Assembly: GCA_043821265.1 (NCBI GenBank)
Contig: JBDRCY010000015.1
Location: forward strand, 10,558 to 74,557
Reading direction: 5' to 3'
DNA: 64,000 nucleotides
Source of the DNA: Chloroflexota bacterium
GTDB lineage: Bacteria; Chloroflexota; Dehalococcoidia; Dehalococcoidales; JBDRCY01
Part shown: positions 1 through 64,000 of the stretch, in pieces
Layout of the letters: each line of letters opens with the position of its first letter
Numbering within the stretch: the first letter of the stretch is position 1
Made by a program: the position numbers and the translations under genes
The notes under the pieces: model-generated
Databases searched by the model: none
The model's input: the letters and a program-made list of their open reading frames with translations, nothing else
Told to the model about the DNA's origin: nothing

Positions 1-738
1 ACTCTAACTGCCTATGACCAGTATAACAACGAGATAACTACTGGCCTTGATATGTCCTGGAGCGTTGTAAACGGCGGGGGGACCATCGACCAAAACGGGT
101 TATTCACCGCCGGGCAAACCAGGGGAGTTTTTTCAAATACAGTACGGGTGGACGTTAGCTATAACGGTGAGAGCAAGGTAGGGACAGCTACTGTCATTGT
201 CGGCAACACCATTACTTTAAGAGCTACACTACAGGGCGACGCACGAACCTTTGAGGGAATGGATGTACCTTTGACACTGAGACTGTATGATCAGGAGGTT
301 ACTAGCAGTAACATACTTACCCTATCCCCGGTAGAAACGTTTGCTACTGCCGATTGGAATATTGATATATATGACAGGGATCCCGGTACAAAGGTTTTAA
401 GTTGTAATGTATCTGCTCTGCCGACAGGGACCTATAACGTCACGCTATATACTCCTCACTGCCTGGTTAACCTTAACAACGGGGTAAACATAGCACAGGG
501 CATTACCCTTGACATGGGCGCCCTCAAGGAGGGCGACGCCAAGGATATCACCGAGAGTAGCAAGACTGTAGACAGCACCGACTTCACGAGGTTCTCTTTG
601 TCCTATGAGCTAGCGGAGGGTGAAACTGGTTACAATCCGTTGGCCGACTTCGACCGCAGCGGTACGGTGGATATTGGGGACTTTTCCCTTCTTTATACGA
701 ATTACGGGGAGACTTCACCACAGACAGTGAGCAGCTAG
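1..738 (+). CDS. Cell-surface/secreted protein, C-terminal part (5' end lies outside the window): Ig-like repeat followed by dockerin-like Ca-binding repeats
   Basis: Frame 1 is open from base 1 (TLTAYDQYNNEI...), so the Met at 52 is internal. The AYDxxxN...WSV..G..ID..GLFTA pattern resembles a Big_2-type Ig fold. The C-terminus carries two D-x-D/S-x-G-x-VD-x-x-DF type repeats (VDSTDFTRF; DFDRSGTVDIGDFSLL) typical of dockerin type I. Stop TAG at 736-738. Confidence 0.5.
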   Translation, partial: TLTAYDQYNNEITTGLDMSWSVVNGGGTIDQNGLFTAGQTRGVFSNTVRVDVSYNGESKVGTATVIVGNTITLRATLQGDARTFEGMDVPLTLRLYDQEVTSSNILTLSPVETFATADWNIDIYDRDPGTKVLSCNVSALPTGTYNVTLYTPHCLVNLNNGVNIAQGITLDMGALKEGDAKDITESSKTVDSTDFTRFSLSYELAEGETGYNPLADFDRSGTVDIGDFSLLYTNYGETSPQTVSS

Positions 739-774
739 GCGGAGGCTTAGTTGTTCCTGTAGCCGGCGGCCCCG

Positions 775-2190
775 TTAGCTTATCAGCTCTATTATCCGTG
801 ATACGTTGCCGACCTCGTCGAGGTTGCGCAGCAGGCCGGTTACCTCGTCAAGCCCTTCCGGCGAAAGTTTCTTGAGTGCGCTCGGCGCACAGGTGCGGAA
901 CTTCTCGATGACATCATCCAGGCTCATCGGGTTCCGGGGGTGCCCTTTAACATAGTCCACCCGGTGAGTAAGCGAGCGCCCGTCCCGGGTACGGATATGC
1001 AAAATAGACGGGCTTACCTTGCCGCCGCTGTAGGTAGCATTGAGCTCCGGGTCCAGTTCCACCCTCACCCGGCGGGCTACCCCGGCGATACGGGAGAATA
1101 CTTTCTCATCCTTAAAGGTCTCGCCCAGCATATCCTCGATGGTAATGCTGCCCTTGACCACGGCTATGCCCGCCAGCTTCTCCACCCCGGCCCGGGCCTC
1201 CAGGCGGTTATCGGGGTCAAAGCGTATATTCTCCCGGTCACGGCTCATCTCCATCACCGACTGATTGCCCCTTATCACCATCTCCTCGATATCATCGGGC
1301 TTGAGGTTAAACCTGACCATCGCCTCCAGCACCGCCGTAACCGAGGTATGCGAATGCTTGCAGCAGGGATAGGGTTTTATACTTATACCGGAACCCTCGA
1401 ATCTTTTTCCCAGGTCAGCGGTAAGCTCCTCGGGCCGGTAGTCGCCCCCCTTATAGGCCTGGAACAGGCCATAGACACCCTCGAAGACGTTGCGGGCAAA
1501 CATGATGCCCCGCTGGGCCATAAGGGCGGCCATAACCCCCACCTGGGCCAGCATGCCGAAATTGATATGATAGGCCCCATCATCCTTGACATACTGCATG
1601 GTGCCGCCGGTCCGGGTCATGGCGATGCCCAGGGCATTGACCATCTGGTCGCAATCCAGGCCCAGCATCTTGCCGGCGGCGGCGGCCGCCCCGAAGGTGC
1701 CGTAGAGCATGGAGGTGGCAAAGACACGGTTGCCCGGACCGAGACCGGTATTGGCCGCCAGGGCCAGACGGGCGATAAGGTCATTAGCCAAGACAACGCT
1801 GGCTATAATATCCCGGCCGCTCAACCTCCCCTGGCGCTCCGCCATAGCCAGGGCCACCGGCACCGTGCTCACGCTGCAGTGGCAGGCGGTGCCCTCGTGG
1901 CAGTCGTCAAAATCGAAGGCGCGAGCCATGAGGGCATTCAACAGCGCCGCCGGGGCCGCCGGCAGGCGATACCCGTAGCCGACAACGGTGCTTTCCTCCC
2001 GGCCTCCCTGCTTTAGCATAATATCGACCACCGCACGGCACACCCGGTCCCGGGGGCCGGTAAGGGTACAGGCCAGGGTATCGATAATATTCATCTTGGC
2101 CAGCAGCCGGTCGCCGGCCGGTATGTCCTCATAATTCAATCGGGTAATATTCTCCGCCAGGTCAAAGGCCACATCCCGTTCTCTCGTCAT
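775..2190 (-). CDS. MmgE/PrpD family protein (2-methylcitrate dehydratase-like)
   Basis: 471 aa full-length ORF. The N-terminus (..LAENITRLNYEDIPAGDRLLAKMNIIDTLACTL..) and overall length are characteristic of the MmgE/PrpD family. Confidence 0.8.
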   Translation of the reverse strand: MTRERDVAFDLAENITRLNYEDIPAGDRLLAKMNIIDTLACTLTGPRDRVCRAVVDIMLKQGGREESTVVGYGYRLPAAPAALLNALMARAFDFDDCHEGTACHCSVSTVPVALAMAERQGRLSGRDIIASVVLANDLIARLALAANTGLGPGNRVFATSMLYGTFGAAAAAGKMLGLDCDQMVNALGIAMTRTGGTMQYVKDDGAYHINFGMLAQVGVMAALMAQRGIMFARNVFEGVYGLFQAYKGGDYRPEELTADLGKRFEGSGISIKPYPCCKHSHTSVTAVLEAMVRFNLKPDDIEEMVIRGNQSVMEMSRDRENIRFDPDNRLEARAGVEKLAGIAVVKGSITIEDMLGETFKDEKVFSRIAGVARRVRVELDPELNATYSGGKVSPSILHIRTRDGRSLTHRVDYVKGHPRNPMSLDDVIEKFRTCAPSALKKLSPEGLDEVTGLLRNLDEVGNVSRIIELIS

Positions 2191-2354
2191 TGCTATTTCC
2201 CTCCTGTCCTGCTTGTCTGGAATATATTATTTTCCCGCCGACCTTGTCAACATAGACCGGGCATCTCAAGGTATGATAACATTATATTTAAGCGCCCGGC
2301 ACTGCCGGAGAGACCGCACCGGAAGCTACTACCCGGAAAGGACTATTAGCTCAA

Positions 2355-2840
2355 GTGACAGTTCTGCCCATACGTCATCAGCCGGATACGGTACTGAGAG
2401 AGAAGGCCAAGAGGGTACCCAAGGTCGACAGCTCTATCAAGCGGATTATCGACGACATGATAGAGACGGTACACCATACCCCCAACGGGGTAGGGCTGGC
2501 CGCCCCCCAGGTGGGCATATCACTCAGGATTATAGTACTGCGAATGCCCGAGGAGGAACCCATAGTCATCGTCAACCCCCAGATAGTTAAGCGCCACGGC
2601 GAGCGGGAGCTAACCGAGGCCTGTCTCAGCGTTCCCGGCTACTGGGGCGAGGTAAAGCGCGCGGTCTCGGTTACCGTCAAGGGCCTGGACAGGGAGGGAA
2701 AGGCCATCAGGATAAAGGCCACCGACCTCGCCGCCCAAGCCCTGGAGCACGAGATAGACCACCTCGACGGCACATTGTTCCTGGACCATGTAGCCGGCGA
2801 GCTACACCAGGTCGAGACCATAACCCCGCCAGAGACCTAG
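2355..2840 (+). CDS. def: Peptide deformylase
   Basis: 161 aa with a GTG start. All three deformylase motifs are present: GVGLAAPQVG, ACLSVPG (EGCLS-type), HEIDHLDG. Confidence 0.92.
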   Translation: MTVLPIRHQPDTVLREKAKRVPKVDSSIKRIIDDMIETVHHTPNGVGLAAPQVGISLRIIVLRMPEEEPIVIVNPQIVKRHGERELTEACLSVPGYWGEVKRAVSVTVKGLDREGKAIRIKATDLAAQALEHEIDHLDGTLFLDHVAGELHQVETITPPET

Positions 2841-2897
2841 CCGTCGCCTCTTACCAGATTCTATAAAAAGACTCGAACCAAATACTACTAAAACGGA

Positions 2898-3563
2898 GTG
2901 AACGATACAGTGCCCGCAGACCCTGTAATGAAAACCCTGGTGCAGTGCGATTTCGACGGCACCATCACCGAAAAGGATGTCTCCTTCCTGCTGCTGGACG
3001 CCTTCGCCGATGGCAACTGGCGCCAGATGCTAACCCAGTACCGGGAGGGCCAGATATCGGTCAACTACTTCAATACCAGGGCCTTTGCCATGATAAAGGC
3101 CGATAAGCAGACCCTGATTGATTTCATGAAGCCGCTGGTGAGAATACGGCCCGGCTTTCATGAGCTGCTGGCCTACTGCCGCCGGCAGAATTTCAGGTTC
3201 GTTATCGTCAGTAACGGCCAGGACTTCTACATAGATGAAATCCTGGCCGGCCTCGGCGAAAAGGACATGGAAATATTTGCCGCCCGTACCGAATTCGACG
3301 GGCACGTTAAGGCCCAGTATATCGGGCCGGACGGCCGACCGCTACAGGACGGCTTCAAGGAGGCCTATACCCGCCTATTCATAGAGCAGGGCTACCGGAT
3401 AATATATATCGGTAACGGCCTCTCCGATGTCCCGCCGGCCAGATTGTCCCACCGCATCTTTGCCACCGATGAAATGCTCGACTGCCTGAAGAAGACAGAC
3501 CTTAGCTACGAACCCTTTAACAACCTCAACGATGTTACCGCCAGCCTCAAATCATCGGAATAG
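2898..3563 (+). CDS. HAD superfamily subfamily IB phosphatase (MtnX/PSPase-like); start uncertain (GTG 2898, GTG 2910 or ATG 2928)
   Basis: HAD motif I DFDGTIT (VQCDFDGTITEKD), later VSNG and GNGLSD motifs, 221 aa. Confidence 0.6.
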   Translation: MNDTVPADPVMKTLVQCDFDGTITEKDVSFLLLDAFADGNWRQMLTQYREGQISVNYFNTRAFAMIKADKQTLIDFMKPLVRIRPGFHELLAYCRRQNFRFVIVSNGQDFYIDEILAGLGEKDMEIFAARTEFDGHVKAQYIGPDGRPLQDGFKEAYTRLFIEQGYRIIYIGNGLSDVPPARLSHRIFATDEMLDCLKKTDLSYEPFNNLNDVTASLKSSE

Positions 3564-3660
3564 TAAAATTACGCACCACTCTCACCTTGTACTATTACCA
3601 CCACAGCACCCCCAATCATGCTAAAATAGGGGATGGACGGTCTAGCAAAGGGGCTGGGGC

Positions 3661-6231
3661 ATGATTCCCGTTAAGCTAAGCATAAACAATTTCATGTGCT
3701 ATGCCGATAACGTGCCACCGCTCAGCTTCGATGGCATCCACACCGTCTGCATCTCCGGCGACAACGGCAACGGCAAGTCGGCGCTGATTGACGCCATGAC
3801 CTGGGCGCTATGGGGGAAAACCAGGACCAAGAGCGACGACAACCTGGTCCATGCCGGCAGCACGGAAATGGCGGCGGAGTTCGACTTCGCCGTAGGCGAG
3901 CAACTATACCGCATCATACGCAATTATGCCCGGCCCAAACAGCGGGGACGCTCGGGACAGAGCAGCCTGGGGCTGCTCATAGCCGATAGCAGCGGCTTCA
4001 AGGTAATCTCCGGCGACAGAATAAGCCAAACGCAACAGAAGGTCGTTGACATACTCCACATGGACTACCAGACCTTTATTAACAGCGCCTACCTGATGCA
4101 GGGCCATGCCGACGAGTTCACCAGCAAGAGCCCGGTGGAACGTAAAGAGGTGCTGGCCAATATCCTCCAGCTATCTCTCTATGACGAACTGGAGGAACGG
4201 GCTAAGGAGATGGCGAAACAGCAGGGCGAAGAGAACCTTAAGCTGGAGAGCGCCATCGAGGAAATCACTAACGAGCTGGCGCAAAAGCCGGCCTACGAAG
4301 CCGAATTTGAGCAACTAAAGGACGAGCTCACCCGGAGGGAAGAGGATATAAAGGAGCGGGAGTCCCGGCGCAACCGGCTGAAACAGGAAAAGGACACGCT
4401 GGAAGGTAAGAAAACACAACTGGCCGAGCTGGCGGAGCATACAGCGGATAGAGAGAGGGAGCTGGAGCGCTGGCAGGGACAGGCCAAACAGCACCGCTCC
4501 CGGCTCATAGAATACGAAGGTTTAATCAATCAACGCTCCAGCATAGAAGATGGCTACGCTCAATTCCTCGAGGCCAAGAAAGCAGATAATGAGTTCGACC
4601 AGAATTTTAGACAGGCTGCCGCCTTAAGCGAGCGCAAGCACCAGCTGGAGATGCTCATCACCCAGGCCAGCCAGGGACTGGTTAAAGAGCATGCCATCAC
4701 CCAAAACCGCATAACGGAGATGGAAGCCAGCTCACGGCAGCTACCCCAGCTTAAGGACCAGTCGCAGAAGCTCCGGGCGCAAATTGACCGGCTGGCCGCT
4801 GAGGCAGCGGAACTGGCTACGAAGAGGGGGACCAGCCAGGAGTTACGCAATAGAACCTATTATCTGAAGTCCCGCCAGGCCAAGCTGGAAGCGGAAATAA
4901 AGGAGATAGCGGAAAAGCTCGACCTCCTCTTAACCCAGAGCGATGCCAAGTGCCCCCTGTGCGAGACCGACCTGGGCACCGAGGAGAGAGAGCGCATCAG
5001 GGCCAAATACACCGCCCAGAAGGACGACAGTATTAATTCCCTGAAACAGAACCAGGAGGAACTGGCGCCAAAAAAGGGCGAGCTAGAGCTGCTAGAGAAG
5101 GAGATAAGCGAGCGGGAAACGAGGCTGAACCAGGCTCAGACCTCTGTCCAAAGGCAGGACAGTATCCTGAGTAAGGCCATCTCCGAGGCCGAAGCGGCCG
5201 CAGACAGTCTAACCGAGGCCCGGGAAACGCTGGCCCGGATTGAACAAGAGCTGGCCAGCAAGGACTTTGCCCTGGCCGAACAAACAGCCCTGAAGGAGCT
5301 GGAAGACGAGTTGGGCCATCTCGGCTATGACCCCGCGCAGCACGAGGTAGTGCGCCAGCGCCGGGCCGACCTCGAGCGATTCGAGGAGGCCCAACGCAAA
5401 CTGGACGAAGCCAGCCGGCTACTTAAGCAGGCAACCGAGGCGGCCCTCGGCGCCGAGAAGGCCGCCGGCGAGCTACAGCATACCCTGGAGGGCTACCGGC
5501 AGAAAAAGCAGACCCTGAGCCAGGAAGTCGCTTCACTCCCCCAGGTCCTCAGCGACCTGGCCCAGGCGGAAACGGAATATCAGGCCGTGGCCGGCCAGCA
5601 AAGGCAGTCCCAGGAAGCAATGTGGGGCATGAAGGCCAAACTGGAACGCTGCGCGGAGCTGGAGACCAAAAAGCGGGAGAAGACAAAACTGCTGAGCCAG
5701 GCCTCACGGGAGGAGAAAATCTACCGGGAACTGGTACAGGCCTTCGGTAAGAGGGGGGTACAGGCCCTGCTCATTGAAATGGCGCTCCCCGAAATAGAAA
5801 TTGAGGCCAATAGACTACTGGGACGCATGACCGATAATAGGATGCATGTCAAGATCGAGACCCAGCGAGAGACCAAGAAGGGGGACGTTATCGAGACGCT
5901 GGATATCAATATCTCCGATGAGCTGGGGACGCGCAACTACGAGATGTTCAGCGGCGGCGAGGCCTTCCGCATTAACTTTGCCATCCGCATCGCCCTCTCC
6001 AAGATGCTCGCCCGGCGGGCCGGGGCACCGCTGCCCACCCTCATCATCGACGAAGGCTTCGGCACTCAGGACTCAACCGGCATAGAGAAGCTAAAAGAGG
6101 CGATAAACTCCATACAGGACGACTTCAAGAAGATACTGGCCATTACCCATGTTGAGGAACTGAAAGATGCCTTCCCAGCCCGTATTAGCGTGGTCAAGAC
6201 CGCCACCGGCTCAACCCTGGCGATGGGCTAA
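3661..6231 (+). CDS. sbcC: SbcC/Rad50-family SMC-like ATPase with coiled coil and zinc hook
   Basis: N-terminal Walker A GDNGNGKSALIDAMTWALWGK. Long Glu/Lys/Gln/Leu-rich coiled-coil middle with a central CPLC (CxxC) hook. C-terminal signature FSGGE and Walker B LIIDEGFG. 856 aa. Confidence 0.8.
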   Translation: MIPVKLSINNFMCYADNVPPLSFDGIHTVCISGDNGNGKSALIDAMTWALWGKTRTKSDDNLVHAGSTEMAAEFDFAVGEQLYRIIRNYARPKQRGRSGQSSLGLLIADSSGFKVISGDRISQTQQKVVDILHMDYQTFINSAYLMQGHADEFTSKSPVERKEVLANILQLSLYDELEERAKEMAKQQGEENLKLESAIEEITNELAQKPAYEAEFEQLKDELTRREEDIKERESRRNRLKQEKDTLEGKKTQLAELAEHTADRERELERWQGQAKQHRSRLIEYEGLINQRSSIEDGYAQFLEAKKADNEFDQNFRQAAALSERKHQLEMLITQASQGLVKEHAITQNRITEMEASSRQLPQLKDQSQKLRAQIDRLAAEAAELATKRGTSQELRNRTYYLKSRQAKLEAEIKEIAEKLDLLLTQSDAKCPLCETDLGTEERERIRAKYTAQKDDSINSLKQNQEELAPKKGELELLEKEISERETRLNQAQTSVQRQDSILSKAISEAEAAADSLTEARETLARIEQELASKDFALAEQTALKELEDELGHLGYDPAQHEVVRQRRADLERFEEAQRKLDEASRLLKQATEAALGAEKAAGELQHTLEGYRQKKQTLSQEVASLPQVLSDLAQAETEYQAVAGQQRQSQEAMWGMKAKLERCAELETKKREKTKLLSQASREEKIYRELVQAFGKRGVQALLIEMALPEIEIEANRLLGRMTDNRMHVKIETQRETKKGDVIETLDINISDELGTRNYEMFSGGEAFRINFAIRIALSKMLARRAGAPLPTLIIDEGFGTQDSTGIEKLKEAINSIQDDFKKILAITHVEELKDAFPARISVVKTATGSTLAMG

Positions 6232-6235
6232 CCGG

Positions 6236-6787
6236 CTACAGGCCGAGGCTATCGGCAACCGGCTTCATGGCCGCCAGCCCCAGGGCAATGAAATCATCAA
6301 GCTCCAGGCCGATTTCACTGCACTGGCCAATCTGCTGCCTATCGACACTGGCGGCAAAGGCCTTTTCCTTGAATCTCTTCTTCACCGATTTAAGGAGAAG
6401 GTCCGCCAGCTTCTTATCGGGGCGAACCAGGGCGGCGGCGATAATCAGGCCGGTCAGCTGGTCAGCACAAAACAGGGCCTTATCCAGCGTGGTCTCCCGG
6501 GGTACGCCATGGGTCTCGTTGTGCGACAGAATGGCATGGGCCATGGCCTCACTGGCCCCCATCTCCCTGACCAAATCAGCCCCCAGCTTACTATGGGTGC
6601 TCATATCCCCATCGGTAAGCTCCATATCGATGTCATGCAATAGCCCGGTGAGACCCCACTCCTCCTCGTCCTCGCCCAGTCGCCGGGCGAGAGCCCGCAT
6701 AATGGCCTCGGTAGCCAGCATGTGCTTTATCAGGTTCTCACTGCCCACATTGACACCGATGGAATCAAGGGCTTCTTCCCGGGTCAT
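6236..6787 (-). CDS. HD-domain (HDIG-type) metal-dependent phosphohydrolase
   Basis: 183 aa with an H...HD motif (GLLHDIDME) and a downstream SHNETHG. Its start overlaps the MFS stop by 4 nt, consistent with an operon. Confidence 0.65.
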   Translation of the reverse strand: MTREEALDSIGVNVGSENLIKHMLATEAIMRALARRLGEDEEEWGLTGLLHDIDMELTDGDMSTHSKLGADLVREMGASEAMAHAILSHNETHGVPRETTLDKALFCADQLTGLIIAAALVRPDKKLADLLLKSVKKRFKEKAFAASVDRQQIGQCSEIGLELDDFIALGLAAMKPVADSLGL

Positions 6788-8049
6788 AGACCCTCCCCCT
6801 TAGTAGCTATCGGTTTCAGCATCACGGAGAATATCATAGCAACAACCGCCAGGGCTATGCAAATCAGGAAGGCCCAGATATAACTACCCGTTATATCAAA
6901 GATGCGACCACCCAACCAGGGACCAACGGCACCACCCAGAGTGGCGATAAAGAGACTAACCCCCAGGATAGAGGCCAGGGAAGCCAGCCCGAATAGCTCA
7001 GCGGTAAACACCGACATGAATACCACCAGCCCACCGTAAGCGATGCCGAAGATAGCGGCGAAGAGGTAAAGCCTCCAGACCTCCCTGGCGAAAACGGGCA
7101 GCAGGAAAGCGGCCACTATCACCATAAAACAACCGACCAGCAGGCGCTTGTTGCCCAGCCGGTCACCCATGGTCCCCAATAACACCCGGCCCACAATGCC
7201 CCCCAGGCCGATAATGAGCACAATATTGGCCGCACTGGTCCTGGGAATTCCGATATCGGTAGCATGAGAAAAGAGATGCGTCATAACAATCTGCATAAAG
7301 AAGGTAAAGCAGAAACCGACAGTGCAGAGGAAAGCGAACTGCCGGGTACGAATTGCCTCCCGCAGGGAAAGACCCCTACTCTGTATATTTACGCCACCTC
7401 CCCGGGCCTCCCCGGAGCCATATGCCACCTGACCCATACGCTCTGGATTAGCCCTTAAGAACTGGGCCGCTACCGGAAGCAGCACCAGTGTCGCCGCACC
7501 GATGATGATATAGGAAAACTGCCAGTCATAGGCATTAATGAGGCGAGTGGCTATCGGGGCCATAATCGCGGTGCCCAGCCCGCTGCCCGCCAGGACAATA
7601 CCGGCCACCAGCCCCCGGCGCTTAACAAACCACCGGGAGATAGTGGCTATAATCGGCGGAGTACTGCCGCACATGCCAAAGGCGATAAACACACCGTAAA
7701 TACCATATAGCTGCCAGATAGCGGTGACCCGGGACATCAGCAAATAGCCCACGCCCAGGACGACGCCGCATACGGTTACCACCAACCTCGGCCCCAGCCT
7801 GTCACACAGCGGGCCCACGAAGATATACATGATAGCATGAGCCACCATATAGACCGTGATGGCACCGGCAGTCTGCCCCCTCTCCCAGCCGTAGCCAATC
7901 TGTATCGGCTTCAAGAAGACGCCAAACGAATAGTAGGTGCCGAACATGACCAGCATGACCAGGAAGGCAATACCTACTATCACATAGCCATAGAAAAAGC
8001 GGGAGTGCCCACTCCCCGCCGCCGACGGTGCTTTATTATCCTCAGTCAC
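6784..8049 (-). CDS. MFS transporter (oxalate/formate antiporter-like)
   Basis: 421 aa, about 12 hydrophobic segments, MFS-like loop motifs (GPLCDRLGPR, GTMGDRLGNKR). Confidence 0.8.
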   Translation of the reverse strand: MTEDNKAPSAAGSGHSRFFYGYVIVGIAFLVMLVMFGTYYSFGVFLKPIQIGYGWERGQTAGAITVYMVAHAIMYIFVGPLCDRLGPRLVVTVCGVVLGVGYLLMSRVTAIWQLYGIYGVFIAFGMCGSTPPIIATISRWFVKRRGLVAGIVLAGSGLGTAIMAPIATRLINAYDWQFSYIIIGAATLVLLPVAAQFLRANPERMGQVAYGSGEARGGGVNIQSRGLSLREAIRTRQFAFLCTVGFCFTFFMQIVMTHLFSHATDIGIPRTSAANIVLIIGLGGIVGRVLLGTMGDRLGNKRLLVGCFMVIVAAFLLPVFAREVWRLYLFAAIFGIAYGGLVVFMSVFTAELFGLASLASILGVSLFIATLGGAVGPWLGGRIFDITGSYIWAFLICIALAVVAMIFSVMLKPIATKGEGL

Positions 8050-8070
8050 AAGTCCCCTTCCTTTCGGTCC

Positions 8071-10917
8071 TTAGAGCGCAGTCACTACCCCGGGTAATAC
8101 CCTTTTGAGGTACTGCCCGGTAGTCGAAGCCTCCTGGCGGGCTATCTCCTCGGGGGTGCCGGTAGCCACCACATAGCCACCCTTGTCACCAGCCCCCGGC
8201 CCCAGGTCAATAATATAATCGGCATTCTTAATCACATCCAGGTGATGCTCAATAACGACCACCGTATTACCAGCGTCAACCAGGCGCTGCAACACCCCCA
8301 GTAGCGCCGCCACATCGCTGAAGGCCAGGCCGGTGGTAGGCTCATCGAGGATATATAACGTCCGGCCGGTGGAGCGCCGCGACAGCTCGGTGGCCAGCTT
8401 CACCCGCTGCGCCTCGCCGCCGGAGAGCGTCGGCGCCGGCTGACCCAGACGGATATAGCCCAGGCCAACGTCGTTTAAGGTTTTCAGCTTACCAGCCACC
8501 TTGGGGAAATGCTCGAAGAAGGCGAGGGCCTCCTCTACGGTCATATCCAGTATCTCGGCTATGTTCTTGCCCTTGAACCTGATCTCCAGGGCCTCACGGT
8601 TATAGCGCCTGCCCTGGCACACCTCGCAGGGGACGGTTACATCCGGCAGGAACTGCATCTCAATCTGAATAAAGCCCTCCCCACGGCAGGCCTCGCAGCG
8701 CCCGCCCTTGACATTGAACGAGAACCGGCCGGGGGCATAGCCCCTCATCCGGGACTCGGGGACCGTGGCCAGGAGCTCACGGATAGGGGTAAAGGTGCCG
8801 GTATAGGTGGCCGGGTTGCTGCGCGGGGTACGGCCGATGGGCGACTGGTCAATATTGATTACCTTGTCGATATGCTGGATGCCAATAATCTCGTCGCAGG
8901 CACCAGCCCTCTTACGAGAGCCATAGAGTATATAGGCCAGCTTCCGGTAGAAGACATCATCGATAAGGGTGCTCTTACCAGAACCGGAAACGCCGGTAAC
9001 ACCAACGAACCGGCCCAGGGGAATGTGGACATCTATATTCTTCAGGTTATTCTGCCGGGCCCCCTTTATTACCATCTCCTCACCCGAGCCCGGACGGCGC
9101 TCGGAGGGCACGGGTATGTGCTTGGCGCCGCCGAGGTACTGGCCGGTAATCGACTTCGGACAATCCATAATATCCGACATAGTCCCGGTGGCCACCACCC
9201 ACCCACCGTGCTCCCCGGCCCCGGGCCCCATATCGATAATATGGTCAGCCGCCCGCATCATGGCCTCGTCATGCTCCACCACCAGGATGGTATTACCCAG
9301 GTCCCTCAACCGCTTCATGGTATCAATAAGACGAGCATCGTCGGCCGGGTGCAGGCCCACCGTCGGCTCATCGCAGATATAGAGCACCCCCATAAGCCCG
9401 CTGCCTATCTGGGTAGCCAGGCGAATGCGCTGGGCCTCACCGCCGCTTAAGGTAGCCGAAGCCCGCTCCAGGGTAAGGTAGTCCAGGCCTACGTTCTCCA
9501 GGAAGGTGAGGCGGGCCCTGATTTCCTTCAGTATCTGGCTGGCAATCATCCGCTCGCGCTCGTTAAGTATGCCCGTCTTATCATCACTGGCGGCGTCCAC
9601 CCACTCTAGTGCCTGCACCACGGACAGGGTACTGATATCCATAATATTCCTGGCGTCGATAGTCACCGCCAGCGACTCCGGCTTAAGGCGCTTGCCCTCA
9701 CATACCGGGCACTCCCGGGACACCATATAGCGCTCCGTTACCGCCCGGGAATTATCCGACTCCGTCTCGCGGTACAACCGCTCCAGCCGCGGTATTATCC
9801 CCTCATAGCCGGTGAAATACCGCTTCTCCCGGCCAAAGCGATTGCGATGGTTCACCCAGTCCCCCTCCTCGCCGTAGAGCAATAGCTTTATCTGCTCCTC
9901 AGTCAGGCCCTTCACCGGCGTATCGAGCGAGAAGCCGTAGCGCCGGGCCAGGTGTTCGAACTGGTCAAAGTACCAGAACGACGTCTGATAGGGGCGGATT
10001 GCCCCCTGGGCTATGGACAGGTCCCTGTTGGGCATAATCAGCCCGGGGTCTATCTCCTGCTTGACCCCCAGGCCGGTACAGGCCGGGCAGGCGCCATGAG
10101 GGCTGTTGAAGCTGAAGGTACGGGGGGCCATCTCGCCCAGGCTGACGCCACAGTGCACACAGGCGAAGTGCTCCGAGAAAAGCAGCTCCTCGCCATCGAT
10201 AATGGACACCAGCACCACCCCGGCCCCCAGCTTGAGGGCCGTCTCCACCGAGTCGGCGATGCGGGACTGGCTGCCGCTCTGGCCCACTACCAGCCGGTCA
10301 ACCACCGCCGCGATGGAGTGCTTCTTTTTCTTATCCAGATGGAAGTCCTGGGACAGTTCGTAAATACGGCCATCGACCCGGACCCTCACATAGCCGGCCC
10401 GGCGCAGGTCCTCGAACACCGTCTGATACTCACCCTTGCGGTCCCTGACCAGCGGCGCCATAATCATGATACGGCTGCGCGAGGGGAGACGCCCGATGGC
10501 ATCGACAATCTGCTGCACCGTCTGCATGGCAATCTCGCGGCCGCACCGGGGACAGTGCGGGTGGCCCACCCGGGCAAAGAGCAGGCGCAGGTAATCGTAT
10601 ATCTCGGTTACGGTACCCACCGTAGACCGCGGGTTCTTACTGGTCCCCTTCTGGTCAATGGAGATAGCCGGACTCAATCCCTCGATATAATCGACCTCCG
10701 GCTTTTCCATCCGGCCCAGGAACTGGCGGGCATAGGCCGATAATGACTCCACATAGCGGCGTTGACCCTCGGCATAGATGGTATCGAAGGCCAGCGAGCT
10801 CTTGCCGGAGCCAGAAACACCGGTAATAACCACCAGCCTGTCCCGGGGGATGGTCACATCTATATTCTTGAGGTTATGCTCACGAGCCCCCTTGACGATT
10901 ATGGAATCCAGCGGCAT
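8071..10917 (-). CDS. uvrA: Excinuclease ABC subunit A
   Basis: 948 aa. N-terminus [50 protein letters not shown], two ABC modules (LSGGEAQR twice), zinc-finger Cys pairs. Confidence 0.97.
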
Positions 10918-10948
10918 AGCTCTCTACTACCCTTCCTGAAATCAGTTA

Positions 10949-10978
10949 ATTGTAGCACCGGGCGCGCCGGGACAACAA
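10949..10978 (-). promoter_or_regulatory. Candidate sigma70-type promoter for uvrA (-35 TTGTTG, 18-nt spacer, extended -10 TGcTACAAT)
   Basis: The minus strand reads TTGTTG-tcccggcgcgcccggtgc-TACAAT, about 30 nt upstream of the uvrA ATG. Confidence 0.4.
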
Positions 10979-11045
10979 ATAAATACTCCCGGGATAAGCT
11001 GGCCGACGAGTAATCCAAGATGTTCACACCGAGGATAAATAAGGG

Positions 11046-11402
11046 CTAAGCGCGCCCGTAGTCGTCCTGGACCCTGACCACATCCTCCAGCTCCGGAGTG
11101 GACACCTCCAGCAGGGTGGTATCCTCTATGGCCTGAAGACGGTGCCTGGTAAAAGGGGGAATTCTCACACAGTAACCGGGCTCAGCTACAGTAGATACCA
11201 TCTCCCCATCGCTCCCCTCCACCTCCATCAGCGCCTTACCCTGGTAGATGTACATGCTCTCATCCTTTTTCTCATGGTACTGGAGGCTGAGGCGGTGGCC
11301 TCTGGCAATAAAGATTACCTTGCCCACATACTTTGGCGTACGGGCAAACAGCAGTTCAAAGCCCCAGGGCTTCTCTGTCTTTTGGGGAAGTTTATTTGCC
11401 AT
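11046..11402 (-). CDS. Cupin-domain protein (type II phosphomannose isomerase C-terminal cupin-like)
   Basis: 118 aa. KPWGFE...GKVIFIARGHRLSLQYHEKKDE...G.A matches the mannose-6-phosphate isomerase type II cupin signature. It lies next to the phosphomannomutase gene. Confidence 0.7.
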   Translation of the reverse strand: MANKLPQKTEKPWGFELLFARTPKYVGKVIFIARGHRLSLQYHEKKDESMYIYQGKALMEVEGSDGEMVSTVAEPGYCVRIPPFTRHRLQAIEDTTLLEVSTPELEDVVRVQDDYGRA

Positions 11403-11446
11403 AGTTGATTCCTCTCCTTGGAGACCATTTAGCTATGCCGCGAAAG

Positions 11447-12871
11447 TCAGACCCCGGCCAGCCTCCTGCCCGCCTCCAGCAGCCGGCCTACCCGGCCCAG
11501 GCTGTCACTCTCGGCATAGATACGCAGCACCGGCTCCGTGCCGGAGAACCGGATAAGCAGCCAGGTGGTATCCTCCAGGACAAAACGGAAGCCGTCCGCA
11601 GTGTCAAATTTTATTACCTTAACCCCCTCGATAGACTCGGGGGCGTTATCCCTGATACGCTGCTGTATGGCCCCACGCTCACCGGCGGGGAACTCGATGT
11701 CCACCCGGTCATAATGGTGCGGCCCCACCTTACTATACAGGTAATCGATGAGCGCCGACGGGGTCTTACCCGTCTTCAGCATCAGGTCGAGGAAATAGAG
11801 GCCGGACAGGACGCCGTCACGCTCCGGCAGATGCCCCCGGTAGCCATAGCCACCGCTCTCCTCACCACCGATGAGAGCATCTTCGGTCAGCATCACCGGG
11901 GCAATATGTTTAAAGCCCACCGGCGTCTCATGAACCGGCACGCCGAACATCTCGCCCAAACGGTCGAGCATGCTGGTCGTATTTATGGTCCTGACTATGG
12001 CACCCCGCTCACCCCGCACCTCCAGCATGTAGAGGGCCAGCAGGACGAAGACCTGGAGCTGGGTAAGGTAGTTGCCGTTCTCGTCCACGATACCCAGCCG
12101 GTCGGCGTCGCCGTCGACGGCCACGCCCACGTTAGCCCCGGTTTCCTTAACGGCAGCGGCAAGCCCGGCCAGATTGGCGGCAATCGGCTCCGGCTGCACC
12201 CCCCCGAACAGGGGGTCACGCTCACTGTTTATCTCTATAATCTCGATACTACCGCCGCCCAGCAGCCGCTTAAAGTAACCGATGCCGGCGCCGTACATGG
12301 GGTCGATAACCACCCTGAGCCTGGACTGGCGCAGCCCCTCCAGGTCAACCAGCCGGGACAGTTGCTCCAAGTAGACTGGGGCCAGGTCGAGATAGGCCGC
12401 CAGGCCCTGCCGGACTGCTTCCGCCAGCGGTATTCGGTTTATCTTTCCGCCGGCAAAAGTATGAGAAATATTCTTTTCCAGTTCCGCGATTACCTCAGTA
12501 GAGGCGCTGGCACCGTCGCCGGTCTTATATTTAAAGCCGTTCCAGCGGGCCGGATTGTGGCTGGCGGTGATGACGATAGCCCCACCCGCCTTCCGCGCCA
12601 TAACACCGTAGCTTATCGCCGGAGTTGAAGTGGCCTCCGGGCAGAGGGACACCTTTATCCCGTTGCCGCTAACCACCTCGGCGGCGGCGGCGGCGAAGTC
12701 CTCGGAGGCAAAGCGGTTATCGTAACCGATAATCAGGCCATCAGAGGAAAGACCGGCCTGTTTGAGGTAATCAGCCACACCCTGGGCGCAGATACGCACA
12801 TTATCGAAAGTGAAATCCTCAGCGATGATGCCGCGCCAGCCATCGGTGCCGAACTTGATGGGGTTATATAT
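11447..12871 (-). CDS. Phosphomannomutase/phosphoglucomutase (alpha-D-phosphohexomutase); 5' end uncertain, probably a non-canonical start
   Basis: Active-site TASHNP and Mg loop AVDGDADR are present. The conserved N-terminal KFGTDGWRG is encoded upstream of the first ATG/GTG/TTG (GTG at 12799). The frame is open up to 12871 (stop TAG 12872-12874) and offers only ATA (12871) or ATC (12859) as possible starts. Confidence 0.85.
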   Translation of the reverse strand: MYNPIKFGTDGWRGIIAEDFTFDNVRICAQGVADYLKQAGLSSDGLIIGYDNRFASEDFAAAAAEVVSGNGIKVSLCPEATSTPAISYGVMARKAGGAIVITASHNPARWNGFKYKTGDGASASTEVIAELEKNISHTFAGGKINRIPLAEAVRQGLAAYLDLAPVYLEQLSRLVDLEGLRQSRLRVVIDPMYGAGIGYFKRLLGGGSIEIIEINSERDPLFGGVQPEPIAANLAGLAAAVKETGANVGVAVDGDADRLGIVDENGNYLTQLQVFVLLALYMLEVRGERGAIVRTINTTSMLDRLGEMFGVPVHETPVGFKHIAPVMLTEDALIGGEESGGYGYRGHLPERDGVLSGLYFLDLMLKTGKTPSALIDYLYSKVGPHHYDRVDIEFPAGERGAIQQRIRDNAPESIEGVKVIKFDTADGFRFVLEDTTWLLIRFSGTEPVLRIYAESDSLGRVGRLLEAGRRLAGV

Positions 12872-12929
12872 CTACCTCACCCCCTCGTTGCCCCCGGTGC
12901 CTAGGGCTCTTGCGCCTCCAGGCCAAAGC

Positions 12930-14138
12930 CTATAGACCCGCCTCTTTCCGCAGGATGTCGGCCTTGTCCGTCCTCTCCCAGGGCAGGTCGAGGTCATTAC
13001 GCCCGAAGTGTCCGTAAGCAGCCGTCTGCCGGTATATGGGGCGGCGCAGGTCGAAGTGCCTGATAATAGCCCCGGGCCTCAAGTCAAAGTGCTTTTTCAC
13101 CAGGTCGAGTATAAGCGACTGGTCAACCATGGCGGTGTCAAAGGTCTCTATAGCGATGGAAAGCGGATGGGCAACGCCGATTACATAGGAGACCAACATC
13201 TCCAGGCGCTCCGCCAGCCCGGCAGCCACTATATTCTTGGCCACATAGCGGGCGGCGTAGGTGGCCGAACGGTCTACCTTGGTCGGGTCTTTACCGGAGA
13301 AAGCACCGCCGCCGTGGCGGGCAATGCCGCCATAGGTATCGACCAGAAGCTTGCGTCCGGTAAAACCGGTATCGGATACCGGCCCTCCGACAACAAAACG
13401 ACCGGTAGCATTGACAAAATAGTTGGTAGCGTCATCCAGCAGCGAGGCCGGGACGATTTTCTTAATCACCAGCTGAATAATGTCCTTCTCAATCTGCTCA
13501 TGGCTGACATCGGGGTTGTGCTGGGCACCGATGACGACACTATCCACCCGCTTGGGGACGCCGTTACTGTATTCCACCGTTACCTGTGATTTGCCATCGG
13601 GACGGAGGTAGGGTAAGACCCCCTCCTTCCTGACCTGAGCCAGGCGCCGGCTCAGCTTATGCGACAGAGAAATGGGCAGGGGCATCAGCTCCGGCGTCTC
13701 GTTGCAGGCAAAGCCCACCATCATCCCCTGGTCGCCGGCCCCAATCTCGTCAAGCTCATCGGAGCTGGCGGCCGTCTTCACCTCCGCTGCCTTGTCCACC
13801 CCCAGGGCAATATCCACGGACTGCTCATTGATGGAGACCATTACCCCACAGGACTGGTCGTCAAAGCCATATTCGGGATTGGTATAGCCCGCATCGCGGA
13901 CTACACCCCGGACTACCCGGGGAATGTCAACATAGCAACTGGTGGTGATTTCACCGAGGACGATTACCAGACCGGTAGTCGTCGCCGTCTCACAGGCGAC
14001 CCGGCCATACGGGTCCTCCGCCAGGATAGCATCGAGAATGGCATCCGACACCTGGTCGCACAGCTTATCAGGATGGCCCTCGGTCACCGATTCCGAAGTA
14101 AGCAGATATTTGGATGAGCTACTAAAAGTATTGGCCAA
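12930..14138 (-). CDS. metK: S-adenosylmethionine synthetase
   Basis: 402 aa. [36 protein letters not shown] and [16 protein letters not shown] motifs. Confidence 0.97.
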
Positions 14139-14156
14139 ATCTTTTCCTCCCTTTAC

Positions 14157-15419
14157 TTAAGTACCTTCTTCCCAACTGGTCAGGTATTTCCGCTGCTCAG
14201 CGGTCAAGCTATCGATGTTTATGCCCATAGACCCCAGCTTTAGCCCGGCTATCTGCCGGTCAATATCATCCGGCACCGAGTAAACCCTGGTCTCGAGTTT
14301 GCCCCTGTTCTTAACCATATACTCCAGGCATAGCGCCTGATTGGCAAAGCTCATGTCCATAACACTGGCCGGGTGGCCCTCCGCCGCCGCCAGGTTGATT
14401 AACCTGCCCTCTCCCAGCAGATACAGGCAACGGCCATCGGACAGGGTGTACTCATCAACGAAGGGGCGGATGCGCCGCTTACCCCGGCTCAGGCCCTCCA
14501 GGGCCGGGATATTGATTTCCACATTAAAATGCCCGCTGTTGGCCAGAATAGCCCCGTCCTTCATCGCCTCAAGGTGGGCCTGGTCTATCACATGCTTGTC
14601 CCCGGAGATGGTGATAAAGATATCACCCACCCGGGCGGCCTCGGCGAGTGGCATGACCTCGTAGCCGTCCATAACTGCCTCCAGAGCGCGCAGCGGCTCC
14701 ACCTCGGTTACAACCACATGAGCACCCAGTCCCCTGGCCCGCAGGGCTATACCCCGCCCGCACCAGCCATAGCCGCAGATTATTACTTTCTTCCCCGCCC
14801 ACAAAATATTGGTAGCGCGAGTGATACCGTCTATGGTGCTCTGCCCGGTACCGTAGCGATTATCGAACAGGTATTTGGTCTGGGCATCATTGACCGCAAT
14901 CAAGGGGTACCTCAGCTTGCCCGCCTTCTCGAGGCTGCGCAGCCGGATGACGCCGGTGGTGGTCTCCTCCGTACCGCCGATGACATCACCAATCAGTTCG
15001 CTCCGTTTGGTGTGCAGGGTAGTAACCAGGTCGGCACCGTCATCAACGGTAAGCTGGGGTCTATTATCCAGGGCCGTATTAATATGCTTATAATAGGTTT
15101 CCTCATCCTCTCCCTTGATGGCATTAACCGGGATATCATATTCCACCAGGGCGGCCGCCACTTCATCCTGGGTGCTCAAGGGATTGGAGGCACACAGGAC
15201 GAGGTCGGCACCCCCTTCCTTCAGGGCCAGGGCCAGGTTCGCCGTCTCCGAGGTAACATGAAGACAGGCCGCAATGCGAATACCGCTAAACGGCTTCTCG
15301 GCACCTAACCGCTGTTTAATCAGCTTCACCACCGGCATCTCACGCGAAGCCCACTCTATATACGCGCGGCCGGCTTCAGCCAGAGATAAGTCCTTAACAT
15401 CATAATTAGACGAGGTCAT
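14157..15419 (-). CDS. ahcY: Adenosylhomocysteinase
   Basis: 420 aa. [34 protein letters not shown], and the NAD-binding GYGWCGRG motif. Confidence 0.95.
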
Positions 15420-15448
15420 CCATCACTCCCTTTTATAAACTGTACCCG

Positions 15449-15530
15449 CCCGTTTTGGGCCGAACACAACCGAGTTAACTGTATATATCTGTCCGTTTTG
15501 GGCTGAACACAACCGGGTTAGCTATATACA
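15449..15530 (-). repeat. Two tandem copies (43-bp period) of a hairpin-containing element in the ahcY-metK 5' leader
   Basis: Minus-strand copies are ..GCTAACCCGGTTGTGTTCAGCCCAAAACGGAC.. and ..AGTTAACTCGGTTGTGTTCGGCCCAAAACGGGC... Each folds as GGUUG-UGUU-CRGCC followed by CAAAACGG. Confidence 0.6.
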
Positions 15531-15568
15531 GTCTAACATATATTCGCCGATAGTGCTGGCCGGCCTGC

Positions 15569-16597
15569 CTAAGTCCGGGTGTTTTTTAGCTTCTCCGACA
15601 GCTCAGCCAGTAGCTCCAGTGCCCGATTGGCTGGCTCCTCGTCGGTCATGGAGGCCAGCCCGCAGCTGGGGGTAAGCAAGCCCTGCCTTACCAGCTGACC
15701 GAAGCGGACACCGGCCCGGGTAAAGGGGGCCATCGCCTCCTCCAGGCGGTCTTTGAGACTGCTCGCCGATTCACCGGCCAGCGCTGTCTCATCGCTGGGA
15801 ACAATACCCCAGGCGATAGTGCCCCCCCTGTCCAGGAATTTCTTTACCTCGGCGGTATAGAGGCCTAAAGACTGGGCATAGCCATAGGCATCGAAACTGA
15901 TGATATCAACGGTGGTATCCATTAACACCGGCCAGTCGGTATTACCGCAGCAGTGTACTCCCTTAAGCCCGCTGATGCCGCCGAAGACCTCGTCCAGCAG
16001 GGCGATAACCCTCTCCCGGGACAGCATGACCGAAACCGAGCCAAAGGCAGACATATACGGCTCATCGAGGAAGATGATGGTGTTGGCCGACAGGCGCTTT
16101 AATTGCCTCTCCTGCCAGGCTGCCTTGAGACGGAGCAGCCTGGGCACGGCATCGCCCAGCACATCGTCATAAAGAATGGCCCGGCCACTATCATCGGTCA
16201 CCGTCAGCCCCCAGGTCACCGGCCCGGCCACCTGACCCTTAACCGCCCACGGCTTTAAATCTCTTTCCGCCAGAAGAGCATGAAGACCGGCGGCATACTC
16301 CCGAGTAACGGGGTATCTATCGACATCGTCCGCCAGATAGGCCGTGTAGAGTTCCTCCAACGGCTTATCCTGACCCTTCGAAGGGTCTATATACATCCTC
16401 TCCGCCTCCAGCACCACCCCGGGAAAGCCCTCGCTGTACTGGGCATACATGTTCTCCCGGAAAGAACGCCTGGGTAGCTGCGCCCAGGCCGGAATATCCT
16501 TCAGATAGCGCAGTATCTGCCGGTTCACCCGAGCCGGGTCGGTATGGGGCATGCTGCCGATAATGGTGGGCCGGAGGTTAAATTCAACATGAGACAT
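15569..16597 (-). CDS. MetE C-terminal-domain-like Zn methyltransferase (short 'core' methionine synthase type)
   Basis: 342 aa, roughly half the length of canonical MetE. Putative Zn ligand motifs GVHCCGNTDW (H-x-C) and LLTPSCGLA (C). It sits between ahcY/metK and mtnP/mtnA. Confidence 0.65.
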   Translation of the reverse strand: MSHVEFNLRPTIIGSMPHTDPARVNRQILRYLKDIPAWAQLPRRSFRENMYAQYSEGFPGVVLEAERMYIDPSKGQDKPLEELYTAYLADDVDRYPVTREYAAGLHALLAERDLKPWAVKGQVAGPVTWGLTVTDDSGRAILYDDVLGDAVPRLLRLKAAWQERQLKRLSANTIIFLDEPYMSAFGSVSVMLSRERVIALLDEVFGGISGLKGVHCCGNTDWPVLMDTTVDIISFDAYGYAQSLGLYTAEVKKFLDRGGTIAWGIVPSDETALAGESASSLKDRLEEAMAPFTRAGVRFGQLVRQGLLTPSCGLASMTDEEPANRALELLAELSEKLKNTRT

Positions 16598-16650
16598 GAG
16601 GTTTATGCTTCTCCTGTATTCTACTTCCCTAAACGGGACAGCCGGTGAGA

Positions 16651-17514
16651 TTAAGAAATATATTTACCTATTATCAACTTGAGCCGCTCCTTCTGCTGGG
16701 TCGGTATCAGCTCGGGAGAGGTAACGATAGCCGTCTCCAGCGCATGAGCACAATCACAATCACGCTTGTCCGGCAGCCCGGCCACCGCCAGGGCGATAAT
16801 CTCCCTGGCCGCAGCCACATTACGGCTCAGGGTACTGATGATCATGTCTATGGTAACCGGCTCGTTACTCTCATGCCAGCTGTCGTAATCGGTAACACAG
16901 CCGATTACCGCGTAACAGATTTCCGCCTCCCGGGCCAGCCTGGCCTCGGGCAGCGCCGTCATGCCGATAATGTCCGCCCCCCAGGAGCGATAGAGCCGCG
17001 ATTCGGCCCGGGTGGAGAAGGCCGGACCCTCCATAACCAGATAGGTGCCCCGGGGATGGACGTTAGCCCCCACCGATGCAGCGGACTCAAATAGAACAGT
17101 CCTCATCACCGGACAAAAAGGCTCGGCGAAGGCGATATGGGCCGCGATGCCCTCGCCGAAAAAGGAATCGACCCGGCCCCGGGTACGGTCAATAAGCTGG
17201 TCGGGGATAAGCAAATCGCCGGGTTTTATCTCCTCTTTAAAACTGCCCGCCGAGTTAACGGCGATAATACGCTCCACCCCCAGCGACTTCAGGGCATAGA
17301 TATTGGCCCGCACCGGCAATTCACCGGGCAGGAGGCGATGCCCCTTACCATGCCGGGGCAGGAAGGCCACGCCAACCCCCTCCAGGTTACCGACGGTGAT
17401 GGCACCGCTGGGCCTGCCGAACGGTGTAGTTATGTCAAGTTCCTCGATACCGGTCAGCCCCGCGATATCATAAAGCCCCGTCCCCCCGATAACCCCTATC
17501 TTAGCCTGCGGCAT
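16651..17514 (-). CDS. mtnP: S-methyl-5'-thioadenosine phosphorylase
   Basis: 287 aa. IGVIGGTGLY, FLPRHG..H..P..., and TALPEA.LAREAE.CYA motifs of the MTAP/PNP family. Confidence 0.9.
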   Translation of the reverse strand: MPQAKIGVIGGTGLYDIAGLTGIEELDITTPFGRPSGAITVGNLEGVGVAFLPRHGKGHRLLPGELPVRANIYALKSLGVERIIAVNSAGSFKEEIKPGDLLIPDQLIDRTRGRVDSFFGEGIAAHIAFAEPFCPVMRTVLFESAASVGANVHPRGTYLVMEGPAFSTRAESRLYRSWGADIIGMTALPEARLAREAEICYAVIGCVTDYDSWHESNEPVTIDMIISTLSRNVAAAREIIALAVAGLPDKRDCDCAHALETAIVTSPELIPTQQKERLKLIIGKYIS

Positions 17515-17553
17515 GAGGCAACCTCCTCGAACCTGTAAATATAACCCGCCACC

Positions 17554-18597
17554 TCAAACTATACCCTTCAGCCCCTGCTCATACGGTTCCCTTATTATAC
17601 CCCTTTCGGTGATGATGGCGGTGATGTAGCGGTGGGGGGTAACATCGAAGGCGGGGTTGGCTGCCACAATACCTTCGGGGGCAATGCTCACCCCCTGAAT
17701 ATGGGTCACCTCGCCAGTGCTGCGCTGCTCGATGGTGATTTCATCACCCGAGGCCAGCGCCCGGTCAACGGTAGTGGTGGGAGCGGCGATATAGAAGGGT
17801 AAATTATTCTCCCTGGCCAGCACCGCCAGGGTATAGGTGCCTATCTTGTTGGCCGCATCGCCATTGGCCGTAATCCTGTCGGCACCCACCAGCACACAGT
17901 CTACCTGCCCGCTTTTCATAAAATAGCCCGCCATGGAGTCGGTAATCAGGGTAACCGGAATATCCGCCCTCCTCAGCTCCCAGGTGGTAAGACGCGCCCC
18001 CTGGAGGAGAGGACGGGTCTCACCAGCCAGCACCTCCACCCTCTTGCCCTGCCGATGGGCCTCTATTATCACCCCCAGGGCGGTACCATAACCGGCGGTA
18101 GCCAGGGGGCCGGCATTGCAATGGGTAAGGATGGTGAAGCCGTCACCGATTAAATCAGCCCCCAACTGGCTCAGCCTTTCCGTGGCCTCGACCTCCTCCG
18201 CCTGTATGGCGGCAGCCTGAGAAATGAGCGCCTCTTTGATTTCGTCAATATTCTTACCGGTCCGGGCGGCGCTCTCCATGCGCTCGATGGCCCGGAACAG
18301 GTTTCGGGCGGTGGGCCGGGTGGCGGCAATGATCTGGCTTACCTGATGAAGCTTATTCCGGAAATCATCGGGTGAGCCGGCCTCTATCTCGCGGGCACCG
18401 AGAACGACGGCATAGCCCGCCGCCACCCCGATGGCCGGAGCACCCCGTATCTTTAATTCCTTGATGGCCGCAGCCAGGCTACGGTAATCATCAAGCTCAA
18501 GGTAGACCTCTTCATGGGGCAAGCGGGTCTGGTCGATAATCCTTACCCGGTCTCCCAACCACTCGATAGGCGGAACACTAACTAAGCCCACTATCAC
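17554..18597 (-). CDS. mtnA: S-methyl-5-thioribose-1-phosphate isomerase
   Basis: 347 aa, eIF-2B alpha/beta/delta-like. IIDQTRLPHEEVYLEL, IRGAPAIGVAA, THCNAG.LAT, VGADRI.ANGD.ANKIGTY. Confidence 0.9.
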   Translation of the reverse strand: MIVGLVSVPPIEWLGDRVRIIDQTRLPHEEVYLELDDYRSLAAAIKELKIRGAPAIGVAAGYAVVLGAREIEAGSPDDFRNKLHQVSQIIAATRPTARNLFRAIERMESAARTGKNIDEIKEALISQAAAIQAEEVEATERLSQLGADLIGDGFTILTHCNAGPLATAGYGTALGVIIEAHRQGKRVEVLAGETRPLLQGARLTTWELRRADIPVTLITDSMAGYFMKSGQVDCVLVGADRITANGDAANKIGTYTLAVLARENNLPFYIAAPTTTVDRALASGDEITIEQRSTGEVTHIQGVSIAPEGIVAANPAFDVTPHRYITAIITERGIIREPYEQGLKGIV

Positions 18598-18709
18598 TAC
18601 CCCCTAATAAAGGAGACTGGCAGTTCCAACACGCTGGAGCCTCCCCCGTCTCAGGATACCGAGAGGCCGCTTAAACTGCCAGCCGAGATTGCTTCTAACC
18701 GGCCTACGT

Positions 18710-20281
18710 TTACATAGGTATTATGCCGTGCTTCTTTTTCGGCCTCTCCTCCACCTTGCCCATCAGGGCTTCCAGCGCCTTTATCAGAATCGGCCTGGTC
18801 TGTGCCGGGTCAATGACATCATCGACATGCAAATCGGCGGCGGACCGATAGGGATTGGCGAACTTCTCCCGGTATTCCCTTATCTTCTGCTCCCGGGCCT
18901 GTGCCGGGTTCTCGGCATTCTGTATATCCTTGCGGAATATTATTTCGGCTGCGCCCTCCGGCCCCATGACCGCCAGCTCACTGGAGGGCCAGCAGAACAC
19001 CAGGTCGGTCCCCATTTCCTTACCGCCGGTGCCCTCGTAGGCACCGCCATAGGTCTTGCGGATGGAAACGGTTATCTTGGGCACCGTCGCCTCGGCATAG
19101 GCAAAGAGCGTCTTGGCGCCGTGGCGGATGATGCCACCCCACTCCTGTTTGGTCCCCGGCAGGTATCCGGGCACATCAACCAGATTGATGAGGGGGATAT
19201 TAAAGGCATCGCAGAACCGGATGAAGCGAGACGACTTATCACAGGAATTAATATCCAGGCACCCGGCCTTATACATCGGCTGATTGGCCACCACGCCCAC
19301 CGTCCAGCCATTCAGCCGGGCGAAACAGGTGATAATGTTGCCAGCGAACAGCGGGAACACCTCGAAGTAGTTCTGCTTACCATCCGTCCTCTGGTCGAAT
19401 ACCCGGCTGATTATTTTATGCATATCATAGGGTTTACGGGGATTGAAGGGAACAATATCAAACAGGGTGTCGTCGGTGCGCTCCGGCGAGTCCCCCCAAT
19501 CGACCCGGGGCGGTACGTCCCTGTTGCTCAAGGGCAAATAGCCCAGCAGCTCCTTTATGTTCTGGAAACACTCCTCCTCGCTATTCTCAGCGCGGCAGGC
19601 CACGCCGGCCTTCTTCTGGGCAGTCACCGCCCCACCCAAGTCCTCCTCGTTGACCTCCTTCCACATAACCGCCGCAATCACCCGCGGCCCGGTGATGAAG
19701 GCATGGCTTATCCCCTTGACCATGAAGATGAAATCCATCAGGGCCGGCGAATATACGGCGCCCCCGGCACAGGGGCCCACGATGGCGCATATCTGCGGTA
19801 TTACCCCGGAGGCCCAGGTGTTGCGCTTAAACATCTCACCGTAGCCGCAGAGCCCCTCCACACCGTCCTGAATCCGGGCGCCACCGGAGTCGTTAATGCC
19901 GATAACCGGGCAACCGACCTTCATGGCGGCATCCAGCACATCGGCTATCTTCTTGCCGTGTATCGCCGAGAGGGTACCCCCCATGCTGGTAAAATCCTGG
20001 GAGTAGACAAACACCTTGCGGCCGTCTACCTTGCCGTATCCGGTAATCACGCCATCGGCCGGTACGTCGGGATAAGAGGTGCCCCGGTTCTTGGCAAACA
20101 TCCCCAACTCCTGGAACGTCCCCTCATCCAGCAACAGGTCAATTCTCTGCCGCGCGGTCAGCTTGCCCCGCTTCTTCTGGCTTTCGAGGCGCTTCTCGCC
20201 CCCCATGCCCAATATCTCCTCCCGGCGTCTCTTGAGATCGGCTAACTGATTATCCTTACCCTGTTTCTCTAGCTTGTCCAT
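18710..20281 (-). CDS. Acyl-CoA carboxylase carboxyltransferase subunit (propionyl-CoA carboxylase beta / methylmalonyl-CoA carboxyltransferase 12S type)
   Basis: 523 aa. KLTARQRIDLLLDEGTFQE, DFTSMGGTLS, GPCAGGAVYSPALMDF, PKITVSIRKTYGGAY. Confidence 0.9.
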   Translation of the reverse strand: MDKLEKQGKDNQLADLKRRREEILGMGGEKRLESQKKRGKLTARQRIDLLLDEGTFQELGMFAKNRGTSYPDVPADGVITGYGKVDGRKVFVYSQDFTSMGGTLSAIHGKKIADVLDAAMKVGCPVIGINDSGGARIQDGVEGLCGYGEMFKRNTWASGVIPQICAIVGPCAGGAVYSPALMDFIFMVKGISHAFITGPRVIAAVMWKEVNEEDLGGAVTAQKKAGVACRAENSEEECFQNIKELLGYLPLSNRDVPPRVDWGDSPERTDDTLFDIVPFNPRKPYDMHKIISRVFDQRTDGKQNYFEVFPLFAGNIITCFARLNGWTVGVVANQPMYKAGCLDINSCDKSSRFIRFCDAFNIPLINLVDVPGYLPGTKQEWGGIIRHGAKTLFAYAEATVPKITVSIRKTYGGAYEGTGGKEMGTDLVFCWPSSELAVMGPEGAAEIIFRKDIQNAENPAQAREQKIREYREKFANPYRSAADLHVDDVIDPAQTRPILIKALEALMGKVEERPKKKHGIIPM

Positions 20282-20683
20282 TTAATGCTCCACCAGTTCA
20301 ATGAGTATCTTGGTCGCTTTGGGGTGCAGGAAAGCCACCTTGCTACCCCCGACGCCGGTCCTCGGCTCATTGTCCACCAGGGGGATATCCTTGGACTTTA
20401 GCGCCTCCAGGGCCGCCTTGACATCATCGACCTCCAGGGCGATATGATGTATGCCCTCGCCCTTCTTCTCGATATATTTAGCTATCACTCCCTCCGGCGA
20501 TGTGGACTCGATGAGCTCAATCCGGCTATTACCCACCGGGATAAGCGCCGCCTTGGCCTTCTGCTCCTCCACAATCTCCGTCTCTATATGCTCCGGGTCC
20601 AGTCCCAGGATGAGAGCATACGGCTTCATGGCCTCCGCTACATCCCTAACGGCCACCCCGATATGGTCAATTTTTACGCGCAT
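20282..20683 (-). CDS. mce: Methylmalonyl-CoA epimerase (VOC/glyoxalase fold)
   Basis: 133 aa. IDHIGVAV.D...A...Y...[23 protein letters not shown]. Its start overlaps the 3' end of the upstream MCM small-subunit gene. Confidence 0.85.
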
Positions 20684-21086
20684 TAGCCTTCGCCTCCATA
20701 TTCGTCTTGATAAATTCGCTGATACCGGTAAGCGAGGTGCCCGGCCCGAATACCATGGCGATACCCGCCTCTTTCAGCCGGGGAATGTCCTTATCGGGTA
20801 TAATACCCCCGCCGATAAACATGATGTCCTTATCGGCCTTCTCCCTGATAAGCTGCACCGTCCTGGGGAATAATGTCAGATGCGCTCCAGAGAGGCAACT
20901 GAGCCCCACCACATCCACATCCTCCTGCAGGACGGCCTCGGCAATCTGCTCCGGGGTCAGCCTAAGACCCAGGTAGACCACTTCCATCCCGGCATCCCTC
21001 AGGCCCCGGGCCACCACCTTGGCCCCCCTATCGTGCCCGTCTAAGCCCGGCTTAGCTATCAATACCCTTATCTTTTTACCTTCCAT
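20667..21086 (-). CDS. Methylmalonyl-CoA mutase, small B12-binding subunit
   Basis: 139 aa. [34 protein letters not shown] contains the DxHxxG cobalamin-binding motif. Confidence 0.9.
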
Positions 21087-21121
21087 ACTAGACCTCGCTA
21101 AGTTTTATTCAGTAACCCGGA

Positions 21122-22735
21122 TTAGAGAAAACTGGGCTCCCGGTATTCGCCAAATACATCCCGCAGGGCATCGCTTATCTCGCCAATGGTGGCATAGGTC
21201 TTAACCGCCTCAATGAGCACCGGCATGATATTCTCGTCGCTCCTCTTGGCCACCTCGCGGACCCGGGCCAATGCCTGCTCCACCTGCTTATTATCACGCT
21301 CCCGGCGGAGTTTTTCCACCCTCTTTACCTGCTTCTCCTCCACCGTCTGGTCAAGCTCAAAGAGTTCGGGGGTAACATCCCCCTCCACCGTAAACTTATT
21401 CACGCCGACAACCACCTGCTCACCCGACTCAACCGCCTTCTGGTAATCATAGGCCGAGCGGGCCAGTTCCTGCTGAACATAGCCCTTCCTGACCGCCTCC
21501 AGGGCACCACCCATCTCGTCGACCTGCTTAATATAGCGGAATATCCCATCCTCAATATGGTTGGTCAACCACTCCATATAATAGGAGCCGGCCAGGGGGT
21601 CAACGGTATCGGCGACACCGCTTTCATAAGCGATAATCTGCTGTGTCCTTAGGGCTATCTGTACCGATTCCTCGGTGGGCAGGGACAGCGCCTCGTCATA
21701 CGAGGTAGTGGCCAGCGACTGGCAACCGCCCAGCACACAGGCCAGGGCCGAGATGGTGGTGCGGACAATGTTATTCAGCGGCTGCTGGGCCGTCGAGGTA
21801 AAACCGTCGTTCTGCACATGGAACCGGAACATCATCGAACTCGGGTTCCGGGCACCAAACCTCTCTTTCATTATCCTGGACCAGGCGCGGCGCATAGCCC
21901 GGAACTTGGCTACCTCCTCTATGAGGTTGGTATAACAGGCCAGCATAAAGGAGAACTGGGGGGCAAAAGAATCGACCTGCATGCCCTTATCCAGCATCGC
22001 CTGCACATAGGCAATCCCGTCAGCCAGGCAGAAGGCGGCTTCCTGAATGGCGGTGGCCCCCGCCTCCCGCATGTGGTAACTGCAGATGCTGATGGAATTC
22101 CACTTCGGCATATGCTCCGCACAGTAGCAACAGAGGTCGGTGGTCAACCGCATCGACGCCCCCGGCTCAAAGACATAGGTATTGCGGGCGATATACTCCT
22201 TCAAGATATCATTCTGCACCGTCCCCCTCATCTGGCTGGTATCCGCCCCCTGTTTCTCAGCGGCGGCGATATACATGGCCATGGCGATGGCTGCCGTGGC
22301 ATTGATGGTCATCGAGGTGCTCACCTCAGCCAGCGAAATACCGTCCCACAGCCGCTCCATATCCTGAAGAGAGTCTATCGCCACCCCACACCGGCCCACC
22401 TCGCCGCGAGACATGGGGTGGTCCGAATCATAACCAATCTGCGTCGGCAGATGAAAGGCGACACTGAAGCCGGTATTCCCCTGCTCATACAGGTACTTAT
22501 AGCGTTTATTTGTCTCCTCCACCGTGGCGAACCCGGCGTACTGGCGCATCGTCCACAGCCGGCCCCGGTAGCCCGTCGCCCGGACACCCCGGGTAAAGGG
22601 GTATTCTCCGGGGAGTCCATTATCCGCCTTGGCCCCGGCCAGGTCATCCTGAGTATATGTCCGCTTAACCTCGGTGCCATCGACGGTAGTGAAGAACTTC
22701 TCTTTCCTCTCCTCTGCCTTCTTCGCTTCGGCCAT
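21122..22735 (-). CDS. Methylmalonyl-CoA mutase, large catalytic (TIM-barrel) subunit
   Basis: 537 aa. [45 protein letters not shown], and [12 protein letters not shown] motifs of split-type MCM. Confidence 0.9.
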
Positions 22736-22772
22736 TACGCGCCTACCTCCTATCTATCCCTGGTGACATTCC

Positions 22773-23537
22773 CTAACCGGCCTCCGGTGACGGCTTTGGC
22801 TTCTGCCCGCGCTTCTCTATCTCCCGGTAAAGCTCGGCGATGCCGATATTATTCACCGCCTGGGTGATAATAACCGGTGGCTCTACCCCCCTGGCGCCGG
22901 TAACAATCCCCTTACCAAGTTCCAGGGCCATATTCTCCGCCCCCTCGCGGTCGCCCTTGTTAACCACGACGATATCGGCAATCTCGACGAAGCCGGCCTT
23001 CATGAGCTGGATGCCATCCCCGAACTCCGGCACCAGCACCACCACCACCGTATCCGCCAGCTTGATAACCTCCACCTCGGTCTGGCCGACACCCACCGTC
23101 TCCACGATAACGACATCCTTACCGGAAGCGTCCAGCAGGTCAACCGCCACCGTAGCGGCCCGGCATAAGCCGCCGGAGATGCCCCGGGTGGCCATACTGC
23201 GGATGAAGACACCATTATCCATATAATGCTGCTGCATCCTCACCCGGTCACCCAGCAGGGCGCCACCACTGATATAGCTGCTCGGGTCGATAGCCACGAC
23301 CCCTACCGACAGGCCCTTGTTTCTCATAAGGGTAATCAGACCGTCAATCAGGGTGCTCTTGCCGGCCCCCGGCGGGCCGGTAATACCGACACGATAGGCC
23401 TTGCCCAGGCGAGAAGAAATTAGCTGCCTTATCTCGGGAACATCGGCACTCCCCTCCTCCACCAGACTAATAAGACGGGCGAGGGAGGTCTTGCTTCCGG
23501 CCAGCATATCTTTTACTAACGCGGGGATATCCTGCAT
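22773..23537 (-). CDS. meaB: MeaB/ArgK-type G3E GTPase (MCM chaperone), short form
   Basis: 254 aa. P-loop GITGPPGAGKSTLID, VETVGVGQ, VVNKGD. It is adjacent to the MCM subunits, and the C-terminal extension is shorter than I recall for typical MeaB. Confidence 0.85.
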   Translation of the reverse strand: MQDIPALVKDMLAGSKTSLARLISLVEEGSADVPEIRQLISSRLGKAYRVGITGPPGAGKSTLIDGLITLMRNKGLSVGVVAIDPSSYISGGALLGDRVRMQQHYMDNGVFIRSMATRGISGGLCRAATVAVDLLDASGKDVVIVETVGVGQTEVEVIKLADTVVVVLVPEFGDGIQLMKAGFVEIADIVVVNKGDREGAENMALELGKGIVTGARGVEPPVIITQAVNNIGIAELYREIEKRGQKPKPSPEAG

Positions 23538-23598
23538 ATTGAGACGTCCTAGCCCCAGCTACCATGAAATGGTGCACCTAAAGTGGCCACCGCCGGTT

Positions 23599-24465
23599 CT
23601 ATTTCTTTCCTTCCTGGCTATAATCGTAGAACCCCTTGCCACTCTTACGCCCCAGCCAGCCGGCGGCCACCATCTTCTTCATTAATGTCGGCGGCAGATA
23701 CCGCTCATCCTTGGTCTCGTCATATATGGCGCTTACCGCGGCACAGGTAACCTCAATACCGACCAGGTCCTGCAGCGCCAACTGCCCCATAGGGTGACCC
23801 AGACCCAGGGTCAGGGCAGTATCGATGTCCTCCCTGGTGGCAATGCCATCCTCCAGCATACGGATGGCATCCAGCCGGAAGGGGAGCTGCAGGCGGTTGA
23901 CGATGAAACCGGGGACGTCCGGGGCCACGATAACCGTCTTACCCAGCGTCTCGCCGAAGCTCTTACCGATTTTGACGGTCTCCTCACCAGCAGCGATGCT
24001 CTTTACCAGCTCCAGCAGCTTCATAAGCTGCGGCGGGTTGAAGAAGTGAAGCCCCAGCACCTTCTCCGGTCTATTGGTGGCATTAGCGATATCAATAACC
24101 GATAAACTGGAGGTGTTACTGGCCAGGATAGTCTTTGCCTGGCAGGCCTTGTCCAGCTCAGCGAATATCTTCTTCTTTATCTCTATATTCTCCACAGCGG
24201 CCTCTATCACCAGGTCGCAATCGGAGAAGTCCCCCATACTGGTGGTACCCTTGATGCGGGACAGGGTAGCCTCCTTCTCCTCCGGGGTAACCTTACCCCT
24301 TTCCACCCCCTTGACCAGAAAGGCCTCAATCTTGGCCAGGCCCTTATTAAGCAGCTCATCGTTTATCTCCGAAACCACCACCTGATAGCCCGATTGGGCA
24401 CAGAGCTGAGCGATACCGCCACCCATGGTCCCACAGCCGACCACTCCAACCTTTTTAATCTCCAT
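23599..24465 (-). CDS. hbd: 3-hydroxyacyl/3-hydroxybutyryl-CoA dehydrogenase (copy 1)
   Basis: 288 aa. Rossmann VGVVGCGTMGGGIAQ, HFFNPP, PGFIVNR. Confidence 0.85.
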   Translation of the reverse strand: MEIKKVGVVGCGTMGGGIAQLCAQSGYQVVVSEINDELLNKGLAKIEAFLVKGVERGKVTPEEKEATLSRIKGTTSMGDFSDCDLVIEAAVENIEIKKKIFAELDKACQAKTILASNTSSLSVIDIANATNRPEKVLGLHFFNPPQLMKLLELVKSIAAGEETVKIGKSFGETLGKTVIVAPDVPGFIVNRLQLPFRLDAIRMLEDGIATREDIDTALTLGLGHPMGQLALQDLVGIEVTCAAVSAIYDETKDERYLPPTLMKKMVAAGWLGRKSGKGFYDYSQEGKK

Positions 24466-24525
24466 TATGCTGTCCTCCCGCTAGTTTATATCACGCCTCC
24501 GGACACTTTAGCCGTCCGCCCGGCC

Positions 24526-25392
24526 CTATTTCTTTTCTCCCTGGCTATAATCGTAGAACCCCTTACCGGTCTTGACCCCCAGCCAGCCGGCAGCCACCAT
24601 CTTCCTTAGCAGCACCGGGGCAATATACTTGGGGTTCCTGGTAACCTCGTAGATAGCATCCAGGATGAAGAGGTTGGTGTCGTTACCGATAAAGTCGGCC
24701 AGGGTCAGCGGCCCCATGGGGTGATTCAATGCCCGCTGTATGCCGTTATCGATATCCTCTTTGGAGGCAATACCGGCCTCCAGCATGCGGATGGCATTGA
24801 CCAGGAAGGGCATCAGCAGACGGTTGACAATAAAGCCGGGGATATCCGGAGCGATGACCACCGTCTTACCCACCGATTCGGCGAAGCTCTTGCCAACTTG
24901 GAGCGTATCCTCGCTGGTAGCGATGCTCCTGACCACCTCGACCAGTTTCATTATCGGCGGTGGATTAAAGAAGTGTATCCCCAGCACCTTGTCCAGCTTA
25001 CCGGTCGCCCCGGCCACATCGATAACCGATAGACAGGAGGTATTGGTGGCCAGGATAGCCTCCTTACGGCAGACCTTATCCAGCTCGGCGAATATCTGTT
25101 TTTTTAATTCCATCTTCTCGATGGCCGCCTCTATTACCAGGTCGCAGTCGGCGAAATCCTTTACGCTGGTGGTACCCTTGAGACGAGCCAGGGTAGCATC
25201 CATGTCCGGCTGGGTAATCCGCTCCTTAGCCACACCCTTGGCCAGGTTGGTGCTGATTGCCCCCAGGCCCTTCTTAAGCAGCTCATCGTTTATCTCCGAG
25301 ACCACCACGTCGTAGCCTGCCTGGGCACAGACCTGAGCGATACCACCGCCCATCTGCCCGCAGCCGACCACGCCAACCCTTTTAATCTCCAT
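24526..25392 (-). CDS. hbd: 3-hydroxyacyl/3-hydroxybutyryl-CoA dehydrogenase (copy 2, tandem paralog)
   Basis: 288 aa, same length and motifs as copy 1 (VGVVGCGQMGGGIAQ, HFFNPP, PGFIVNR). The N- and C-termini are almost identical between the two copies. Confidence 0.85.
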   Translation of the reverse strand: MEIKRVGVVGCGQMGGGIAQVCAQAGYDVVVSEINDELLKKGLGAISTNLAKGVAKERITQPDMDATLARLKGTTSVKDFADCDLVIEAAIEKMELKKQIFAELDKVCRKEAILATNTSCLSVIDVAGATGKLDKVLGIHFFNPPPIMKLVEVVRSIATSEDTLQVGKSFAESVGKTVVIAPDIPGFIVNRLLMPFLVNAIRMLEAGIASKEDIDNGIQRALNHPMGPLTLADFIGNDTNLFILDAIYEVTRNPKYIAPVLLRKMVAAGWLGVKTGKGFYDYSQGEKK

Positions 25393-25418
25393 ATTCCGGC
25401 CTCCGCAAATCTTTTATA

Positions 25419-25462
25419 ATTTACCCTTAAACTCGGGCCTATTTACCCTTAAACTCGGGCCT
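25419..25462. repeat. Perfect 22-bp tandem duplication (ATTTACCCTTAAACTCGGGCCT x2) spanning the stop codon of the enoyl-CoA hydratase gene
   Basis: Read directly: 25419-25440 equals 25441-25462. Copy 2 encodes the C-terminal ..PEFKGK* and copy 1 lies just past the stop. Confidence 0.95.
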
Positions 25463-26209
25463 TCTCTTTTCCCTGAAGGCCTGCGTCCCCTCGTCAAAGT
25501 CCTCGGTAGCCATAACCTTGTTAAACAGCAGGCTTTCCAGCTTCAGGCCTTCATCCAGAGACAGGCTGGCACCCTGGTACATGGCCTGCTTGGCGGCCCT
25601 GACCGCCAGCGGCCCGGCCTTGCAGATGGTCTCCGCCCACTTCTTGGCCGTCGGCATCAGCTCCTCCAGCGGCACCACCTCGTTCACCAGACCTATGCGG
25701 TAGGCCTCCTGAGCATCTATGCGCTTGGCCGCCAGCAAAAGCTCGGCTGCCTTGCACCAGGGAATCTGGCGCGGCAGTCTCTGGGTACCACCGCTACCCG
25801 GCATCAAGCCGATAAGTATCTCCGGCTGGCCGAACTGGGCATTCTCAGCGGCGATTCTAATGTCGCAGGACAGCACCAGTTCGCTGCCGCCACCCAGGGC
25901 CAGCCCGTTAACCGCCGCGATGAGCGGCTTCCACAGCTCCAGGCCCCGTGTTATCTGGGGCAGTACCCGCCAGGGGGTATTCTCGTTCTCCTTCATGAAA
26001 GGCAGGGTCTCATTTATATCGGCACCGGCGCAAAAGGCCTTCTCCCCGGTACCGGTGAGTATGCCCACCCACAAATCCGGGTCATCCCGGAAGTCGACCA
26101 TAGCCTCATACAGCTCCTTCTTAACCTCAAGGTTAAGCGCGTTACGGGCCTCCGGTCGATTTATGGTGAAGATAGCGATCTTACCCTCTTTTACGTAATC
26201 GACAGCCAT
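25439..26209 (-). CDS. Enoyl-CoA hydratase (crotonase family)
   Basis: 256 aa. FCAGADI, ALGGGSELVLSCDIRIA, FGQPEILIGLMPGSGGTQRL. Confidence 0.87.
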   Translation of the reverse strand: MAVDYVKEGKIAIFTINRPEARNALNLEVKKELYEAMVDFRDDPDLWVGILTGTGEKAFCAGADINETLPFMKENENTPWRVLPQITRGLELWKPLIAAVNGLALGGGSELVLSCDIRIAAENAQFGQPEILIGLMPGSGGTQRLPRQIPWCKAAELLLAAKRIDAQEAYRIGLVNEVVPLEELMPTAKKWAETICKAGPLAVRAAKQAMYQGASLSLDEGLKLESLLFNKVMATEDFDEGTQAFREKRRPEFKGK

Positions 26210-26235
26210 GATTTACCTCCCTATTCAGTACTGAA

Positions 26236-26661
26236 TTATTTACTTACCGGCCTGAACTTATAGCAGTAGCGGGTAATCCCCTCCTGCTCGTAAAGCCGCC
26301 GGAAGACAACCTCGACGTCGGTGCCAATCTCAACCGCCTCCGGCTTGACCTCGCAATCGGTCAGCTGCGCCACTGTAAGCGGCCCTTCCTCCAGCTTGAC
26401 TATGCCCACCATAAAGGCACCGTCCATGCTCTGCTGGTCATCGAACTCACCGGGAGCGGCATAGCGGGCAATCATGGTATAGGTAAAGATTTTTCCCTTA
26501 CCACTCAGGGGAAAGTCCTCCATATTGTTTGAGTTGCACTCAGGACAAATGAGCCGTGCCGGGAAAATAATAGCGCCGCAGCCCTTGCATTTATTGCCGA
26601 CGAGCCGGTACCGGCGGTCTATTGTCGCCACATAAGCCGGTAATGTTACATAAGAAGTCAT
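26236..26661 (-). CDS. DUF35 Zn-ribbon/OB-fold protein (thiolase-associated)
   Basis: 141 aa. CKGCGAIIFPARLICPECNS zinc ribbon followed by an OB-fold-like region. Positioned after the thiolase and HMGCS-like genes. Confidence 0.75.
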   Translation of the reverse strand: MTSYVTLPAYVATIDRRYRLVGNKCKGCGAIIFPARLICPECNSNNMEDFPLSGKGKIFTYTMIARYAAPGEFDDQQSMDGAFMVGIVKLEEGPLTVAQLTDCEVKPEAVEIGTDVEVVFRRLYEQEGITRYCYKFRPVSK

Positions 26662-26671
26662 CTGTTCACCC

Positions 26672-27688
26672 CTAACTCCTGACGCTGCTCAGGAATCTCC
26701 TTTCCTTTAAATAGGTCACATAATCTATATATTCCTTGTCCTCAAGGTAGTCGGCCACCCTTTTAACCGGGGCGCTGCTGGATTTCTCTACTACCAGGCT
26801 CAGGGCATCGCTGCCCGGCCCGTAGGAGGCCAGCACTATTCTCTCCCCGACCCCGGCACTGTCCAGCACATGGGCCAGAGAGAACAGGGTGGAACAGGCC
26901 CCCAGGTTTCCCGTCTGGGGTGCCAGATTACCGGCGGCCAGCTGCTCCTTCTCGAACTTGAACCTGGCCACCGCCCGGGCCGGTGTGCGGGCATCGGGCG
27001 ACTGGATGATGACATGATTTATATCGGCAGGCTCCTTGCCTATCCTGGCCAGCAGGCCCTTGAGGGCCGCCGTAACCGACTCCTGGAAATACTGGACCCT
27101 TAGCTCATGGTCACGGGTGTACTGGTCCCAGGGCAGACGGAACCTCTCCCCATATGTCTCCGCGGCCACCGAGTAAGCACCCTCCAGCACCGCCAGTGGA
27201 CCATCGCTACCCACGATAAAGGCCGCCGCACCCGCCGCCAGGCCATGCTCCAGGTTGCGGTCGGGGGCCGCTATCGCGGCATCCGCAGCCACCGCCAGGG
27301 CATAACCGTCATCGCCGGCCCGAACCTTGTCACAGGCCGCCAGCAGGGCCGCCGTCCCCGACTTGGTACTGGCCGTAAAATCGGCCGTCCGCACATCGGA
27401 TTTAGCGCCCAGGGCCACCGCAATGGTCGGTGCCGACGGCTTATCGACATAGGGCCCGTAGGAATCGCCCAAATAAATAGCCCGAATATCTTCGGGCTTT
27501 ATACCAGACTGCGCAATGGCATTCTTGGCCGCCTCAACCGACATGGTGGCCACATCTTCATCGTATTTCGGTACCGCTTTCTCTTTCACACCGGGGGCAG
27601 CAAATGTCTCCCAGACCTTAAGGTACTCATCGGCCTTTATCCGGTACCGCGGCAAATACGCGCCATAACCCACTATGCCTACTGTCAT
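26672..27688 (-). CDS. HMG-CoA synthase-fold (archaeal-type) protein, apparently lacking the canonical catalytic residues
   Basis: 338 aa. The N-terminus VGIVGYGAYLPRYRI and the ..KSGTAAL.. block align by eye with archaeal HMGCS. The positions I expect to be GSES, ACK and HQP read GDSY, STK and IQSP. Confidence 0.6.
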   Translation of the reverse strand: MTVGIVGYGAYLPRYRIKADEYLKVWETFAAPGVKEKAVPKYDEDVATMSVEAAKNAIAQSGIKPEDIRAIYLGDSYGPYVDKPSAPTIAVALGAKSDVRTADFTASTKSGTAALLAACDKVRAGDDGYALAVAADAAIAAPDRNLEHGLAAGAAAFIVGSDGPLAVLEGAYSVAAETYGERFRLPWDQYTRDHELRVQYFQESVTAALKGLLARIGKEPADINHVIIQSPDARTPARAVARFKFEKEQLAAGNLAPQTGNLGACSTLFSLAHVLDSAGVGERIVLASYGPGSDALSLVVEKSSSAPVKRVADYLEDKEYIDYVTYLKERRFLSSVRS

Positions 27689-27713
27689 AATCTGTCTCTC
27701 CTAAGTCCGTTCG

Positions 27714-28883
27714 TTATATTTTGAGGATATGCACACAGGCCGTCCCGCCGGAGCCGCCCACATTATGCGCCAGGGCGACCTCCGCCCCCTTCACCTGCCG
27801 CTCCGGCTCCTGGGCCTCACCCCTCAGCTGATTGACCACCTCGTAGATCTGGCCGATGCCGGTGGTGCCGATAGGATGGCCTTTCGCCTTCAGGCCGCCG
27901 CTAACATTCACCGGGATGCGGCCGCCAATCTGAGTATGCCCCTCCGCAATAAGCCGGCCACCCTCACCCAGCTTGGCGAAGCCCAGGCTTTCGTAGCTGA
28001 TTAGCTCGGCAATGGTAAAGCAATCATGAACCTCGGCAAAGTCGATGTCCTCCGGCTTCATCCCGGCCTGCTCATAGGCCTGCCGGGCCGCCACCTCCGC
28101 CGCCATCAGCCGGGTCATATCCTTCCGGTCATGGATGGCCAGGTAATCGGTGCCCGACCCGGCCCCGGCTACCCATACCGGCTTATCCGTATAGTTCTGG
28201 GCCAGGTCACCGCGACAGAGGATTACCACCGACGCCCCATCGGTAACCGGGCAGAGGTCGAAAAGGCCGAAGGGATAGGCGAAATAACCGGCCGACATGT
28301 ACTGCTCCATGGTTACCTTGAAACGGAGCTGCGCCTTGGGGTTCTTGCTGGCATTAGCGTGGTTCTTGACCGATATCATCCCCAGCTGCTCCTTGGTGGT
28401 GCCATGCTCGTGCATGTGGCGCATGGCTACCATGGCGTAGATACTGGGGAAGTTGGTGCCCGCCAGTCTCTCCCATTCCACGTCTCCCGAGACCCCCAGC
28501 CAGAAGCGGTTTCTCTCCCGCGGCAGGTCGGTCATCTTCTCCACCCCACCGGCGATGACCACATCGCGCATCCCCGACTTTATCGCCATAACCGCCGCCC
28601 TGAAGGCAAAGGAGCCGGAGGCACAGGCATTTTCCACCCTGGTGGCCGGGATATAAGGGATATTGGCCTGTTCCACCATAAGGGCCGCCATGTTACCCAG
28701 CTGGTTGCCACCCGTCTGCAGGGTGCCGATATAGGCCTCCTGGATATCCTTGGGGTCTATCCCCTTATCCGCATTGGCCAGGGCATCTAAATAGGACTCG
28801 ATAAACAGGTCCTTAAACCCCTTGTCGGGGAAGGAGCCATACTTCGTCTGACCGACGCCAATCACTGCTACTTCTTTGTCCAT
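27714..28883 (-). CDS. Thiolase (acetyl-CoA acetyltransferase, SCP-x/archaeal type)
   Basis: 389 aa. Nucleophile motif VENACASGSFAF, C-terminal GGLKAKGHPIGTTG and HNVGGSGGTACVHIL. Confidence 0.87.
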   Translation of the reverse strand: MDKEVAVIGVGQTKYGSFPDKGFKDLFIESYLDALANADKGIDPKDIQEAYIGTLQTGGNQLGNMAALMVEQANIPYIPATRVENACASGSFAFRAAVMAIKSGMRDVVIAGGVEKMTDLPRERNRFWLGVSGDVEWERLAGTNFPSIYAMVAMRHMHEHGTTKEQLGMISVKNHANASKNPKAQLRFKVTMEQYMSAGYFAYPFGLFDLCPVTDGASVVILCRGDLAQNYTDKPVWVAGAGSGTDYLAIHDRKDMTRLMAAEVAARQAYEQAGMKPEDIDFAEVHDCFTIAELISYESLGFAKLGEGGRLIAEGHTQIGGRIPVNVSGGLKAKGHPIGTTGIGQIYEVVNQLRGEAQEPERQVKGAEVALAHNVGGSGGTACVHILKI

Positions 28884-28914
28884 AAATTCTCCTTACCGTC
28901 ACCAGTTTTGGGGG

Positions 28915-28930
28915 AATTAGCCCGCTAATT
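28915..28930. promoter_or_regulatory. 16-bp perfect palindrome AATTAGC-CC-GCTAATT upstream of the thiolase operon (candidate operator)
   Basis: Read directly. It lies 32-47 nt upstream of the thiolase ATG and overlaps -10-like hexamers (TAAGCT/GCTAAT) on the minus strand. Confidence 0.3.
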
Positions 28931-29009
28931 AGCTTAGCATATCAACGCCGATTTATGCAAGATGAACTCACGCCTGAAGCGCCGCCTCGGGTTGGCCTCA
29001 AATGGGCCG

Positions 29010-29597
29010 CTAAAGCCCCCGCCACAGCTCCTTAACCCTGGCCCGCAACTCGCTGAGGTCACCATCGGTATTGATGAGCACATCGGCCCGCCTGGTCCGC
29101 TCCGCCGCCGGGAGCTGAGAGCGAATGCGGGCCAGCGAATCCTCCTCGGAGAGTCCGCTGCGTTCCTTAAGCCGCTTGAGCACGGTATCCTCGGCAGCTA
29201 CCGTAACCCAGACCTCATCCACTAGCGGCGTCCAGCCGCCCTCCAGTAAAAGGGGGGCCTCCAGCACCACCACCCTGTCCCCCCGCCGCCGGTGCTCATC
29301 GAGCTGGGCCGCTACCATATCGTACATCCTGGGGTGCATTATCCGGTTTAACCGTGACAGGGCCTCCGGGCTGGCAAAAACCATCTCCCCCAGCTTTCTA
29401 CGGTCAATATCCCCGCTGGGGGTAAGGACCTGCCGTCCGAAGGCAGCCACCACCTCCCGCCATATCTCAGAGCCGGACTCGAGGGCCTCGTGGCCCACTT
29501 TATCGGCATCTATGATAACCGCACCCAGCTCGGCCAGAAACTGCGCTACCGTGCTCTTGCCACTGCCAATACCACCGGTAAGGCCAATAACCTTCAT
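29010..29597 (-). CDS. coaE: Dephospho-CoA kinase
   Basis: MKVIGLTGGIGSGKST P-loop at the N-terminus, about 195 aa. ATG at 29597 is preferred over the GTG one codon upstream. Confidence 0.9.
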   Translation of the reverse strand: MKVIGLTGGIGSGKSTVAQFLAELGAVIIDADKVGHEALESGSEIWREVVAAFGRQVLTPSGDIDRRKLGEMVFASPEALSRLNRIMHPRMYDMVAAQLDEHRRRGDRVVVLEAPLLLEGGWTPLVDEVWVTVAAEDTVLKRLKERSGLSEEDSLARIRSQLPAAERTRRADVLINTDGDLSELRARVKELWRGL

Positions 29598-29617
29598 CAC
29601 TATTAATTCCCCTAACC

Positions 29618-29646
29618 AGTCTATCGGTAAGTAATTAAGCCGTCAA
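29618..29646 (-). promoter_or_regulatory. Candidate promoter for coaE (-35 TTGACG, 17-nt spacer, -10 TAGACT)
   Basis: The minus strand reads TTGACG-gcttaattacttaccga-TAGACT, about 20 nt upstream of the coaE start. Confidence 0.5.
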
Positions 29647-29711
29647 GGGAAAAAGGCTCACCATAACCCCCTTTTTATGGTGATTATGGTGGACCCCATC
29701 CCCTATATCCC

Positions 29712-29807
29712 CAACACGAAAAGACCAAGAAGGGCGGAGGCCGCCCTAAACTACTCAACACGAAAAACGAAAAACCAAGAAGGGCGGGTGCCTGCCCTGA
29801 ACTACCC
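29712..29807 (+). repeat. Two tandem copies of a roughly 45-52 nt unit (CAACACGAAAA..CCAAGAAGGGCGG-loop-CYGCCCTRAACTAC), each containing a GC hairpin
   Basis: Read directly. Hairpin 1 is GGGCGG-AGG-CCGCCC. Hairpin 2 is GGGCGG-GTGC-CTGCCC, which forms a G-U pair only when read on the plus strand. Confidence 0.7.
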
Positions 29808-29822
29808 GGCACGGAGAGTTCC

Positions 29823-29848
29823 AGAGAGGCTCCGCCTCTCTTTTTTTA
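29823..29848 (+). terminator. Rho-independent terminator-like hairpin (AGAGAGGC-TCC-GCCTCTCT followed by a run of about 7 T) with no upstream plus-strand CDS
   Basis: 8-bp GC-rich stem, 3-nt loop, T tract 29841-29847. All annotated genes upstream are on the minus strand. Confidence 0.55.
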
Positions 29849-29850
29849 TA

Positions 29851-29879
29851 TCCCCCTCTCCCTTCAAGGGAGAGGGGGA
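29851..29879. repeat. 29-nt near-perfect palindrome TCCCCCTCTCCCTT-C-AAGGGAGAGGGGGA followed by GGGGGTGAGGG
   Basis: Read directly as 14-nt arms. I have seen similar CCCTCTCCC/GGGAGAGGG + GGTGAGGG hairpin elements in intergenic regions of other bacterial genomes (recollection only). Confidence 0.7.
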
Positions 29880-29919
29880 CCAAGGGGGTGAGGGTATTTA
29901 GAACCTCAACACCCTATCC

Positions 29920-29948
29920 TGCAATCAACCATGTCCAAGTGATATAAT
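29920..29948 (+). promoter_or_regulatory. Candidate promoter for the radical SAM gene (extended -10 TGaTATAAT; weak -35 TGCAAT)
   Basis: TG at 29940-29941 and TATAAT at 29943-29948. GGAG at 29967-29970 and ATG at 29977. Confidence 0.5.
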
Positions 29949-29976
29949 TAGGTTAAGCAGCCAAGTGGAGATAGTA

Positions 29977-31017
29977 ATGCACAAGGCCTTGCTCTACGAA
30001 ACACTACCCGGCTTACGGGTCAGGTGCCATACCTGCCAGTGGCGCTGCCGCATAAACCCAGGGCATTTCGGTGTCTGCCGCATGTACCAGAACAGGGACG
30101 GCGTCCTCTATAACCTGAACTACGCCCAGGCATCATCGGTAGCCATTGACCCCATTGAAAAGAAGCCCCTATTCCACTTCTATCCCTCAAGTCAGGTCCT
30201 ATCCCTAGGCTCCTGGGGCTGCAACTTCCACTGCAAGCACTGCCAGAACTGGGAAATCTCCAGCGCCGATTCCGCCGCCGTGCTGGGCAGCGCCACCGAA
30301 GTCCCGCCCCAGGAAGCGATAAGGATGGCCCAAAGCCACCGCTGTGCCGGCATCGCCTGGACATACAATGAGCCCACCGTCTGGTTCGAATACACCCTGG
30401 ACTCAGCCAGACTGGCCAGGGAAAATAATCTGTATACCGTCTATGTCACCAATGGCTATATAACGCCCGAGGGACTGGATGCCATCGGCCCCTATCTTGA
30501 TGCCTGGTGCGTCGACGTGAAGGGCTTCTCCGACGCCCTCTACCGCAATCTGGCCGGGGTGGTCCACTGGCGGGGAATACTCAATGTCACCCGCCGCGCC
30601 AAGGACAAGTGGCATATGCATGTTGAAGTCGTCACCAATATCGTGCCCACCATGAACGATGACGACCAGCAGCTGGAGGCCATCGCCAGCTGGATACGGG
30701 ATAACCTGGGCGAGCTAACGCCGTGGCATGTCAGCCGGTTCTATCCTCACCACCGGATGAGTCACCTGCCGCCCACGCCGATAGCCACCCTGGAACATGC
30801 CTATGACATCGGCAAGAAGGCGGGGCTGAAATTCGTTTACGCCGGAAACGTCCCGGGGCATCAGCACGAAAACACCGCCTGTTACTCCTGCGACAGGCCG
30901 GTAGTACAGAGGTTCGGCTACCAGACGGCGGTAAGCGGTCTTAGAGGCTCGAAGTGCCGATCCTGCGGGGTCGAACTCAACTTCCGCACACACGGGTCGG
31001 AGAGGAGGCCAGCATGA
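29977..31017 (+). CDS. AmmeMemoRadiSam system radical SAM enzyme
   Basis: [14 protein letters not shown] (CxxxCxxC), N-terminal CHTCQWRC...GVC and C-terminal CYSC...CRSC Cys clusters. It is followed immediately (ATGA overlap) by the Memo/AMMECR1 gene. ATG 29977 with GGAG 6 nt upstream is preferred to GTG 29965. Confidence 0.8.
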
Positions 31018-32327
31018 TCAGGCGGCCGGTGGTATCGGGGCAGTTCTATCCCGCATCCGCTGCCCAACTAAGGGAAATGATTAAGCGCTTTACCGACGAG
31101 AAGGCGGCTAAAGAAGAGGTTATCGGCCTGCTGTCGCCCCATGCCGGATATGTCGCCTCCGGTCCGGTAGCCGGGGCCACCATATCCCGGGTCAAATTCA
31201 AGGACACCTTCATTATCCTGGGGCCCAGCCATACCGGGAGGGGAAAGCCCTTTAGCATCATGACGGAGGGTGCCTGGGAAACGCCCCTGGGCAAAGTAAG
31301 TATCGACACAGCAGTGGCCAAGAAGATACTGGCCGGTTCCCGTTACCTAGAGGATGACCCCTTAGCCCACCAGTATGAACACTCCATCGAGGTGCAAATA
31401 CCCTTCCTGCAGTACTTCAAAAAGGATGTCAAGATAGTGCCCATTGTCCTCGCCTACTCCGCTGGCTCCGCCTACAAGGAGATTGGCCGGGAAATGGCCC
31501 AGGTCATCAAGGGGCTGGATAAAGGGGTGGTAATCATCGCCAGCGGCGACATGACCCACTACGAACCCCAGAAGGCCGCCGAGAGCAAGGATAAAAAGGC
31601 CATCGAGGCCATGCTGAATCTGGACGAAGACGAGCTGCTAAAGAGGGTAGATAAGCTTAATATCTCGATGTGCGGCTACGCACCGGCGACCAGCCTGATT
31701 GCGGCGGCCAAGGAATTGGGCGCCGGGGAGACCGAGCTGGTCCGCTATCAGACCAGCGGTGACATTACCGGCGATTATTCCAGCGTGGTCGGTTATGCCG
31801 GCATCCTCATCAAGGCGGCCCGGATACACCCGCTGGCAGGGCTGGCTAAAGAAGCGGTGGAGACCTATATCGGGGAAGGCAACATCATTAAGCCAGCCGG
31901 GCTTACCCCCGAGATGCAGGACAGGGCGGGGGTATTTGTCTCCATCCACAAGTCCGGCGAGCTGCGGGGCTGCATCGGCACCTTCGAACCGACTAAAGAG
32001 AATGTGGCCGGGGAGATTGTAGCCAATGCCATCAGCTCGGCCACCAGGGACCCGCGCTTCCCCCCTGTTGCCCCCGATGAGCTTGACCACCTCGACTACA
32101 GCGTGGACGTCCTCAGCCCGCCCGAACCGGTAACCGACAAAGACCAGCTGGACCCCAAGAGGTACGGCGTCATAGTGGAGGCCGGGTGGCGGCGGGGCCT
32201 GCTCCTACCCGACCTCGAGGGCGTGGAGACAGCGGAACAGCAGATAGAAATCTGCCACATGAAGGCGGGAATAGCCCCCCACGAACCGGTAAAACTCTAC
32301 CGCTTCGAGGTAAAGAGATACAAATAA
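31014..32327 (+). CDS. Fusion protein: Memo-like (AmmeMemoRadiSam protein B) N-terminal domain plus AMMECR1 (protein A) C-terminal domain
   Basis: The start [13 protein letters not shown] is preceded by GGAGG at 31004-31008. Memo features are [21 protein letters not shown] and GDMTHY. After about residue 265, the AMMECR1 features are [20 protein letters not shown] and RDPRF.PV. 437 aa. Confidence 0.8.
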
Positions 32328-32424
32328 CCGCCGCCATAGATCAGACCAAAGGGATTTATTTCTAAAGCTTTAAGAAGGTGCTTTGAAGTAAAGAAATACA
32401 AATAACCGCCAAAGAGGGTGTTTT

Positions 32425-33774
32425 ATGGACATGTTCGAACGGCAATTCAAGGAGCAGATAACCAAGGGGGCGCCGCTGGCCACCCGCATGAGGCCCACCG
32501 ACCTCCATTCCTTCGTGGGGCAGGAGCATATAGTCGGTAAGGGACATGCCCTGAGAAAGGCCATCGAGACCGGGCAGCTGCCGTCGATTATCCTGTGGGG
32601 GCCGCCGGGCAGTGGCAAGACCACCCTGGCGGGAATCATCGCCAACACCACCAGCTCACACTTCAGCCAGGTAAGCGCCGTCAGCGCCGGTGTGGCCGAC
32701 CTCAGGCGGATAATCGAGGCCGCCAGGGAGCGCCGCAAACTGTACCAGCAGAGGACTATCCTGTTCATCGATGAGATTCACCGCTTTAACAAGGCCCAGC
32801 AGGATGCCATTCTGCCCTATGTCGAGGACAGCACGGTCACCCTGATTGGTGCCACCACGGAAAACCCCTCCTTCGAGGTCAACTCCCCCCTCCTCTCCCG
32901 CTGCCAGGTCTTCCCCCTGAAACCGCTCTCCGAGAACGAGCTACATACTCTCCTCATGAGGGCCTTAAAGGACACTCTAAGGGGCATCAGCAGCTTAAAC
33001 GTAGAGCTGGACCCGGATGCCGCCCGGCACCTCATCTCCATGTCCAACAGCGATGCCCGGAGCGCCCTAAACGCCCTGGAGATGGCCGCCCTGGCCACAC
33101 CGCCCGATGAAGAGGGAAAGCGCATTATCGCTCTCGCCACTATCGAAGACGTCTTCCAGCACCAGGCCCTGAAGTACGATAAGGACGGGGAGCAGCACTA
33201 CGACATAATCTCCGCCCTGCACAAATCGATGCGCGACTCCGACCCCGACGCCGCCCTCTACTGGCTGGGGAGGATGCTGGAGGCCGGCGAGGACCCGCTG
33301 TATATCGCCCGCCGCCTGGTCCGCTTCGCCTCCGAGGATGTCGGCATGGCCGACCCGCAGGCGCTGGTGGTCGTCATGGCCGCCCAGCAGGCCGTCCACT
33401 TTGTCGGCCTACCGGAGGGCAACCTGGCCCTGGCCGAGGCCGCTGTCTACCTGGCCACAGCGCCCAAGAGCAACTCCCTGTACCAGGCCTATTCCCGGGT
33501 CCAGCAGGAGATTAAACAGGGAAGTAACGAGCCGGTGCCGCTACACCTGCGCAACCCGGTAACGCCGTTAATGAAGGGGATGGGCTACGGCCAGGGCTAT
33601 AAGTATGCCCACGATTATCCCGACCATGTTGTCGCCCAGCAGCACCTCCCCCAGTCCCTTCAGGGCAGAAGCTACTACACCCCCACCGACCAGGGATACG
33701 AACAGCAGGTAAGAGCACGGCTCAAGGCCTGGCGGCAATTAAAAAATAGCACGCCTCGTAAAAAAGAAGGCTAA
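32425..33774 (+). CDS. rarA: Replication-associated recombination protein A (MgsA/RarA AAA+ ATPase)
   Basis: 449 aa. LATRMRPTDLHSFVGQEHIVG, Walker A GPPGSGKTTLA, LFIDEIHRFNKAQQD, HYD.ISA..KS.R.SD.DAALYW. Confidence 0.92.
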   Translation: MDMFERQFKEQITKGAPLATRMRPTDLHSFVGQEHIVGKGHALRKAIETGQLPSIILWGPPGSGKTTLAGIIANTTSSHFSQVSAVSAGVADLRRIIEAARERRKLYQQRTILFIDEIHRFNKAQQDAILPYVEDSTVTLIGATTENPSFEVNSPLLSRCQVFPLKPLSENELHTLLMRALKDTLRGISSLNVELDPDAARHLISMSNSDARSALNALEMAALATPPDEEGKRIIALATIEDVFQHQALKYDKDGEQHYDIISALHKSMRDSDPDAALYWLGRMLEAGEDPLYIARRLVRFASEDVGMADPQALVVVMAAQQAVHFVGLPEGNLALAEAAVYLATAPKSNSLYQAYSRVQQEIKQGSNEPVPLHLRNPVTPLMKGMGYGQGYKYAHDYPDHVVAQQHLPQSLQGRSYYTPTDQGYEQQVRARLKAWRQLKNSTPRKKEG

Positions 33775-33824
33775 CGGTATCACCCCATTTCCGCTGTTAG
33801 CCGGGCAGCCAGTTTAATCCCTCG

Positions 33825-33853
33825 TTTACACCCTCCCGCGCATATGCTATAAT
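33825..33853 (+). promoter_or_regulatory. Candidate promoter for rpsO-pnp (-35 TTTACA, 17-nt spacer, -10 TATAAT)
   Basis: TTTACA at 33825-33830 and TATAAT at 33848-33853, read directly. About 57 nt upstream of the rpsO TTG start. Confidence 0.55.
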
Positions 33854-33909
33854 TCTCTGGTCTGAACGTATATATTTTTACCAAAATAGCTAAAGGTGGG
33901 GAGTATAAC

Positions 33910-34173
33910 TTGGAGAAAGATGAAAAGAAAGAGCTTGTGGCACAGTATAAGCTCAGTGAGAATGACACCGGCTCAACAGAGGTGCAGGTAGCCCTGCTGA
34001 CCGCCAGGATAAAGCAGCTATCCGACCATATGGCGGCTAACCGCCATGACCACCACTCCGAGCACGGTCTGCTAAAGCTCATCGGTCAAAGAAGGAGACT
34101 GCTTACCTATTTGAGCCGAGAGGATGTAGGTCGATACAACAGCCTGATTAAGAGGCTGGGGCTACGCAAATAA
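33910..34173 (+). CDS. rpsO: 30S ribosomal protein S15
   Basis: 87 aa with a TTG start after GGTGGGGAG. DTGSTEVQVALLT.RI..L..H....K.DHHS..GLL.L.G.RR.LL.YL. Confidence 0.92.
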   Translation: MEKDEKKELVAQYKLSENDTGSTEVQVALLTARIKQLSDHMAANRHDHHSEHGLLKLIGQRRRLLTYLSREDVGRYNSLIKRLGLRK

Positions 34174-34196
34174 ATAACTACCACAAGGAAACAATC

Positions 34197-36388
34197 TTGC
34201 TAACAGCACAATCTTTTCAATGCGACATCGCCGGCCATACCCTCAGTATACATACCGGCAAGCTGGCCAACCAGGCCAGTGGAGCGGTAACCGTTCAATA
34301 CGGGGATACCGTAGTAATGGTTACTGCCTGTATTTCCGGCGAACCACGGCCCGGGGTAGATTTTCTGCCCCTGACCGTTGACTACGAGGAACGGCTATAT
34401 GCCGCCGGTAAAATCCCCGGCGGCTTCATCCGGAGGGAGGGACGCCCCAGCCAGGAGGCAACCCTGGCGGCCCGGCTCGCCGACCGCCCCCTGCGCCCGT
34501 TACTACCCAAAATGTGGCGTAACGATATCCAGCTCGTCGTCACCGTCCTCTCCGCCGACCAGCTGAACGACCCCGATATCCTGGGTGTCATCGGCAGCTC
34601 AGCGGCCCTATCAATATCAGAGGTGCCGTTTGCCGGTCCGGTAGGCGCCACCCGCGTCGGCTATATCGACGACCAGCTGGTGCTCAATCCGACACTGGTG
34701 GATATGGAGAACAGCCAGCTTGACCTGGTCGTAGTCAGCACCCGGGATAGAATACCCATGGTGGAACTGGGCGCTAAAGAGGTGTCCGAAGAGCTGGTCA
34801 TCGAGGCCATAAGACTGGGCCATGAGGCCAACCAGGGCATTATCGGGATTCAAGAAGAGCTCCAGCAGGCCCTGGGCAAAGCCAAGCTAGAGGCCCCCTC
34901 CACCAGCCTGAACCCCGAAGCAGTCTCCGCCGTCTCCAGCTCCGTCGCCGACAGGTTGCCCGGGGCCCTGTACCAGGCCGACCGAGCACAGCGCCAGGAA
35001 GCGGTCTCCATCCTCAAGGGGGAAATCATCGAGGGCCTGAAAGAATCATTTACCAAAGAAGAAATAGTAGCCGCCTTCGACTCAATGGTCAGGTCGGAAA
35101 TACGGAATAATATCCTGAGTAAGTCACAGCGGATTAGTGGCCGTAGCCTGACCGATGTCAGGCCCCTCCACTGTGAAGTAGGGCTGCTACCCCGTACCCC
35201 GGCTCCGCCCTATTCTCCCGGGGCAAGACCCAGGTACTGACCATCACCACCCTGGGCTCTACCCGGCAGGAACAGCAACTCGACGGTCTGGGCATAGAGG
35301 ATAAAAAACGCTTCATCCACCACTACAATTTCCCGCCCTTCTCTACCGGCGAGGTGAAACGTATCGGCTCAACCAGCCGCCGGGAGATTGGACACGGCGC
35401 CCTGGCGGAACGGGCGCTGATACCGATTCTGCCCAAAGACGAGGACTTCCCCTATACCATTCGCCTGGTCTCCGAGGTCCTCAGCTCCAACGGCAGTACC
35501 TCCATGGCCAGTGTGTGCGCCGGCAGCCTGTCCCTGATGGACGCCGGGATACCGATAAAGAGCGCCGTAGCCGGTATAGCCATGGGCCTGATTACCGGTG
35601 AAGACGGTGACGCCCACGCCGTTATAACCGACCTCGAAGGGCTGGAGGATGCCTACGGCGATATGGACTTCAAGGTAGCCGGAACCAGCGAGGGCATCAC
35701 GGCAGCGCAGATGGACACCAAGCTTAAGGGCATAAAACCGGAAGTCCTGGCGGCGACCCTGGCCCAGGCCAAGGAAGCCCGCCTGCATATTCTTAACACC
35801 ATGAACCAGACCATCGCCCAGAGCCGGCCCGAGGTCAGCCAGTATGCCCCGCGCATGTATAAGATAATGATTAACCCGGATAAAATCGGCGCCGTAATCG
35901 GTACCGGCGGCAAGACCATCCGCTCCATCATCGAAGAGACCAAGACCACCATTGATATCGATAACAGCGGCATGGTGCTTATCGGCTCACCGGACAAGGA
36001 GGCCGCCGATAAGGCCATCGCCATCATAGAGGGCCTCACCAAGGAGGCAGCGGTCGGCGCCACCTACACCGGCAAAGTAACCCGCACCCTGAACTTCGGC
36101 GCCATGGTGGAAATCCTGCCCGGCAAGGAGGGCCTGGTCCATATTAGTGAGCTGGCCAATTACCGGGTACCCAAGGTGGAGGACGTGGTCAAGGTGGGCG
36201 ATGAGATTACCGTCAAGGTAACCGAGATTGATAATATGGGCCGGATAAACCTGTCACGACGGGTCCTGCTGGAGAAAGACTCACCAGCCCCCGCAGGGGA
36301 AGGGGAAACGCCATCCGCAAAGTACCCGTTCCGAAGCCAGCGCAACAGCCGTCCGCCCCAGCGCTTTAACCCCCGCCGGAACCAGTAA
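34197..36388 (+). pseudogene. pnp: Polynucleotide phosphorylase interrupted by an apparent 1-nt deletion near 35199/35200 (true pseudogene or assembly error)
   Basis: ORF 34197-35240 encodes the N-terminal RNase PH domain and ends in out-of-frame ..[18 protein letters not shown]. The next frame, from 35201, reads [19 protein letters not shown]...[10 protein letters not shown]...[12 protein letters not shown] and continues through the KH and S1 domains to 36388. The expected PRTHGSALF requires ACC-CAC-GGC where the sequence has ACC-C-C-GGC. Confidence 0.85.
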
Positions 36389-36472
36389 CTCGAATAGAGC
36401 TCCAGGCAAGACCAGTACCAGGAAGCAATGAGATATCCCCTATAATAAATAAAAACACCTAGAGTTAAGGCT

Positions 36473-37267
36473 ATGGAAGCGATAAAAGTAGTCGTTCAAG
36501 GAGCACTGGGCAAGATGGGGCAGACGCTGGTCGGCGCCCTGTCCGACGAGCCAGGGACACAGGTAGTAGGGGCCACCGAACTCGAGGTCCCCAGCGACCG
36601 CCTGCTACTGCCCGATGGTGTAAGCCAGGTGCCCTTTGCCGCCGACCTGGGACAGATACTTACTGCCTGCCGGCCCGACGTGCTGGTAGATTTCACCGTC
36701 GCCAGGGCCACCATGCCGGCGGTGCGCCTGGCCACCGAACGAGGGGTCAACCTCGTTATCGGCACCACCGGGCTATCGGCCGACGATATAAGCGAGATTG
36801 AACGGCTGGCCACCGCCCACCGGGTGGGGGCAGTGGTAGCCCCCAACTTCGCCCTCGGGGCGGTGCTGATGATGCACCTGGCCAAGATATGTGCCAAATA
36901 CCTCGACAGCGCGGAAATCATCGAACTGCATCACGACAAAAAGGTGGATGCTCCCTCGGGGACGGCCCTGGCCACGGCCAGAGAGATGGCAGCCGCCAGA
37001 GGCAGACCGTTCCAGCGGCCTGAAGAAAAGAGTAATGCCCAACCCAGCCGCGGGGCCAAAATTGAGGATATCAATATCCACAGCGTGCGCCTGCCCGGCC
37101 TCCTGGCCCACCAGGAAGTGGTCTTCGGCGCACCCGGACAAACACTGAGCCTGCGGCATGATACCATCAGCCGAGAGTGCTTTATGCCCGGCGTTATACT
37201 GGCCGTCAAGGAAGTGGTCCACCGCCAGGGGCTGGTCTACGGTTTGGATGCCCTCCTCGGTTTATAG
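36473..37267 (+). CDS. dapB: 4-hydroxy-tetrahydrodipicolinate reductase
   Basis: 264 aa. VVVQGALGKMG, IGTTG, ELHHDKKVDAPSGTA. Confidence 0.92.
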   Translation: MEAIKVVVQGALGKMGQTLVGALSDEPGTQVVGATELEVPSDRLLLPDGVSQVPFAADLGQILTACRPDVLVDFTVARATMPAVRLATERGVNLVIGTTGLSADDISEIERLATAHRVGAVVAPNFALGAVLMMHLAKICAKYLDSAEIIELHHDKKVDAPSGTALATAREMAAARGRPFQRPEEKSNAQPSRGAKIEDINIHSVRLPGLLAHQEVVFGAPGQTLSLRHDTISRECFMPGVILAVKEVVHRQGLVYGLDALLGL

Positions 37268-37276
37268 GAGACAAGA

Positions 37277-38311
37277 GTGAAGTACTACAGAGTAGCCATC
37301 GTCGGTGCTACCGGACTGGTCGGGCAGGAGTTCATCAAGGTCCTGGAGCAGCGCAATTTCCCCATGTCCTCCCTCCGCCTCCTGGCCTCGGACCGTTCCG
37401 CCGGTAAAAAGCTGCCGGCCTTAAACCAGAAGCTGGAGGTCCAGGAGACCACCCATGAATCCTTTAAGGAAATAGATATCGCCCTTTTCTCCGCCGGGGC
37501 CGAGGTCAGCCGCTATTTCTCACCCATAGCCGCTAAAGCGGGAGCCGTGGTTATCGATAATAGCTCCGCCTTCAGAATGGTGAACTCGGTCCCCCTGGTA
37601 GTACCCGAGGTCAACCCCCAAGACATAAAGCAGCATAAGGGTATTATCGCCAACCCCAATTGCTCCACCATTCAGATGGTAGTAGCCCTTTACCCGCTGC
37701 ACCAGGCCAATCCCATCAAACGCATCGTGGTTGATACCTACCAGGCAGTGTCCGGTACCGGCACCGCCGCCGTAGAGGAGCTGAGAACGCAGGCCAAACA
37801 GATACTGGGGGGGCAACCTACCATCCCCCATGTCTATCCCCACCAGATAGCCTTTAACGCCCTGCCGGAGATAGCCGTCTTTCTGGACAACGGCTATACC
37901 AAGGAAGAATGGAAGATGGTGGAAGAGACCCGCAAGATAATGCATGCTGATAAGATCGCCATCTCCGCTACCTGTGTGCGCATTCCGGTATTTACCGGAC
38001 ATAGCGAGGCCGTACACGTGGAATTCTCCCGGCCGATGTCCGTTGATGAAGCCCGCCGTATCCTGGCCCAGGCACCGGGTATCAAGCTGCTGGACGACCC
38101 CACCATCAGCCTCTATCCCCAGGCCTGGTCGGCCGCCGGCACCGATGAGGTCTTTGTCGGGCGCATCCGCAAAGATGCCTCTCACCCCAACGGACTGGCC
38201 ATGTGGATTGTCGCCGATAACCTGCGCAAGGGGGCCGCGCTAAACGCCGTCCAGATTGCGGCAGAAATGGCTAAAAGGGATTGGGTACTTCCCCAAGGAC
38301 AGGAGAAATGA
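37277..38311 (+). CDS. asd: Aspartate-semialdehyde dehydrogenase
   Basis: 344 aa. VAIVGATGLVGQE, active site IANPNCSTI, AVSGTG, DNLRKGAALNAVQIAE. Confidence 0.93.
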   Translation: MKYYRVAIVGATGLVGQEFIKVLEQRNFPMSSLRLLASDRSAGKKLPALNQKLEVQETTHESFKEIDIALFSAGAEVSRYFSPIAAKAGAVVIDNSSAFRMVNSVPLVVPEVNPQDIKQHKGIIANPNCSTIQMVVALYPLHQANPIKRIVVDTYQAVSGTGTAAVEELRTQAKQILGGQPTIPHVYPHQIAFNALPEIAVFLDNGYTKEEWKMVEETRKIMHADKIAISATCVRIPVFTGHSEAVHVEFSRPMSVDEARRILAQAPGIKLLDDPTISLYPQAWSAAGTDEVFVGRIRKDASHPNGLAMWIVADNLRKGAALNAVQIAAEMAKRDWVLPQGQEK

Positions 38312-39198
38312 AGAATATAGGACGACTACTGACCGCCATGGTAACACCCTTCGATGAAGACGGGCAGGTCGATTACGGCCAGGCCCAGAAACTGGCCCGG
38401 GCGCTGCTCGATTCCGGCAGCGACGGGGTGGTGGTAGTGGGCACCACCGGGGAATCCCCCACCCTCACCCGAGAGGAGGAGCTGCGCCTGTTCGCCGCAG
38501 TAAAATCGGCGGTAGGCGAAAGGGGCTCGGTAATCGCCGGCACGGGCTCAAATAGCACCGCCGAGGCCCTGGTAACCACCAAAGAAGCCGAAAAAATCGG
38601 GGTTGACGCCTGCCTGCTGGTCGTCCCCTACTACAATAAACCCCCCCAGGAAGGCCTGTACCAGCACTTCAGGACTATAGCGGAGAGCACCTCTCTACCC
38701 TGCATCCTCTATAACGTGCCCTCACGCACTATTACCAGCCTGTCAGCCGAGACGATTATCCGCTTAAGCCACCTCGATAATATCATCGGCTTAAAGGAGG
38801 CCAGCGGCAACCTGGAGCAGGTCTCCCTGGTCGTCAGCAACACCGGAGACGATTTCCTCGTCTGGAGCGGCAATGATGGTGATACCCTGCCCATACTGGC
38901 CCTGGGAGGCTACGGCGTCATCAGCGTAGCCTCACACCTGGTCGGCCGGCAAATCAGGGCCATAATAGACGACTTTATCAAGGGCAAGACAGCCAAGGCA
39001 GCCGAGATACACCACCACCTGCTGCCCCTGGTCAACACCCTGTTTATCCTCTCCAACCCGGTACCCATCAAGTATGCCCTCAACTACCTGGGCTTCCCCG
39101 TCGGCAAGCCACGCCTGCCCCTAATCGAGGCCGATGCCAAATCAGCCGCCCTGATTCAGGGTACCCTCACAGACTATAAGATTGACCTGAAAATCTGA
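38308..39198 (+). CDS. dapA: 4-hydroxy-tetrahydrodipicolinate synthase
   Basis: MKNIGRLLTAMVTPF.., GTTGESPTLT, YNKP, YNVPSRT, KEASG. ATG 38308 forms an ATGA overlap with the asd stop, so the listed 38281 start is probably too far upstream. Confidence 0.92.
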   Translation: MKNIGRLLTAMVTPFDEDGQVDYGQAQKLARALLDSGSDGVVVVGTTGESPTLTREEELRLFAAVKSAVGERGSVIAGTGSNSTAEALVTTKEAEKIGVDACLLVVPYYNKPPQEGLYQHFRTIAESTSLPCILYNVPSRTITSLSAETIIRLSHLDNIIGLKEASGNLEQVSLVVSNTGDDFLVWSGNDGDTLPILALGGYGVISVASHLVGRQIRAIIDDFIKGKTAKAAEIHHHLLPLVNTLFILSNPVPIKYALNYLGFPVGKPRLPLIEADAKSAALIQGTLTDYKIDLKI

Positions 39199-39282
39199 GG
39201 GTACGGTCAGGGTATCCTAGCGGGCCACACCCCGCACGGGGGGCTTTAGCAAACGATTCATGGAAACAGCCGTTACCCGCGG

Positions 39283-40584
<1,302 letters not shown>

Positions 40585-40600
40585 TTAAGCTACGGCCTCT

Positions 40601-41206
40601 CTATGACCTCTTAATCCTCGTCTGCTGCCAAACACAAAAGAGTCTCTGCCCCACGGTGACAAAGCTGAACACCGTTATAATGGCTAAAGTGATAACTAAA
40701 GCATAAGGAAAACGGCCGAGCAAAAGTCCCAGCGATAGTACCAGCACCCGCTCAGCTCGGGTAAACCAGCCCACCTGACAGGCGAGCCCCATCGCCTCGG
40801 CCCGGGCCCGGATATAGCTCACCAGCAATGACCCCATCAGGGCCAGGCCGGCTAATAAAACCCATCGCAACTCCTGCTGTCCCCCATACCAGATAGAAAT
40901 GCCCAGCAGCAGTGCCACCTCGGAAGAACGGTCAAGGGTGGAGTCGAGGACGGCACCGAAAATGCTCGTCTGCTGAGTATAACGGGCCAGTGCCCCGTCA
41001 ATAATGTCGCAGAGCCCGGCCACCAGCAGCACCACACCGGCAATAATAAAATTTCCCCGACCAACCAGTACCGCCGCCCCCACCGCCAGCAGAAAACCGA
41101 GCAAGGTGATGATAGTGGGTGGTATACCCGTCCTCGCCACGAGCCGCACCAGCGGTCGGGCCAGATAAAAGCCTATGGACTTAAGAAACCCAGGAGACTG
41201 TGACAT
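40601..41206 (-). CDS. CDP-alcohol phosphatidyltransferase (phosphatidylinositol-phosphate synthase-like)
   Basis: 201 aa membrane protein. It has the complete DxxDGxxAR-x8-GxxxDxxxD motif (DIIDGALARYTQQTSIFGAVLDSTLD). Clustered with ino1. Confidence 0.8.
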   Translation of the reverse strand: MSQSPGFLKSIGFYLARPLVRLVARTGIPPTIITLLGFLLAVGAAVLVGRGNFIIAGVVLLVAGLCDIIDGALARYTQQTSIFGAVLDSTLDRSSEVALLLGISIWYGGQQELRWVLLAGLALMGSLLVSYIRARAEAMGLACQVGWFTRAERVLVLSLGLLLGRFPYALVITLAIITVFSFVTVGQRLFCVWQQTRIKRS

Positions 41207-41211
41207 ATATC

Positions 41212-42429
41212 TTACTTTTCGCTCATCCCGTCACCCAAACCACCGCTACTCTCCGCCAGGGCTGAGGAGAGGGAGGCCTCACCCTCCGGACGCCGCTTAT
41301 CCCACGGCGGTTGGCTGAGCACTCCGCTGTAGTATTTAAGCAGCCGGCGGGCAACGCGGTCCCAGCTATACTCCCTTACCTTAAGCCTTCCTCGCTCCCC
41401 AATTTGACGGCGAAGCGCCTCGTCCTTCATCAGGGAAAGCAGTGCCTGGGCTAACATCCGGTCATTCTTCGGCGGTACCAGGAGGCCCTCTACCCCATCC
41501 GATACCACGCTGGCATAGCCCTCTATATTAGAGGCCACAATGGGCTTACCCAGCGCCATCGCTTCCAGCAAAACGATGCCGAAACTCTCCCGTCCGGTGG
41601 CCGGGGAACAGAAAATATCAGCGGTCTGATAATACCGGGGCAGGTCATCATAAGAGGAGTGCCCGATAAAGACAACGTCCTCAAGCCGGCACTTGGCCAC
41701 CCGTCTTTCATACTTGCCCCGCAGCCTGGTGCCGGGTCCGACCACGATAATCCGGCAGTCGGGAAACTCCGGCTTAATCCACCGGTAAGCGGCCAGCAGA
41801 TAATCGAAGCCCTTACGATACTCCAGACGCCCGACGAACAGGATATTCAGCTTGCCGTCGCGGAACTCCTCGAACGGTGCCACGTCAGGCGAAAAGTGTT
41901 CCAGGTCAACACCGTTGGGGATAATGGTATAATCCCCGGGCACGAACTCCCCGGCGAAGTCCGCCGCCGGCCGGGACACGGCAATCTTGCCGGCCAGTTT
42001 GGGGGCCCGCCTATTCAACATGAAGGTGCTGATGGGTCGGCCAAATTTATAGCCCGGCCTACCATGACAGGCATGAAAGGTGCCCACATTGGCCGTATCG
42101 GAAAAACGGAGCACGGCGCTACACAGCATCGGCATAAAGGGCTCGTGCAAGTGGACGATGTCGAATTTCTCTCGGGCCAGTACCTCCTTTATCTGAGAAG
42201 CCAGACGGATCGATAAGGTAATACGGGCAATAGAACCACTGGTAGGCACTGCCCGGGGCCTACCTATAGGGATGAGCCGGCCATCGAGACTGACATCGCC
42301 CTGTGAGGCCGGGGCAATAATCTTAACCTCATGACCCATGCGGGTAAAGTGACGCTCCAATGCCAGGATATGGTGCAGGACCCCCCCGGGATAAGCAAAA
42401 TCATAAGGAGATACCAACGCTATTTTCAT
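41212..42429 (-). CDS. Family 4 glycosyltransferase (PimA-like or MshA-like)
   Basis: 405 aa, GT-B GT4 features: N-terminus MKIALVSPYDF.YPGGV..H, C-terminal half E.FGIVLLEAMA.GKPIVAS. The donor and acceptor cannot be read from the sequence. Confidence 0.75.
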   Translation of the reverse strand: MKIALVSPYDFAYPGGVLHHILALERHFTRMGHEVKIIAPASQGDVSLDGRLIPIGRPRAVPTSGSIARITLSIRLASQIKEVLAREKFDIVHLHEPFMPMLCSAVLRFSDTANVGTFHACHGRPGYKFGRPISTFMLNRRAPKLAGKIAVSRPAADFAGEFVPGDYTIIPNGVDLEHFSPDVAPFEEFRDGKLNILFVGRLEYRKGFDYLLAAYRWIKPEFPDCRIIVVGPGTRLRGKYERRVAKCRLEDVVFIGHSSYDDLPRYYQTADIFCSPATGRESFGIVLLEAMALGKPIVASNIEGYASVVSDGVEGLLVPPKNDRMLAQALLSLMKDEALRRQIGERGRLKVREYSWDRVARRLLKYYSGVLSQPPWDKRRPEGEASLSSALAESSGGLGDGMSEK

Positions 42430-42463
42430 CGGTAGCTACCCAACCTACCCATAGATTTGTCCC

Positions 42464-43561
42464 CTAGGACGAACGCTTCTTCCCGGCAGTCTTACCCGCG
42501 GCAATGAAATCCTCTACTAACTGATGGGCCTTATCGTCGGTATATTGAATGGGTGGTGACTTCATAAAGTAGGACGAGGGGGCCACCAGTACCCCACCGA
42601 CACCACGGTCCAAGGCCAGTTTGCTGCACCTTACAGCATCAATAACCACCCCGGCCGAGTTGGGGCTGTCCCATACCTCAAGCTTCATCTCCAGGTTCAG
42701 GGGGACATCGCCAAAGGTCCGTCCCTCCATCCTGATATGGCAGAACTTGCGGTCTTTAAGCCAGGGCACATAATCGCTGGGGCCAACATGAATATCGCCG
42801 GGGTCAAGCTTGTAATCCAGCTGCGAGGTTACGGCATTAGTCTTGGATATCTTCTTCGACTCCAGGCGCTCACGCTCCAGCATATTGAGAAAGTCGGTAT
42901 TACCACCGAAGTTCAGCTGATAGGTCCGCTCCAGCTTAACCCCGCGCTCCCGGAACAGGCGGGTAAGCACGCGATGAACAATAGTGGCCCCGACCTGGGA
43001 CTTTATGTCATCGCCGATAAGGGGCAGCCCCTTCTCCGTGAAACGGCCCTGCCAGTACTTCTGCTGGGCGATAAAGACCGGGATACAGTTAATAAGACCA
43101 CAACCAGCCGCAAGCACCTGCTCCACATACCATTTGGTCGCCTCTTCGCTACCAACCGGCAGATAGTTGAGCACCACGTCGGTCTTGGTCTCCTTCAGTA
43201 TCTTGACAATATCAGCGGTCTGTCCCGGGGCCTTATCTATTATCTCGGAGAGATACTTGCCCAGACCATCATGGGTCATACCCCGCTGAACCCTGACGCC
43301 GGTGGCCGGCAACTCACAGAACTGAAAGGTATTATTGGGCACAGTAGTAATCGCCTGGGACAGGTCCTTGCCGACCTTATTCTTATCAATATCGAAGGCA
43401 GCGACAAACTTTATGTCACTTACATGGTAACCGCCCAGATTAACATGCATCAGGCCAGGCACGAACTGGTCCTCCTTGGCATCCCGGTAGTAATGAACAC
43501 CCTGAACCAGCGATGAAGCACAGTTGCCCACCCCGATTATGGCTACATTAATATCACCCAA
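42464..43561 (-). CDS. ino1: myo-inositol-1-phosphate (inositol-3-phosphate) synthase
   Basis: 365 aa with a TTG start. [21 protein letters not shown] and ...[11 protein letters not shown]... are typical of bacterial/archaeal MIPS. Confidence 0.85.
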
Positions 43562-43852
43562 AACTAACTGCCTCCTTTGCCATCATTTACCGGGCCGAAG
43601 CCGATCAACCTTATGGCAACTCTATTGAACGGCCTTAGCCGCTAGTCATCGCCGCCTTCGCCCCGCCAGGCACAATACCACGCCTTATTAAAATAGATTC
43701 CTAAAAATTCAAGAGGTGTAAAAGGCGAGACTCGGCCATTTACCGGTCAATCCACCTCCCCATACCCGCATAATACTACCAAACAACAGGGATTGAGCGC
43801 AAGCCCCGCCCGTCAAAGCCAGATACCGTGGGGAAGCGACGGTAAAGGGGGC

Positions 43853-43987
43853 CTAACCGATTCTAAATACCTTGGTCCCGCACTTGGGACAGGTACCCTG
43901 GGTGGCCGGTTTACCGTTCTTCAGGGTAACCTTCTTGGGGTCCTTTATCTCCACCTTGCTCCTACACTTAACGCAATACGCCTGCAT
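43853..43987 (-). CDS. Small zinc-ribbon protein (DUF5679-like), 44 aa, absent from the supplied ORF track
   Basis: The minus strand encodes MQAYCVKCRSKVEIKDPKKVTLKNGKPATQGTCPKCGTKVFRIG*. AGGAGG lies 9 nt upstream of the ATG. CxxC...CxxC spacing. Confidence 0.6.
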   Translation of the reverse strand: MQAYCVKCRSKVEIKDPKKVTLKNGKPATQGTCPKCGTKVFRIG

Positions 43988-44078
43988 CGCCTGTTCCCTC
44001 CTTCTGCGTCAACTAAACCCTATCTATTATACACAACTTGTCAAGCTCTGTATGCCGACAGCGGATTCCAGCTATCAC

Positions 44079-44978
44079 CTAGTCCCCGAAGACCTTTTCC
44101 GGCAGCCACTGCCTGGCGGCGGCACTATAGCGCAGCACGGCCAGGAAAAGGCCGTCGGCACCATAGGCACGGCAGCGGCCCGAATGAGTTGCCCCGCTGG
44201 CATCGCTACCGTCAGCAAAGTCCAGGGGACGCCCGTTCCTCAGGGCCAAGGCATTGGCCTCGCTGACGACCACAGCCGGCCAGTGAGAAAGCACCACATC
44301 CACCGGATAAACAAGGTGCTGCCAGTAGCCACTGGAGACAATATACTCCAGTTGAGACAACGAAACGGCATCCGCCAAATGGAAAAGACCATACCTTGAG
44401 CGGACGAGGCCGGCTAAACTGGCCCCGCAACCCAACGCCTGCCCTAAATCATGCGCCAGCGACCGGATATAGGTACCCTTACCCGAGACTACCTTTACGG
44501 TGACGACCGGCGGCTGCCAATCCATAAGCTCCATTTGATGAATCTCAACCGGCCGACTCTTTCGCTCAACCTCGACGCCAGCCCGCGCCAGCTCATAAAG
44601 ACGCTTGCCCCGATATTTAAGGGCACTGTACATCGGCGGCGTCTGTAATATTACACCACGGAAGGAGGCCAGTGCCGCCTCCAACTGCTCACGGCGGACA
44701 GCGGAGGCGTCGCCCCGCTGAGTGACCCGGCCAGCGGCGTCATAGGTATCGGTAACCACACCCAGCTGAATCCGGGCCTGATATTCTTTGGTGGCATCGA
44801 CCAGGAACTCAACAACCCTGGTACCCCGGCCAAGACAGACCGGCAGAACGCCGGTAGCCAGCGGGTCAAGGGTGCCCCCGTGACCCACGCGCCGCTCCCC
44901 GGTGAGGCGCCTGATACGAGCCACCACGCCAAAGGAGGTCTCCCCCTCCGGTTTATTTACGTTTAATATGCCATCCAT
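44079..44978 (-). CDS. truB: tRNA pseudouridine(55) synthase
   Basis: 299 aa. GILNVNKPEG.TS...V......GERRVGHGGTLDPLATGVL. Confidence 0.92.
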   Translation of the reverse strand: MDGILNVNKPEGETSFGVVARIRRLTGERRVGHGGTLDPLATGVLPVCLGRGTRVVEFLVDATKEYQARIQLGVVTDTYDAAGRVTQRGDASAVRREQLEAALASFRGVILQTPPMYSALKYRGKRLYELARAGVEVERKSRPVEIHQMELMDWQPPVVTVKVVSGKGTYIRSLAHDLGQALGCGASLAGLVRSRYGLFHLADAVSLSQLEYIVSSGYWQHLVYPVDVVLSHWPAVVVSEANALALRNGRPLDFADGSDASGATHSGRCRAYGADGLFLAVLRYSAAARQWLPEKVFGD

Positions 44979-45006
44979 AGCCAGTCACTCCCTGACGCAT
45001 CAGAAG

Positions 45007-45375
45007 TCAGTCCCGAGACTGGTCCCCGCTGCCCTCTTTACTAAGGCGGTCAATCAGCTCCAAGAGATGGGACCCCCGCTCAATACAATCATCCCACTGG
45101 AAGCTTAGCTCGGGAACACGCCGCAAGCGCAAATGCTTGGCCATTTCTTTGCGGAGAAAACCGGAGGCAGTAACCAGGCTGTGCATCGTCTCCTTCTTAT
45201 CCTCATCGCTGGCCAGGCAACTGACGAATACCCTGGCATGTCTCAGGTCGGGAGATGTAGCCACCTCGGTTACCGTTAAGGCATCACCAAGTCGTGGGTC
45301 TTTGACCTGGCACCTCAGTAGTTCACTAATTTCCTGGCGGATGAGAGTATTCAGACGTTCAACTCGGCGTGTCAA
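45007..45375 (-). CDS. rbfA: Ribosome-binding factor A
   Basis: RVERLNTLIRQEISELL...VKDPRLG..TVTEV..S.DL..A.VF. A TTG start at 45375, 5 nt after AAGGGGG, is preferred over ATG 45420, which would add an atypical 15-aa extension. Confidence 0.85.
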   Translation of the reverse strand: MTRRVERLNTLIRQEISELLRCQVKDPRLGDALTVTEVATSPDLRHARVFVSCLASDEDKKETMHSLVTASGFLRKEMAKHLRLRRVPELSFQWDDCIERGSHLLELIDRLSKEGSGDQSRD

Positions 45376-45423
45376 AACCGCCCCCTTGAAGAAATAAATT
45401 CCAACACCCCAGAGGGGCAATAT

Positions 45424-47265
45424 TCAGCTAGCTTCCTCACTGCGAAAGAATTCCAGCACATCACCCTCTTTAAAGTCGTTGAAGTTCTTGACGCCCACAC
45501 CACACTCATAGCCGGTGGCTACCTCGGTAACATCGTCCTTAAAACGCCTCGGGCTGGCCACGACGGACTCGAATACCGCCTTCTTGCCCCGCCATACCCT
45601 CACCGAGACACCTCGAGTCACTTTACCCTCGGTAACATAAACACCGGCCACCTGCGTCTTCTTGCCGCTGGTAAAGACAGTTCGTACCTCGGCACGTCCA
45701 TCCGTAACCTCGACAAAGACCGGCTTGAGCATACCCTTGAGCGCCTTCTTCACATCATCCACCAGATTATAGATAATGCTATAACACCGAATATCCACGC
45801 CCTCCATATCCGCTAAACGACGGGCTCCAGCCTCAATATCGGTGTTAAAACCGATAACCAGCCCCTTGGACGCCACCGCCAGCATAACATCGCTCTCAGT
45901 GACATTACCGGTGCCGTTATGGATAATTCTCACCCCGACCTCCTCCACACCCAGCTGCTCCAGAGAGCCCTTTATGGGGTCAATACTACCCTGAACGTCG
46001 ACCTTAAGAATGATGATGAGTTCCTTTACCCGACCGGCACTAATATGGTCAAAGATATTAATAAGGTTAATCGACTTAGCTCGCGAAGCCTGTTGCATCT
46101 CCTGCTGGCGCTTTTCCATCAGGTCTCGAGCCTGGCGTTCACCCGGCAGGACAGCTAGGGTATCCCCGGCCTGGGGTACGCTGCTTAAGCCCAGTACCTC
46201 GACCGGGATAGATGGTTCCGCCTTCCTCACCCGCTTGCCCGTATAATCAAACATAGCCTTCACTCTACCCCAAGTGGCGCCAACCACCACCACCTCGCCC
46301 ACCTTCAGGGTTCCATTATTAACCAGCACCGTGGCCAACGGCCCCCTGGTCTTGTCCATCTTGGCCTCGATAACCACCCCCTCGGCGGCCCGACTCGGGC
46401 TGGCCTTGAGCTCCTCCACTTCAGCTAGCAGCAGCAGATTATCCAGCAGGTCCGATATACCGGTACCCTCCTTGGCCGAAATGGGAACGCAGATGGTATC
46501 GCCCCCCCACTCCTCAATAACCAGACCGGCATCGGCCAGCTGCTGCTTGACCATATCGATATTGGCCTCGGGCTTATCTATCTTATTGATGGCCACTAAA
46601 ATAGGCACCCCGGCGGCCCGAGCATGGTCGATAGCCTCCGAGGTCTGCGGCATCACTCCATCGTCAGCGGCCACTACTAGAATGGCGATGTCGGTCACCT
46701 GGGCCCCATGGGCTCGCATCGCCGTAAAGGCCTCATGCCCCGGGGTATCCAGGAAGGTAATCCGGTGTTCATTCACCTCCACCTGATAAGCACCAATATG
46801 CTGGGTGATACCACCGGCCTCAGTGGACATGACATTGGTCTTACGAATCGCGTCCAGAAGCCTGGTCTTACCGTGGTCAACGTGACCCATAATAGTAACC
46901 ACCGGAGGCCGGGTGTGCAGGCCACCATGCTCATCGCCGCCCAGCTTCTGACGCCGCTTGATGTCACCAACGCTGTCCCCGAGCCTTTTCGCCTTTATCG
47001 ACTGCGGGCGAACCTCATAGCCAAAACGGCCAGCCACCGAGGCCGCCGTTTCATAGTCAATAGCCTGATTAATATTAGCCATGATGCCGCTTCTCATCAG
47101 CTGCTTGATAACATCTATCGACCCCACCCGTAAAAGCTCGGCCAGCTGACGCACCGCCAAAGACTGTGGAATCTCCACCGAAGGCGCCTTGGGCTGCGGG
47201 CGGCTCTTGCCGGCCTCTTTACCGGCGGGCTCGGTCACTTCTTCTGGTTTACTTGCCTTTACCAC
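45424..47265 (-). CDS. infB: Translation initiation factor IF-2
   Basis: 613 aa with a GTG start after GAAGGAGC. G-domain [30 protein letters not shown]. Short N-terminal region. Confidence 0.96.
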
Positions 47266-47268
47266 CGA

Positions 47269-47565
47269 TTAGCTCCTTCGCAGCAGTTCCTTACCGCACC
47301 TGATAAGCTCTTGCCGATTGTCCTGAGTGAGGCCAGTGCGCAAAACACGTTCCACCCGGACACCCTTAAGCCCCACCTCCCAACAGGCCCATTCCCGACA
47401 GAGATAGGCACCACGCCCATCCCTCCGGCCACCGGTATCAACCTCCACTCTGTCACCGGCAACACACACCAAGCGGACCAGCTCTTTCTTGGCCCTTACT
47501 TTACCACAACCCACACAGGTACGCTGCGGTATATGCCTGGTAAACTTAGTACGCTCAGTCTCCAT
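47269..47565 (-). CDS. ylxR: YlxR/DUF448 family RNA-binding protein
   Basis: METERTKFTRHIPQRTCVGCGKVRAKKELVRLV....GRGAYLC. Start ATG at 47565 overlaps the nusA 3' end by 11 nt. The listed longer ORF start lies inside nusA. Confidence 0.75.
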   Translation of the reverse strand: METERTKFTRHIPQRTCVGCGKVRAKKELVRLVCVAGDRVEVDTGGRRDGRGAYLCREWACWEVGLKGVRVERVLRTGLTQDNRQELIRCGKELLRRS

Positions 47566-49039
47566 CCAGATTAATCTCGTCCAGCTGACGACCCTTCCGC
47601 TGCCGGCTACTATCCTCCGGTCCTTCCTTAGCTCGAGCGCTTTTCTTCTTCTTGCCCGACTTAGCCCCTGACCTACCCGCCCTAGTGGGCATAATATCCT
47701 CGGCAAACCGAATCTGAGACTCCCCTACTCCCCCTGAAGACTGCAAGATAGCCTCCAGTGGCCTGAAGGCATCCTCGACGGTAAGCTGAGCCTCCGCCTC
47801 TTCCTCTGCCTCGGCCGGTACCAGATCCGGCTCAGTAAGAGATGGCACTTCAGCCAGTACCTCCTCAACCGCTTCAACCACCGGTTCGACCTCAACCACC
47901 GGTTCCGCCTCGGCTACTTCGGCCACCGGCTCCGCCTCGGCCACCGGCTCCGCCCTGACTGCCTCAACCGCGGGCTTACCGGGCGCTTCCACCTGTCCCT
48001 CGGCCACCGAGGCGCTCTTAATATCAATTCGCCACTCACTTAGTTTAGCCGCCAACCTGACATTTTGCCCTTCCTTGCCGATGGCCAATGACAGCTGCTT
48101 ATCCGGGACGACCACCGTGGCTACACCATCGGCCTCGTCCAGGGTAACATTCAATACCTTGGCCGGACTAAGAGCATTGGCAATAAAGGTCAAGGTATCC
48201 GGACTCCACATAACAATATCCAGCTTCTCGCCGCCCAGCTCTTTGACAATATTCTGTATCCTGATACCACGCATGCCAACACAACAACCGACCGGGTCAA
48301 TCCCTTCCTGGTTGGTAGCTACCGCTACCTTACTGCGGAGGCCTGCCTCACGGGCAATTGATTTCAACTCGACGACGCCGTTATAGACCTCGGGGACCTC
48401 CAGTTCAAAAAGCCGCCGTAGCTGACCGGGATGAGACCGTGAGACTATTACCTGCGGCCCTTTACCGGTTTGAGCCACCTCCAAAAGGTAGACCTTTAGC
48501 CTCTGCCCCACACGATACCTCTCGGTACGCATCTGCTCGGTTACCGGCAACACCGCTTCCGTTCGGCCCAGATCGATATACACCTGGCTGTGTTCAATGC
48601 GTCGCACCAACCCGGTGAGAATCTCTCCCTCTTTATCAACATACTCCTCAAAGATGGCATTATGCTCCGCCTCATGGAGACGCTGGAGCATAACCTGCTT
48701 GGCGGTCTGAGCAGCAATGCGCCCGGCATTGGGGGGAGTAGCTTCCACCACCACCGCCTCTCCAAGTTCCACATCCTCCTTGATGCTACGGGCCTCGCTC
48801 AGCGATATCTCGCAACGCTTGTCTGCCGGTTCTGCCACCACTGTCTTTTCCGCCCATACCTTCACCCCTCCCGTTGCGGGATTAATCTTAACCGCAATCT
48901 TCTGAGTGGGCATAAAGTTTTCCCCATCCTTGCGATAGGCCGAGGCCAACGCCGACTCCACTGCCGATAGAACTACTTCCTTCGACAGATTTTTTTCTGC
49001 CGAGAGTTGAGTGATAGCGAGTACAAAATCGCTCTTCAT
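47555..49039 (-). CDS. nusA: Transcription termination/antitermination factor NusA with an acidic repeat plus basic C-terminal tail
   Basis: Start MKSDFVLAITQLSAEKNLSKEVV.. at ATG 49039, after GGAGG. S1 and two KH domains (IDPVGCCVGMRGIRIQNIVKEL; LSLAIGKEGQNVRLAAKL). The 50-aa N-terminal extension in the ORF track covers the promoter/leader and is rejected. Confidence 0.9.
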   Translation of the reverse strand: MKSDFVLAITQLSAEKNLSKEVVLSAVESALASAYRKDGENFMPTQKIAVKINPATGGVKVWAEKTVVAEPADKRCEISLSEARSIKEDVELGEAVVVEATPPNAGRIAAQTAKQVMLQRLHEAEHNAIFEEYVDKEGEILTGLVRRIEHSQVYIDLGRTEAVLPVTEQMRTERYRVGQRLKVYLLEVAQTGKGPQVIVSRSHPGQLRRLFELEVPEVYNGVVELKSIAREAGLRSKVAVATNQEGIDPVGCCVGMRGIRIQNIVKELGGEKLDIVMWSPDTLTFIANALSPAKVLNVTLDEADGVATVVVPDKQLSLAIGKEGQNVRLAAKLSEWRIDIKSASVAEGQVEAPGKPAVEAVRAEPVAEAEPVAEVAEAEPVVEVEPVVEAVEEVLAEVPSLTEPDLVPAEAEEEAEAQLTVEDAFRPLEAILQSSGGVGESQIRFAEDIMPTRAGRSGAKSGKKKKSARAKEGPEDSSRQRKGRQLDEINLDGD

Positions 49040-49071
49040 CCCAGTCTCAGACCTCCACGTTATAGTTACTC

Positions 49072-49105
49072 CAATACAACAAAAAAGTGGGAATAAAACC
49101 CACTT
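49072..49105 (-). terminator. Intrinsic terminator-like hairpin inside the nusA 5' leader (AAGUGGG-UUUUAUU-CCCACUU followed by UUUUUGUUGUAUU)
   Basis: Read on the minus strand. It lies between the candidate promoter (49161-49189) and the nusA ATG (49039). Confidence 0.5.
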
Positions 49106-49160
49106 AACAACAATACATGCGCCGTAAATACAAGGTACACGAGATACTATTCTCGCGACG

Positions 49161-49189
49161 AGTATAACACAGAAGGCTGCAATATGCAA
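49161..49189 (-). promoter_or_regulatory. Candidate nusA operon promoter (-35 TTGCAT, 17-nt spacer, -10 TATACT)
   Basis: The minus strand reads TTGCAT-attgcagccttctgtgt-TATACT. Confidence 0.5.
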
Positions 49190-49261
49190 GCCCCTATGCC
49201 AATCCGCTAGATGAGGCTACCGGCAGTATTTCCCACGCCAGAGGATATCAGTATAGTAAGG

Positions 49262-49290
49262 TTGACGCCTAAATAGGCCTATGCTAACAT
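49262..49290 (+). promoter_or_regulatory. Candidate ribF operon promoter (-35 TTGACG, 17-nt spacer, -10 TAACAT)
   Basis: The plus strand reads TTGACG-cctaaataggcctatgc-TAACAT, in the AT-rich divergent region between nusA and ribF. Confidence 0.4.
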
Positions 49291-49400
49291 TAAAGCACTT
49301 CGCAGCTATATAATAGATTAATGCCAGCTAGATTTCTGCTTGTTTCTTAGACCAGTTAAAGCCTGCTAGTCCGTTAGGAATTCTGCTTCGGGAAAAGGGT

Positions 49401-50336
49401 ATGCAAGTCGAGGAAGAGTTAGGTTTATTCCTACCGCCACAGGATATGGTGCTTACCATCGGGGTCTTCGATGGGGTCCACCTCGGTCATCAATACCTGC
49501 TGGCGCAGTTAAAGGAGCAGGCCCTCAAGGAGAAGCTGATTACCGGGGTGGTCACCTTCAGCCAGCACCCGCAGAAACTACTGTCGCCGCAAACCGAACT
49601 CCCCTTCCTAACCAACCTCACGCAACGCATCGCCCTCCTCAAAGAGCAAGGGGTTGATGCGGTTATCCCGCTGTCCTTCACACCGGAGTTAGCCCGGCTA
49701 AGCCCCCGCCGCTTCCTGGCCCTGCTCAAGCGATACCTCAGAATGCGGGGACTGGTGATTGGGCCTGATTTTGCCCTGGGCCAGGGCCGCGAAGGCAATA
49801 TCGATACCCTCCATAAGCTGGGCCAGGAAATGGGCTTCAGCGTAAGGGTAGTGCCACCGGTAAGGATAAAGGGCGAGGTGGTCAGCAGCACGGCCATCAG
49901 ACAGGCCATAGCCAGCGGGGATATGAAAAGGGTACTTGAGCTAACGGGACGCTTCTTCAGCCTCCAGGGACAGGTAATCACCGGCTCCAGCCGGGGCCGG
50001 GACCTGGGCTTCCCCACCGCTAACCTCAAAATAAGTCCCGAACAGGCGCTCCCGGCCGACGGCGTTTACGCCACCCGCGCCTATATCGGCGACAAAATAT
50101 ACCACTCGACAACCAATATCGGTAGCTGTCCCACCTTCGGCGGCAGTGAATGTACGGTAGAGATTCATATTATTGACTATAATAGCGACCTCTATGGACA
50201 AGAACTGAAAATTGCTATAATAGAGCGACTGCGTGGTGAGAGCAAATTCGACACTGCCGCCGCATTAAAAAAGCAGATAGCCCAGGATATAGACATAACC
50301 CGGAGCATATTAAACGACGAGGACAGTGCTAAATGA
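49401..50336 (+). CDS. ribF: Bifunctional riboflavin kinase / FMN adenylyltransferase
   Basis: 311 aa. IGVFDGVHLGHQ, ...GFPTANL, ...VE.HI.D...DLYG. Confidence 0.92.
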   Translation: MQVEEELGLFLPPQDMVLTIGVFDGVHLGHQYLLAQLKEQALKEKLITGVVTFSQHPQKLLSPQTELPFLTNLTQRIALLKEQGVDAVIPLSFTPELARLSPRRFLALLKRYLRMRGLVIGPDFALGQGREGNIDTLHKLGQEMGFSVRVVPPVRIKGEVVSSTAIRQAIASGDMKRVLELTGRFFSLQGQVITGSSRGRDLGFPTANLKISPEQALPADGVYATRAYIGDKIYHSTTNIGSCPTFGGSECTVEIHIIDYNSDLYGQELKIAIIERLRGESKFDTAAALKKQIAQDIDITRSILNDEDSAK

Positions 50337-51550
50337 GCCAGAAGGCCTCCAATCCGGACTTCTCTCACCTGCTTAAGCGAGGGGTAGCCGAAATTATAGT
50401 CGAGGCAGAGATGAGCCGGCTGCTACACTCGGGCAAGAGGCTGCGGCTAAAAGAGGGTTTTGACCCCAGCTTCCCCGATATTCACCTGGGACACATGGTA
50501 GCCTTGAGGAAGCTACGCCAGTTCCAGGACCTGGGGCATCAGGTCGTCCTTATCGTCGGCGACTGGACAGCCCAGATTGGCGACCCCAGCGGCGTCTCCG
50601 TCACCCGACCCATGCTCTCCCCGGAGCAGGTAAAGGCCAATGCGGAAACCTACATGCAGCAGTTCTTCAAGGTGGTCGATAAGGGCAAAACAGAGGTAAG
50701 ATGGCAGAGCGAGTGGTTCGAGCCTTTCACCCTGGCCGATGTTATCAAGCTCACCAGCAAGTTCACCGTAGCCCAACTGCTGGCCCGCGAGGACTTCAGC
50801 AACCGCTACACCGCAGGACGTCCCATCGCCGTGACCGAGCTATTATACCCCCTGCTTCAAGCCTATGACTCGGTAGCCGTAAAGGCCGACGTCGAATTCG
50901 GGGGCACCGACCAGAAATTCAATTTGCTGGTGGGCCGGGAGCTGCAATCCACGGCGGGCCAAACCCCCCAGCAAATCTTCCTGGTTCCCCTGCTCATCGG
51001 CACCGATGGCTCTCAGAAGATGAGTAAATCACTGGGTAACTACATCGGCGTTGCCGAGCCGCCCCAAGAAATATACGGCAAGGTGATGTCCATCCCCGAT
51101 AGCCTCATCCTGCAATATTTCGAGCTGGTAACCGACGCCCCCGATGAGGAACTGGCTGAATTTAAGCATGAATTAGAGGATGGGACCACCAATCCCATGT
51201 TACTCAAGAAGCGCCTGGCCAGGGAGATTATCATACAGCTCCATGACCGTAAGGCAGCCGAAGGGGCCGAAGAGCACTTTAACCGGGTATTTCAAAAAAA
51301 GGAACTGCCCCAGGAAATAGCAGAATACCGGGTTTCCTTGAGCACCTCCAATAGTATTCGGGATATACTGGTACAAACCAACCTGGCCGGTAGCGCCAGC
51401 GAAGCCGCCCGCCTAATCAGTCAGGGAGCGGTGAAGATAGACGGTAAAAGGGTATCGGGCAAGTCAGACCCCGTCAAAAGTGGTAATATTATAAGTGTCG
51501 GCCGACGGCACTTCGCCAGGGTGATTGATTCTTCTGGACGAGGCGAGTAA
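50333..51550 (+). CDS. tyrS: Tyrosine--tRNA ligase
   Basis: 405 aa. HIGH-type DIHLGH, KMSKS present, C-terminal S4-like domain. 4-nt overlap with ribF. Confidence 0.93.
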   Translation: MSQKASNPDFSHLLKRGVAEIIVEAEMSRLLHSGKRLRLKEGFDPSFPDIHLGHMVALRKLRQFQDLGHQVVLIVGDWTAQIGDPSGVSVTRPMLSPEQVKANAETYMQQFFKVVDKGKTEVRWQSEWFEPFTLADVIKLTSKFTVAQLLAREDFSNRYTAGRPIAVTELLYPLLQAYDSVAVKADVEFGGTDQKFNLLVGRELQSTAGQTPQQIFLVPLLIGTDGSQKMSKSLGNYIGVAEPPQEIYGKVMSIPDSLILQYFELVTDAPDEELAEFKHELEDGTTNPMLLKKRLAREIIIQLHDRKAAEGAEEHFNRVFQKKELPQEIAEYRVSLSTSNSIRDILVQTNLAGSASEAARLISQGAVKIDGKRVSGKSDPVKSGNIISVGRRHFARVIDSSGRGE

Positions 51551-51561
51551 AGGAGAAAGAA

Positions 51562-52647
51562 ATGGAGCTACGTATTCCCGGGCCTACCCCCTTACCCGAT
51601 GAGGTCCTCAAGATAATGGGCCGGCAGATGATAAGTCACCGGGGTGAGGAATTTCAGCAGATACTGAGGGGAGTAATAGCCGACCTGAAACAGCTGTTTC
51701 AGACCCAGAACGATATTTTCGTGCTCACCGGCTCGGGAACCGGTGGCCTGGAGGCCGCCATCGTTAATACCCTATCCCCGGGAGACCAGGTATTATCGGT
51801 ATCCATCGGCGTTTTCGGGGAACGCTTTGCCACCATCGCCGAGCATTTTGGCGCCGAGGTAATACCCCTGCACTTTGAATGGGGCACCGCTGCCGATGCC
51901 GATGCCGTGCGCCAGGCCCTCCGGGACAGGCCCCAAATCAAGGCGGTGCTTCTCACCCATAACGAGACCTCCACCGGCGTCACCAATGACCTGGCCCACA
52001 TCAGCTCGGTGGTAAAGGAACTCGGTACATTGCTGCTGGTGGACGCCATCAGCAGTATCGGCTCCATCAACCTTCCCATGGACGAATGGCTTTGCGATGT
52101 TATCGTTACCGGCTCCCAGAAGGGGTGGATGGCGCCCCCCGGTGTGGCCATGGTGGCGGTAAGCCCCCGGGCCTGGCAGGCACATGCCGAGGCTAAAATG
52201 CCCCGTTTCTACTGGGACTTCACCCGGGCCAGAAGCTACCTGGAAAAGGGTCAAACGCCCTGGACGCCATCGATTACCCCCATATTCGCACTATCCCAGT
52301 CGCTTACCATGATGCTGGCGGAGGGTCTACCCCATATCCTCGCCCGGCATGCCCGGATTAGCCAGGCAGCCCGGGACGGGGTAAAATCGCTGGGGTTATC
52401 CCTTTTCGCCGACGAAAAATATGCCTCTAACACGGTCACCGCCGTCAGGGTTCCCGACGGGCTGGACATTAAGAGAATGCTTAGAATCATGAGGGAAGAG
52501 CACCACATCGTGCTCAGCGGCGGGCAGCAGAAATTGGACGGCCAGATATTCCGTATCGGCCACCTGGGATGGGTAACCGAAGAGGACATCAAGCTGGTAA
52601 TAGCGGCACTGAAAGTAGCGCTACCCAAGGCGGGGTATAAACAATGA
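51562..52647 (+). CDS. Class V pyridoxal-phosphate aminotransferase (serine-glyoxylate/phosphoserine aminotransferase-like)
   Basis: 361 aa. GSGTGGLEAA, ..TGSQKGWMAPPG (the PLP lysine). Translationally coupled to serA. Confidence 0.8.
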   Translation: MELRIPGPTPLPDEVLKIMGRQMISHRGEEFQQILRGVIADLKQLFQTQNDIFVLTGSGTGGLEAAIVNTLSPGDQVLSVSIGVFGERFATIAEHFGAEVIPLHFEWGTAADADAVRQALRDRPQIKAVLLTHNETSTGVTNDLAHISSVVKELGTLLLVDAISSIGSINLPMDEWLCDVIVTGSQKGWMAPPGVAMVAVSPRAWQAHAEAKMPRFYWDFTRARSYLEKGQTPWTPSITPIFALSQSLTMMLAEGLPHILARHARISQAARDGVKSLGLSLFADEKYASNTVTAVRVPDGLDIKRMLRIMREEHHIVLSGGQQKLDGQIFRIGHLGWVTEEDIKLVIAALKVALPKAGYKQ

Positions 52648-54218
52648 AAATCCTGATAGCCGATTCTATCTCCGATGAGGGCATTGAGTTCCTGCGCAGC
52701 CACGCCCAGGTAGATATAAAGCCGGGGCTCGGGCCAGCCGAACTCGTCGCCACTATCGGTGATTACGAAGCCCTGATAGTGCGCAGCCAAACGCAGGTCT
52801 CAGCCCAGGTGATAGCCGCCGGCAATAAGCTACAGGTAATTGGCCGGGCCGGCGTGGGCGTGGACAATATCGATATTGACGAGGCGACCAGACGAGGCAT
52901 TGTCGTGGTCAATGCCCCCAGCGGCAATATTATCTCGGCTGCGGAGCATGCCATCGCCCTCATGCTCTCCCTGGCCCGTAATATCCCCCAGGCCAACGCC
53001 ATGCTCAAGTCCGGGGTATGGCAGCGCAAAGAGTTTATGGGCACCGAGATAAGGGAAAAGACGCTGGGTATTATCGGCCTGGGCAATGTCGGTTCCGAGG
53101 TAGCCAGACGCACCCGGGGACTGGGCATGAACCTGCTGGCCTATGACCCTTTCATTGCCACCGACCATGCCCGTAACCTGCAGGTAGAGATTGTTTCCCT
53201 AAAGCAACTGCTCAAGGAATCGGACTTCATCACCCTCCACCTGCCACTGACCGAATCGACGAAGGGGCTAATCGGCGCCAAGGAGCTTAAACTGGTCAAG
53301 CCAACGCTACGCCTGATTAACTGCGCCCGGGGCGGGCTAATCGATGAAGAGGCCCTGACCACGGCCATAAGAGAGAAGAGAATCGCCGGTGCCGCCATAG
53401 ACGTCTTCACCACCGAGCCAACTACCGAGAGCATCCTGTTCGCCGAGAACAACATTATCGTCACCCCACACCTAGGGGCCTCCACCAGCGAGGCCCAGGC
53501 TGCCGCCGCCAAGGAAATAGCCCGGGAGGTAATCGAGGTACTCCAGGGACACCCGGCCCGACATACCGTCAACGCCCCGTTCATCTCCGCCGAAGTCCTG
53601 CCGGTACTGGCCCCCTTTATCAATACCGCCTCAATCGTGGGCAAGCTGGCCTCCCAGCTGGCCGAAGGACAGGCCAGCGCCATCCGCATCAAGTACGACG
53701 GCGAGATTGCCAACTATGACACCAATGCCATCAAGGCAACCGTCCTGGGTGGGCTGCTCAATGAGATAAGCGAGGAGCGCGTCAACCTGGTTAACGCCAA
53801 CCTGGTAGCTGCCCAGCGGGGACTCACCGTAGTGGAACAGAAGGAGACCACCTGCGAAAACTACAGCAGCCTGATTACCATGGAGGTGACCACCACTGCC
53901 GGGGCCACCACGGTGGCGGGAACGGTAATGCGTGGGGAATCACATATCGTTAAGGTCAATGACTACTGGATTGACATCGTGCCCACCGGTGGCTATTTCC
54001 TGTTCAGCCATCACCGTGACCGTCCCGGGCTTATCGGCGCCGTGGGCAAGATAACCGGCGATGCCGATATCAATATCAGCTACATGCACCTGAGCCGACT
54101 CAAGGCCAGGGGAGAGGCTCTAATGGTGCTGGCCCTGGACGAGCCTCTACCGGAAAAGCAGCTCCAGGAAATACTGGCCCTTCCCGACGTCTATAGCGCT
54201 AAAATAGTAAAGCCGTAA
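52644..54218 (+). CDS. serA: D-3-phosphoglycerate dehydrogenase (long form with ASB and ACT domains)
   Basis: 524 aa. GIIGLGNVGSEVARR, NCARGGLIDE, TPHLGAST, C-terminal ACT-like region. Confidence 0.92.
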   Translation: MKILIADSISDEGIEFLRSHAQVDIKPGLGPAELVATIGDYEALIVRSQTQVSAQVIAAGNKLQVIGRAGVGVDNIDIDEATRRGIVVVNAPSGNIISAAEHAIALMLSLARNIPQANAMLKSGVWQRKEFMGTEIREKTLGIIGLGNVGSEVARRTRGLGMNLLAYDPFIATDHARNLQVEIVSLKQLLKESDFITLHLPLTESTKGLIGAKELKLVKPTLRLINCARGGLIDEEALTTAIREKRIAGAAIDVFTTEPTTESILFAENNIIVTPHLGASTSEAQAAAAKEIAREVIEVLQGHPARHTVNAPFISAEVLPVLAPFINTASIVGKLASQLAEGQASAIRIKYDGEIANYDTNAIKATVLGGLLNEISEERVNLVNANLVAAQRGLTVVEQKETTCENYSSLITMEVTTTAGATTVAGTVMRGESHIVKVNDYWIDIVPTGGYFLFSHHRDRPGLIGAVGKITGDADINISYMHLSRLKARGEALMVLALDEPLPEKQLQEILALPDVYSAKIVKP

Positions 54219-54245
54219 AGAAAACGGAAGTGATAGCCGTAGTCC

Positions 54246-55562
54246 CTACCCCACCCGACTGAAGACCAGCCCCGCCGGCAGCTTGGGATGGAAATAGGTG
54301 GACTTGCCGGGCATCCGCTCCCCGGTATCGGCCATCGCCTTTATCACTCCCACCTTAACCGGACTCAGGAGAAAGGCCAGCTGGTATTCCCCATCCATCA
54401 CCCGGCTCACCGCATCCTGGCTATCAGCGTTATAGGCCAGGAGTGCCTCGCCCTGGCGGCTGCGGTCGAGCCCCAGAAACTCCTCCAGGATAACATGGTC
54501 GATGATACTTACATCCAGACTCTTGTACTGCTCGGAATGAAAATAGGGTATTATCTGGCTGACAGTGGCCCGGTCACGCAGCGCCAGCGTCAGAACCTGC
54601 CCCGGCACCAGGCCCAGAATGGCCAGTTTAACCCGGTCTCCTTCACCGCTCAGCCACTGGCCAACTCGCTGCCAGACGCCAGCCGTCTCCAGAGGCAGCT
54701 CCTCCACATCGAATAACTGCCCTAACTTACCGGCCAGTTCTGCCAGGTTGGCCCGCGATATACCACGAACCAGGCGATGCGGGGGCAGCACCACCAGCCC
54801 AGGGTCGGCAAAGTCCACCAGCGTCATCATCACGAAATTATAGGCCTCATCCTCCGACGGTGATGCGGCACCGGCGCGCCGCTCACGCTGATAAGTCAGA
54901 GCACTTTCATAACGGTGATGGCCATCGGCAATATAGACCGGCTGGTCCGCCAGGCAAGCACTTATCCGGGCGATAATCTCCGGCTCGGTAATAGCCCGGA
55001 CCTCGTGACGCTCCCCGCCGGCCTCGCTCAAAGCAAGTACCGGCCTATCCCTCTCCTTGAGTGCCAGCAGCGCCGCGATTTTCTGCTCACTGTCGGCAAA
55101 GAGGGCCATAATGGGGCTGGTATTGACCCCCAGCGCCCACAGCAGGTTCAAGCGGTCGCTCCTAGGCTGGGCCAGGGTAGCCTCATGGGGACGAACCACC
55201 ATCTTATCCCATTCCTCCAGGCGAACACTCACAGTCATACCCCGGCGCCGGTACTGCCTGCCCTGATAACTATAATAGTGGTCGTGGATGTAGATGGCCG
55301 GCCCCTCATCGACCACCACCATACCCTGCTCGAGCCAACCCTTCAGGGTAAGCGCCGAACGGGTATATTTATTGTCCTCCGACGTATCCTGAGGCAACTG
55401 CCGGCCATACTCCACCCGGACGAAATTATACGGGCTGCGCTCGCGAAGCTCCTGCTCCATTGCCGGTGGGATAATATCGTATGGGGGGCAGATAACCTTA
55501 GATAAGTCCTCAACCAAGAGCGGATTATAGTGAATGCCGGGAAAGGGGCGAATCTCAGCCAC
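54246..55562 (-). CDS. DUF1015 family protein
   Basis: 438 aa with a GTG start. IRPF.GIHYNP... at the N-terminus, and the ADGHHRYESAL motif is characteristic of DUF1015. Confidence 0.8.
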   Translation of the reverse strand: MAEIRPFPGIHYNPLLVEDLSKVICPPYDIIPPAMEQELRERSPYNFVRVEYGRQLPQDTSEDNKYTRSALTLKGWLEQGMVVVDEGPAIYIHDHYYSYQGRQYRRRGMTVSVRLEEWDKMVVRPHEATLAQPRSDRLNLLWALGVNTSPIMALFADSEQKIAALLALKERDRPVLALSEAGGERHEVRAITEPEIIARISACLADQPVYIADGHHRYESALTYQRERRAGAASPSEDEAYNFVMMTLVDFADPGLVVLPPHRLVRGISRANLAELAGKLGQLFDVEELPLETAGVWQRVGQWLSGEGDRVKLAILGLVPGQVLTLALRDRATVSQIIPYFHSEQYKSLDVSIIDHVILEEFLGLDRSRQGEALLAYNADSQDAVSRVMDGEYQLAFLLSPVKVGVIKAMADTGERMPGKSTYFHPKLPAGLVFSRVG

Positions 55563-55650
55563 AGTTATCCCGTCCTTTGCCTATGGAATATAGCAGGGTT
55601 CATCAAATCACCTTAGTTTACCGTATGAAGAGAGGAGGGGGCAAGTTTAA

Positions 55651-57804
<2,154 letters not shown>

Positions 57805-57805
57805 C

Positions 57806-58384
57806 ATGAAATTAATCGTGGGTCTGGGTAACCCGGGGCTTAGTTACGCCCATAACCGCCATAATATCGGCTTTATCTGCCTGAGGCATTTCGCCCGAAA
57901 GCAGGGCATCAAATTCGACAGTAAAAAATGCCAGGCCCGCATCGGCACCGGCAAGGTGACCCAAAGCCCGGTGGTGCTGGCCCGGCCGCAGACCTATATG
58001 AACCTGAGCGGACAATCGGTGAGCCGGCTGGTCGATAAATTCGGCATCGAACCCGATAGCCTCCTCGTCATCCACGATGACCTCGACCTCCCCCCGGGCA
58101 AAATCCGCATCTCCCGCGGCAGCGGCTCCGGCGGGCATCAGGGCATTGCCTCCATCATCAGCTGGCTTAACAGCCCGGACTTTACCCGCATTCGCGTGGG
58201 TATCGGACGGCCCCAGGGCAACGAGGATACCGGGGACAGCGAGGCCGCCATTATCAACTACGTCTTGAGCGATTTCACCCCCGGGGAAAAGAAGGCCCTG
58301 CACCAGGTCATACCCCGGGTGAGCGACGCCATCTACTGCCTGCTCACCGAGGGCACGGCGGCAGCTATGAACCGCTATAACTAA
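57806..58384 (+). CDS. pth: Peptidyl-tRNA hydrolase
   Basis: MKLIVGLGNPG..Y..NRHNIGF. Starts 2 nt after the ligA stop. The longer ORF-track start overlaps ligA and is rejected. Confidence 0.92.
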   Translation: MKLIVGLGNPGLSYAHNRHNIGFICLRHFARKQGIKFDSKKCQARIGTGKVTQSPVVLARPQTYMNLSGQSVSRLVDKFGIEPDSLLVIHDDLDLPPGKIRISRGSGSGGHQGIASIISWLNSPDFTRIRVGIGRPQGNEDTGDSEAAIINYVLSDFTPGEKKALHQVIPRVSDAIYCLLTEGTAAAMNRYN

Positions 58385-58416
58385 GCGGGCCTCTACCACC
58401 TCACCCCTACCGGCTG

Positions 58417-58444
58417 GCCGGGGGAACCCGGCTATTTACTCTTT
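58417..58444 (+). terminator. Terminator-like hairpin after pth (GCCGGG-GGAA-CCCGGC followed by TATTTACTCTTT)
   Basis: 6-bp GC stem and a GGAA loop followed by a T-rich tail, read directly. Confidence 0.45.
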
Positions 58445-58471
58445 GCCAGTTACCCGACCCGGTGCTATAAT
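58443..58471 (+). promoter_or_regulatory. Candidate promoter for the TIGR00725-like gene and eno (-35 TTGCCA, 17-nt spacer, extended -10 TGcTATAAT)
   Basis: TTGCCA at 58443-58448 and TATAAT at 58466-58471, preceded by TGc. Confidence 0.55.
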
Positions 58472-58502
58472 CCCCATAGCCAACTAATTAACGGTAGCGA
58501 AT

Positions 58503-58993
58503 ATGAGCACAGAGAAGAAACTGATAGCCGTTATCGGCGGCAGCCAGCCATCAGACAAGGAAGCCCGGCTGGCCGAGAGGAGGTAGGCCGCCAGCTCGCC
58601 CGGAGGGGAGCCGTCCTGGTCTGTGGCGGGCTGGGCGGGGTGATGGAAGCCGCCTGCAAGGGAGCCAGTGCGGAGGGTGGCCTGACCATCGGCATCCTGC
58701 CCGGGGAAAACCGCCGCGCGGCCAACCCCTATGTCCACCTTCCCATCGTCACCGGCATCGGCTATGCCCGAAACGTGGCCGTGGTCAAATCGGCCCGGGC
58801 GGTTATCGCGGTGGGGGGCAGCTACGGCACCCTCTCCGAGATAAGCCATGCCCTCCAGAGCGGTATTCCCGTTATCGGCCTCGCCACCTGGTCCATCGCT
58901 AAAAACAAGAAGGAAGACAACTCCATTATCCGGGCGGAAGACGCCGCCGAAGCGGTAGAGACGGCCCTCGGCCTTATCGCCGACGAAGCCTGA
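58503..58993 (+). pseudogene. TIGR00725/LOG-like Rossmann-fold protein interrupted by an apparent 1-nt deletion near 58575-58580
   Basis: ATG 58503 encodes MSTEKKLIAVIGGSQPSDKEARLAERR*, with the stop at 58584. Shifting the frame by one base gives ..EEVGRQLARRGAVLVCGGLGGVMEAACKGA.., which joins ORF 58640-58993 (GGLTIGILP...AVIAVGGSYGTLSE). Confidence 0.7.
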
Positions 58994-59008
58994 ATTAAAT
59001 TATCTTGA

Positions 59009-60313
<1,305 letters not shown>

Positions 60314-61309
60314 ATGACCGAAATTATACCGGGCATTTACCAGCTCAGGGTAGCCATACCGGTCAGCCCCCTGGCCTACGTTAATGCCTACCTGGTCAGG
60401 GGGAATAAGGGGCATCTCCTGGTTGACACCGGCTGGAACAGCGAGGAGTCTTTCGACTCGTTAAAAAAGCAGCTGGTCGAGATTGGCGTTAAACGGGAGG
60501 ATATCTCCCAGATAGTGGTCACCCACGTTCACCCCGACCATTACGGCCTGGCCGGCGGGCTGAGACAGCTCTCCCGGGGCACGCTGGCCCTGCACCACCT
60601 GGAGAAGGGCTTTATTGAATCCAGGTACGTAAATCCGGATAAACTCCTAAAGCAGATAGCCGATTGGTTAAGCGCTAACGGCACGCCAGCCGACGAGCTT
60701 ACCTACCTGCCCACCGCCTCCATGAAGTTAAAGAAATTCGTCATACCCTCCTCGCCCGATATCAACCTCCGCGGCGGCGAGATAATCTCAAGCGGCGACT
60801 TCCACTTCCAGGTGATATGGACACCGGGCCATTCGCGAGGGCATATAGCCCTGTATGAGCCAAGACAAAAGATTCTGCTCTCCGGAGACCACATCCTGCC
60901 CAATATCACCCCCAACATCAGCCGCCACCCCCAGTCCAGTGCCAATCCCCTGGGCGACTATCTGGCCTCACTCAACGAAATAAGAAAGCTGGATATCGCA
61001 CTCGTCCTGCCCGGACATGAGCACACCTTCAGCAATACCCGCCAGAGGATTGACGAGATTATCCAACATCACCGGCAACGGAACTCACAAATCCTGGAGA
61101 GTATAAAGGGCGAGTCGAAAACAGCCTACGGGATAGCCACCTCGGTTATCTGGAAGCAGGATACCGGGGGACTCGGCTGGAACAGGCTGTCGCCGTGGGA
61201 CAAGCGCATGGCGATAACGGAGACCCTGGCCCACCTGGAGGCGATGAGACACCAGAGAAAAGTAAGCAAATCCGTCCGGGATAGTGTAATATACTATCAG
61301 GCCACCTAG
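60314..61309 (+). CDS. MBL-fold metallo-hydrolase
   Basis: 331 aa. HxHxDH motif THVHPDHYG, later TPGHSRGH and GDH. Starts directly after the eno stop. Confidence 0.8.
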   Translation: MTEIIPGIYQLRVAIPVSPLAYVNAYLVRGNKGHLLVDTGWNSEESFDSLKKQLVEIGVKREDISQIVVTHVHPDHYGLAGGLRQLSRGTLALHHLEKGFIESRYVNPDKLLKQIADWLSANGTPADELTYLPTASMKLKKFVIPSSPDINLRGGEIISSGDFHFQVIWTPGHSRGHIALYEPRQKILLSGDHILPNITPNISRHPQSSANPLGDYLASLNEIRKLDIALVLPGHEHTFSNTRQRIDEIIQHHRQRNSQILESIKGESKTAYGIATSVIWKQDTGGLGWNRLSPWDKRMAITETLAHLEAMRHQRKVSKSVRDSVIYYQAT

Positions 61310-61339
61310 TGATAGCGCCGAGAAGGCAGGTAGAGCAAG

Positions 61340-62233
61340 ATGAAGATGCCCGACATAGCGGAGGAAACCGCCCGACCCATCAGCAAATGGACTTGCCATC
61401 AACTGGAGTGCTTCTCCGAGTACATCGCCGCCTACGCCAAAGCACAGAGGAAAGCCCGGCCCTGCTACCTGGAGCTCTATGCCGACAGCGGCAGCTGCCT
61501 GTGCCGGGGCACCGACTGCTGTATCGAAGGCGCGGCACCAAGGGCGCTGAAAACCGAGCCCAGGTTCAGTAGGTACATATTCGTGGTCAAAAATGCTAAG
61601 GAGGCCGAGAGCCTGAAGGCACTGACCGCAGCGCACAACAGCGATATCGAGATAATAATCGGCAGCCCCAACACCCAGAGGGTCATCCGCCGGGTCTTTG
61701 ACCTCATCCCCCGCACCGCCTCCACCTTCGCCTTCATCGACCACACCGGCTACCGGAAACTGCACTGGTCCACGCTTACGCAACTGGCCGCTCACGGGAC
61801 GGACTGGCAGGGCAACAAGATGGAGCTGCTGATAGTCTTCCCGCTGGAAATGGCCCTCATCCGTAACCTGATGCGCCCGGCAAGTAAGGCCGCCATCACC
61901 AAGTTCTACGGAAACCAGCTGTGGGAGGAGATTTGCAAGCAGCGCGCCCAGAACCGGATAGGCCTGGACGAAGCCCGGGATAGACTGGTCAAGCTGTTCA
62001 AGGCCGGGCTGAAGGGGCTGGGCTACCATAATGTTGCCGATTTAAAGCCCGTCTCCCCCATAAGCCACCCCTTCTATCACCTGATTCTGGCCAGTGATAC
62101 CGGCACCGGAGCCAGATTCCTCAAAGACGCCTGGGGCAAGCCCCGATACCTGCCCCTGCGAGCTATTCCACGATTAAGAAAAAACCACCTGAACAAAAAT
62201 TATGACCACTATACATTGAATAAAGTGCCCTGA
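61340..62233 (+). CDS. Hypothetical protein, TcmP-like (three-Cys-motif partner protein family) by N-terminal pattern; no partner gene present
   Basis: 297 aa. KWTCHQLECFSEYIAAYAKA....YLELYADSGS resembles, from memory, the W-T-x3-K/L...Y-x3-Y ... Y-I-D-x-F-A-G-x-G N-terminal pattern of TcmP proteins. Low confidence without an HMM search. Confidence 0.4.
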   Translation: MKMPDIAEETARPISKWTCHQLECFSEYIAAYAKAQRKARPCYLELYADSGSCLCRGTDCCIEGAAPRALKTEPRFSRYIFVVKNAKEAESLKALTAAHNSDIEIIIGSPNTQRVIRRVFDLIPRTASTFAFIDHTGYRKLHWSTLTQLAAHGTDWQGNKMELLIVFPLEMALIRNLMRPASKAAITKFYGNQLWEEICKQRAQNRIGLDEARDRLVKLFKAGLKGLGYHNVADLKPVSPISHPFYHLILASDTGTGARFLKDAWGKPRYLPLRAIPRLRKNHLNKNYDHYTLNKVP

Positions 62234-62245
62234 ATTGGTTATTAT
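62216..62245 (+). promoter_or_regulatory. Candidate gap promoter (-35 TTGAAT, 18-nt spacer, -10 TATTAT)
   Basis: Read directly in the AT-rich stretch overlapping the 3' end of the TcmP-like ORF. AAGGAGG lies 9 nt before the gap ATG. Confidence 0.4.
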
Positions 62246-62285
62246 AGATAGGGAGTAAGAGAAGGCGAAAAGGAGGTCTTTATAA

Positions 62286-63299
<1,014 letters not shown>

Positions 63300-63324
63300 A
63301 AAACCTTTCATTACCGTATCCCTT

Positions 63325-63360
63325 TTATCCTCCCCGGCACCGGGGAGGATAAATTCTTTA
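63325..63360 (+). terminator. Rho-independent terminator after gap (13-nt arms TTATCCTCCCCGG / CCGGGGAGGATAA followed by ATTCTTTAT)
   Basis: Perfect inverted repeat 63325-63337 / 63340-63352 with a T-rich tail, read directly. Confidence 0.55.
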
Positions 63361-63420
63361 TAGGGACATAGCCAAACACAAGGGCCCGGTGAAGGGTAGC
63401 GGAACCCTCTTTAGCTATCC

Positions 63421-64000
63421 TCAGCGGATAATCAGAAAATCGGTTATCCCCGACCTGGTGCAGTAGGCCTGCCGCTGCCGGTCCAAACACGCCTTAAACG
63501 AGGACGAGTGAATATCCTCCGTCGACATAATCAAAGCGTCTTCCCGGTTATCGACGTAGTAAGCACGGCGCCGCCCTACCTGGATAAAGCCATACTTATA
63601 ATAGAGCTGCTGCGCCGCCGTATTGGAGACACGGACCTCCAGCGTAATCATACTGGCCCCTAGCTCCACAGCCAGGTCAATAAGCGCGATGAGCAGTAGC
63701 TCCCCCATCCCCTGGCGCAGGTACTCGCTGCGCACCGCGATACTTATAATATGCGCCTCGTCAGCCATAATCCAGAAGCCGGCAAAGCCAACAATGAGCT
63801 CTTTGGTCGGCGGAACCCCGTCGCCGACCCACCGGTTATAGCTGAATAGACCTCCCAGCACCGAGGCCAGCCGGCTGAAGCCTCTCTTCGATGCTACCGG
63901 GGGCGCCTCAGCCTGCCGCTCGTCACTACAGGCCACCACATAATGCGCCAGCCGGTTTTCCATCTCGCGATGATAGTTGGGCGGCGGCCAGCCAGTGGGG
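63421..64000 (-). CDS. rimI: Ribosomal-protein-alanine N-acetyltransferase-like GNAT (RimI family), 5' end beyond the window
   Basis: GNAT motif A, IAVRSEYLRQGMGELLL, plus LEVRVSN..A..LY.KYGF...G.RR.YY. The frame stays open past the listed Met at 63963 to the window edge (..PTGWPPPNYHREMENRLAHYVVA). Confidence 0.75.
   Translation of the reverse strand, partial: PTGWPPPNYHREMENRLAHYVVACSDERQAEAPPVASKRGFSRLASVLGGLFSYNRWVGDGVPPTKELIVGFAGFWIMADEAHIISIAVRSEYLRQGMGELLLIALIDLAVELGASMITLEVRVSNTAAQQLYYKYGFIQVGRRRAYYVDNREDALIMSTEDIHSSSFKACLDRQRQAYCTRSGITDFLIIR

Follow-up and report, generated by a model that had tools for sequence, protein, structure and literature searches.

The archaeal acetoacetyl-CoA thiolase (ACAT), HMG-CoA synthase (HMGCS) and DUF35 proteins occur as a complex, represented by the structure 6ESQ. 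The HMGCS of Methanothermococcus thermolithotrophicus carries an E-C-H-N tetrad comprising Glu82, Cys114, a His and an Asn, and an archaeal quadruple mutant in which the whole tetrad is replaced loses HMG-CoA synthesis (PMC12960953). HMGCS-fold subunits without catalytic residues have been documented in PhlA (2018; PMC6392133), in MucA (2026; PMC12960953) and in the HMGS-DUF35 protein of P. fluorescens (PMC12960953). The loss of the catalytic triad at the locus described below, which a first-pass annotation implied to be novel, thus has precedents.

PhlA and MucA belong to the three-subunit complexes PhlACB (PpATase; 5M3K/5MG5) and MucABC (SmaATase; 9VBO/9VBT), which are encoded in a type III PKS (phl) cluster and an NRPS-PKS (muc) cluster, respectively. 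Neither shows activity unless all three subunits are assembled, the HMGCS-fold subunit is needed only for assembly, and the tetrad of PhlA reads C-G-Q-D. On its own, the ACAT subunit is insoluble or lacks activity, and the interfacial CoA chamber is kept in the dead complexes. The thiolase-like subunits of PhlACB and MucABC have lost the HDxF motif and gained acceptor-binding residues.

The P. fluorescens complex (PfACAT/HMGS-DUF35) pairs a dead HMGS with an intact thiolase, and its sole activity in assays was acetoacetyl-CoA thiolysis, with synthesis of neither HMG-CoA nor acetoacetyl-CoA (PMC12960953). A motif set of Cys, HDxF and GHx marks the thiolytically active PfACAT, whereas PhlC and MucB lack HDxF (PMC12960953). 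In the same study, 1,030 bacterial HMGS/ACAT/DUF35 loci were counted (Liao et al., Nat Commun 2026; PMC12960953). HDxF-type thiolase-fold enzymes that rely on DUF35 are also found in BbsAB benzoylsuccinyl-CoA thiolase (7PXP), Ltp2-ChsH2(DUF35) (6OK1) and Saci_1121/1120, all from acyl-CoA beta-oxidation-like pathways; however, these systems have two components and lack an HMGCS-fold protein.

An acyl-CoA gene cluster headed by the triad

The window analyzed here, a 64,000-nucleotide stretch of Chloroflexota DNA, contains a thiolase, HMGCS-fold and DUF35 triad at 26236-28883, all on the minus strand, with coordinates and gene order exactly as first annotated and with the family of each protein backed by Pfam and NCBIfam. 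The triad heads a cluster of 11 genes on one strand, separated by gaps of no more than 61 nt:

27714..28883, minus strand: SCP2/archaeal-type thiolase, 389 aa (Pfam Thiolase_N and Thiolase_C_1; NCBIfam PRK06064, 505 bits, above cut-off)
26672..27688, minus strand: HMG-CoA-synthase-fold pseudo-enzyme, 338 aa (6esq_I, E=2.4e-56; PhlA 5m3k_A, E=4.2e-43)
26236..26661, minus strand: DUF35 protein, 141 aa, zinc ribbon and OB fold (Pfam zf-ChsH2 and OB_ChsH2_C)
25439..26209, minus strand: enoyl-CoA hydratase (crotonase), starting 26 nt after the DUF35 gene (Pfam ECH_1, E=1.5e-73)
24526..25392, minus strand: 3-hydroxyacyl-CoA dehydrogenase (hbd), paralogue 1 (Pfam 3HCDH_N and 3HCDH)
23599..24465, minus strand: 3-hydroxyacyl-CoA dehydrogenase (hbd), paralogue 2 (Pfam 3HCDH_N and 3HCDH)
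22773..23537, minus strand: MeaB-type GTPase chaperone of B12-dependent acyl-CoA mutases (Pfam MeaB, E=3.1e-72)
21122..22735, minus strand: acyl-CoA (methylmalonyl-CoA-type) mutase, catalytic subunit (Pfam MM_CoA_mutase, E=5e-216; TIGR00641, 766 bits)
20667..21086, minus strand: mutase B12-binding subunit (TIGR00640, 167 bits)
20282..20683, minus strand: methylmalonyl-CoA epimerase (TIGR03081, 133 bits, above cut-off)
18710..20281, minus strand: methylmalonyl-CoA/propionyl-CoA carboxyltransferase subunit (TIGR01117 mmdA subfamily, E=2e-222)

An independent assembly, L050 (GCA_042580345.1), has these 11 genes in the identical order. The two hbd paralogues share 63% identity, and the carboxyltransferase, whose gene is the final member of the cluster, scores 739.5 bits against TIGR01117, under the curated cut-off of 998.8. 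Besides the crotonase, hbd and methylmalonyl-CoA pathway genes, the neighbors of the triad include coaE. No PKS or NRPS genes occur among its neighbors in the window, and the window ORFs scanned include none of the mevalonate pathway. The triad thus stands at the head of a crotonase/hbd/methylmalonyl-CoA operon and not of a mevalonate pathway, as first annotated.

All three proteins have chains of 6ESQ as their best solved relatives, in keeping with the originally proposed homology to the archaeal complex. For the thiolase, this is the acetoacetyl-CoA thiolase chain 6esq_A (E=5.7e-100, 338 bits); BbsB (E=3e-56) and PhlC (E=3.5e-33, 118-127 bits) are weaker relatives. The thiolase keeps Cys87 in ACASGS (codon 28623-28625), His286 in HDCF (codon 28026-28028) and His336 in GHP (codon 27876-27878), and is the predicted catalytic subunit. 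DUF35, the predicted bridging subunit, is closest to 6esq_E (E=3e-29), then to PhlB and the DUF35 chain of MucABC entry 9VBO, and only weakly related to BbsA (E=2.7e-4). Its translation retains the zinc cysteines Cys25, Cys28, Cys39 and Cys42, so that the active-site and CxxC...CxxC motifs first read in these two proteins are all intact.

A Friedel-Crafts C-acetyltransferase of secondary metabolism of the PhlACB/MucABC type would comprise the same three subunits, including a dead HMGCS-fold protein, and PhlA is the second-best solved relative of the window HMGCS-fold protein (E about 1e-43; TM 0.87). This assignment is nevertheless extremely unlikely. The window thiolase keeps the HDCF motif that is absent from PhlC and MucB, by bit score it resembles the archaeal thiolase far more than PhlC, and its gene is surrounded by beta-oxidation and methylmalonyl-CoA genes rather than PKS or NRPS genes. 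In addition, a neighbor-joining (NJ) tree places the window HMGCS-fold protein and PhlA in different dead clades.

Catalytic columns of the HMGCS-fold subunit

The catalytic columns were read from a full-length phmmer alignment to the M. thermolithotrophicus chain 6esq_I and from a MAFFT alignment with 120 homologs, which agree on all of them. Ser76 (codon 27461-27463) lies at the column of the Glu in G-S-E-S, Thr108 (codon 27365-27367) at that of the nucleophilic Cys in A-C-K, and Gln229 (codon 27002-27004) at that of the His in F-H-Q-P; the positions of these three codons were checked. The absence of the Glu/Cys/His triad noticed by eye in the first-pass annotation is therefore borne out in full alignments, including one to the 6ESQ complex. 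Asn261 is the kept Asn and the sole survivor of the tetrad. The replacement of His by Gln is common to PhlA and the window protein, whereas retention of the Asn distinguishes the latter from the P. fluorescens HMGS-DUF35 protein.

The AlphaFold model of the HMGCS-fold protein (pLDDT 88, pTM 0.91) has as its top Foldseek matches the HMGCS of 6ET9/6ESQ (TM 0.89), then PhlA and then MucA, over a range of TM 0.86-0.89. Since the best structural match is the archaeal HMGCS, the residue alignment cannot be put down to a different fold, and the Foldseek alignment to 6ESQ also supports the substitutions at Glu, Cys and His. Sequencing error is likewise not the cause, since the protein from the independent assembly L050, at 96% amino acid identity, carries the same residues at the catalytic columns. 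Glu, Cys and His are also absent in ten more relatives of 41-71% identity.

A true HMG-CoA synthase complex, whose catalytic residues would come from different positions, would agree with the NCBIfam 'equivalog' NF003274 (293 bits, above the cut-off of 244) and with the name 'hydroxymethylglutaryl-CoA synthase' that NCBI and JGI give to relatives. However, with 246 bits the protein falls short of the 353 required by the stricter archaeal equivalog TIGR00748, and the substitutions appear alike in the sequence alignments and the structural one. The Cys of 'AACDKV', which might have been the missing nucleophile, is Cys119; it lies off the nucleophile column and varies even inside the close clade, where the consensus is 'AxxDKV'. 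Together with the failure of the archaeal quadruple mutant to make HMG-CoA and the absence of mevalonate genes from the window ORFs scanned and the related loci examined, this leaves a working synthase with hardly any probability.

Among the 150 best family representatives, taken at 50% identity, the triad is absent in 134, so that the Cys-less clade whose existence was to be checked dominates the family near the window protein. The former Cys column in these 134 dead representatives holds T (39), L (38), P (15), A (13), G (10) or S (6), with E also occurring, and the former His column holds Q (47), Y (24) or P (19), with S, H and A also occurring. The former Glu column, by comparison, is Thr in 92 of the 134, and 82 have Asp at the former Asn column, so that some residual pocket function in the dead members is possible.

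Compared with L050, the HMGCS-fold gene has a dN/dS of 0.24, the highest value in the operon, against 0.02-0.21 for neighboring genes and 0.018 for DUF35. The gene is under purifying selection; this value denotes constraint and fits a scaffold or an enzyme equally.

The first-pass annotation also considered a condensing-enzyme fold with new chemistry. On such a reading the polar residues Ser76, Thr108, Gln229 and Asn261 would make up an active site of a new kind, such as that of a hydrolase, an acyltransferase with a Thr or Ser nucleophile, or a non-covalent catalyst acting on 3-ketoacyl-CoA. Purifying selection, the preferred Thr and Asp at the former Glu and Asn columns, the conservation of 'STK[AS]GTAA' in the close clade and the interfacial chamber still present in solved dead complexes all speak for this idea. 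However, the former Cys and His columns rank only 195 and 226 of 330 in conservation, and a catalytic nucleophile would not vary in this way. In the PpATase structure, moreover, the bound substrate is contacted only by residues of the thiolase-like PhlC, the catalytic pocket of SmaATase sits in MucB, and the P. fluorescens complex shows thiolysis only, dependent on the ACAT His. New chemistry in the HMGCS-fold subunit is thus quite improbable.

Proposed role of the complex

The reading best supported, and a probable one, is that a pseudo-enzyme serves as scaffold in a complex built around a 3-ketoacyl-CoA thiolase, the first of the roles suggested originally. The three proteins would form one complex in which only the thiolase is catalytic. 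Lacking Glu, Cys and His, the HMGCS-fold subunit would neither self-acetylate nor make HMG-CoA, and would be kept by purifying selection as a structural partner. This scaffold and DUF35 would hold the thiolase in a soluble, active assembly, with the HMGCS-fold subunit probably contributing part of the shared CoA-binding chamber.

The complex would serve as a short-chain 3-ketoacyl-CoA thiolase that cleaves acetoacetyl-CoA with CoA to two acetyl-CoA, and possibly also 2-methylacetoacetyl- or 3-ketovaleryl-CoA to acetyl-CoA and propionyl-CoA; substrate range and direction are predictions. In the pathway it would act after the crotonase and the two 3-hydroxyacyl-CoA dehydrogenases, and propionyl-CoA would pass through the carboxyltransferase, the epimerase and the B12 mutase with MeaB to succinyl-CoA.

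Likeness to the P. fluorescens complex, drawn from its published description, lies in an HMGS-fold part without catalytic residues, a thiolase that keeps Cys, HDxF and GHx, and the lack of PKS/NRPS neighbors; thiolysis of acetoacetyl-CoA, the sole activity measured there, is the activity predicted here. The P. fluorescens example, however, is described as an evolutionary intermediate with its pathway undefined (PMC12960953), whereas the window locus heads a beta-oxidation and methylmalonyl-CoA operon. Its HMGS and DUF35 are also fused, while the window genes are separate, with a 10-nt gap, and follow the archaeal order thiolase-HMGS-DUF35. The archaeal 6ESQ complex shares with the window triad this gene order, the thiolase motifs, the zinc-ribbon/OB DUF35 and the predicted HMGCS fold, but differs in the catalytic residues and in context, which in the window is acyl-CoA catabolism. 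With Glu, Cys and His replaced, the exergonic second reaction that pulls the condensation is gone.

It has been reported that an archaeal ketothiolase/DUF35 pair acts as a scaffold for two further enzymes, a ketoacyl-CoA reductase and a MaoC dehydratase, which it binds to drive the unfavorable Claisen condensation (bioRxiv 10.1101/2024.07.05.601840). By analogy, the window complex might run in the condensing, biosynthetic direction, with the dead HMGCS-fold subunit and DUF35 as a docking platform for the downstream Hbd and crotonase, so that acetoacetyl-CoA is pulled forward (reverse beta-oxidation, butyrate or PHB-type synthesis) in place of the pull of HMG-CoA synthesis. The thiolase reaction is reversible, and the crotonase and two hbd genes lie directly downstream in the operon. 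This direction is nonetheless rather unlikely, given that the P. fluorescens complex cleaved acetoacetyl-CoA but made none from acetyl-CoA, that the window ORFs examined include neither an enoyl-CoA reductase nor a PHA synthase, and that relatives adjoin genes typical of catabolism. Acyl-CoA dehydrogenases account for 18 of 53 neighbors and PF01144 CoA-transferases for 15 of 54, although many of these loci come from few lineages (Thermoplasmata, Dehalococcoidia) and the counts are not independent observations. MaoC hydratases, hbd and ECH also adjoin relatives.

A further variant, in which the dead subunit has been re-purposed as a ligand-binding or gating module that sets the substrate range or direction of the thiolase, is unlikely. 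Its re-lined pocket, with Thr/Ser in place of Glu and Asp/Asn at the Asn position, would still bind the acyl/pantetheine end of a 3-ketoacyl-CoA, for example of 2-methyl-branched or C5 ketoacyl-CoAs that yield propionyl-CoA. If so, the family would represent a general 'specificity subunit' system for thiolases of anaerobic bacteria and Thermoplasmata.

Related loci and their annotation

With a scaffold-bearing thiolase as the preferred reading, the window triad belongs to an already described type, and the case is real but ordinary; it refines the published picture usefully and is no new kind of system. One consequence concerns annotation. The window protein passes an HMG-CoA synthase 'equivalog' without the Cys, and NCBI and JGI name both it and its relatives HMG-CoA synthase. 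As a result, a mevalonate step could be wrongly inferred when metabolism is reconstructed from the genomes of Chloroflexota, Dehalococcoidia, Syntrophobacterales and Thermoplasmata. None of the 44 related loci scanned has HMG-CoA reductase, mevalonate kinase or any other mevalonate gene beside the triad.

Every locus long enough to show it (44 genome and 5 metagenome loci) has a complete thiolase-HMGSL-DUF35 triad, and all tabulated thiolases of related loci keep C...HDCF...GHP. The HMGCS-fold pseudo-enzyme has been retained across long evolutionary distances. The many 'orphan' HMGS/ACAT/DUF35 loci lie within operons for beta-oxidation, CoA-transferase and methylmalonyl-CoA functions in both bacteria and archaea, and the data suggest that they are working catabolic thiolases and not idle evolutionary intermediates.

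The dead HMGCS-fold family is very diverse, and its members are either stand-alone or fused to DUF35. Dehalococcoidia relatives include fused HMGCS-DUF35 proteins of about 470-490 aa, and the HMGS-DUF35 fusion is a feature of the characterized P. fluorescens example, though probably not of the whole group. Where HMGSL carries DUF35, the thiolase then follows in most loci.

Catalytic residues and setting of the triad

The thiolase, the HMG-CoA synthase (HMGCS)-fold gene and the DUF35 gene are separated by gaps of 25 and 10 nt, respectively, and are followed by eight further minus-strand genes, each after a gap of at most 61 nt:

27714-28883, minus strand: thiolase, 389 aa (Pfam Thiolase_N and Thiolase_C_1; NCBIfam PRK06064, 505 bits)
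26672-27688, minus strand: HMGCS-fold protein, 338 aa (Pfam/NCBIfam FabH/HMGCS superfamily)
26236-26661, minus strand: DUF35 protein, 141 aa (Pfam zf-ChsH2 and OB_ChsH2_C)
Minus strand, after DUF35, in order: crotonase; two 3-hydroxyacyl-CoA dehydrogenases; MeaB
Minus strand, then: catalytic and B12-binding subunits of a methylmalonyl-CoA-type mutase; methylmalonyl-CoA epimerase; methylmalonyl/propionyl-CoA carboxyltransferase

The catalytic residues of HMGCS are Glu, Cys and His, which with an Asn make up the E-C-H-N (ECHN) tetrad. The first-pass annotation had read the HMGCS-fold subunit as lacking the first three, and alignment to the archaeal complex bears this out. Against 6esq_I, the HMGCS chain of the solved M. 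thermolithotrophicus thiolase/HMGCS/DUF35 complex (6ESQ), phmmer aligns the protein over its full length (E=2.4e-56) and places Ser76, Thr108 and Gln229 in the Glu, Cys and His columns, as does a MAFFT alignment with 120 homologues; the Asn is kept as Asn261. The Cys of AACDKV (Cys119), flagged earlier as a possible escape, varies even in the close clade and was rejected as a substitute catalytic residue. His225 was also rejected, as it sits four positions ahead of the His column, at a site within a strand that is not constant among canonical enzymes, meaning those that keep ECHN. The AlphaFold model (pLDDT 88, pTM 0.91) indicates that the HMGCS fold is intact, its best structural matches being M. 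thermolithotrophicus HMGCS (TM 0.89), followed by PhlA (0.87-0.88) and MucA (0.85-0.87), the HMGCS-fold subunits of the Friedel-Crafts acetyltransferases PhlACB and MucABC.

The partner proteins keep their motifs, as previously noted. The thiolase retains Cys87 (ACASGS), His286 (HDCF) and His336 (GHP), and DUF35 has all four zinc cysteines of its CxxC...CxxC pattern. The closest solved relatives of both are found in 6ESQ (E=5.7e-100 for the thiolase; E=3e-29 for DUF35), in keeping with the proposed relatedness to the archaeal complex. The same gene order occurs in an independent Chloroflexota assembly (L050, GCA_042580345.1), in which the HMGCS-fold protein is 96% identical. Since dN/dS against this assembly is 0.24 for the HMGCS-fold gene, versus 0.02-0.21 for its operon neighbours, the gene is constrained rather than decaying, though under slightly weaker constraint than its neighbours.

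By profile score, the Cys-less protein would pass as a true HMGCS: the NCBIfam "equivalog" for HMG-CoA synthase, NF003274, requires 244 bits, and the protein scores 293. In NCBI and JGI it is labelled "hydroxymethylglutaryl-CoA synthase", as are other dead relatives, meaning relatives without Glu, Cys and His (P0001, P0121, P0140, P0271, P0282-P0285). However, a true HMGCS complex is defined by the tetrad, which the window triad does not possess, and this reading is barely credible. The naming amounts to systematic mis-annotation that could give false mevalonate-pathway calls in MAGs. No mevalonate-pathway gene was found among the window ORFs scanned or the neighbours of related loci, and the crotonase/hbd/methylmalonyl-CoA setting described in the first-pass annotation holds.

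Extent of the loss among relatives

None of the ten database clusters nearest to the protein (41-96% identity) has Glu, Cys or His, and canonical enzymes begin only below these. Among 1.84 billion 50%-identity representatives, a profile search picked out 626 at E<=1e-30, and of the best 150, 134 are dead (80 stand-alone, 54 fused) and 16 canonical. In a rough, midpoint-rooted NJ tree, whose canonical group is not strictly monophyletic, the nearest relatives of the query are all dead forms, and PhlA falls in another clade. A Cys-less clade, the existence of which had been raised earlier, is present, and the loss is old and widespread.

Among the 134 dead representatives, the former Cys column holds T (39), L (38), P (15), A (13), G (10) or S (6), and the former His column Q (47), Y (24) or P (19); the two rank 195 and 226 in conservation among 330 columns. 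Thr occupies the former Glu column in 92 and Asp the former Asn column in 82. Because the former Cys and His columns are so variable and low-ranked, the alignment argues against a conserved replacement nucleophile, and new chemistry in the dead subunit is improbable. Some canonical representatives (P0217, P0221, P0224, P0225, P0264) are ~450-500 aa long and match HMGCS from residue 115-149 onwards, which implies an N-terminal extension, possibly a DUF35 fused in the order opposite to that of the dead fusions.

Scanning a single genome for each species yielded 44 loci, all missing the Glu/Cys/His triad, with T-T-Q-D as the usual tetrad; every thiolase tabulated keeps C...HDCF...GHP. Unfused triads are found in Syntrophobacterales, one Clostridiales MAG and numerous Thermoplasmata/Methanobacteriota archaea. 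Fusions of the HMGCS-like protein to DUF35 come from Dehalococcoidia and one Methanolliviera MAG, with the thiolase next in most loci. Genes adjoining close relatives encode acyl-CoA dehydrogenase, MaoC hydratase, SDR, CoA-transferases, acyl-CoA ligase and a second mutase with a DUF35-thiolase set. Pfam counts over the two genes flanking the triad on either side, which are indicative and not independent as many loci come from related lineages, give acyl-CoA dehydrogenases (18/53), MaoC (10) and family III CoA-transferases (4) for the fused group, and PF01144 CoA-transferases (15/54), a KamA-like radical-SAM protein (9), hbd, ACAD and ECH for the unfused group.

In Dehalococcoidia/Chloroflexia MAGs (L035-L047; e.g., L041:5476-11655), the conserved order ACAD-ACAD-[HMGS-like::DUF35 fusion]-thiolase-MaoC-MaoC recalls the steroid side-chain igr/Chs operon, from which it differs by the added HMGCS-fold domain. 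In Thermoplasmata (L009, L011, L012, L021, L022, L049 and others; locus ~5200-11200), a dead T-T-Q-D triad precedes PF01144 CoA-transferase genes, two of them adjacent in L012 and L022; divergent genes upstream encode a radical-SAM protein resembling lysine-2,3-aminomutase and an archaeal SAM synthetase. This layout resembles ato (acetoacetate utilisation), and its hosts would be expected to require a genuine HMGCS as well. Lysine-2,3-aminomutase-like genes in archaea also serve osmolyte synthesis; for this reason, and because the nine Thermoplasmata loci with such a gene adjoining the triad are closely related and the gene is divergent, a link to lysine fermentation was not adopted. The contig of the 65%-identical P0005 also has a second DUF35 and thiolase pair (L001:14107-19556), immediately preceded by genes for an acyl-CoA ligase and for an MCM-like mutase and its B12 subunit; ~3 kb, including an aldehyde:ferredoxin oxidoreductase gene, lie between this pair and the dead triad.

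Published complexes and the proposed role

PhlA is an HMGCS homologue without Cys and Glu; in the PhlACB structure only residues of PhlC, the thiolase-like subunit, contact substrate, and PhlA and PhlB are probably required for assembly (PMC6392133). The MucABC structure has also been solved, and the ECHN tetrad is missing in MucA/PhlA-type proteins (Liao et al., PMC12960953). Mining of bacterial HMGS/ACAT/DUF35 loci gave 1,030, of which 1,001 lack secondary-metabolite machinery nearby (PMC12960953). One such system, the P. fluorescens ACAT/HMGS-DUF35 complex, combines a dead HMGS with an ACAT that has Cys, HDxF and GHx; it cleaves acetoacetyl-CoA, dependent on the HDxF His, and makes neither HMG-CoA nor acetoacetyl-CoA (PMC12960953). 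The ACAT subunit on its own is insoluble or inactive, and an interfacial CoA chamber persists in dead complexes (PMC12960953). By this published description, the window triad has the defining features of the P. fluorescens type, an inactivated HMGS with an intact thiolase. Friedel-Crafts acylases share the dead HMGCS fold, but are marked by HDxF loss and a PKS/NRPS context, neither of which is seen here, and such an activity is highly implausible.

The triad is probably best viewed as a thiolase complex with structural partners. The thiolase would be the sole catalyst. The HMGCS-fold protein and DUF35 would be obligate structural partners retained from the archaeal channeling complex, keeping the thiolase soluble and completing its CoA site (for the fused CoA site, see PMC6392133 and PMC12960953). 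With HMG-CoA synthesis lost, a biosynthetic channeling machine may have become a plain reversible 3-ketoacyl-CoA thiolase, acting most likely after crotonase and Hbd. Cleavage is predicted for acetoacetyl-CoA, with 2-methylacetoacetyl- or 3-ketovaleryl-CoA as a further possible substrate. The branched option is suggested by the known acceptance of 2-methyl-branched substrates by SCP2/HDCF-type thiolases and by the neighbouring carboxyltransferase, epimerase, mutase and MeaB genes, whose products would convert released propionyl-CoA to succinyl-CoA. The sequence data establish the homologies, the residue states, the selective constraint and the gene order and context, whereas the assembly, the scaffold function, the substrates and the reaction direction are inferred. 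A platform working in the condensing direction, with Hbd and crotonase docked to it much as in the archaeal ketothiolase/DUF35 fatty-acid-synthase assembly, is unlikely, though less so than new chemistry.

The sequence-level finding is real and was correctly read. This kind of system was already described in 2018 and 2026, and what is added is limited: a Chloroflexota version that is unfused and in the archaeal gene order, its place at the head of a beta-oxidation/methylmalonyl-CoA operon, the predominance of dead over canonical forms near the window protein, in archaea too, and a clear annotation trap.

A promoter and terminator scan of 18400-29800 gave counts not above shuffled expectation and was uninformative on operon boundaries. 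The two 3-hydroxyacyl-CoA dehydrogenases (24526-25392 and 23599-24465) are tandem paralogues of 288 aa each, 63% identical and kept as a pair in L050, and may differ in substrate or stereo specificity. A putative dephospho-CoA kinase (CoaE)-like gene (29010-29600), recognized by eye from its N-terminal P-loop sequence GLTGGIGSGKST, immediately precedes the thiolase on this strand with 126 nt between them, which would place a CoA-biosynthesis gene beside a CoA-thioester operon.

Follow-up and report, generated by a model that had tools for sequence, protein, structure and literature searches.

The window, by which is meant the whole 64,000-nucleotide stretch of DNA analysed here, comes from a Dehalococcoidia-like Chloroflexota genome and contains a bona fide, cytoplasmic two-gene AmmeMemoRadiSam operon. 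All three components of the system are encoded together in adjacent, co-oriented genes, with proteins A and B fused into one polypeptide, so that two genes stand in place of the usual three; the same arrangement is found in loci L001 to L005. As an account of the locus as a whole, such an operon is a highly probable explanation, with its two proteins inferred to carry out an oxygen-independent modification. The finding is not new. The locus is already annotated publicly, NCBI holds records identical to both proteins (MFH1775477.1 for the radical SAM enzyme and MFH1775478.1 for the fusion) under the names of AmmeMemoRadiSam components, and fused homologues run to thousands. Both the neighbourhood and the gene fusion were reported by Balaji and Aravind in 2007 (PMC2034487). 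The new detail is the placement of the compact fusion in the Memo tree, its separation from a leader-bearing clade, and the conservation of the Cys clusters, the metal ligands and the LRGCIG Cys.

Table 1. Features of the AmmeMemoRadiSam operon (positions in the window; residue numbers refer to the encoded protein)
Feature	Position	Strand	Remarks
Extended -10 promoter-like element TGATATAAT	29940..29948	+	29 nt upstream of the radical SAM start; consensus match only
Shine-Dalgarno-like GGAG	29968..29971	+	5 nt before the radical SAM ATG at 29977; read from sequence
Radical SAM ORF	29977..31017	+	346 aa; AmmeMemoRadiSam system radical SAM enzyme
N-terminal four-Cys cluster, C17-X2-C20-X3-C24-X9-C34	30025..30078	+	4 Cys kept in 10/10 members
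Radical SAM [4Fe-4S] motif, C82-X3-C86-X2-C89 (CNFHCKHC)	30220..30243	+	kept in 10/10 members
C-terminal module, C302-X2-C305-X21-C327-X2-C330	30880..30966	+	4 Cys kept in 10/10 members
Strong Shine-Dalgarno GGAGAGGAGG for the fusion gene	30999..31008	+	within the 3' end of the radical SAM gene; read from sequence
ATGA start/stop overlap, translational coupling	31014..31017	+	read from sequence
Fused Memo-AMMECR1 ORF (AmmeMemoRadiSam B-A)	31014..32327	+	437 aa
Memo domain	31026..31805	+	aa 5-264; Pfam PF01875, 261.5 bits vs 27, E 9e-78
AMMECR1 domain	31842..32318	+	aa 277-435; Pfam PF01871, 165.5 bits vs 25, E 1e-48
LRGCIG motif of the AMMECR1 domain	31962-31979	+	aa 317-322

A preliminary description of this DNA had proposed that a radical SAM gene is coupled by an ATGA overlap to the gene for a 437-residue protein, and both reading frames lie exactly where it placed them. 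The motifs that it quoted are likewise all present, from the radical SAM Cys motif and the N- and C-terminal Cys clusters to the Memo and AMMECR1 motifs, including RDPRFPPV. The stop codon of the radical SAM gene (TGA, 31015-31017) shares two bases with the ATG of the fusion gene (31014-31016), and the radical SAM start at 29977 is backed by the N-termini of homologues (MHEALLYEKL, MREALLYEKL). In Dehalococcoidia six of six loci have the radical SAM gene ahead of the fused ORF, the two overlapping by 4 or 8 nt, and an overlap of one or the other length is kept in L001 to L005. An automatic promoter scan gave no match to the -10-like element, because its -35 hexamer is poor. An Rfam scan of positions 29400-32600 at E<=1 returned no riboswitch or leader RNA.

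The radical SAM enzyme is of the AmmeMemoRadiSam type. It passes the TIGR04337 model with 296.3 bits against a cut-off of 220 (E 2.5e-88, profile positions 7-330 of 349), and residues 81-236 match the Pfam family Radical_SAM, PF04055 (62.2 bits vs 29.5). It is not a true PFL activase: the scores against PFLA (TIGR02493, 43.2 vs a cut-off of 231.75) and PFLE_PFLC (TIGR02494, 43.8 vs 174.35) fall well short, and other activase models are also far under their cut-offs. A similarity to the activases is nevertheless detectable. The characterised families that resemble the enzyme (E 1e-12 to 1e-5) are all glycyl-radical-enzyme activases, and the best match in the PDB is PFL-AE, with which it shares a compact radical SAM core and an early CX3CX2C motif; the C82/C86/C89 motif aligns with the cluster motif GCLMRCLYCHN of PFL-AE. 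In contrast to the activases, the family has an invariant DPIEKKP in place of their peptide-binding motif DGxGxR, and carries additional four-Cys modules at both ends. A search of the locus neighbours revealed no glycyl-radical enzyme. The N-terminal four-Cys cluster is probably an auxiliary site, presumed to hold either Fe-S or Zn, and the spacing of the C-terminal motif suggests a module resembling a zinc ribbon or rubredoxin. The predicted activity is the reductive cleavage of SAM to a 5'-deoxyadenosyl radical. All of the cluster cysteines (12/12) are conserved among ten family members of 34-72% identity.

Profile searches uphold the division of the fusion protein into a Memo half and an AMMECR1 half and set the domain borders given in Table 1, with both the curated and the Pfam cut-offs passed. 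The Memo half matches the full length of the TIGR04336 profile (aa 3-266, 310 bits vs a cut-off of 26, E 1.2e-92), and the AMMECR1 half matches positions 3-175 of 175 of TIGR04335 (aa 274-436, 139.2 bits vs 99, E 8.7e-41). The linker between them is about 4-10 residues long. In an AF2 model of the fusion (mean pLDDT 93.7, pTM 0.73) the junction runs continuously from strand through linker to helix. The fusion protein has no signal peptide, and neither window protein has a membrane segment.

A profile alignment to 3bcz/7kq8 identifies H43, H73 and C220 of the Memo domain as the equivalents of H49, H81 and C244 of human MEMO1, which act there as Fe/Cu ligands (PMC11081632). The three residues are conserved in 146, 146 and 145 of 146 homologues, respectively, and the His/His/Cys metal site of the Memo domain is thus intact. 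The third ligand position is Cys, not the Glu of the 2-His-1-Glu dioxygenase iron site, and the score against the class III extradiol dioxygenase family LigB (PF02900), 25.3 bits, is below the gathering score of 26.3. Human MEMO1, where Cys also replaces the dioxygenase Glu ligand, has no dioxygenase activity (PMC11081632). Its structures (PDB 3BCZ, 7KQ8, 7L5C) show the same fold (Foldseek TM-score 0.82) with the metal ligands kept, but the identity is about 21%, and MEMO1 has neither an AMMECR1 fusion nor a radical SAM partner. It also has VSY where the window protein has VGY, within a motif, [R/S/Q]-V-V-G-Y-[AG], that keeps its Gly in 142 of 146 homologues. The AF2 model places this residue, G260, mid-way in a long beta-strand (aa 258-268) and not in a loop.

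In the AMMECR1 domain, a set of 22 diverse fusions shows no variation at L317, R318, G319, C320, I321 or G322, and DPRFPP is also present. The archaeal proteins PH0010 (1VAJ) and MM0484 (1ZQ7) have the fold and both motifs in common with this domain but are standalone proteins of about 200 residues. Complete conservation of the radical SAM cysteines, the invariant Memo ligands and AMMECR1 Cys, and the confident model together point to an active enzyme and not a relic.

The fused architecture is widespread. It appears in over 120 independent clusters, formed at 90% identity, from NCBI, JGI, ENA and Logan assemblies, at a length of 435-445 residues, and is present in four GTDB species genomes. 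A survey of the frequency and clades of the fusion, as the preliminary description had recommended, found Memo and AMMECR1 joined in 82 of the best 150 50%-identity representatives and, by the Memo tree, two well-separated fused clades. Compact, leaderless fusions of the Dehalococcoidia type group among standalone Memo proteins, and the clade of the window protein stands apart from a large fused clade in 100 of 100 bootstraps. The frequency of fusion and the existence of two separate fused clades argue that Memo and AMMECR1 form one functional unit. The Rosetta-stone argument that had been drawn from the fusion is sound, but it is as old as the 2007 report (PMC2034487).

The large clade comprises proteins of about 470-540 residues from Omnitrophota, Acidobacteriota, Nitrospirota, Elusimicrobia, WOR-3, CPR and delta-proteobacteria. 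These share the B-A order with the window protein, and in L053, L055 and L070 the radical SAM gene lies directly upstream. They differ in sequence (33-40% identity) and in their longer linkers of 20-60 residues, and 60 of 76 have a signal-peptide-like or lipobox-like leader, as called by a simple hydrophobicity and lipobox heuristic and not by a dedicated predictor; the window type has none. By the same heuristic, the radical SAM enzymes that adjoin leader-bearing fusions seem to have no leader. The closest relatives of the window Memo domain, at 42-62% identity, are the standalone prokaryotic Memo proteins of NF001987, a model that the window fusion itself passes (305.8 vs 295). Unlike the window protein these are unfused, and an AMMECR1 or radical SAM gene lies within 4 kb at only one of about 68 loci.

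Among the possible mechanisms the largest single share falls to one in which the two proteins constitute a single oxygen-independent modification machine, a reading that is adopted here tentatively. The radical SAM enzyme would cleave SAM reductively, and the resulting 5'-deoxyadenosyl radical would strip a hydrogen from a substrate bound to the fusion protein. Follow-up chemistry on that substrate would fall to the metal site of Memo, with Fe (or Cu/Zn), and to the pocket around the LRGCIG Cys of AMMECR1, and fusion would set a 1:1 stoichiometry and bring the two pockets close together. That the chemistry is oxygen-independent is implied by the radical SAM partner. It also agrees with the lack of dioxygenase activity in human MEMO1 and with the distribution of AMMECR1, the Pfam family most strongly predictive of anaerobes, found in 3.4% of aerobes and 50.7% of anaerobes (PMC13386939). 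Published predictions suggest an RNA or nucleotide base, or an isoprenoid-type lipid, as candidate substrates; RNA-base modification has been predicted for the system (PMC2034487). The preliminary description held the function and substrate of the system to be unknown, in agreement with the literature, where a search for functional studies of AmmeMemoRadiSam members found none that assigns a function.

Several observations weigh against a single complex. The standalone Memo genes most closely related to the window domain hardly ever adjoin radical SAM or AMMECR1 genes, and among characterised enzymes those nearest to the radical SAM enzyme all have protein substrates. Moreover, most fusions outside the Dehalococcoidia bear leaders and their radical SAM partners do not, so that a stable cytoplasmic complex or an RNA substrate would be hard to reconcile with those forms.

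The main rival, possible if on balance unlikely, is that the radical SAM enzyme modifies the Memo-AMMECR1 polypeptide itself, by a post-translational modification or by installing a protein radical, and that the matured fusion is the working enzyme. Candidate sites would include the LRGCIG Cys, C220 and the near-invariant Gly of VVGY. Analogues exist in PFL-AE, which acts on PFL, and in the anaerobic sulfatase-maturing enzyme, which acts on sulfatases before export. The kinship with glycyl-radical-enzyme activases, and with PFL-AE as the best PDB match, favours such a role, and relatives of its clade have been assigned to peptide-processing systems by Aravind's group (PMC7159879). The leaders of the large clade, next to radical SAM enzymes that seem to have none, fit a transient step before export, although the leader predictions behind this argument come from a simple heuristic. 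The Memo motif also comes near to the fingerprint of glycyl-radical enzymes, R-[IVT]-[CSA]-G-Y. The glycyl-radical idea to which this likeness gives rise is weakened, however, by the predicted strand context of G260 and by the replacement of DGxGxR, and the activase models all score far under their cut-offs. Eukaryotes retain Memo and AMMECR1 but are not known to have this radical SAM enzyme, which also counts against a maturase role.

A stronger form of the same proposal, in which a dedicated maturase modifies an invariant Cys or Gly, by a radical or covalently, and thereby creates a new class of radically activated metalloenzyme, seems distinctly improbable. On this reading most bacteria would modify the protein in the cytoplasm and then export it as a lipoprotein, with the Dehalococcoidia keeping an independently evolved compact fusion in the cytoplasm. 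If a maturase were at work, a molecular function could be assigned to the Memo and AMMECR1 families.

Doubtful, too, is a sequential pathway at the membrane, with an isoprenoid-derived molecule as the substrate of all three activities. It would account both for the linkage of archaeal Memo to mevalonate genes and for the exported bacterial forms. At 6-11 archaeal loci, standalone Memo lies directly between rpsB and the genes for mevalonate kinase, isopentenyl phosphate kinase and type 2 IPP isomerase (cluster order eno-rpsB-Memo-mvk-ipk-idi2), and the window carries, 1.1-3.7 kb upstream, a DUF35-like gene together with genes for a thiolase and an archaeal-type HMG-CoA synthase. Burroughs et al. 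(2019) reportedly linked Memo to isoprenoid modification. Against a membrane pathway, neither window protein has a membrane segment, and the HMG-CoA synthase trio belongs to a beta-oxidation and methylmalonyl-CoA gene cluster. The link to HMG-CoA synthase was rejected, since its adjacency, with that of thiolase, is not kept in L001 to L005. Clustering of the neighbours at 81 loci revealed lineage-specific synteny but no universal partner; besides the archaeal cluster, the neighbours are rplI-dnaB in Nitrospirota and cysS in Desulfobulbaceae.

The two weakest alternatives are practically without probability. That the fusion is an artefact of a frameshift or assembly error that joined two genes might be suspected from one apparent indel on the same contig, in pnp near 35195, but is ruled out by the recurrence of the fused ORF in the independent clusters and GTDB genomes and by the confidently modelled junction. 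That the radical SAM gene encodes an ordinary PFL or other glycyl-radical-enzyme activase, by chance a neighbour of the fusion gene, draws on a weak similarity to PFL-AE over residues 81-251 and is effectively refuted by the HMM cut-offs, with the conserved extra Cys modules and the conserved operon, in which the gene overlaps that of the fusion, also against it.

Memo and AMMECR1 are ancient families that both include human disease genes, and AMMECR1 ranks among the top-priority uncharacterised archaeal proteins (PMC6393860). To the understanding of the AmmeMemoRadiSam system as a whole, which is widespread, the window locus adds little. With two genes, no leader and a fused 1:1 pair of domains, this cytoplasmic version lends itself to anaerobic co-expression and to modelling of the complex, a modest practical value. 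Of more interest than the window locus itself is how it differs from the exported fused clade. The difference limits the places in which the system can act and the substrates open to it.

Two minor observations concern the surroundings and the naming of the fusion gene. In L001, L004 and L005 an ORF for 175-230 residues that matches no Pfam or NCBIfam model separates the fusion gene from rarA; it was considered as a fourth gene of the system and rejected, because it keeps to rarA despite inserted genes and is absent from the window. The name given by PGAP to the fusion protein cites protein B only, and JGI routinely names such fusions 'protein B/protein A'.

The two co-oriented reading frames of the preliminary description, a radical SAM gene and a Memo–AMMECR1 fusion gene, are present at exactly the positions in the table, and every motif that it cited is found in them. 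Homologue N-termini such as MHEALLYEKL back the ATG of the radical SAM frame, whose TGA overlaps the ATG of the fusion gene. The locus is not new: it belongs to a known system whose function is uncharacterised, and it has already been annotated. NCBI holds identical sequences of both proteins on an 81.6-kb Chloroflexota MAG contig, the 346-aa protein as 'AmmeMemoRadiSam system radical SAM enzyme' (MFH1775477.1) and the 437-aa fusion (31014-32327) as 'AmmeMemoRadiSam system protein B' (MFH1775478.1). The latter name omits the A domain, though the last 160 residues score above the cut-off of the protein A model; JGI gives several fusion homologues the double name 'protein B/protein A'.

Features of the operon, its two proteins and the neighbouring sequence
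Feature	Position	Strand	Remarks
HMG-CoA synthase, thiolase-domain and DUF35-like OB/zinc-ribbon proteins	26236-28883	-	HMG-CoA synthase by NF003274, 292 bits (cut-off 244)
Divergent coaE/radical SAM spacer	29650-29880
Hairpin AAAxACCAAGAAGGGCGG...CCGCCCT	29720-29747, 29770-29798		two copies; nowhere else in window
Terminator-like hairpin, then T-run	29823-29851	+
Perfect palindrome	29851-29879		14-bp arms
Extended -10-like TGATATAAT	29940-29948	+	read from sequence; ahead of radical SAM gene
GGAG	5 nt before radical SAM ATG	+	read from sequence
Radical SAM ORF	29977..31017	+	346 aa
N-terminal cluster C17-X2-C20-X3-C24-X9-C34	radical SAM enzyme		conserved in ten members
Radical SAM motif C82-X3-C86-X2-C89	radical SAM enzyme		conserved in ten members
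C-terminal cluster C302-X2-C305-X21-C327-X2-C330	radical SAM enzyme		conserved in ten members
Strong GGAGAGGAGG	30999-31008	+	ahead of fusion-gene ATG
ATGA overlap	31014-31017
Memo–AMMECR1 fusion ORF	31014..32327	+	437 aa
TIGR04336 (protein B)	fusion aa 3-266		310 bits, cut-off 26
NF001987 (MEMO1 family)	fusion aa 1-267		305.8 bits, cut-off 295
Pfam Memo	fusion aa 5-264		261.5 bits, cut-off 27
TIGR04335 (protein A)	fusion aa 274-436		139.2 bits, cut-off 99
Pfam AMMECR1	fusion aa 277-435		165.5 bits, cut-off 25
V-V-G-Y	31785-31796		fusion aa V258-Y261
31-nt direct repeat	32302-32332, 32380-32410		90% identity
rarA start	32425
pnp, split	34197-36388		ORFs 34197..35240 and 35354..36388

The fusion of Memo with AMMECR1 is likewise common and long since described. 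Balaji and Aravind (2007) reported the AMMECR1/radical SAM/dioxygenase-like neighbourhood together with gene fusion, and predicted RNA base modification (PMC2034487); a later paper from the same group mentions 'recently-described Memo-Ammecr1 systems' (PMC7159879). AMMECR1 is listed among the top-priority uncharacterised archaeal proteins (PMC6393860), and full-text literature searches gave no experimental assignment of function, as the preliminary description had held. The importance of the locus rests on this open question about the families and not on special features of the window.

With 296.3 bits (cut-off 220), the 346-aa protein passes NCBIfam TIGR04337, the model of the AmmeMemoRadiSam system radical SAM enzyme, whereas the models of glycyl-radical-enzyme activases all score far under theirs (PFLA 43 vs 232; PFLE_PFLC 44 vs 174). 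It is thus of the AmmeMemoRadiSam type, as first supposed, and a true pyruvate formate-lyase activating enzyme (PFL-AE) is excluded. PFL-AE is its closest solved relative by sequence, with an E value of 2e-6 only. The 12 cysteines of its three clusters are all kept in ten family members (34-72% identity).

Both halves of the partner protein pass NCBIfam and Pfam models, the N-terminal half as Memo and the C-terminal half as AMMECR1, as had been proposed. An AlphaFold2 model built from an alignment of 22 sequences has high confidence (mean pLDDT 93.7, pTM 0.73); in it the final Memo strand (aa 258-268) is joined by about four residues to the first AMMECR1 helix (aa 273-288). Foldseek matched the model to human MEMO1 (TM-score 0.82) and to the archaeal AMMECR1 structures 1VAJ and 1ZQ7 (0.63-0.73), and found no solved fused Memo–AMMECR1 protein. 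H43, H73 and C220 align to H49, H81 and C244 of human MEMO1, which bind Fe or Cu according to crystallography and mutagenesis (PMC11081632). Among homologues the two histidines are invariant (146 of 146 each) and the cysteine nearly so (145 of 146), and LRGCIG and D-x-R-F of the AMMECR1 domain are invariant in 22 diverse fusions. Judged from this conservation of clusters, metal ligands and AMMECR1 motifs, the locus looks like a working system rather than a relic.

The Memo domain closes with V-V-G-Y, of which the glycine is kept in 142 and the tyrosine in 144 of 146 prokaryotic homologues; 37 of the 146 have R-V-V-G-Y, near the glycyl-radical fingerprint R-[IVT]-[CSA]-G-Y. Human MEMO1, in contrast, has V-S-Y at this position.

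The survey of the fusion that the preliminary description called for places it in several bacterial groups. Searched against 5.8 billion cluster representatives, the protein gave 7432 matches at E<=1e-10, of which the best 120, the window's own sequence aside, are all fused, 435-464 aa long, 70-75% identical and from Dehalococcoidales or Chloroflexota. Among 1.84 billion 50%-identity representatives there were 18,134 matches at E<=1e-3; the best 150 comprise 82 proteins with both domains (81 in B-A order, 1 in A-B order) and 68 with Memo alone. The 80 best-scoring loci in GTDB species-representative genomes include fused genes in the Dehalococcoidia loci L002-L005 (60-71% identity) and in WOR-3, a delta-proteobacterium, Omnitrophota (two loci), Acidobacteriota, a CPR Beckwithbacterium, Elusimicrobia and Nitrospiraceae. 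In L053, L055, L070 and every Dehalococcoidia locus the gene immediately before the fusion is the radical SAM gene; of about 68 loci with the closest standalone Memo genes, only 1 has a radical SAM or AMMECR1 gene no more than 4 kb away. An assembly artefact as the source of the fusion is excluded.

In a neighbour-joining tree of 146 Memo domains, the window protein and representatives P0121, P0122 and P0123 form a small fused clade nested among standalone Memo proteins (42-62% identity). A large fused clade (77 representatives), about 36% identical to the window protein, is split from it in 100 of 100 bootstraps. The most economical reading of this Memo-domain tree is that the Dehalococcoidia fusion arose independently.

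By a simple heuristic that calls a leader where the N-terminus is extended by 17 or more residues and has a hydrophobic core, one is present in 60 of 76 representatives of the large clade (P0139-P0270), at least 26 of them with a lipobox-like Cys, and in none of 68 standalone Memo proteins or 5 Dehalococcoidia-type fusions. The fused genes of loci L047, L053, L054, L055, L060 and L070 agree in carrying leader-type N-termini, while the adjacent radical SAM proteins apparently lack a leader in L070 and L053, and in L055 too if its start is MYFDKL. Most fused B-A proteins thus look exported and the window protein cytoplasmic; it is unexpected that a cytoplasmic radical SAM enzyme should have an exported partner. 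Export, if correctly predicted, speaks against RNA as the substrate in those lineages. This contrast with the majority clade and the presumed independent origin of the compact, cytoplasmic fusion of Dehalococcoidia are small additions to what is known. In Omnitrophota locus L055, a DsbD/CcdA-like membrane protein (5393-6052), recognised by eye from a CxxC in its first hydrophobic segment, directly follows the leader-bearing fusion; if recurrent, such a neighbour would fit a periplasmic protein with cysteines kept reduced.

The family identity of the three modules, their intact cofactor and active-site residues, the structure of the operon and the recurrence of the fusion are established, and the chemistry is a proposal. 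A single oxygen-independent modification machine is tentatively favoured. In this scheme the radical SAM enzyme would initiate the modification of a substrate by way of a 5'-deoxyadenosyl radical derived from SAM, and the metal site of Memo and the cysteine pocket of AMMECR1 would finish the reaction on that substrate. The proposal draws on the occurrence of the fusion in two well-separated clades, on the strong association of AMMECR1 with anaerobes (3.4% of aerobes vs 50.7% of anaerobes; PMC13386939), and on MEMO1, which has no dioxygenase activity and carries Cys where dioxygenases have a Glu ligand (PMC11081632).

The main rival, in which the Memo–AMMECR1 protein itself would be matured or activated by the radical SAM enzyme, is rated somewhat less likely. 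In its favour, predicted peptide-processing systems contain related radical SAM domains (PMC7159879), characterised relatives of the enzyme all act on proteins, and in the exported fused clade contact would be possible only before export. The near-invariant V-V-G-Y, preceded by R in a quarter of sequences, recalls a glycyl-radical fingerprint, but its glycine lies inside a predicted β-strand, which argues against a glycyl-radical loop, and neither the activase cut-offs nor the DGxGxR motif are matched. Moreover, to our knowledge eukaryotes retain Memo and AMMECR1 without the AmmeMemoRadiSam radical SAM enzyme.

A third possibility, decidedly improbable, is that the substrate is an isoprenoid or lipid. 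Archaeal standalone Memo genes cluster as eno-rpsB-Memo-mevalonate kinase-isopentenyl phosphate kinase-type 2 IPP isomerase (mvk-ipk-idi2), and Burroughs et al. in 2019 reportedly drew an isoprenoid link for Memo that matches these mevalonate-pathway clusters. In the window, genes for an HMG-CoA synthase of archaeal type, a thiolase and a DUF35-like protein lie 1.1-3.7 kb from the operon, as part of an acyl-CoA metabolism cluster upstream; this adjacency is not kept in related Dehalococcoidia loci and may therefore be coincidental. Such a trio constitutes the mevalonate pathway's entry module of archaeal type.

Housekeeping genes otherwise surround the operon (rpsO, pnp, dapB, asd, dapA, purA, truB, infB, nusA), and loci of Dehalococcoidia repeatedly show coaE followed by the radical SAM-fusion pair, 0-4 variable genes and rarA. 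No Rfam family matches the operon region or the spacer between coaE and the radical SAM gene; this spacer is unusually hairpin-rich, possibly a small RNA or repeat element. The first copy of the direct repeat spans the final 26 nt of the fusion ORF, the stop codon and a few bases beyond it; the second copy, 78 nt downstream, reads FEVKKYK* just ahead of rarA. At this position L001, L004 and L005 have an ORF of 175-230 aa with no Pfam or NCBIfam match, which is absent from the window, and the repeat may have been left by a deletion or rearrangement. Finally, pnp is split by one frameshift at a C run near 35190-35200. Reading in the adjacent frame restores the protein sequence across the break, which is probably an assembly or sequencing indel and otherwise marks a real pseudogene.
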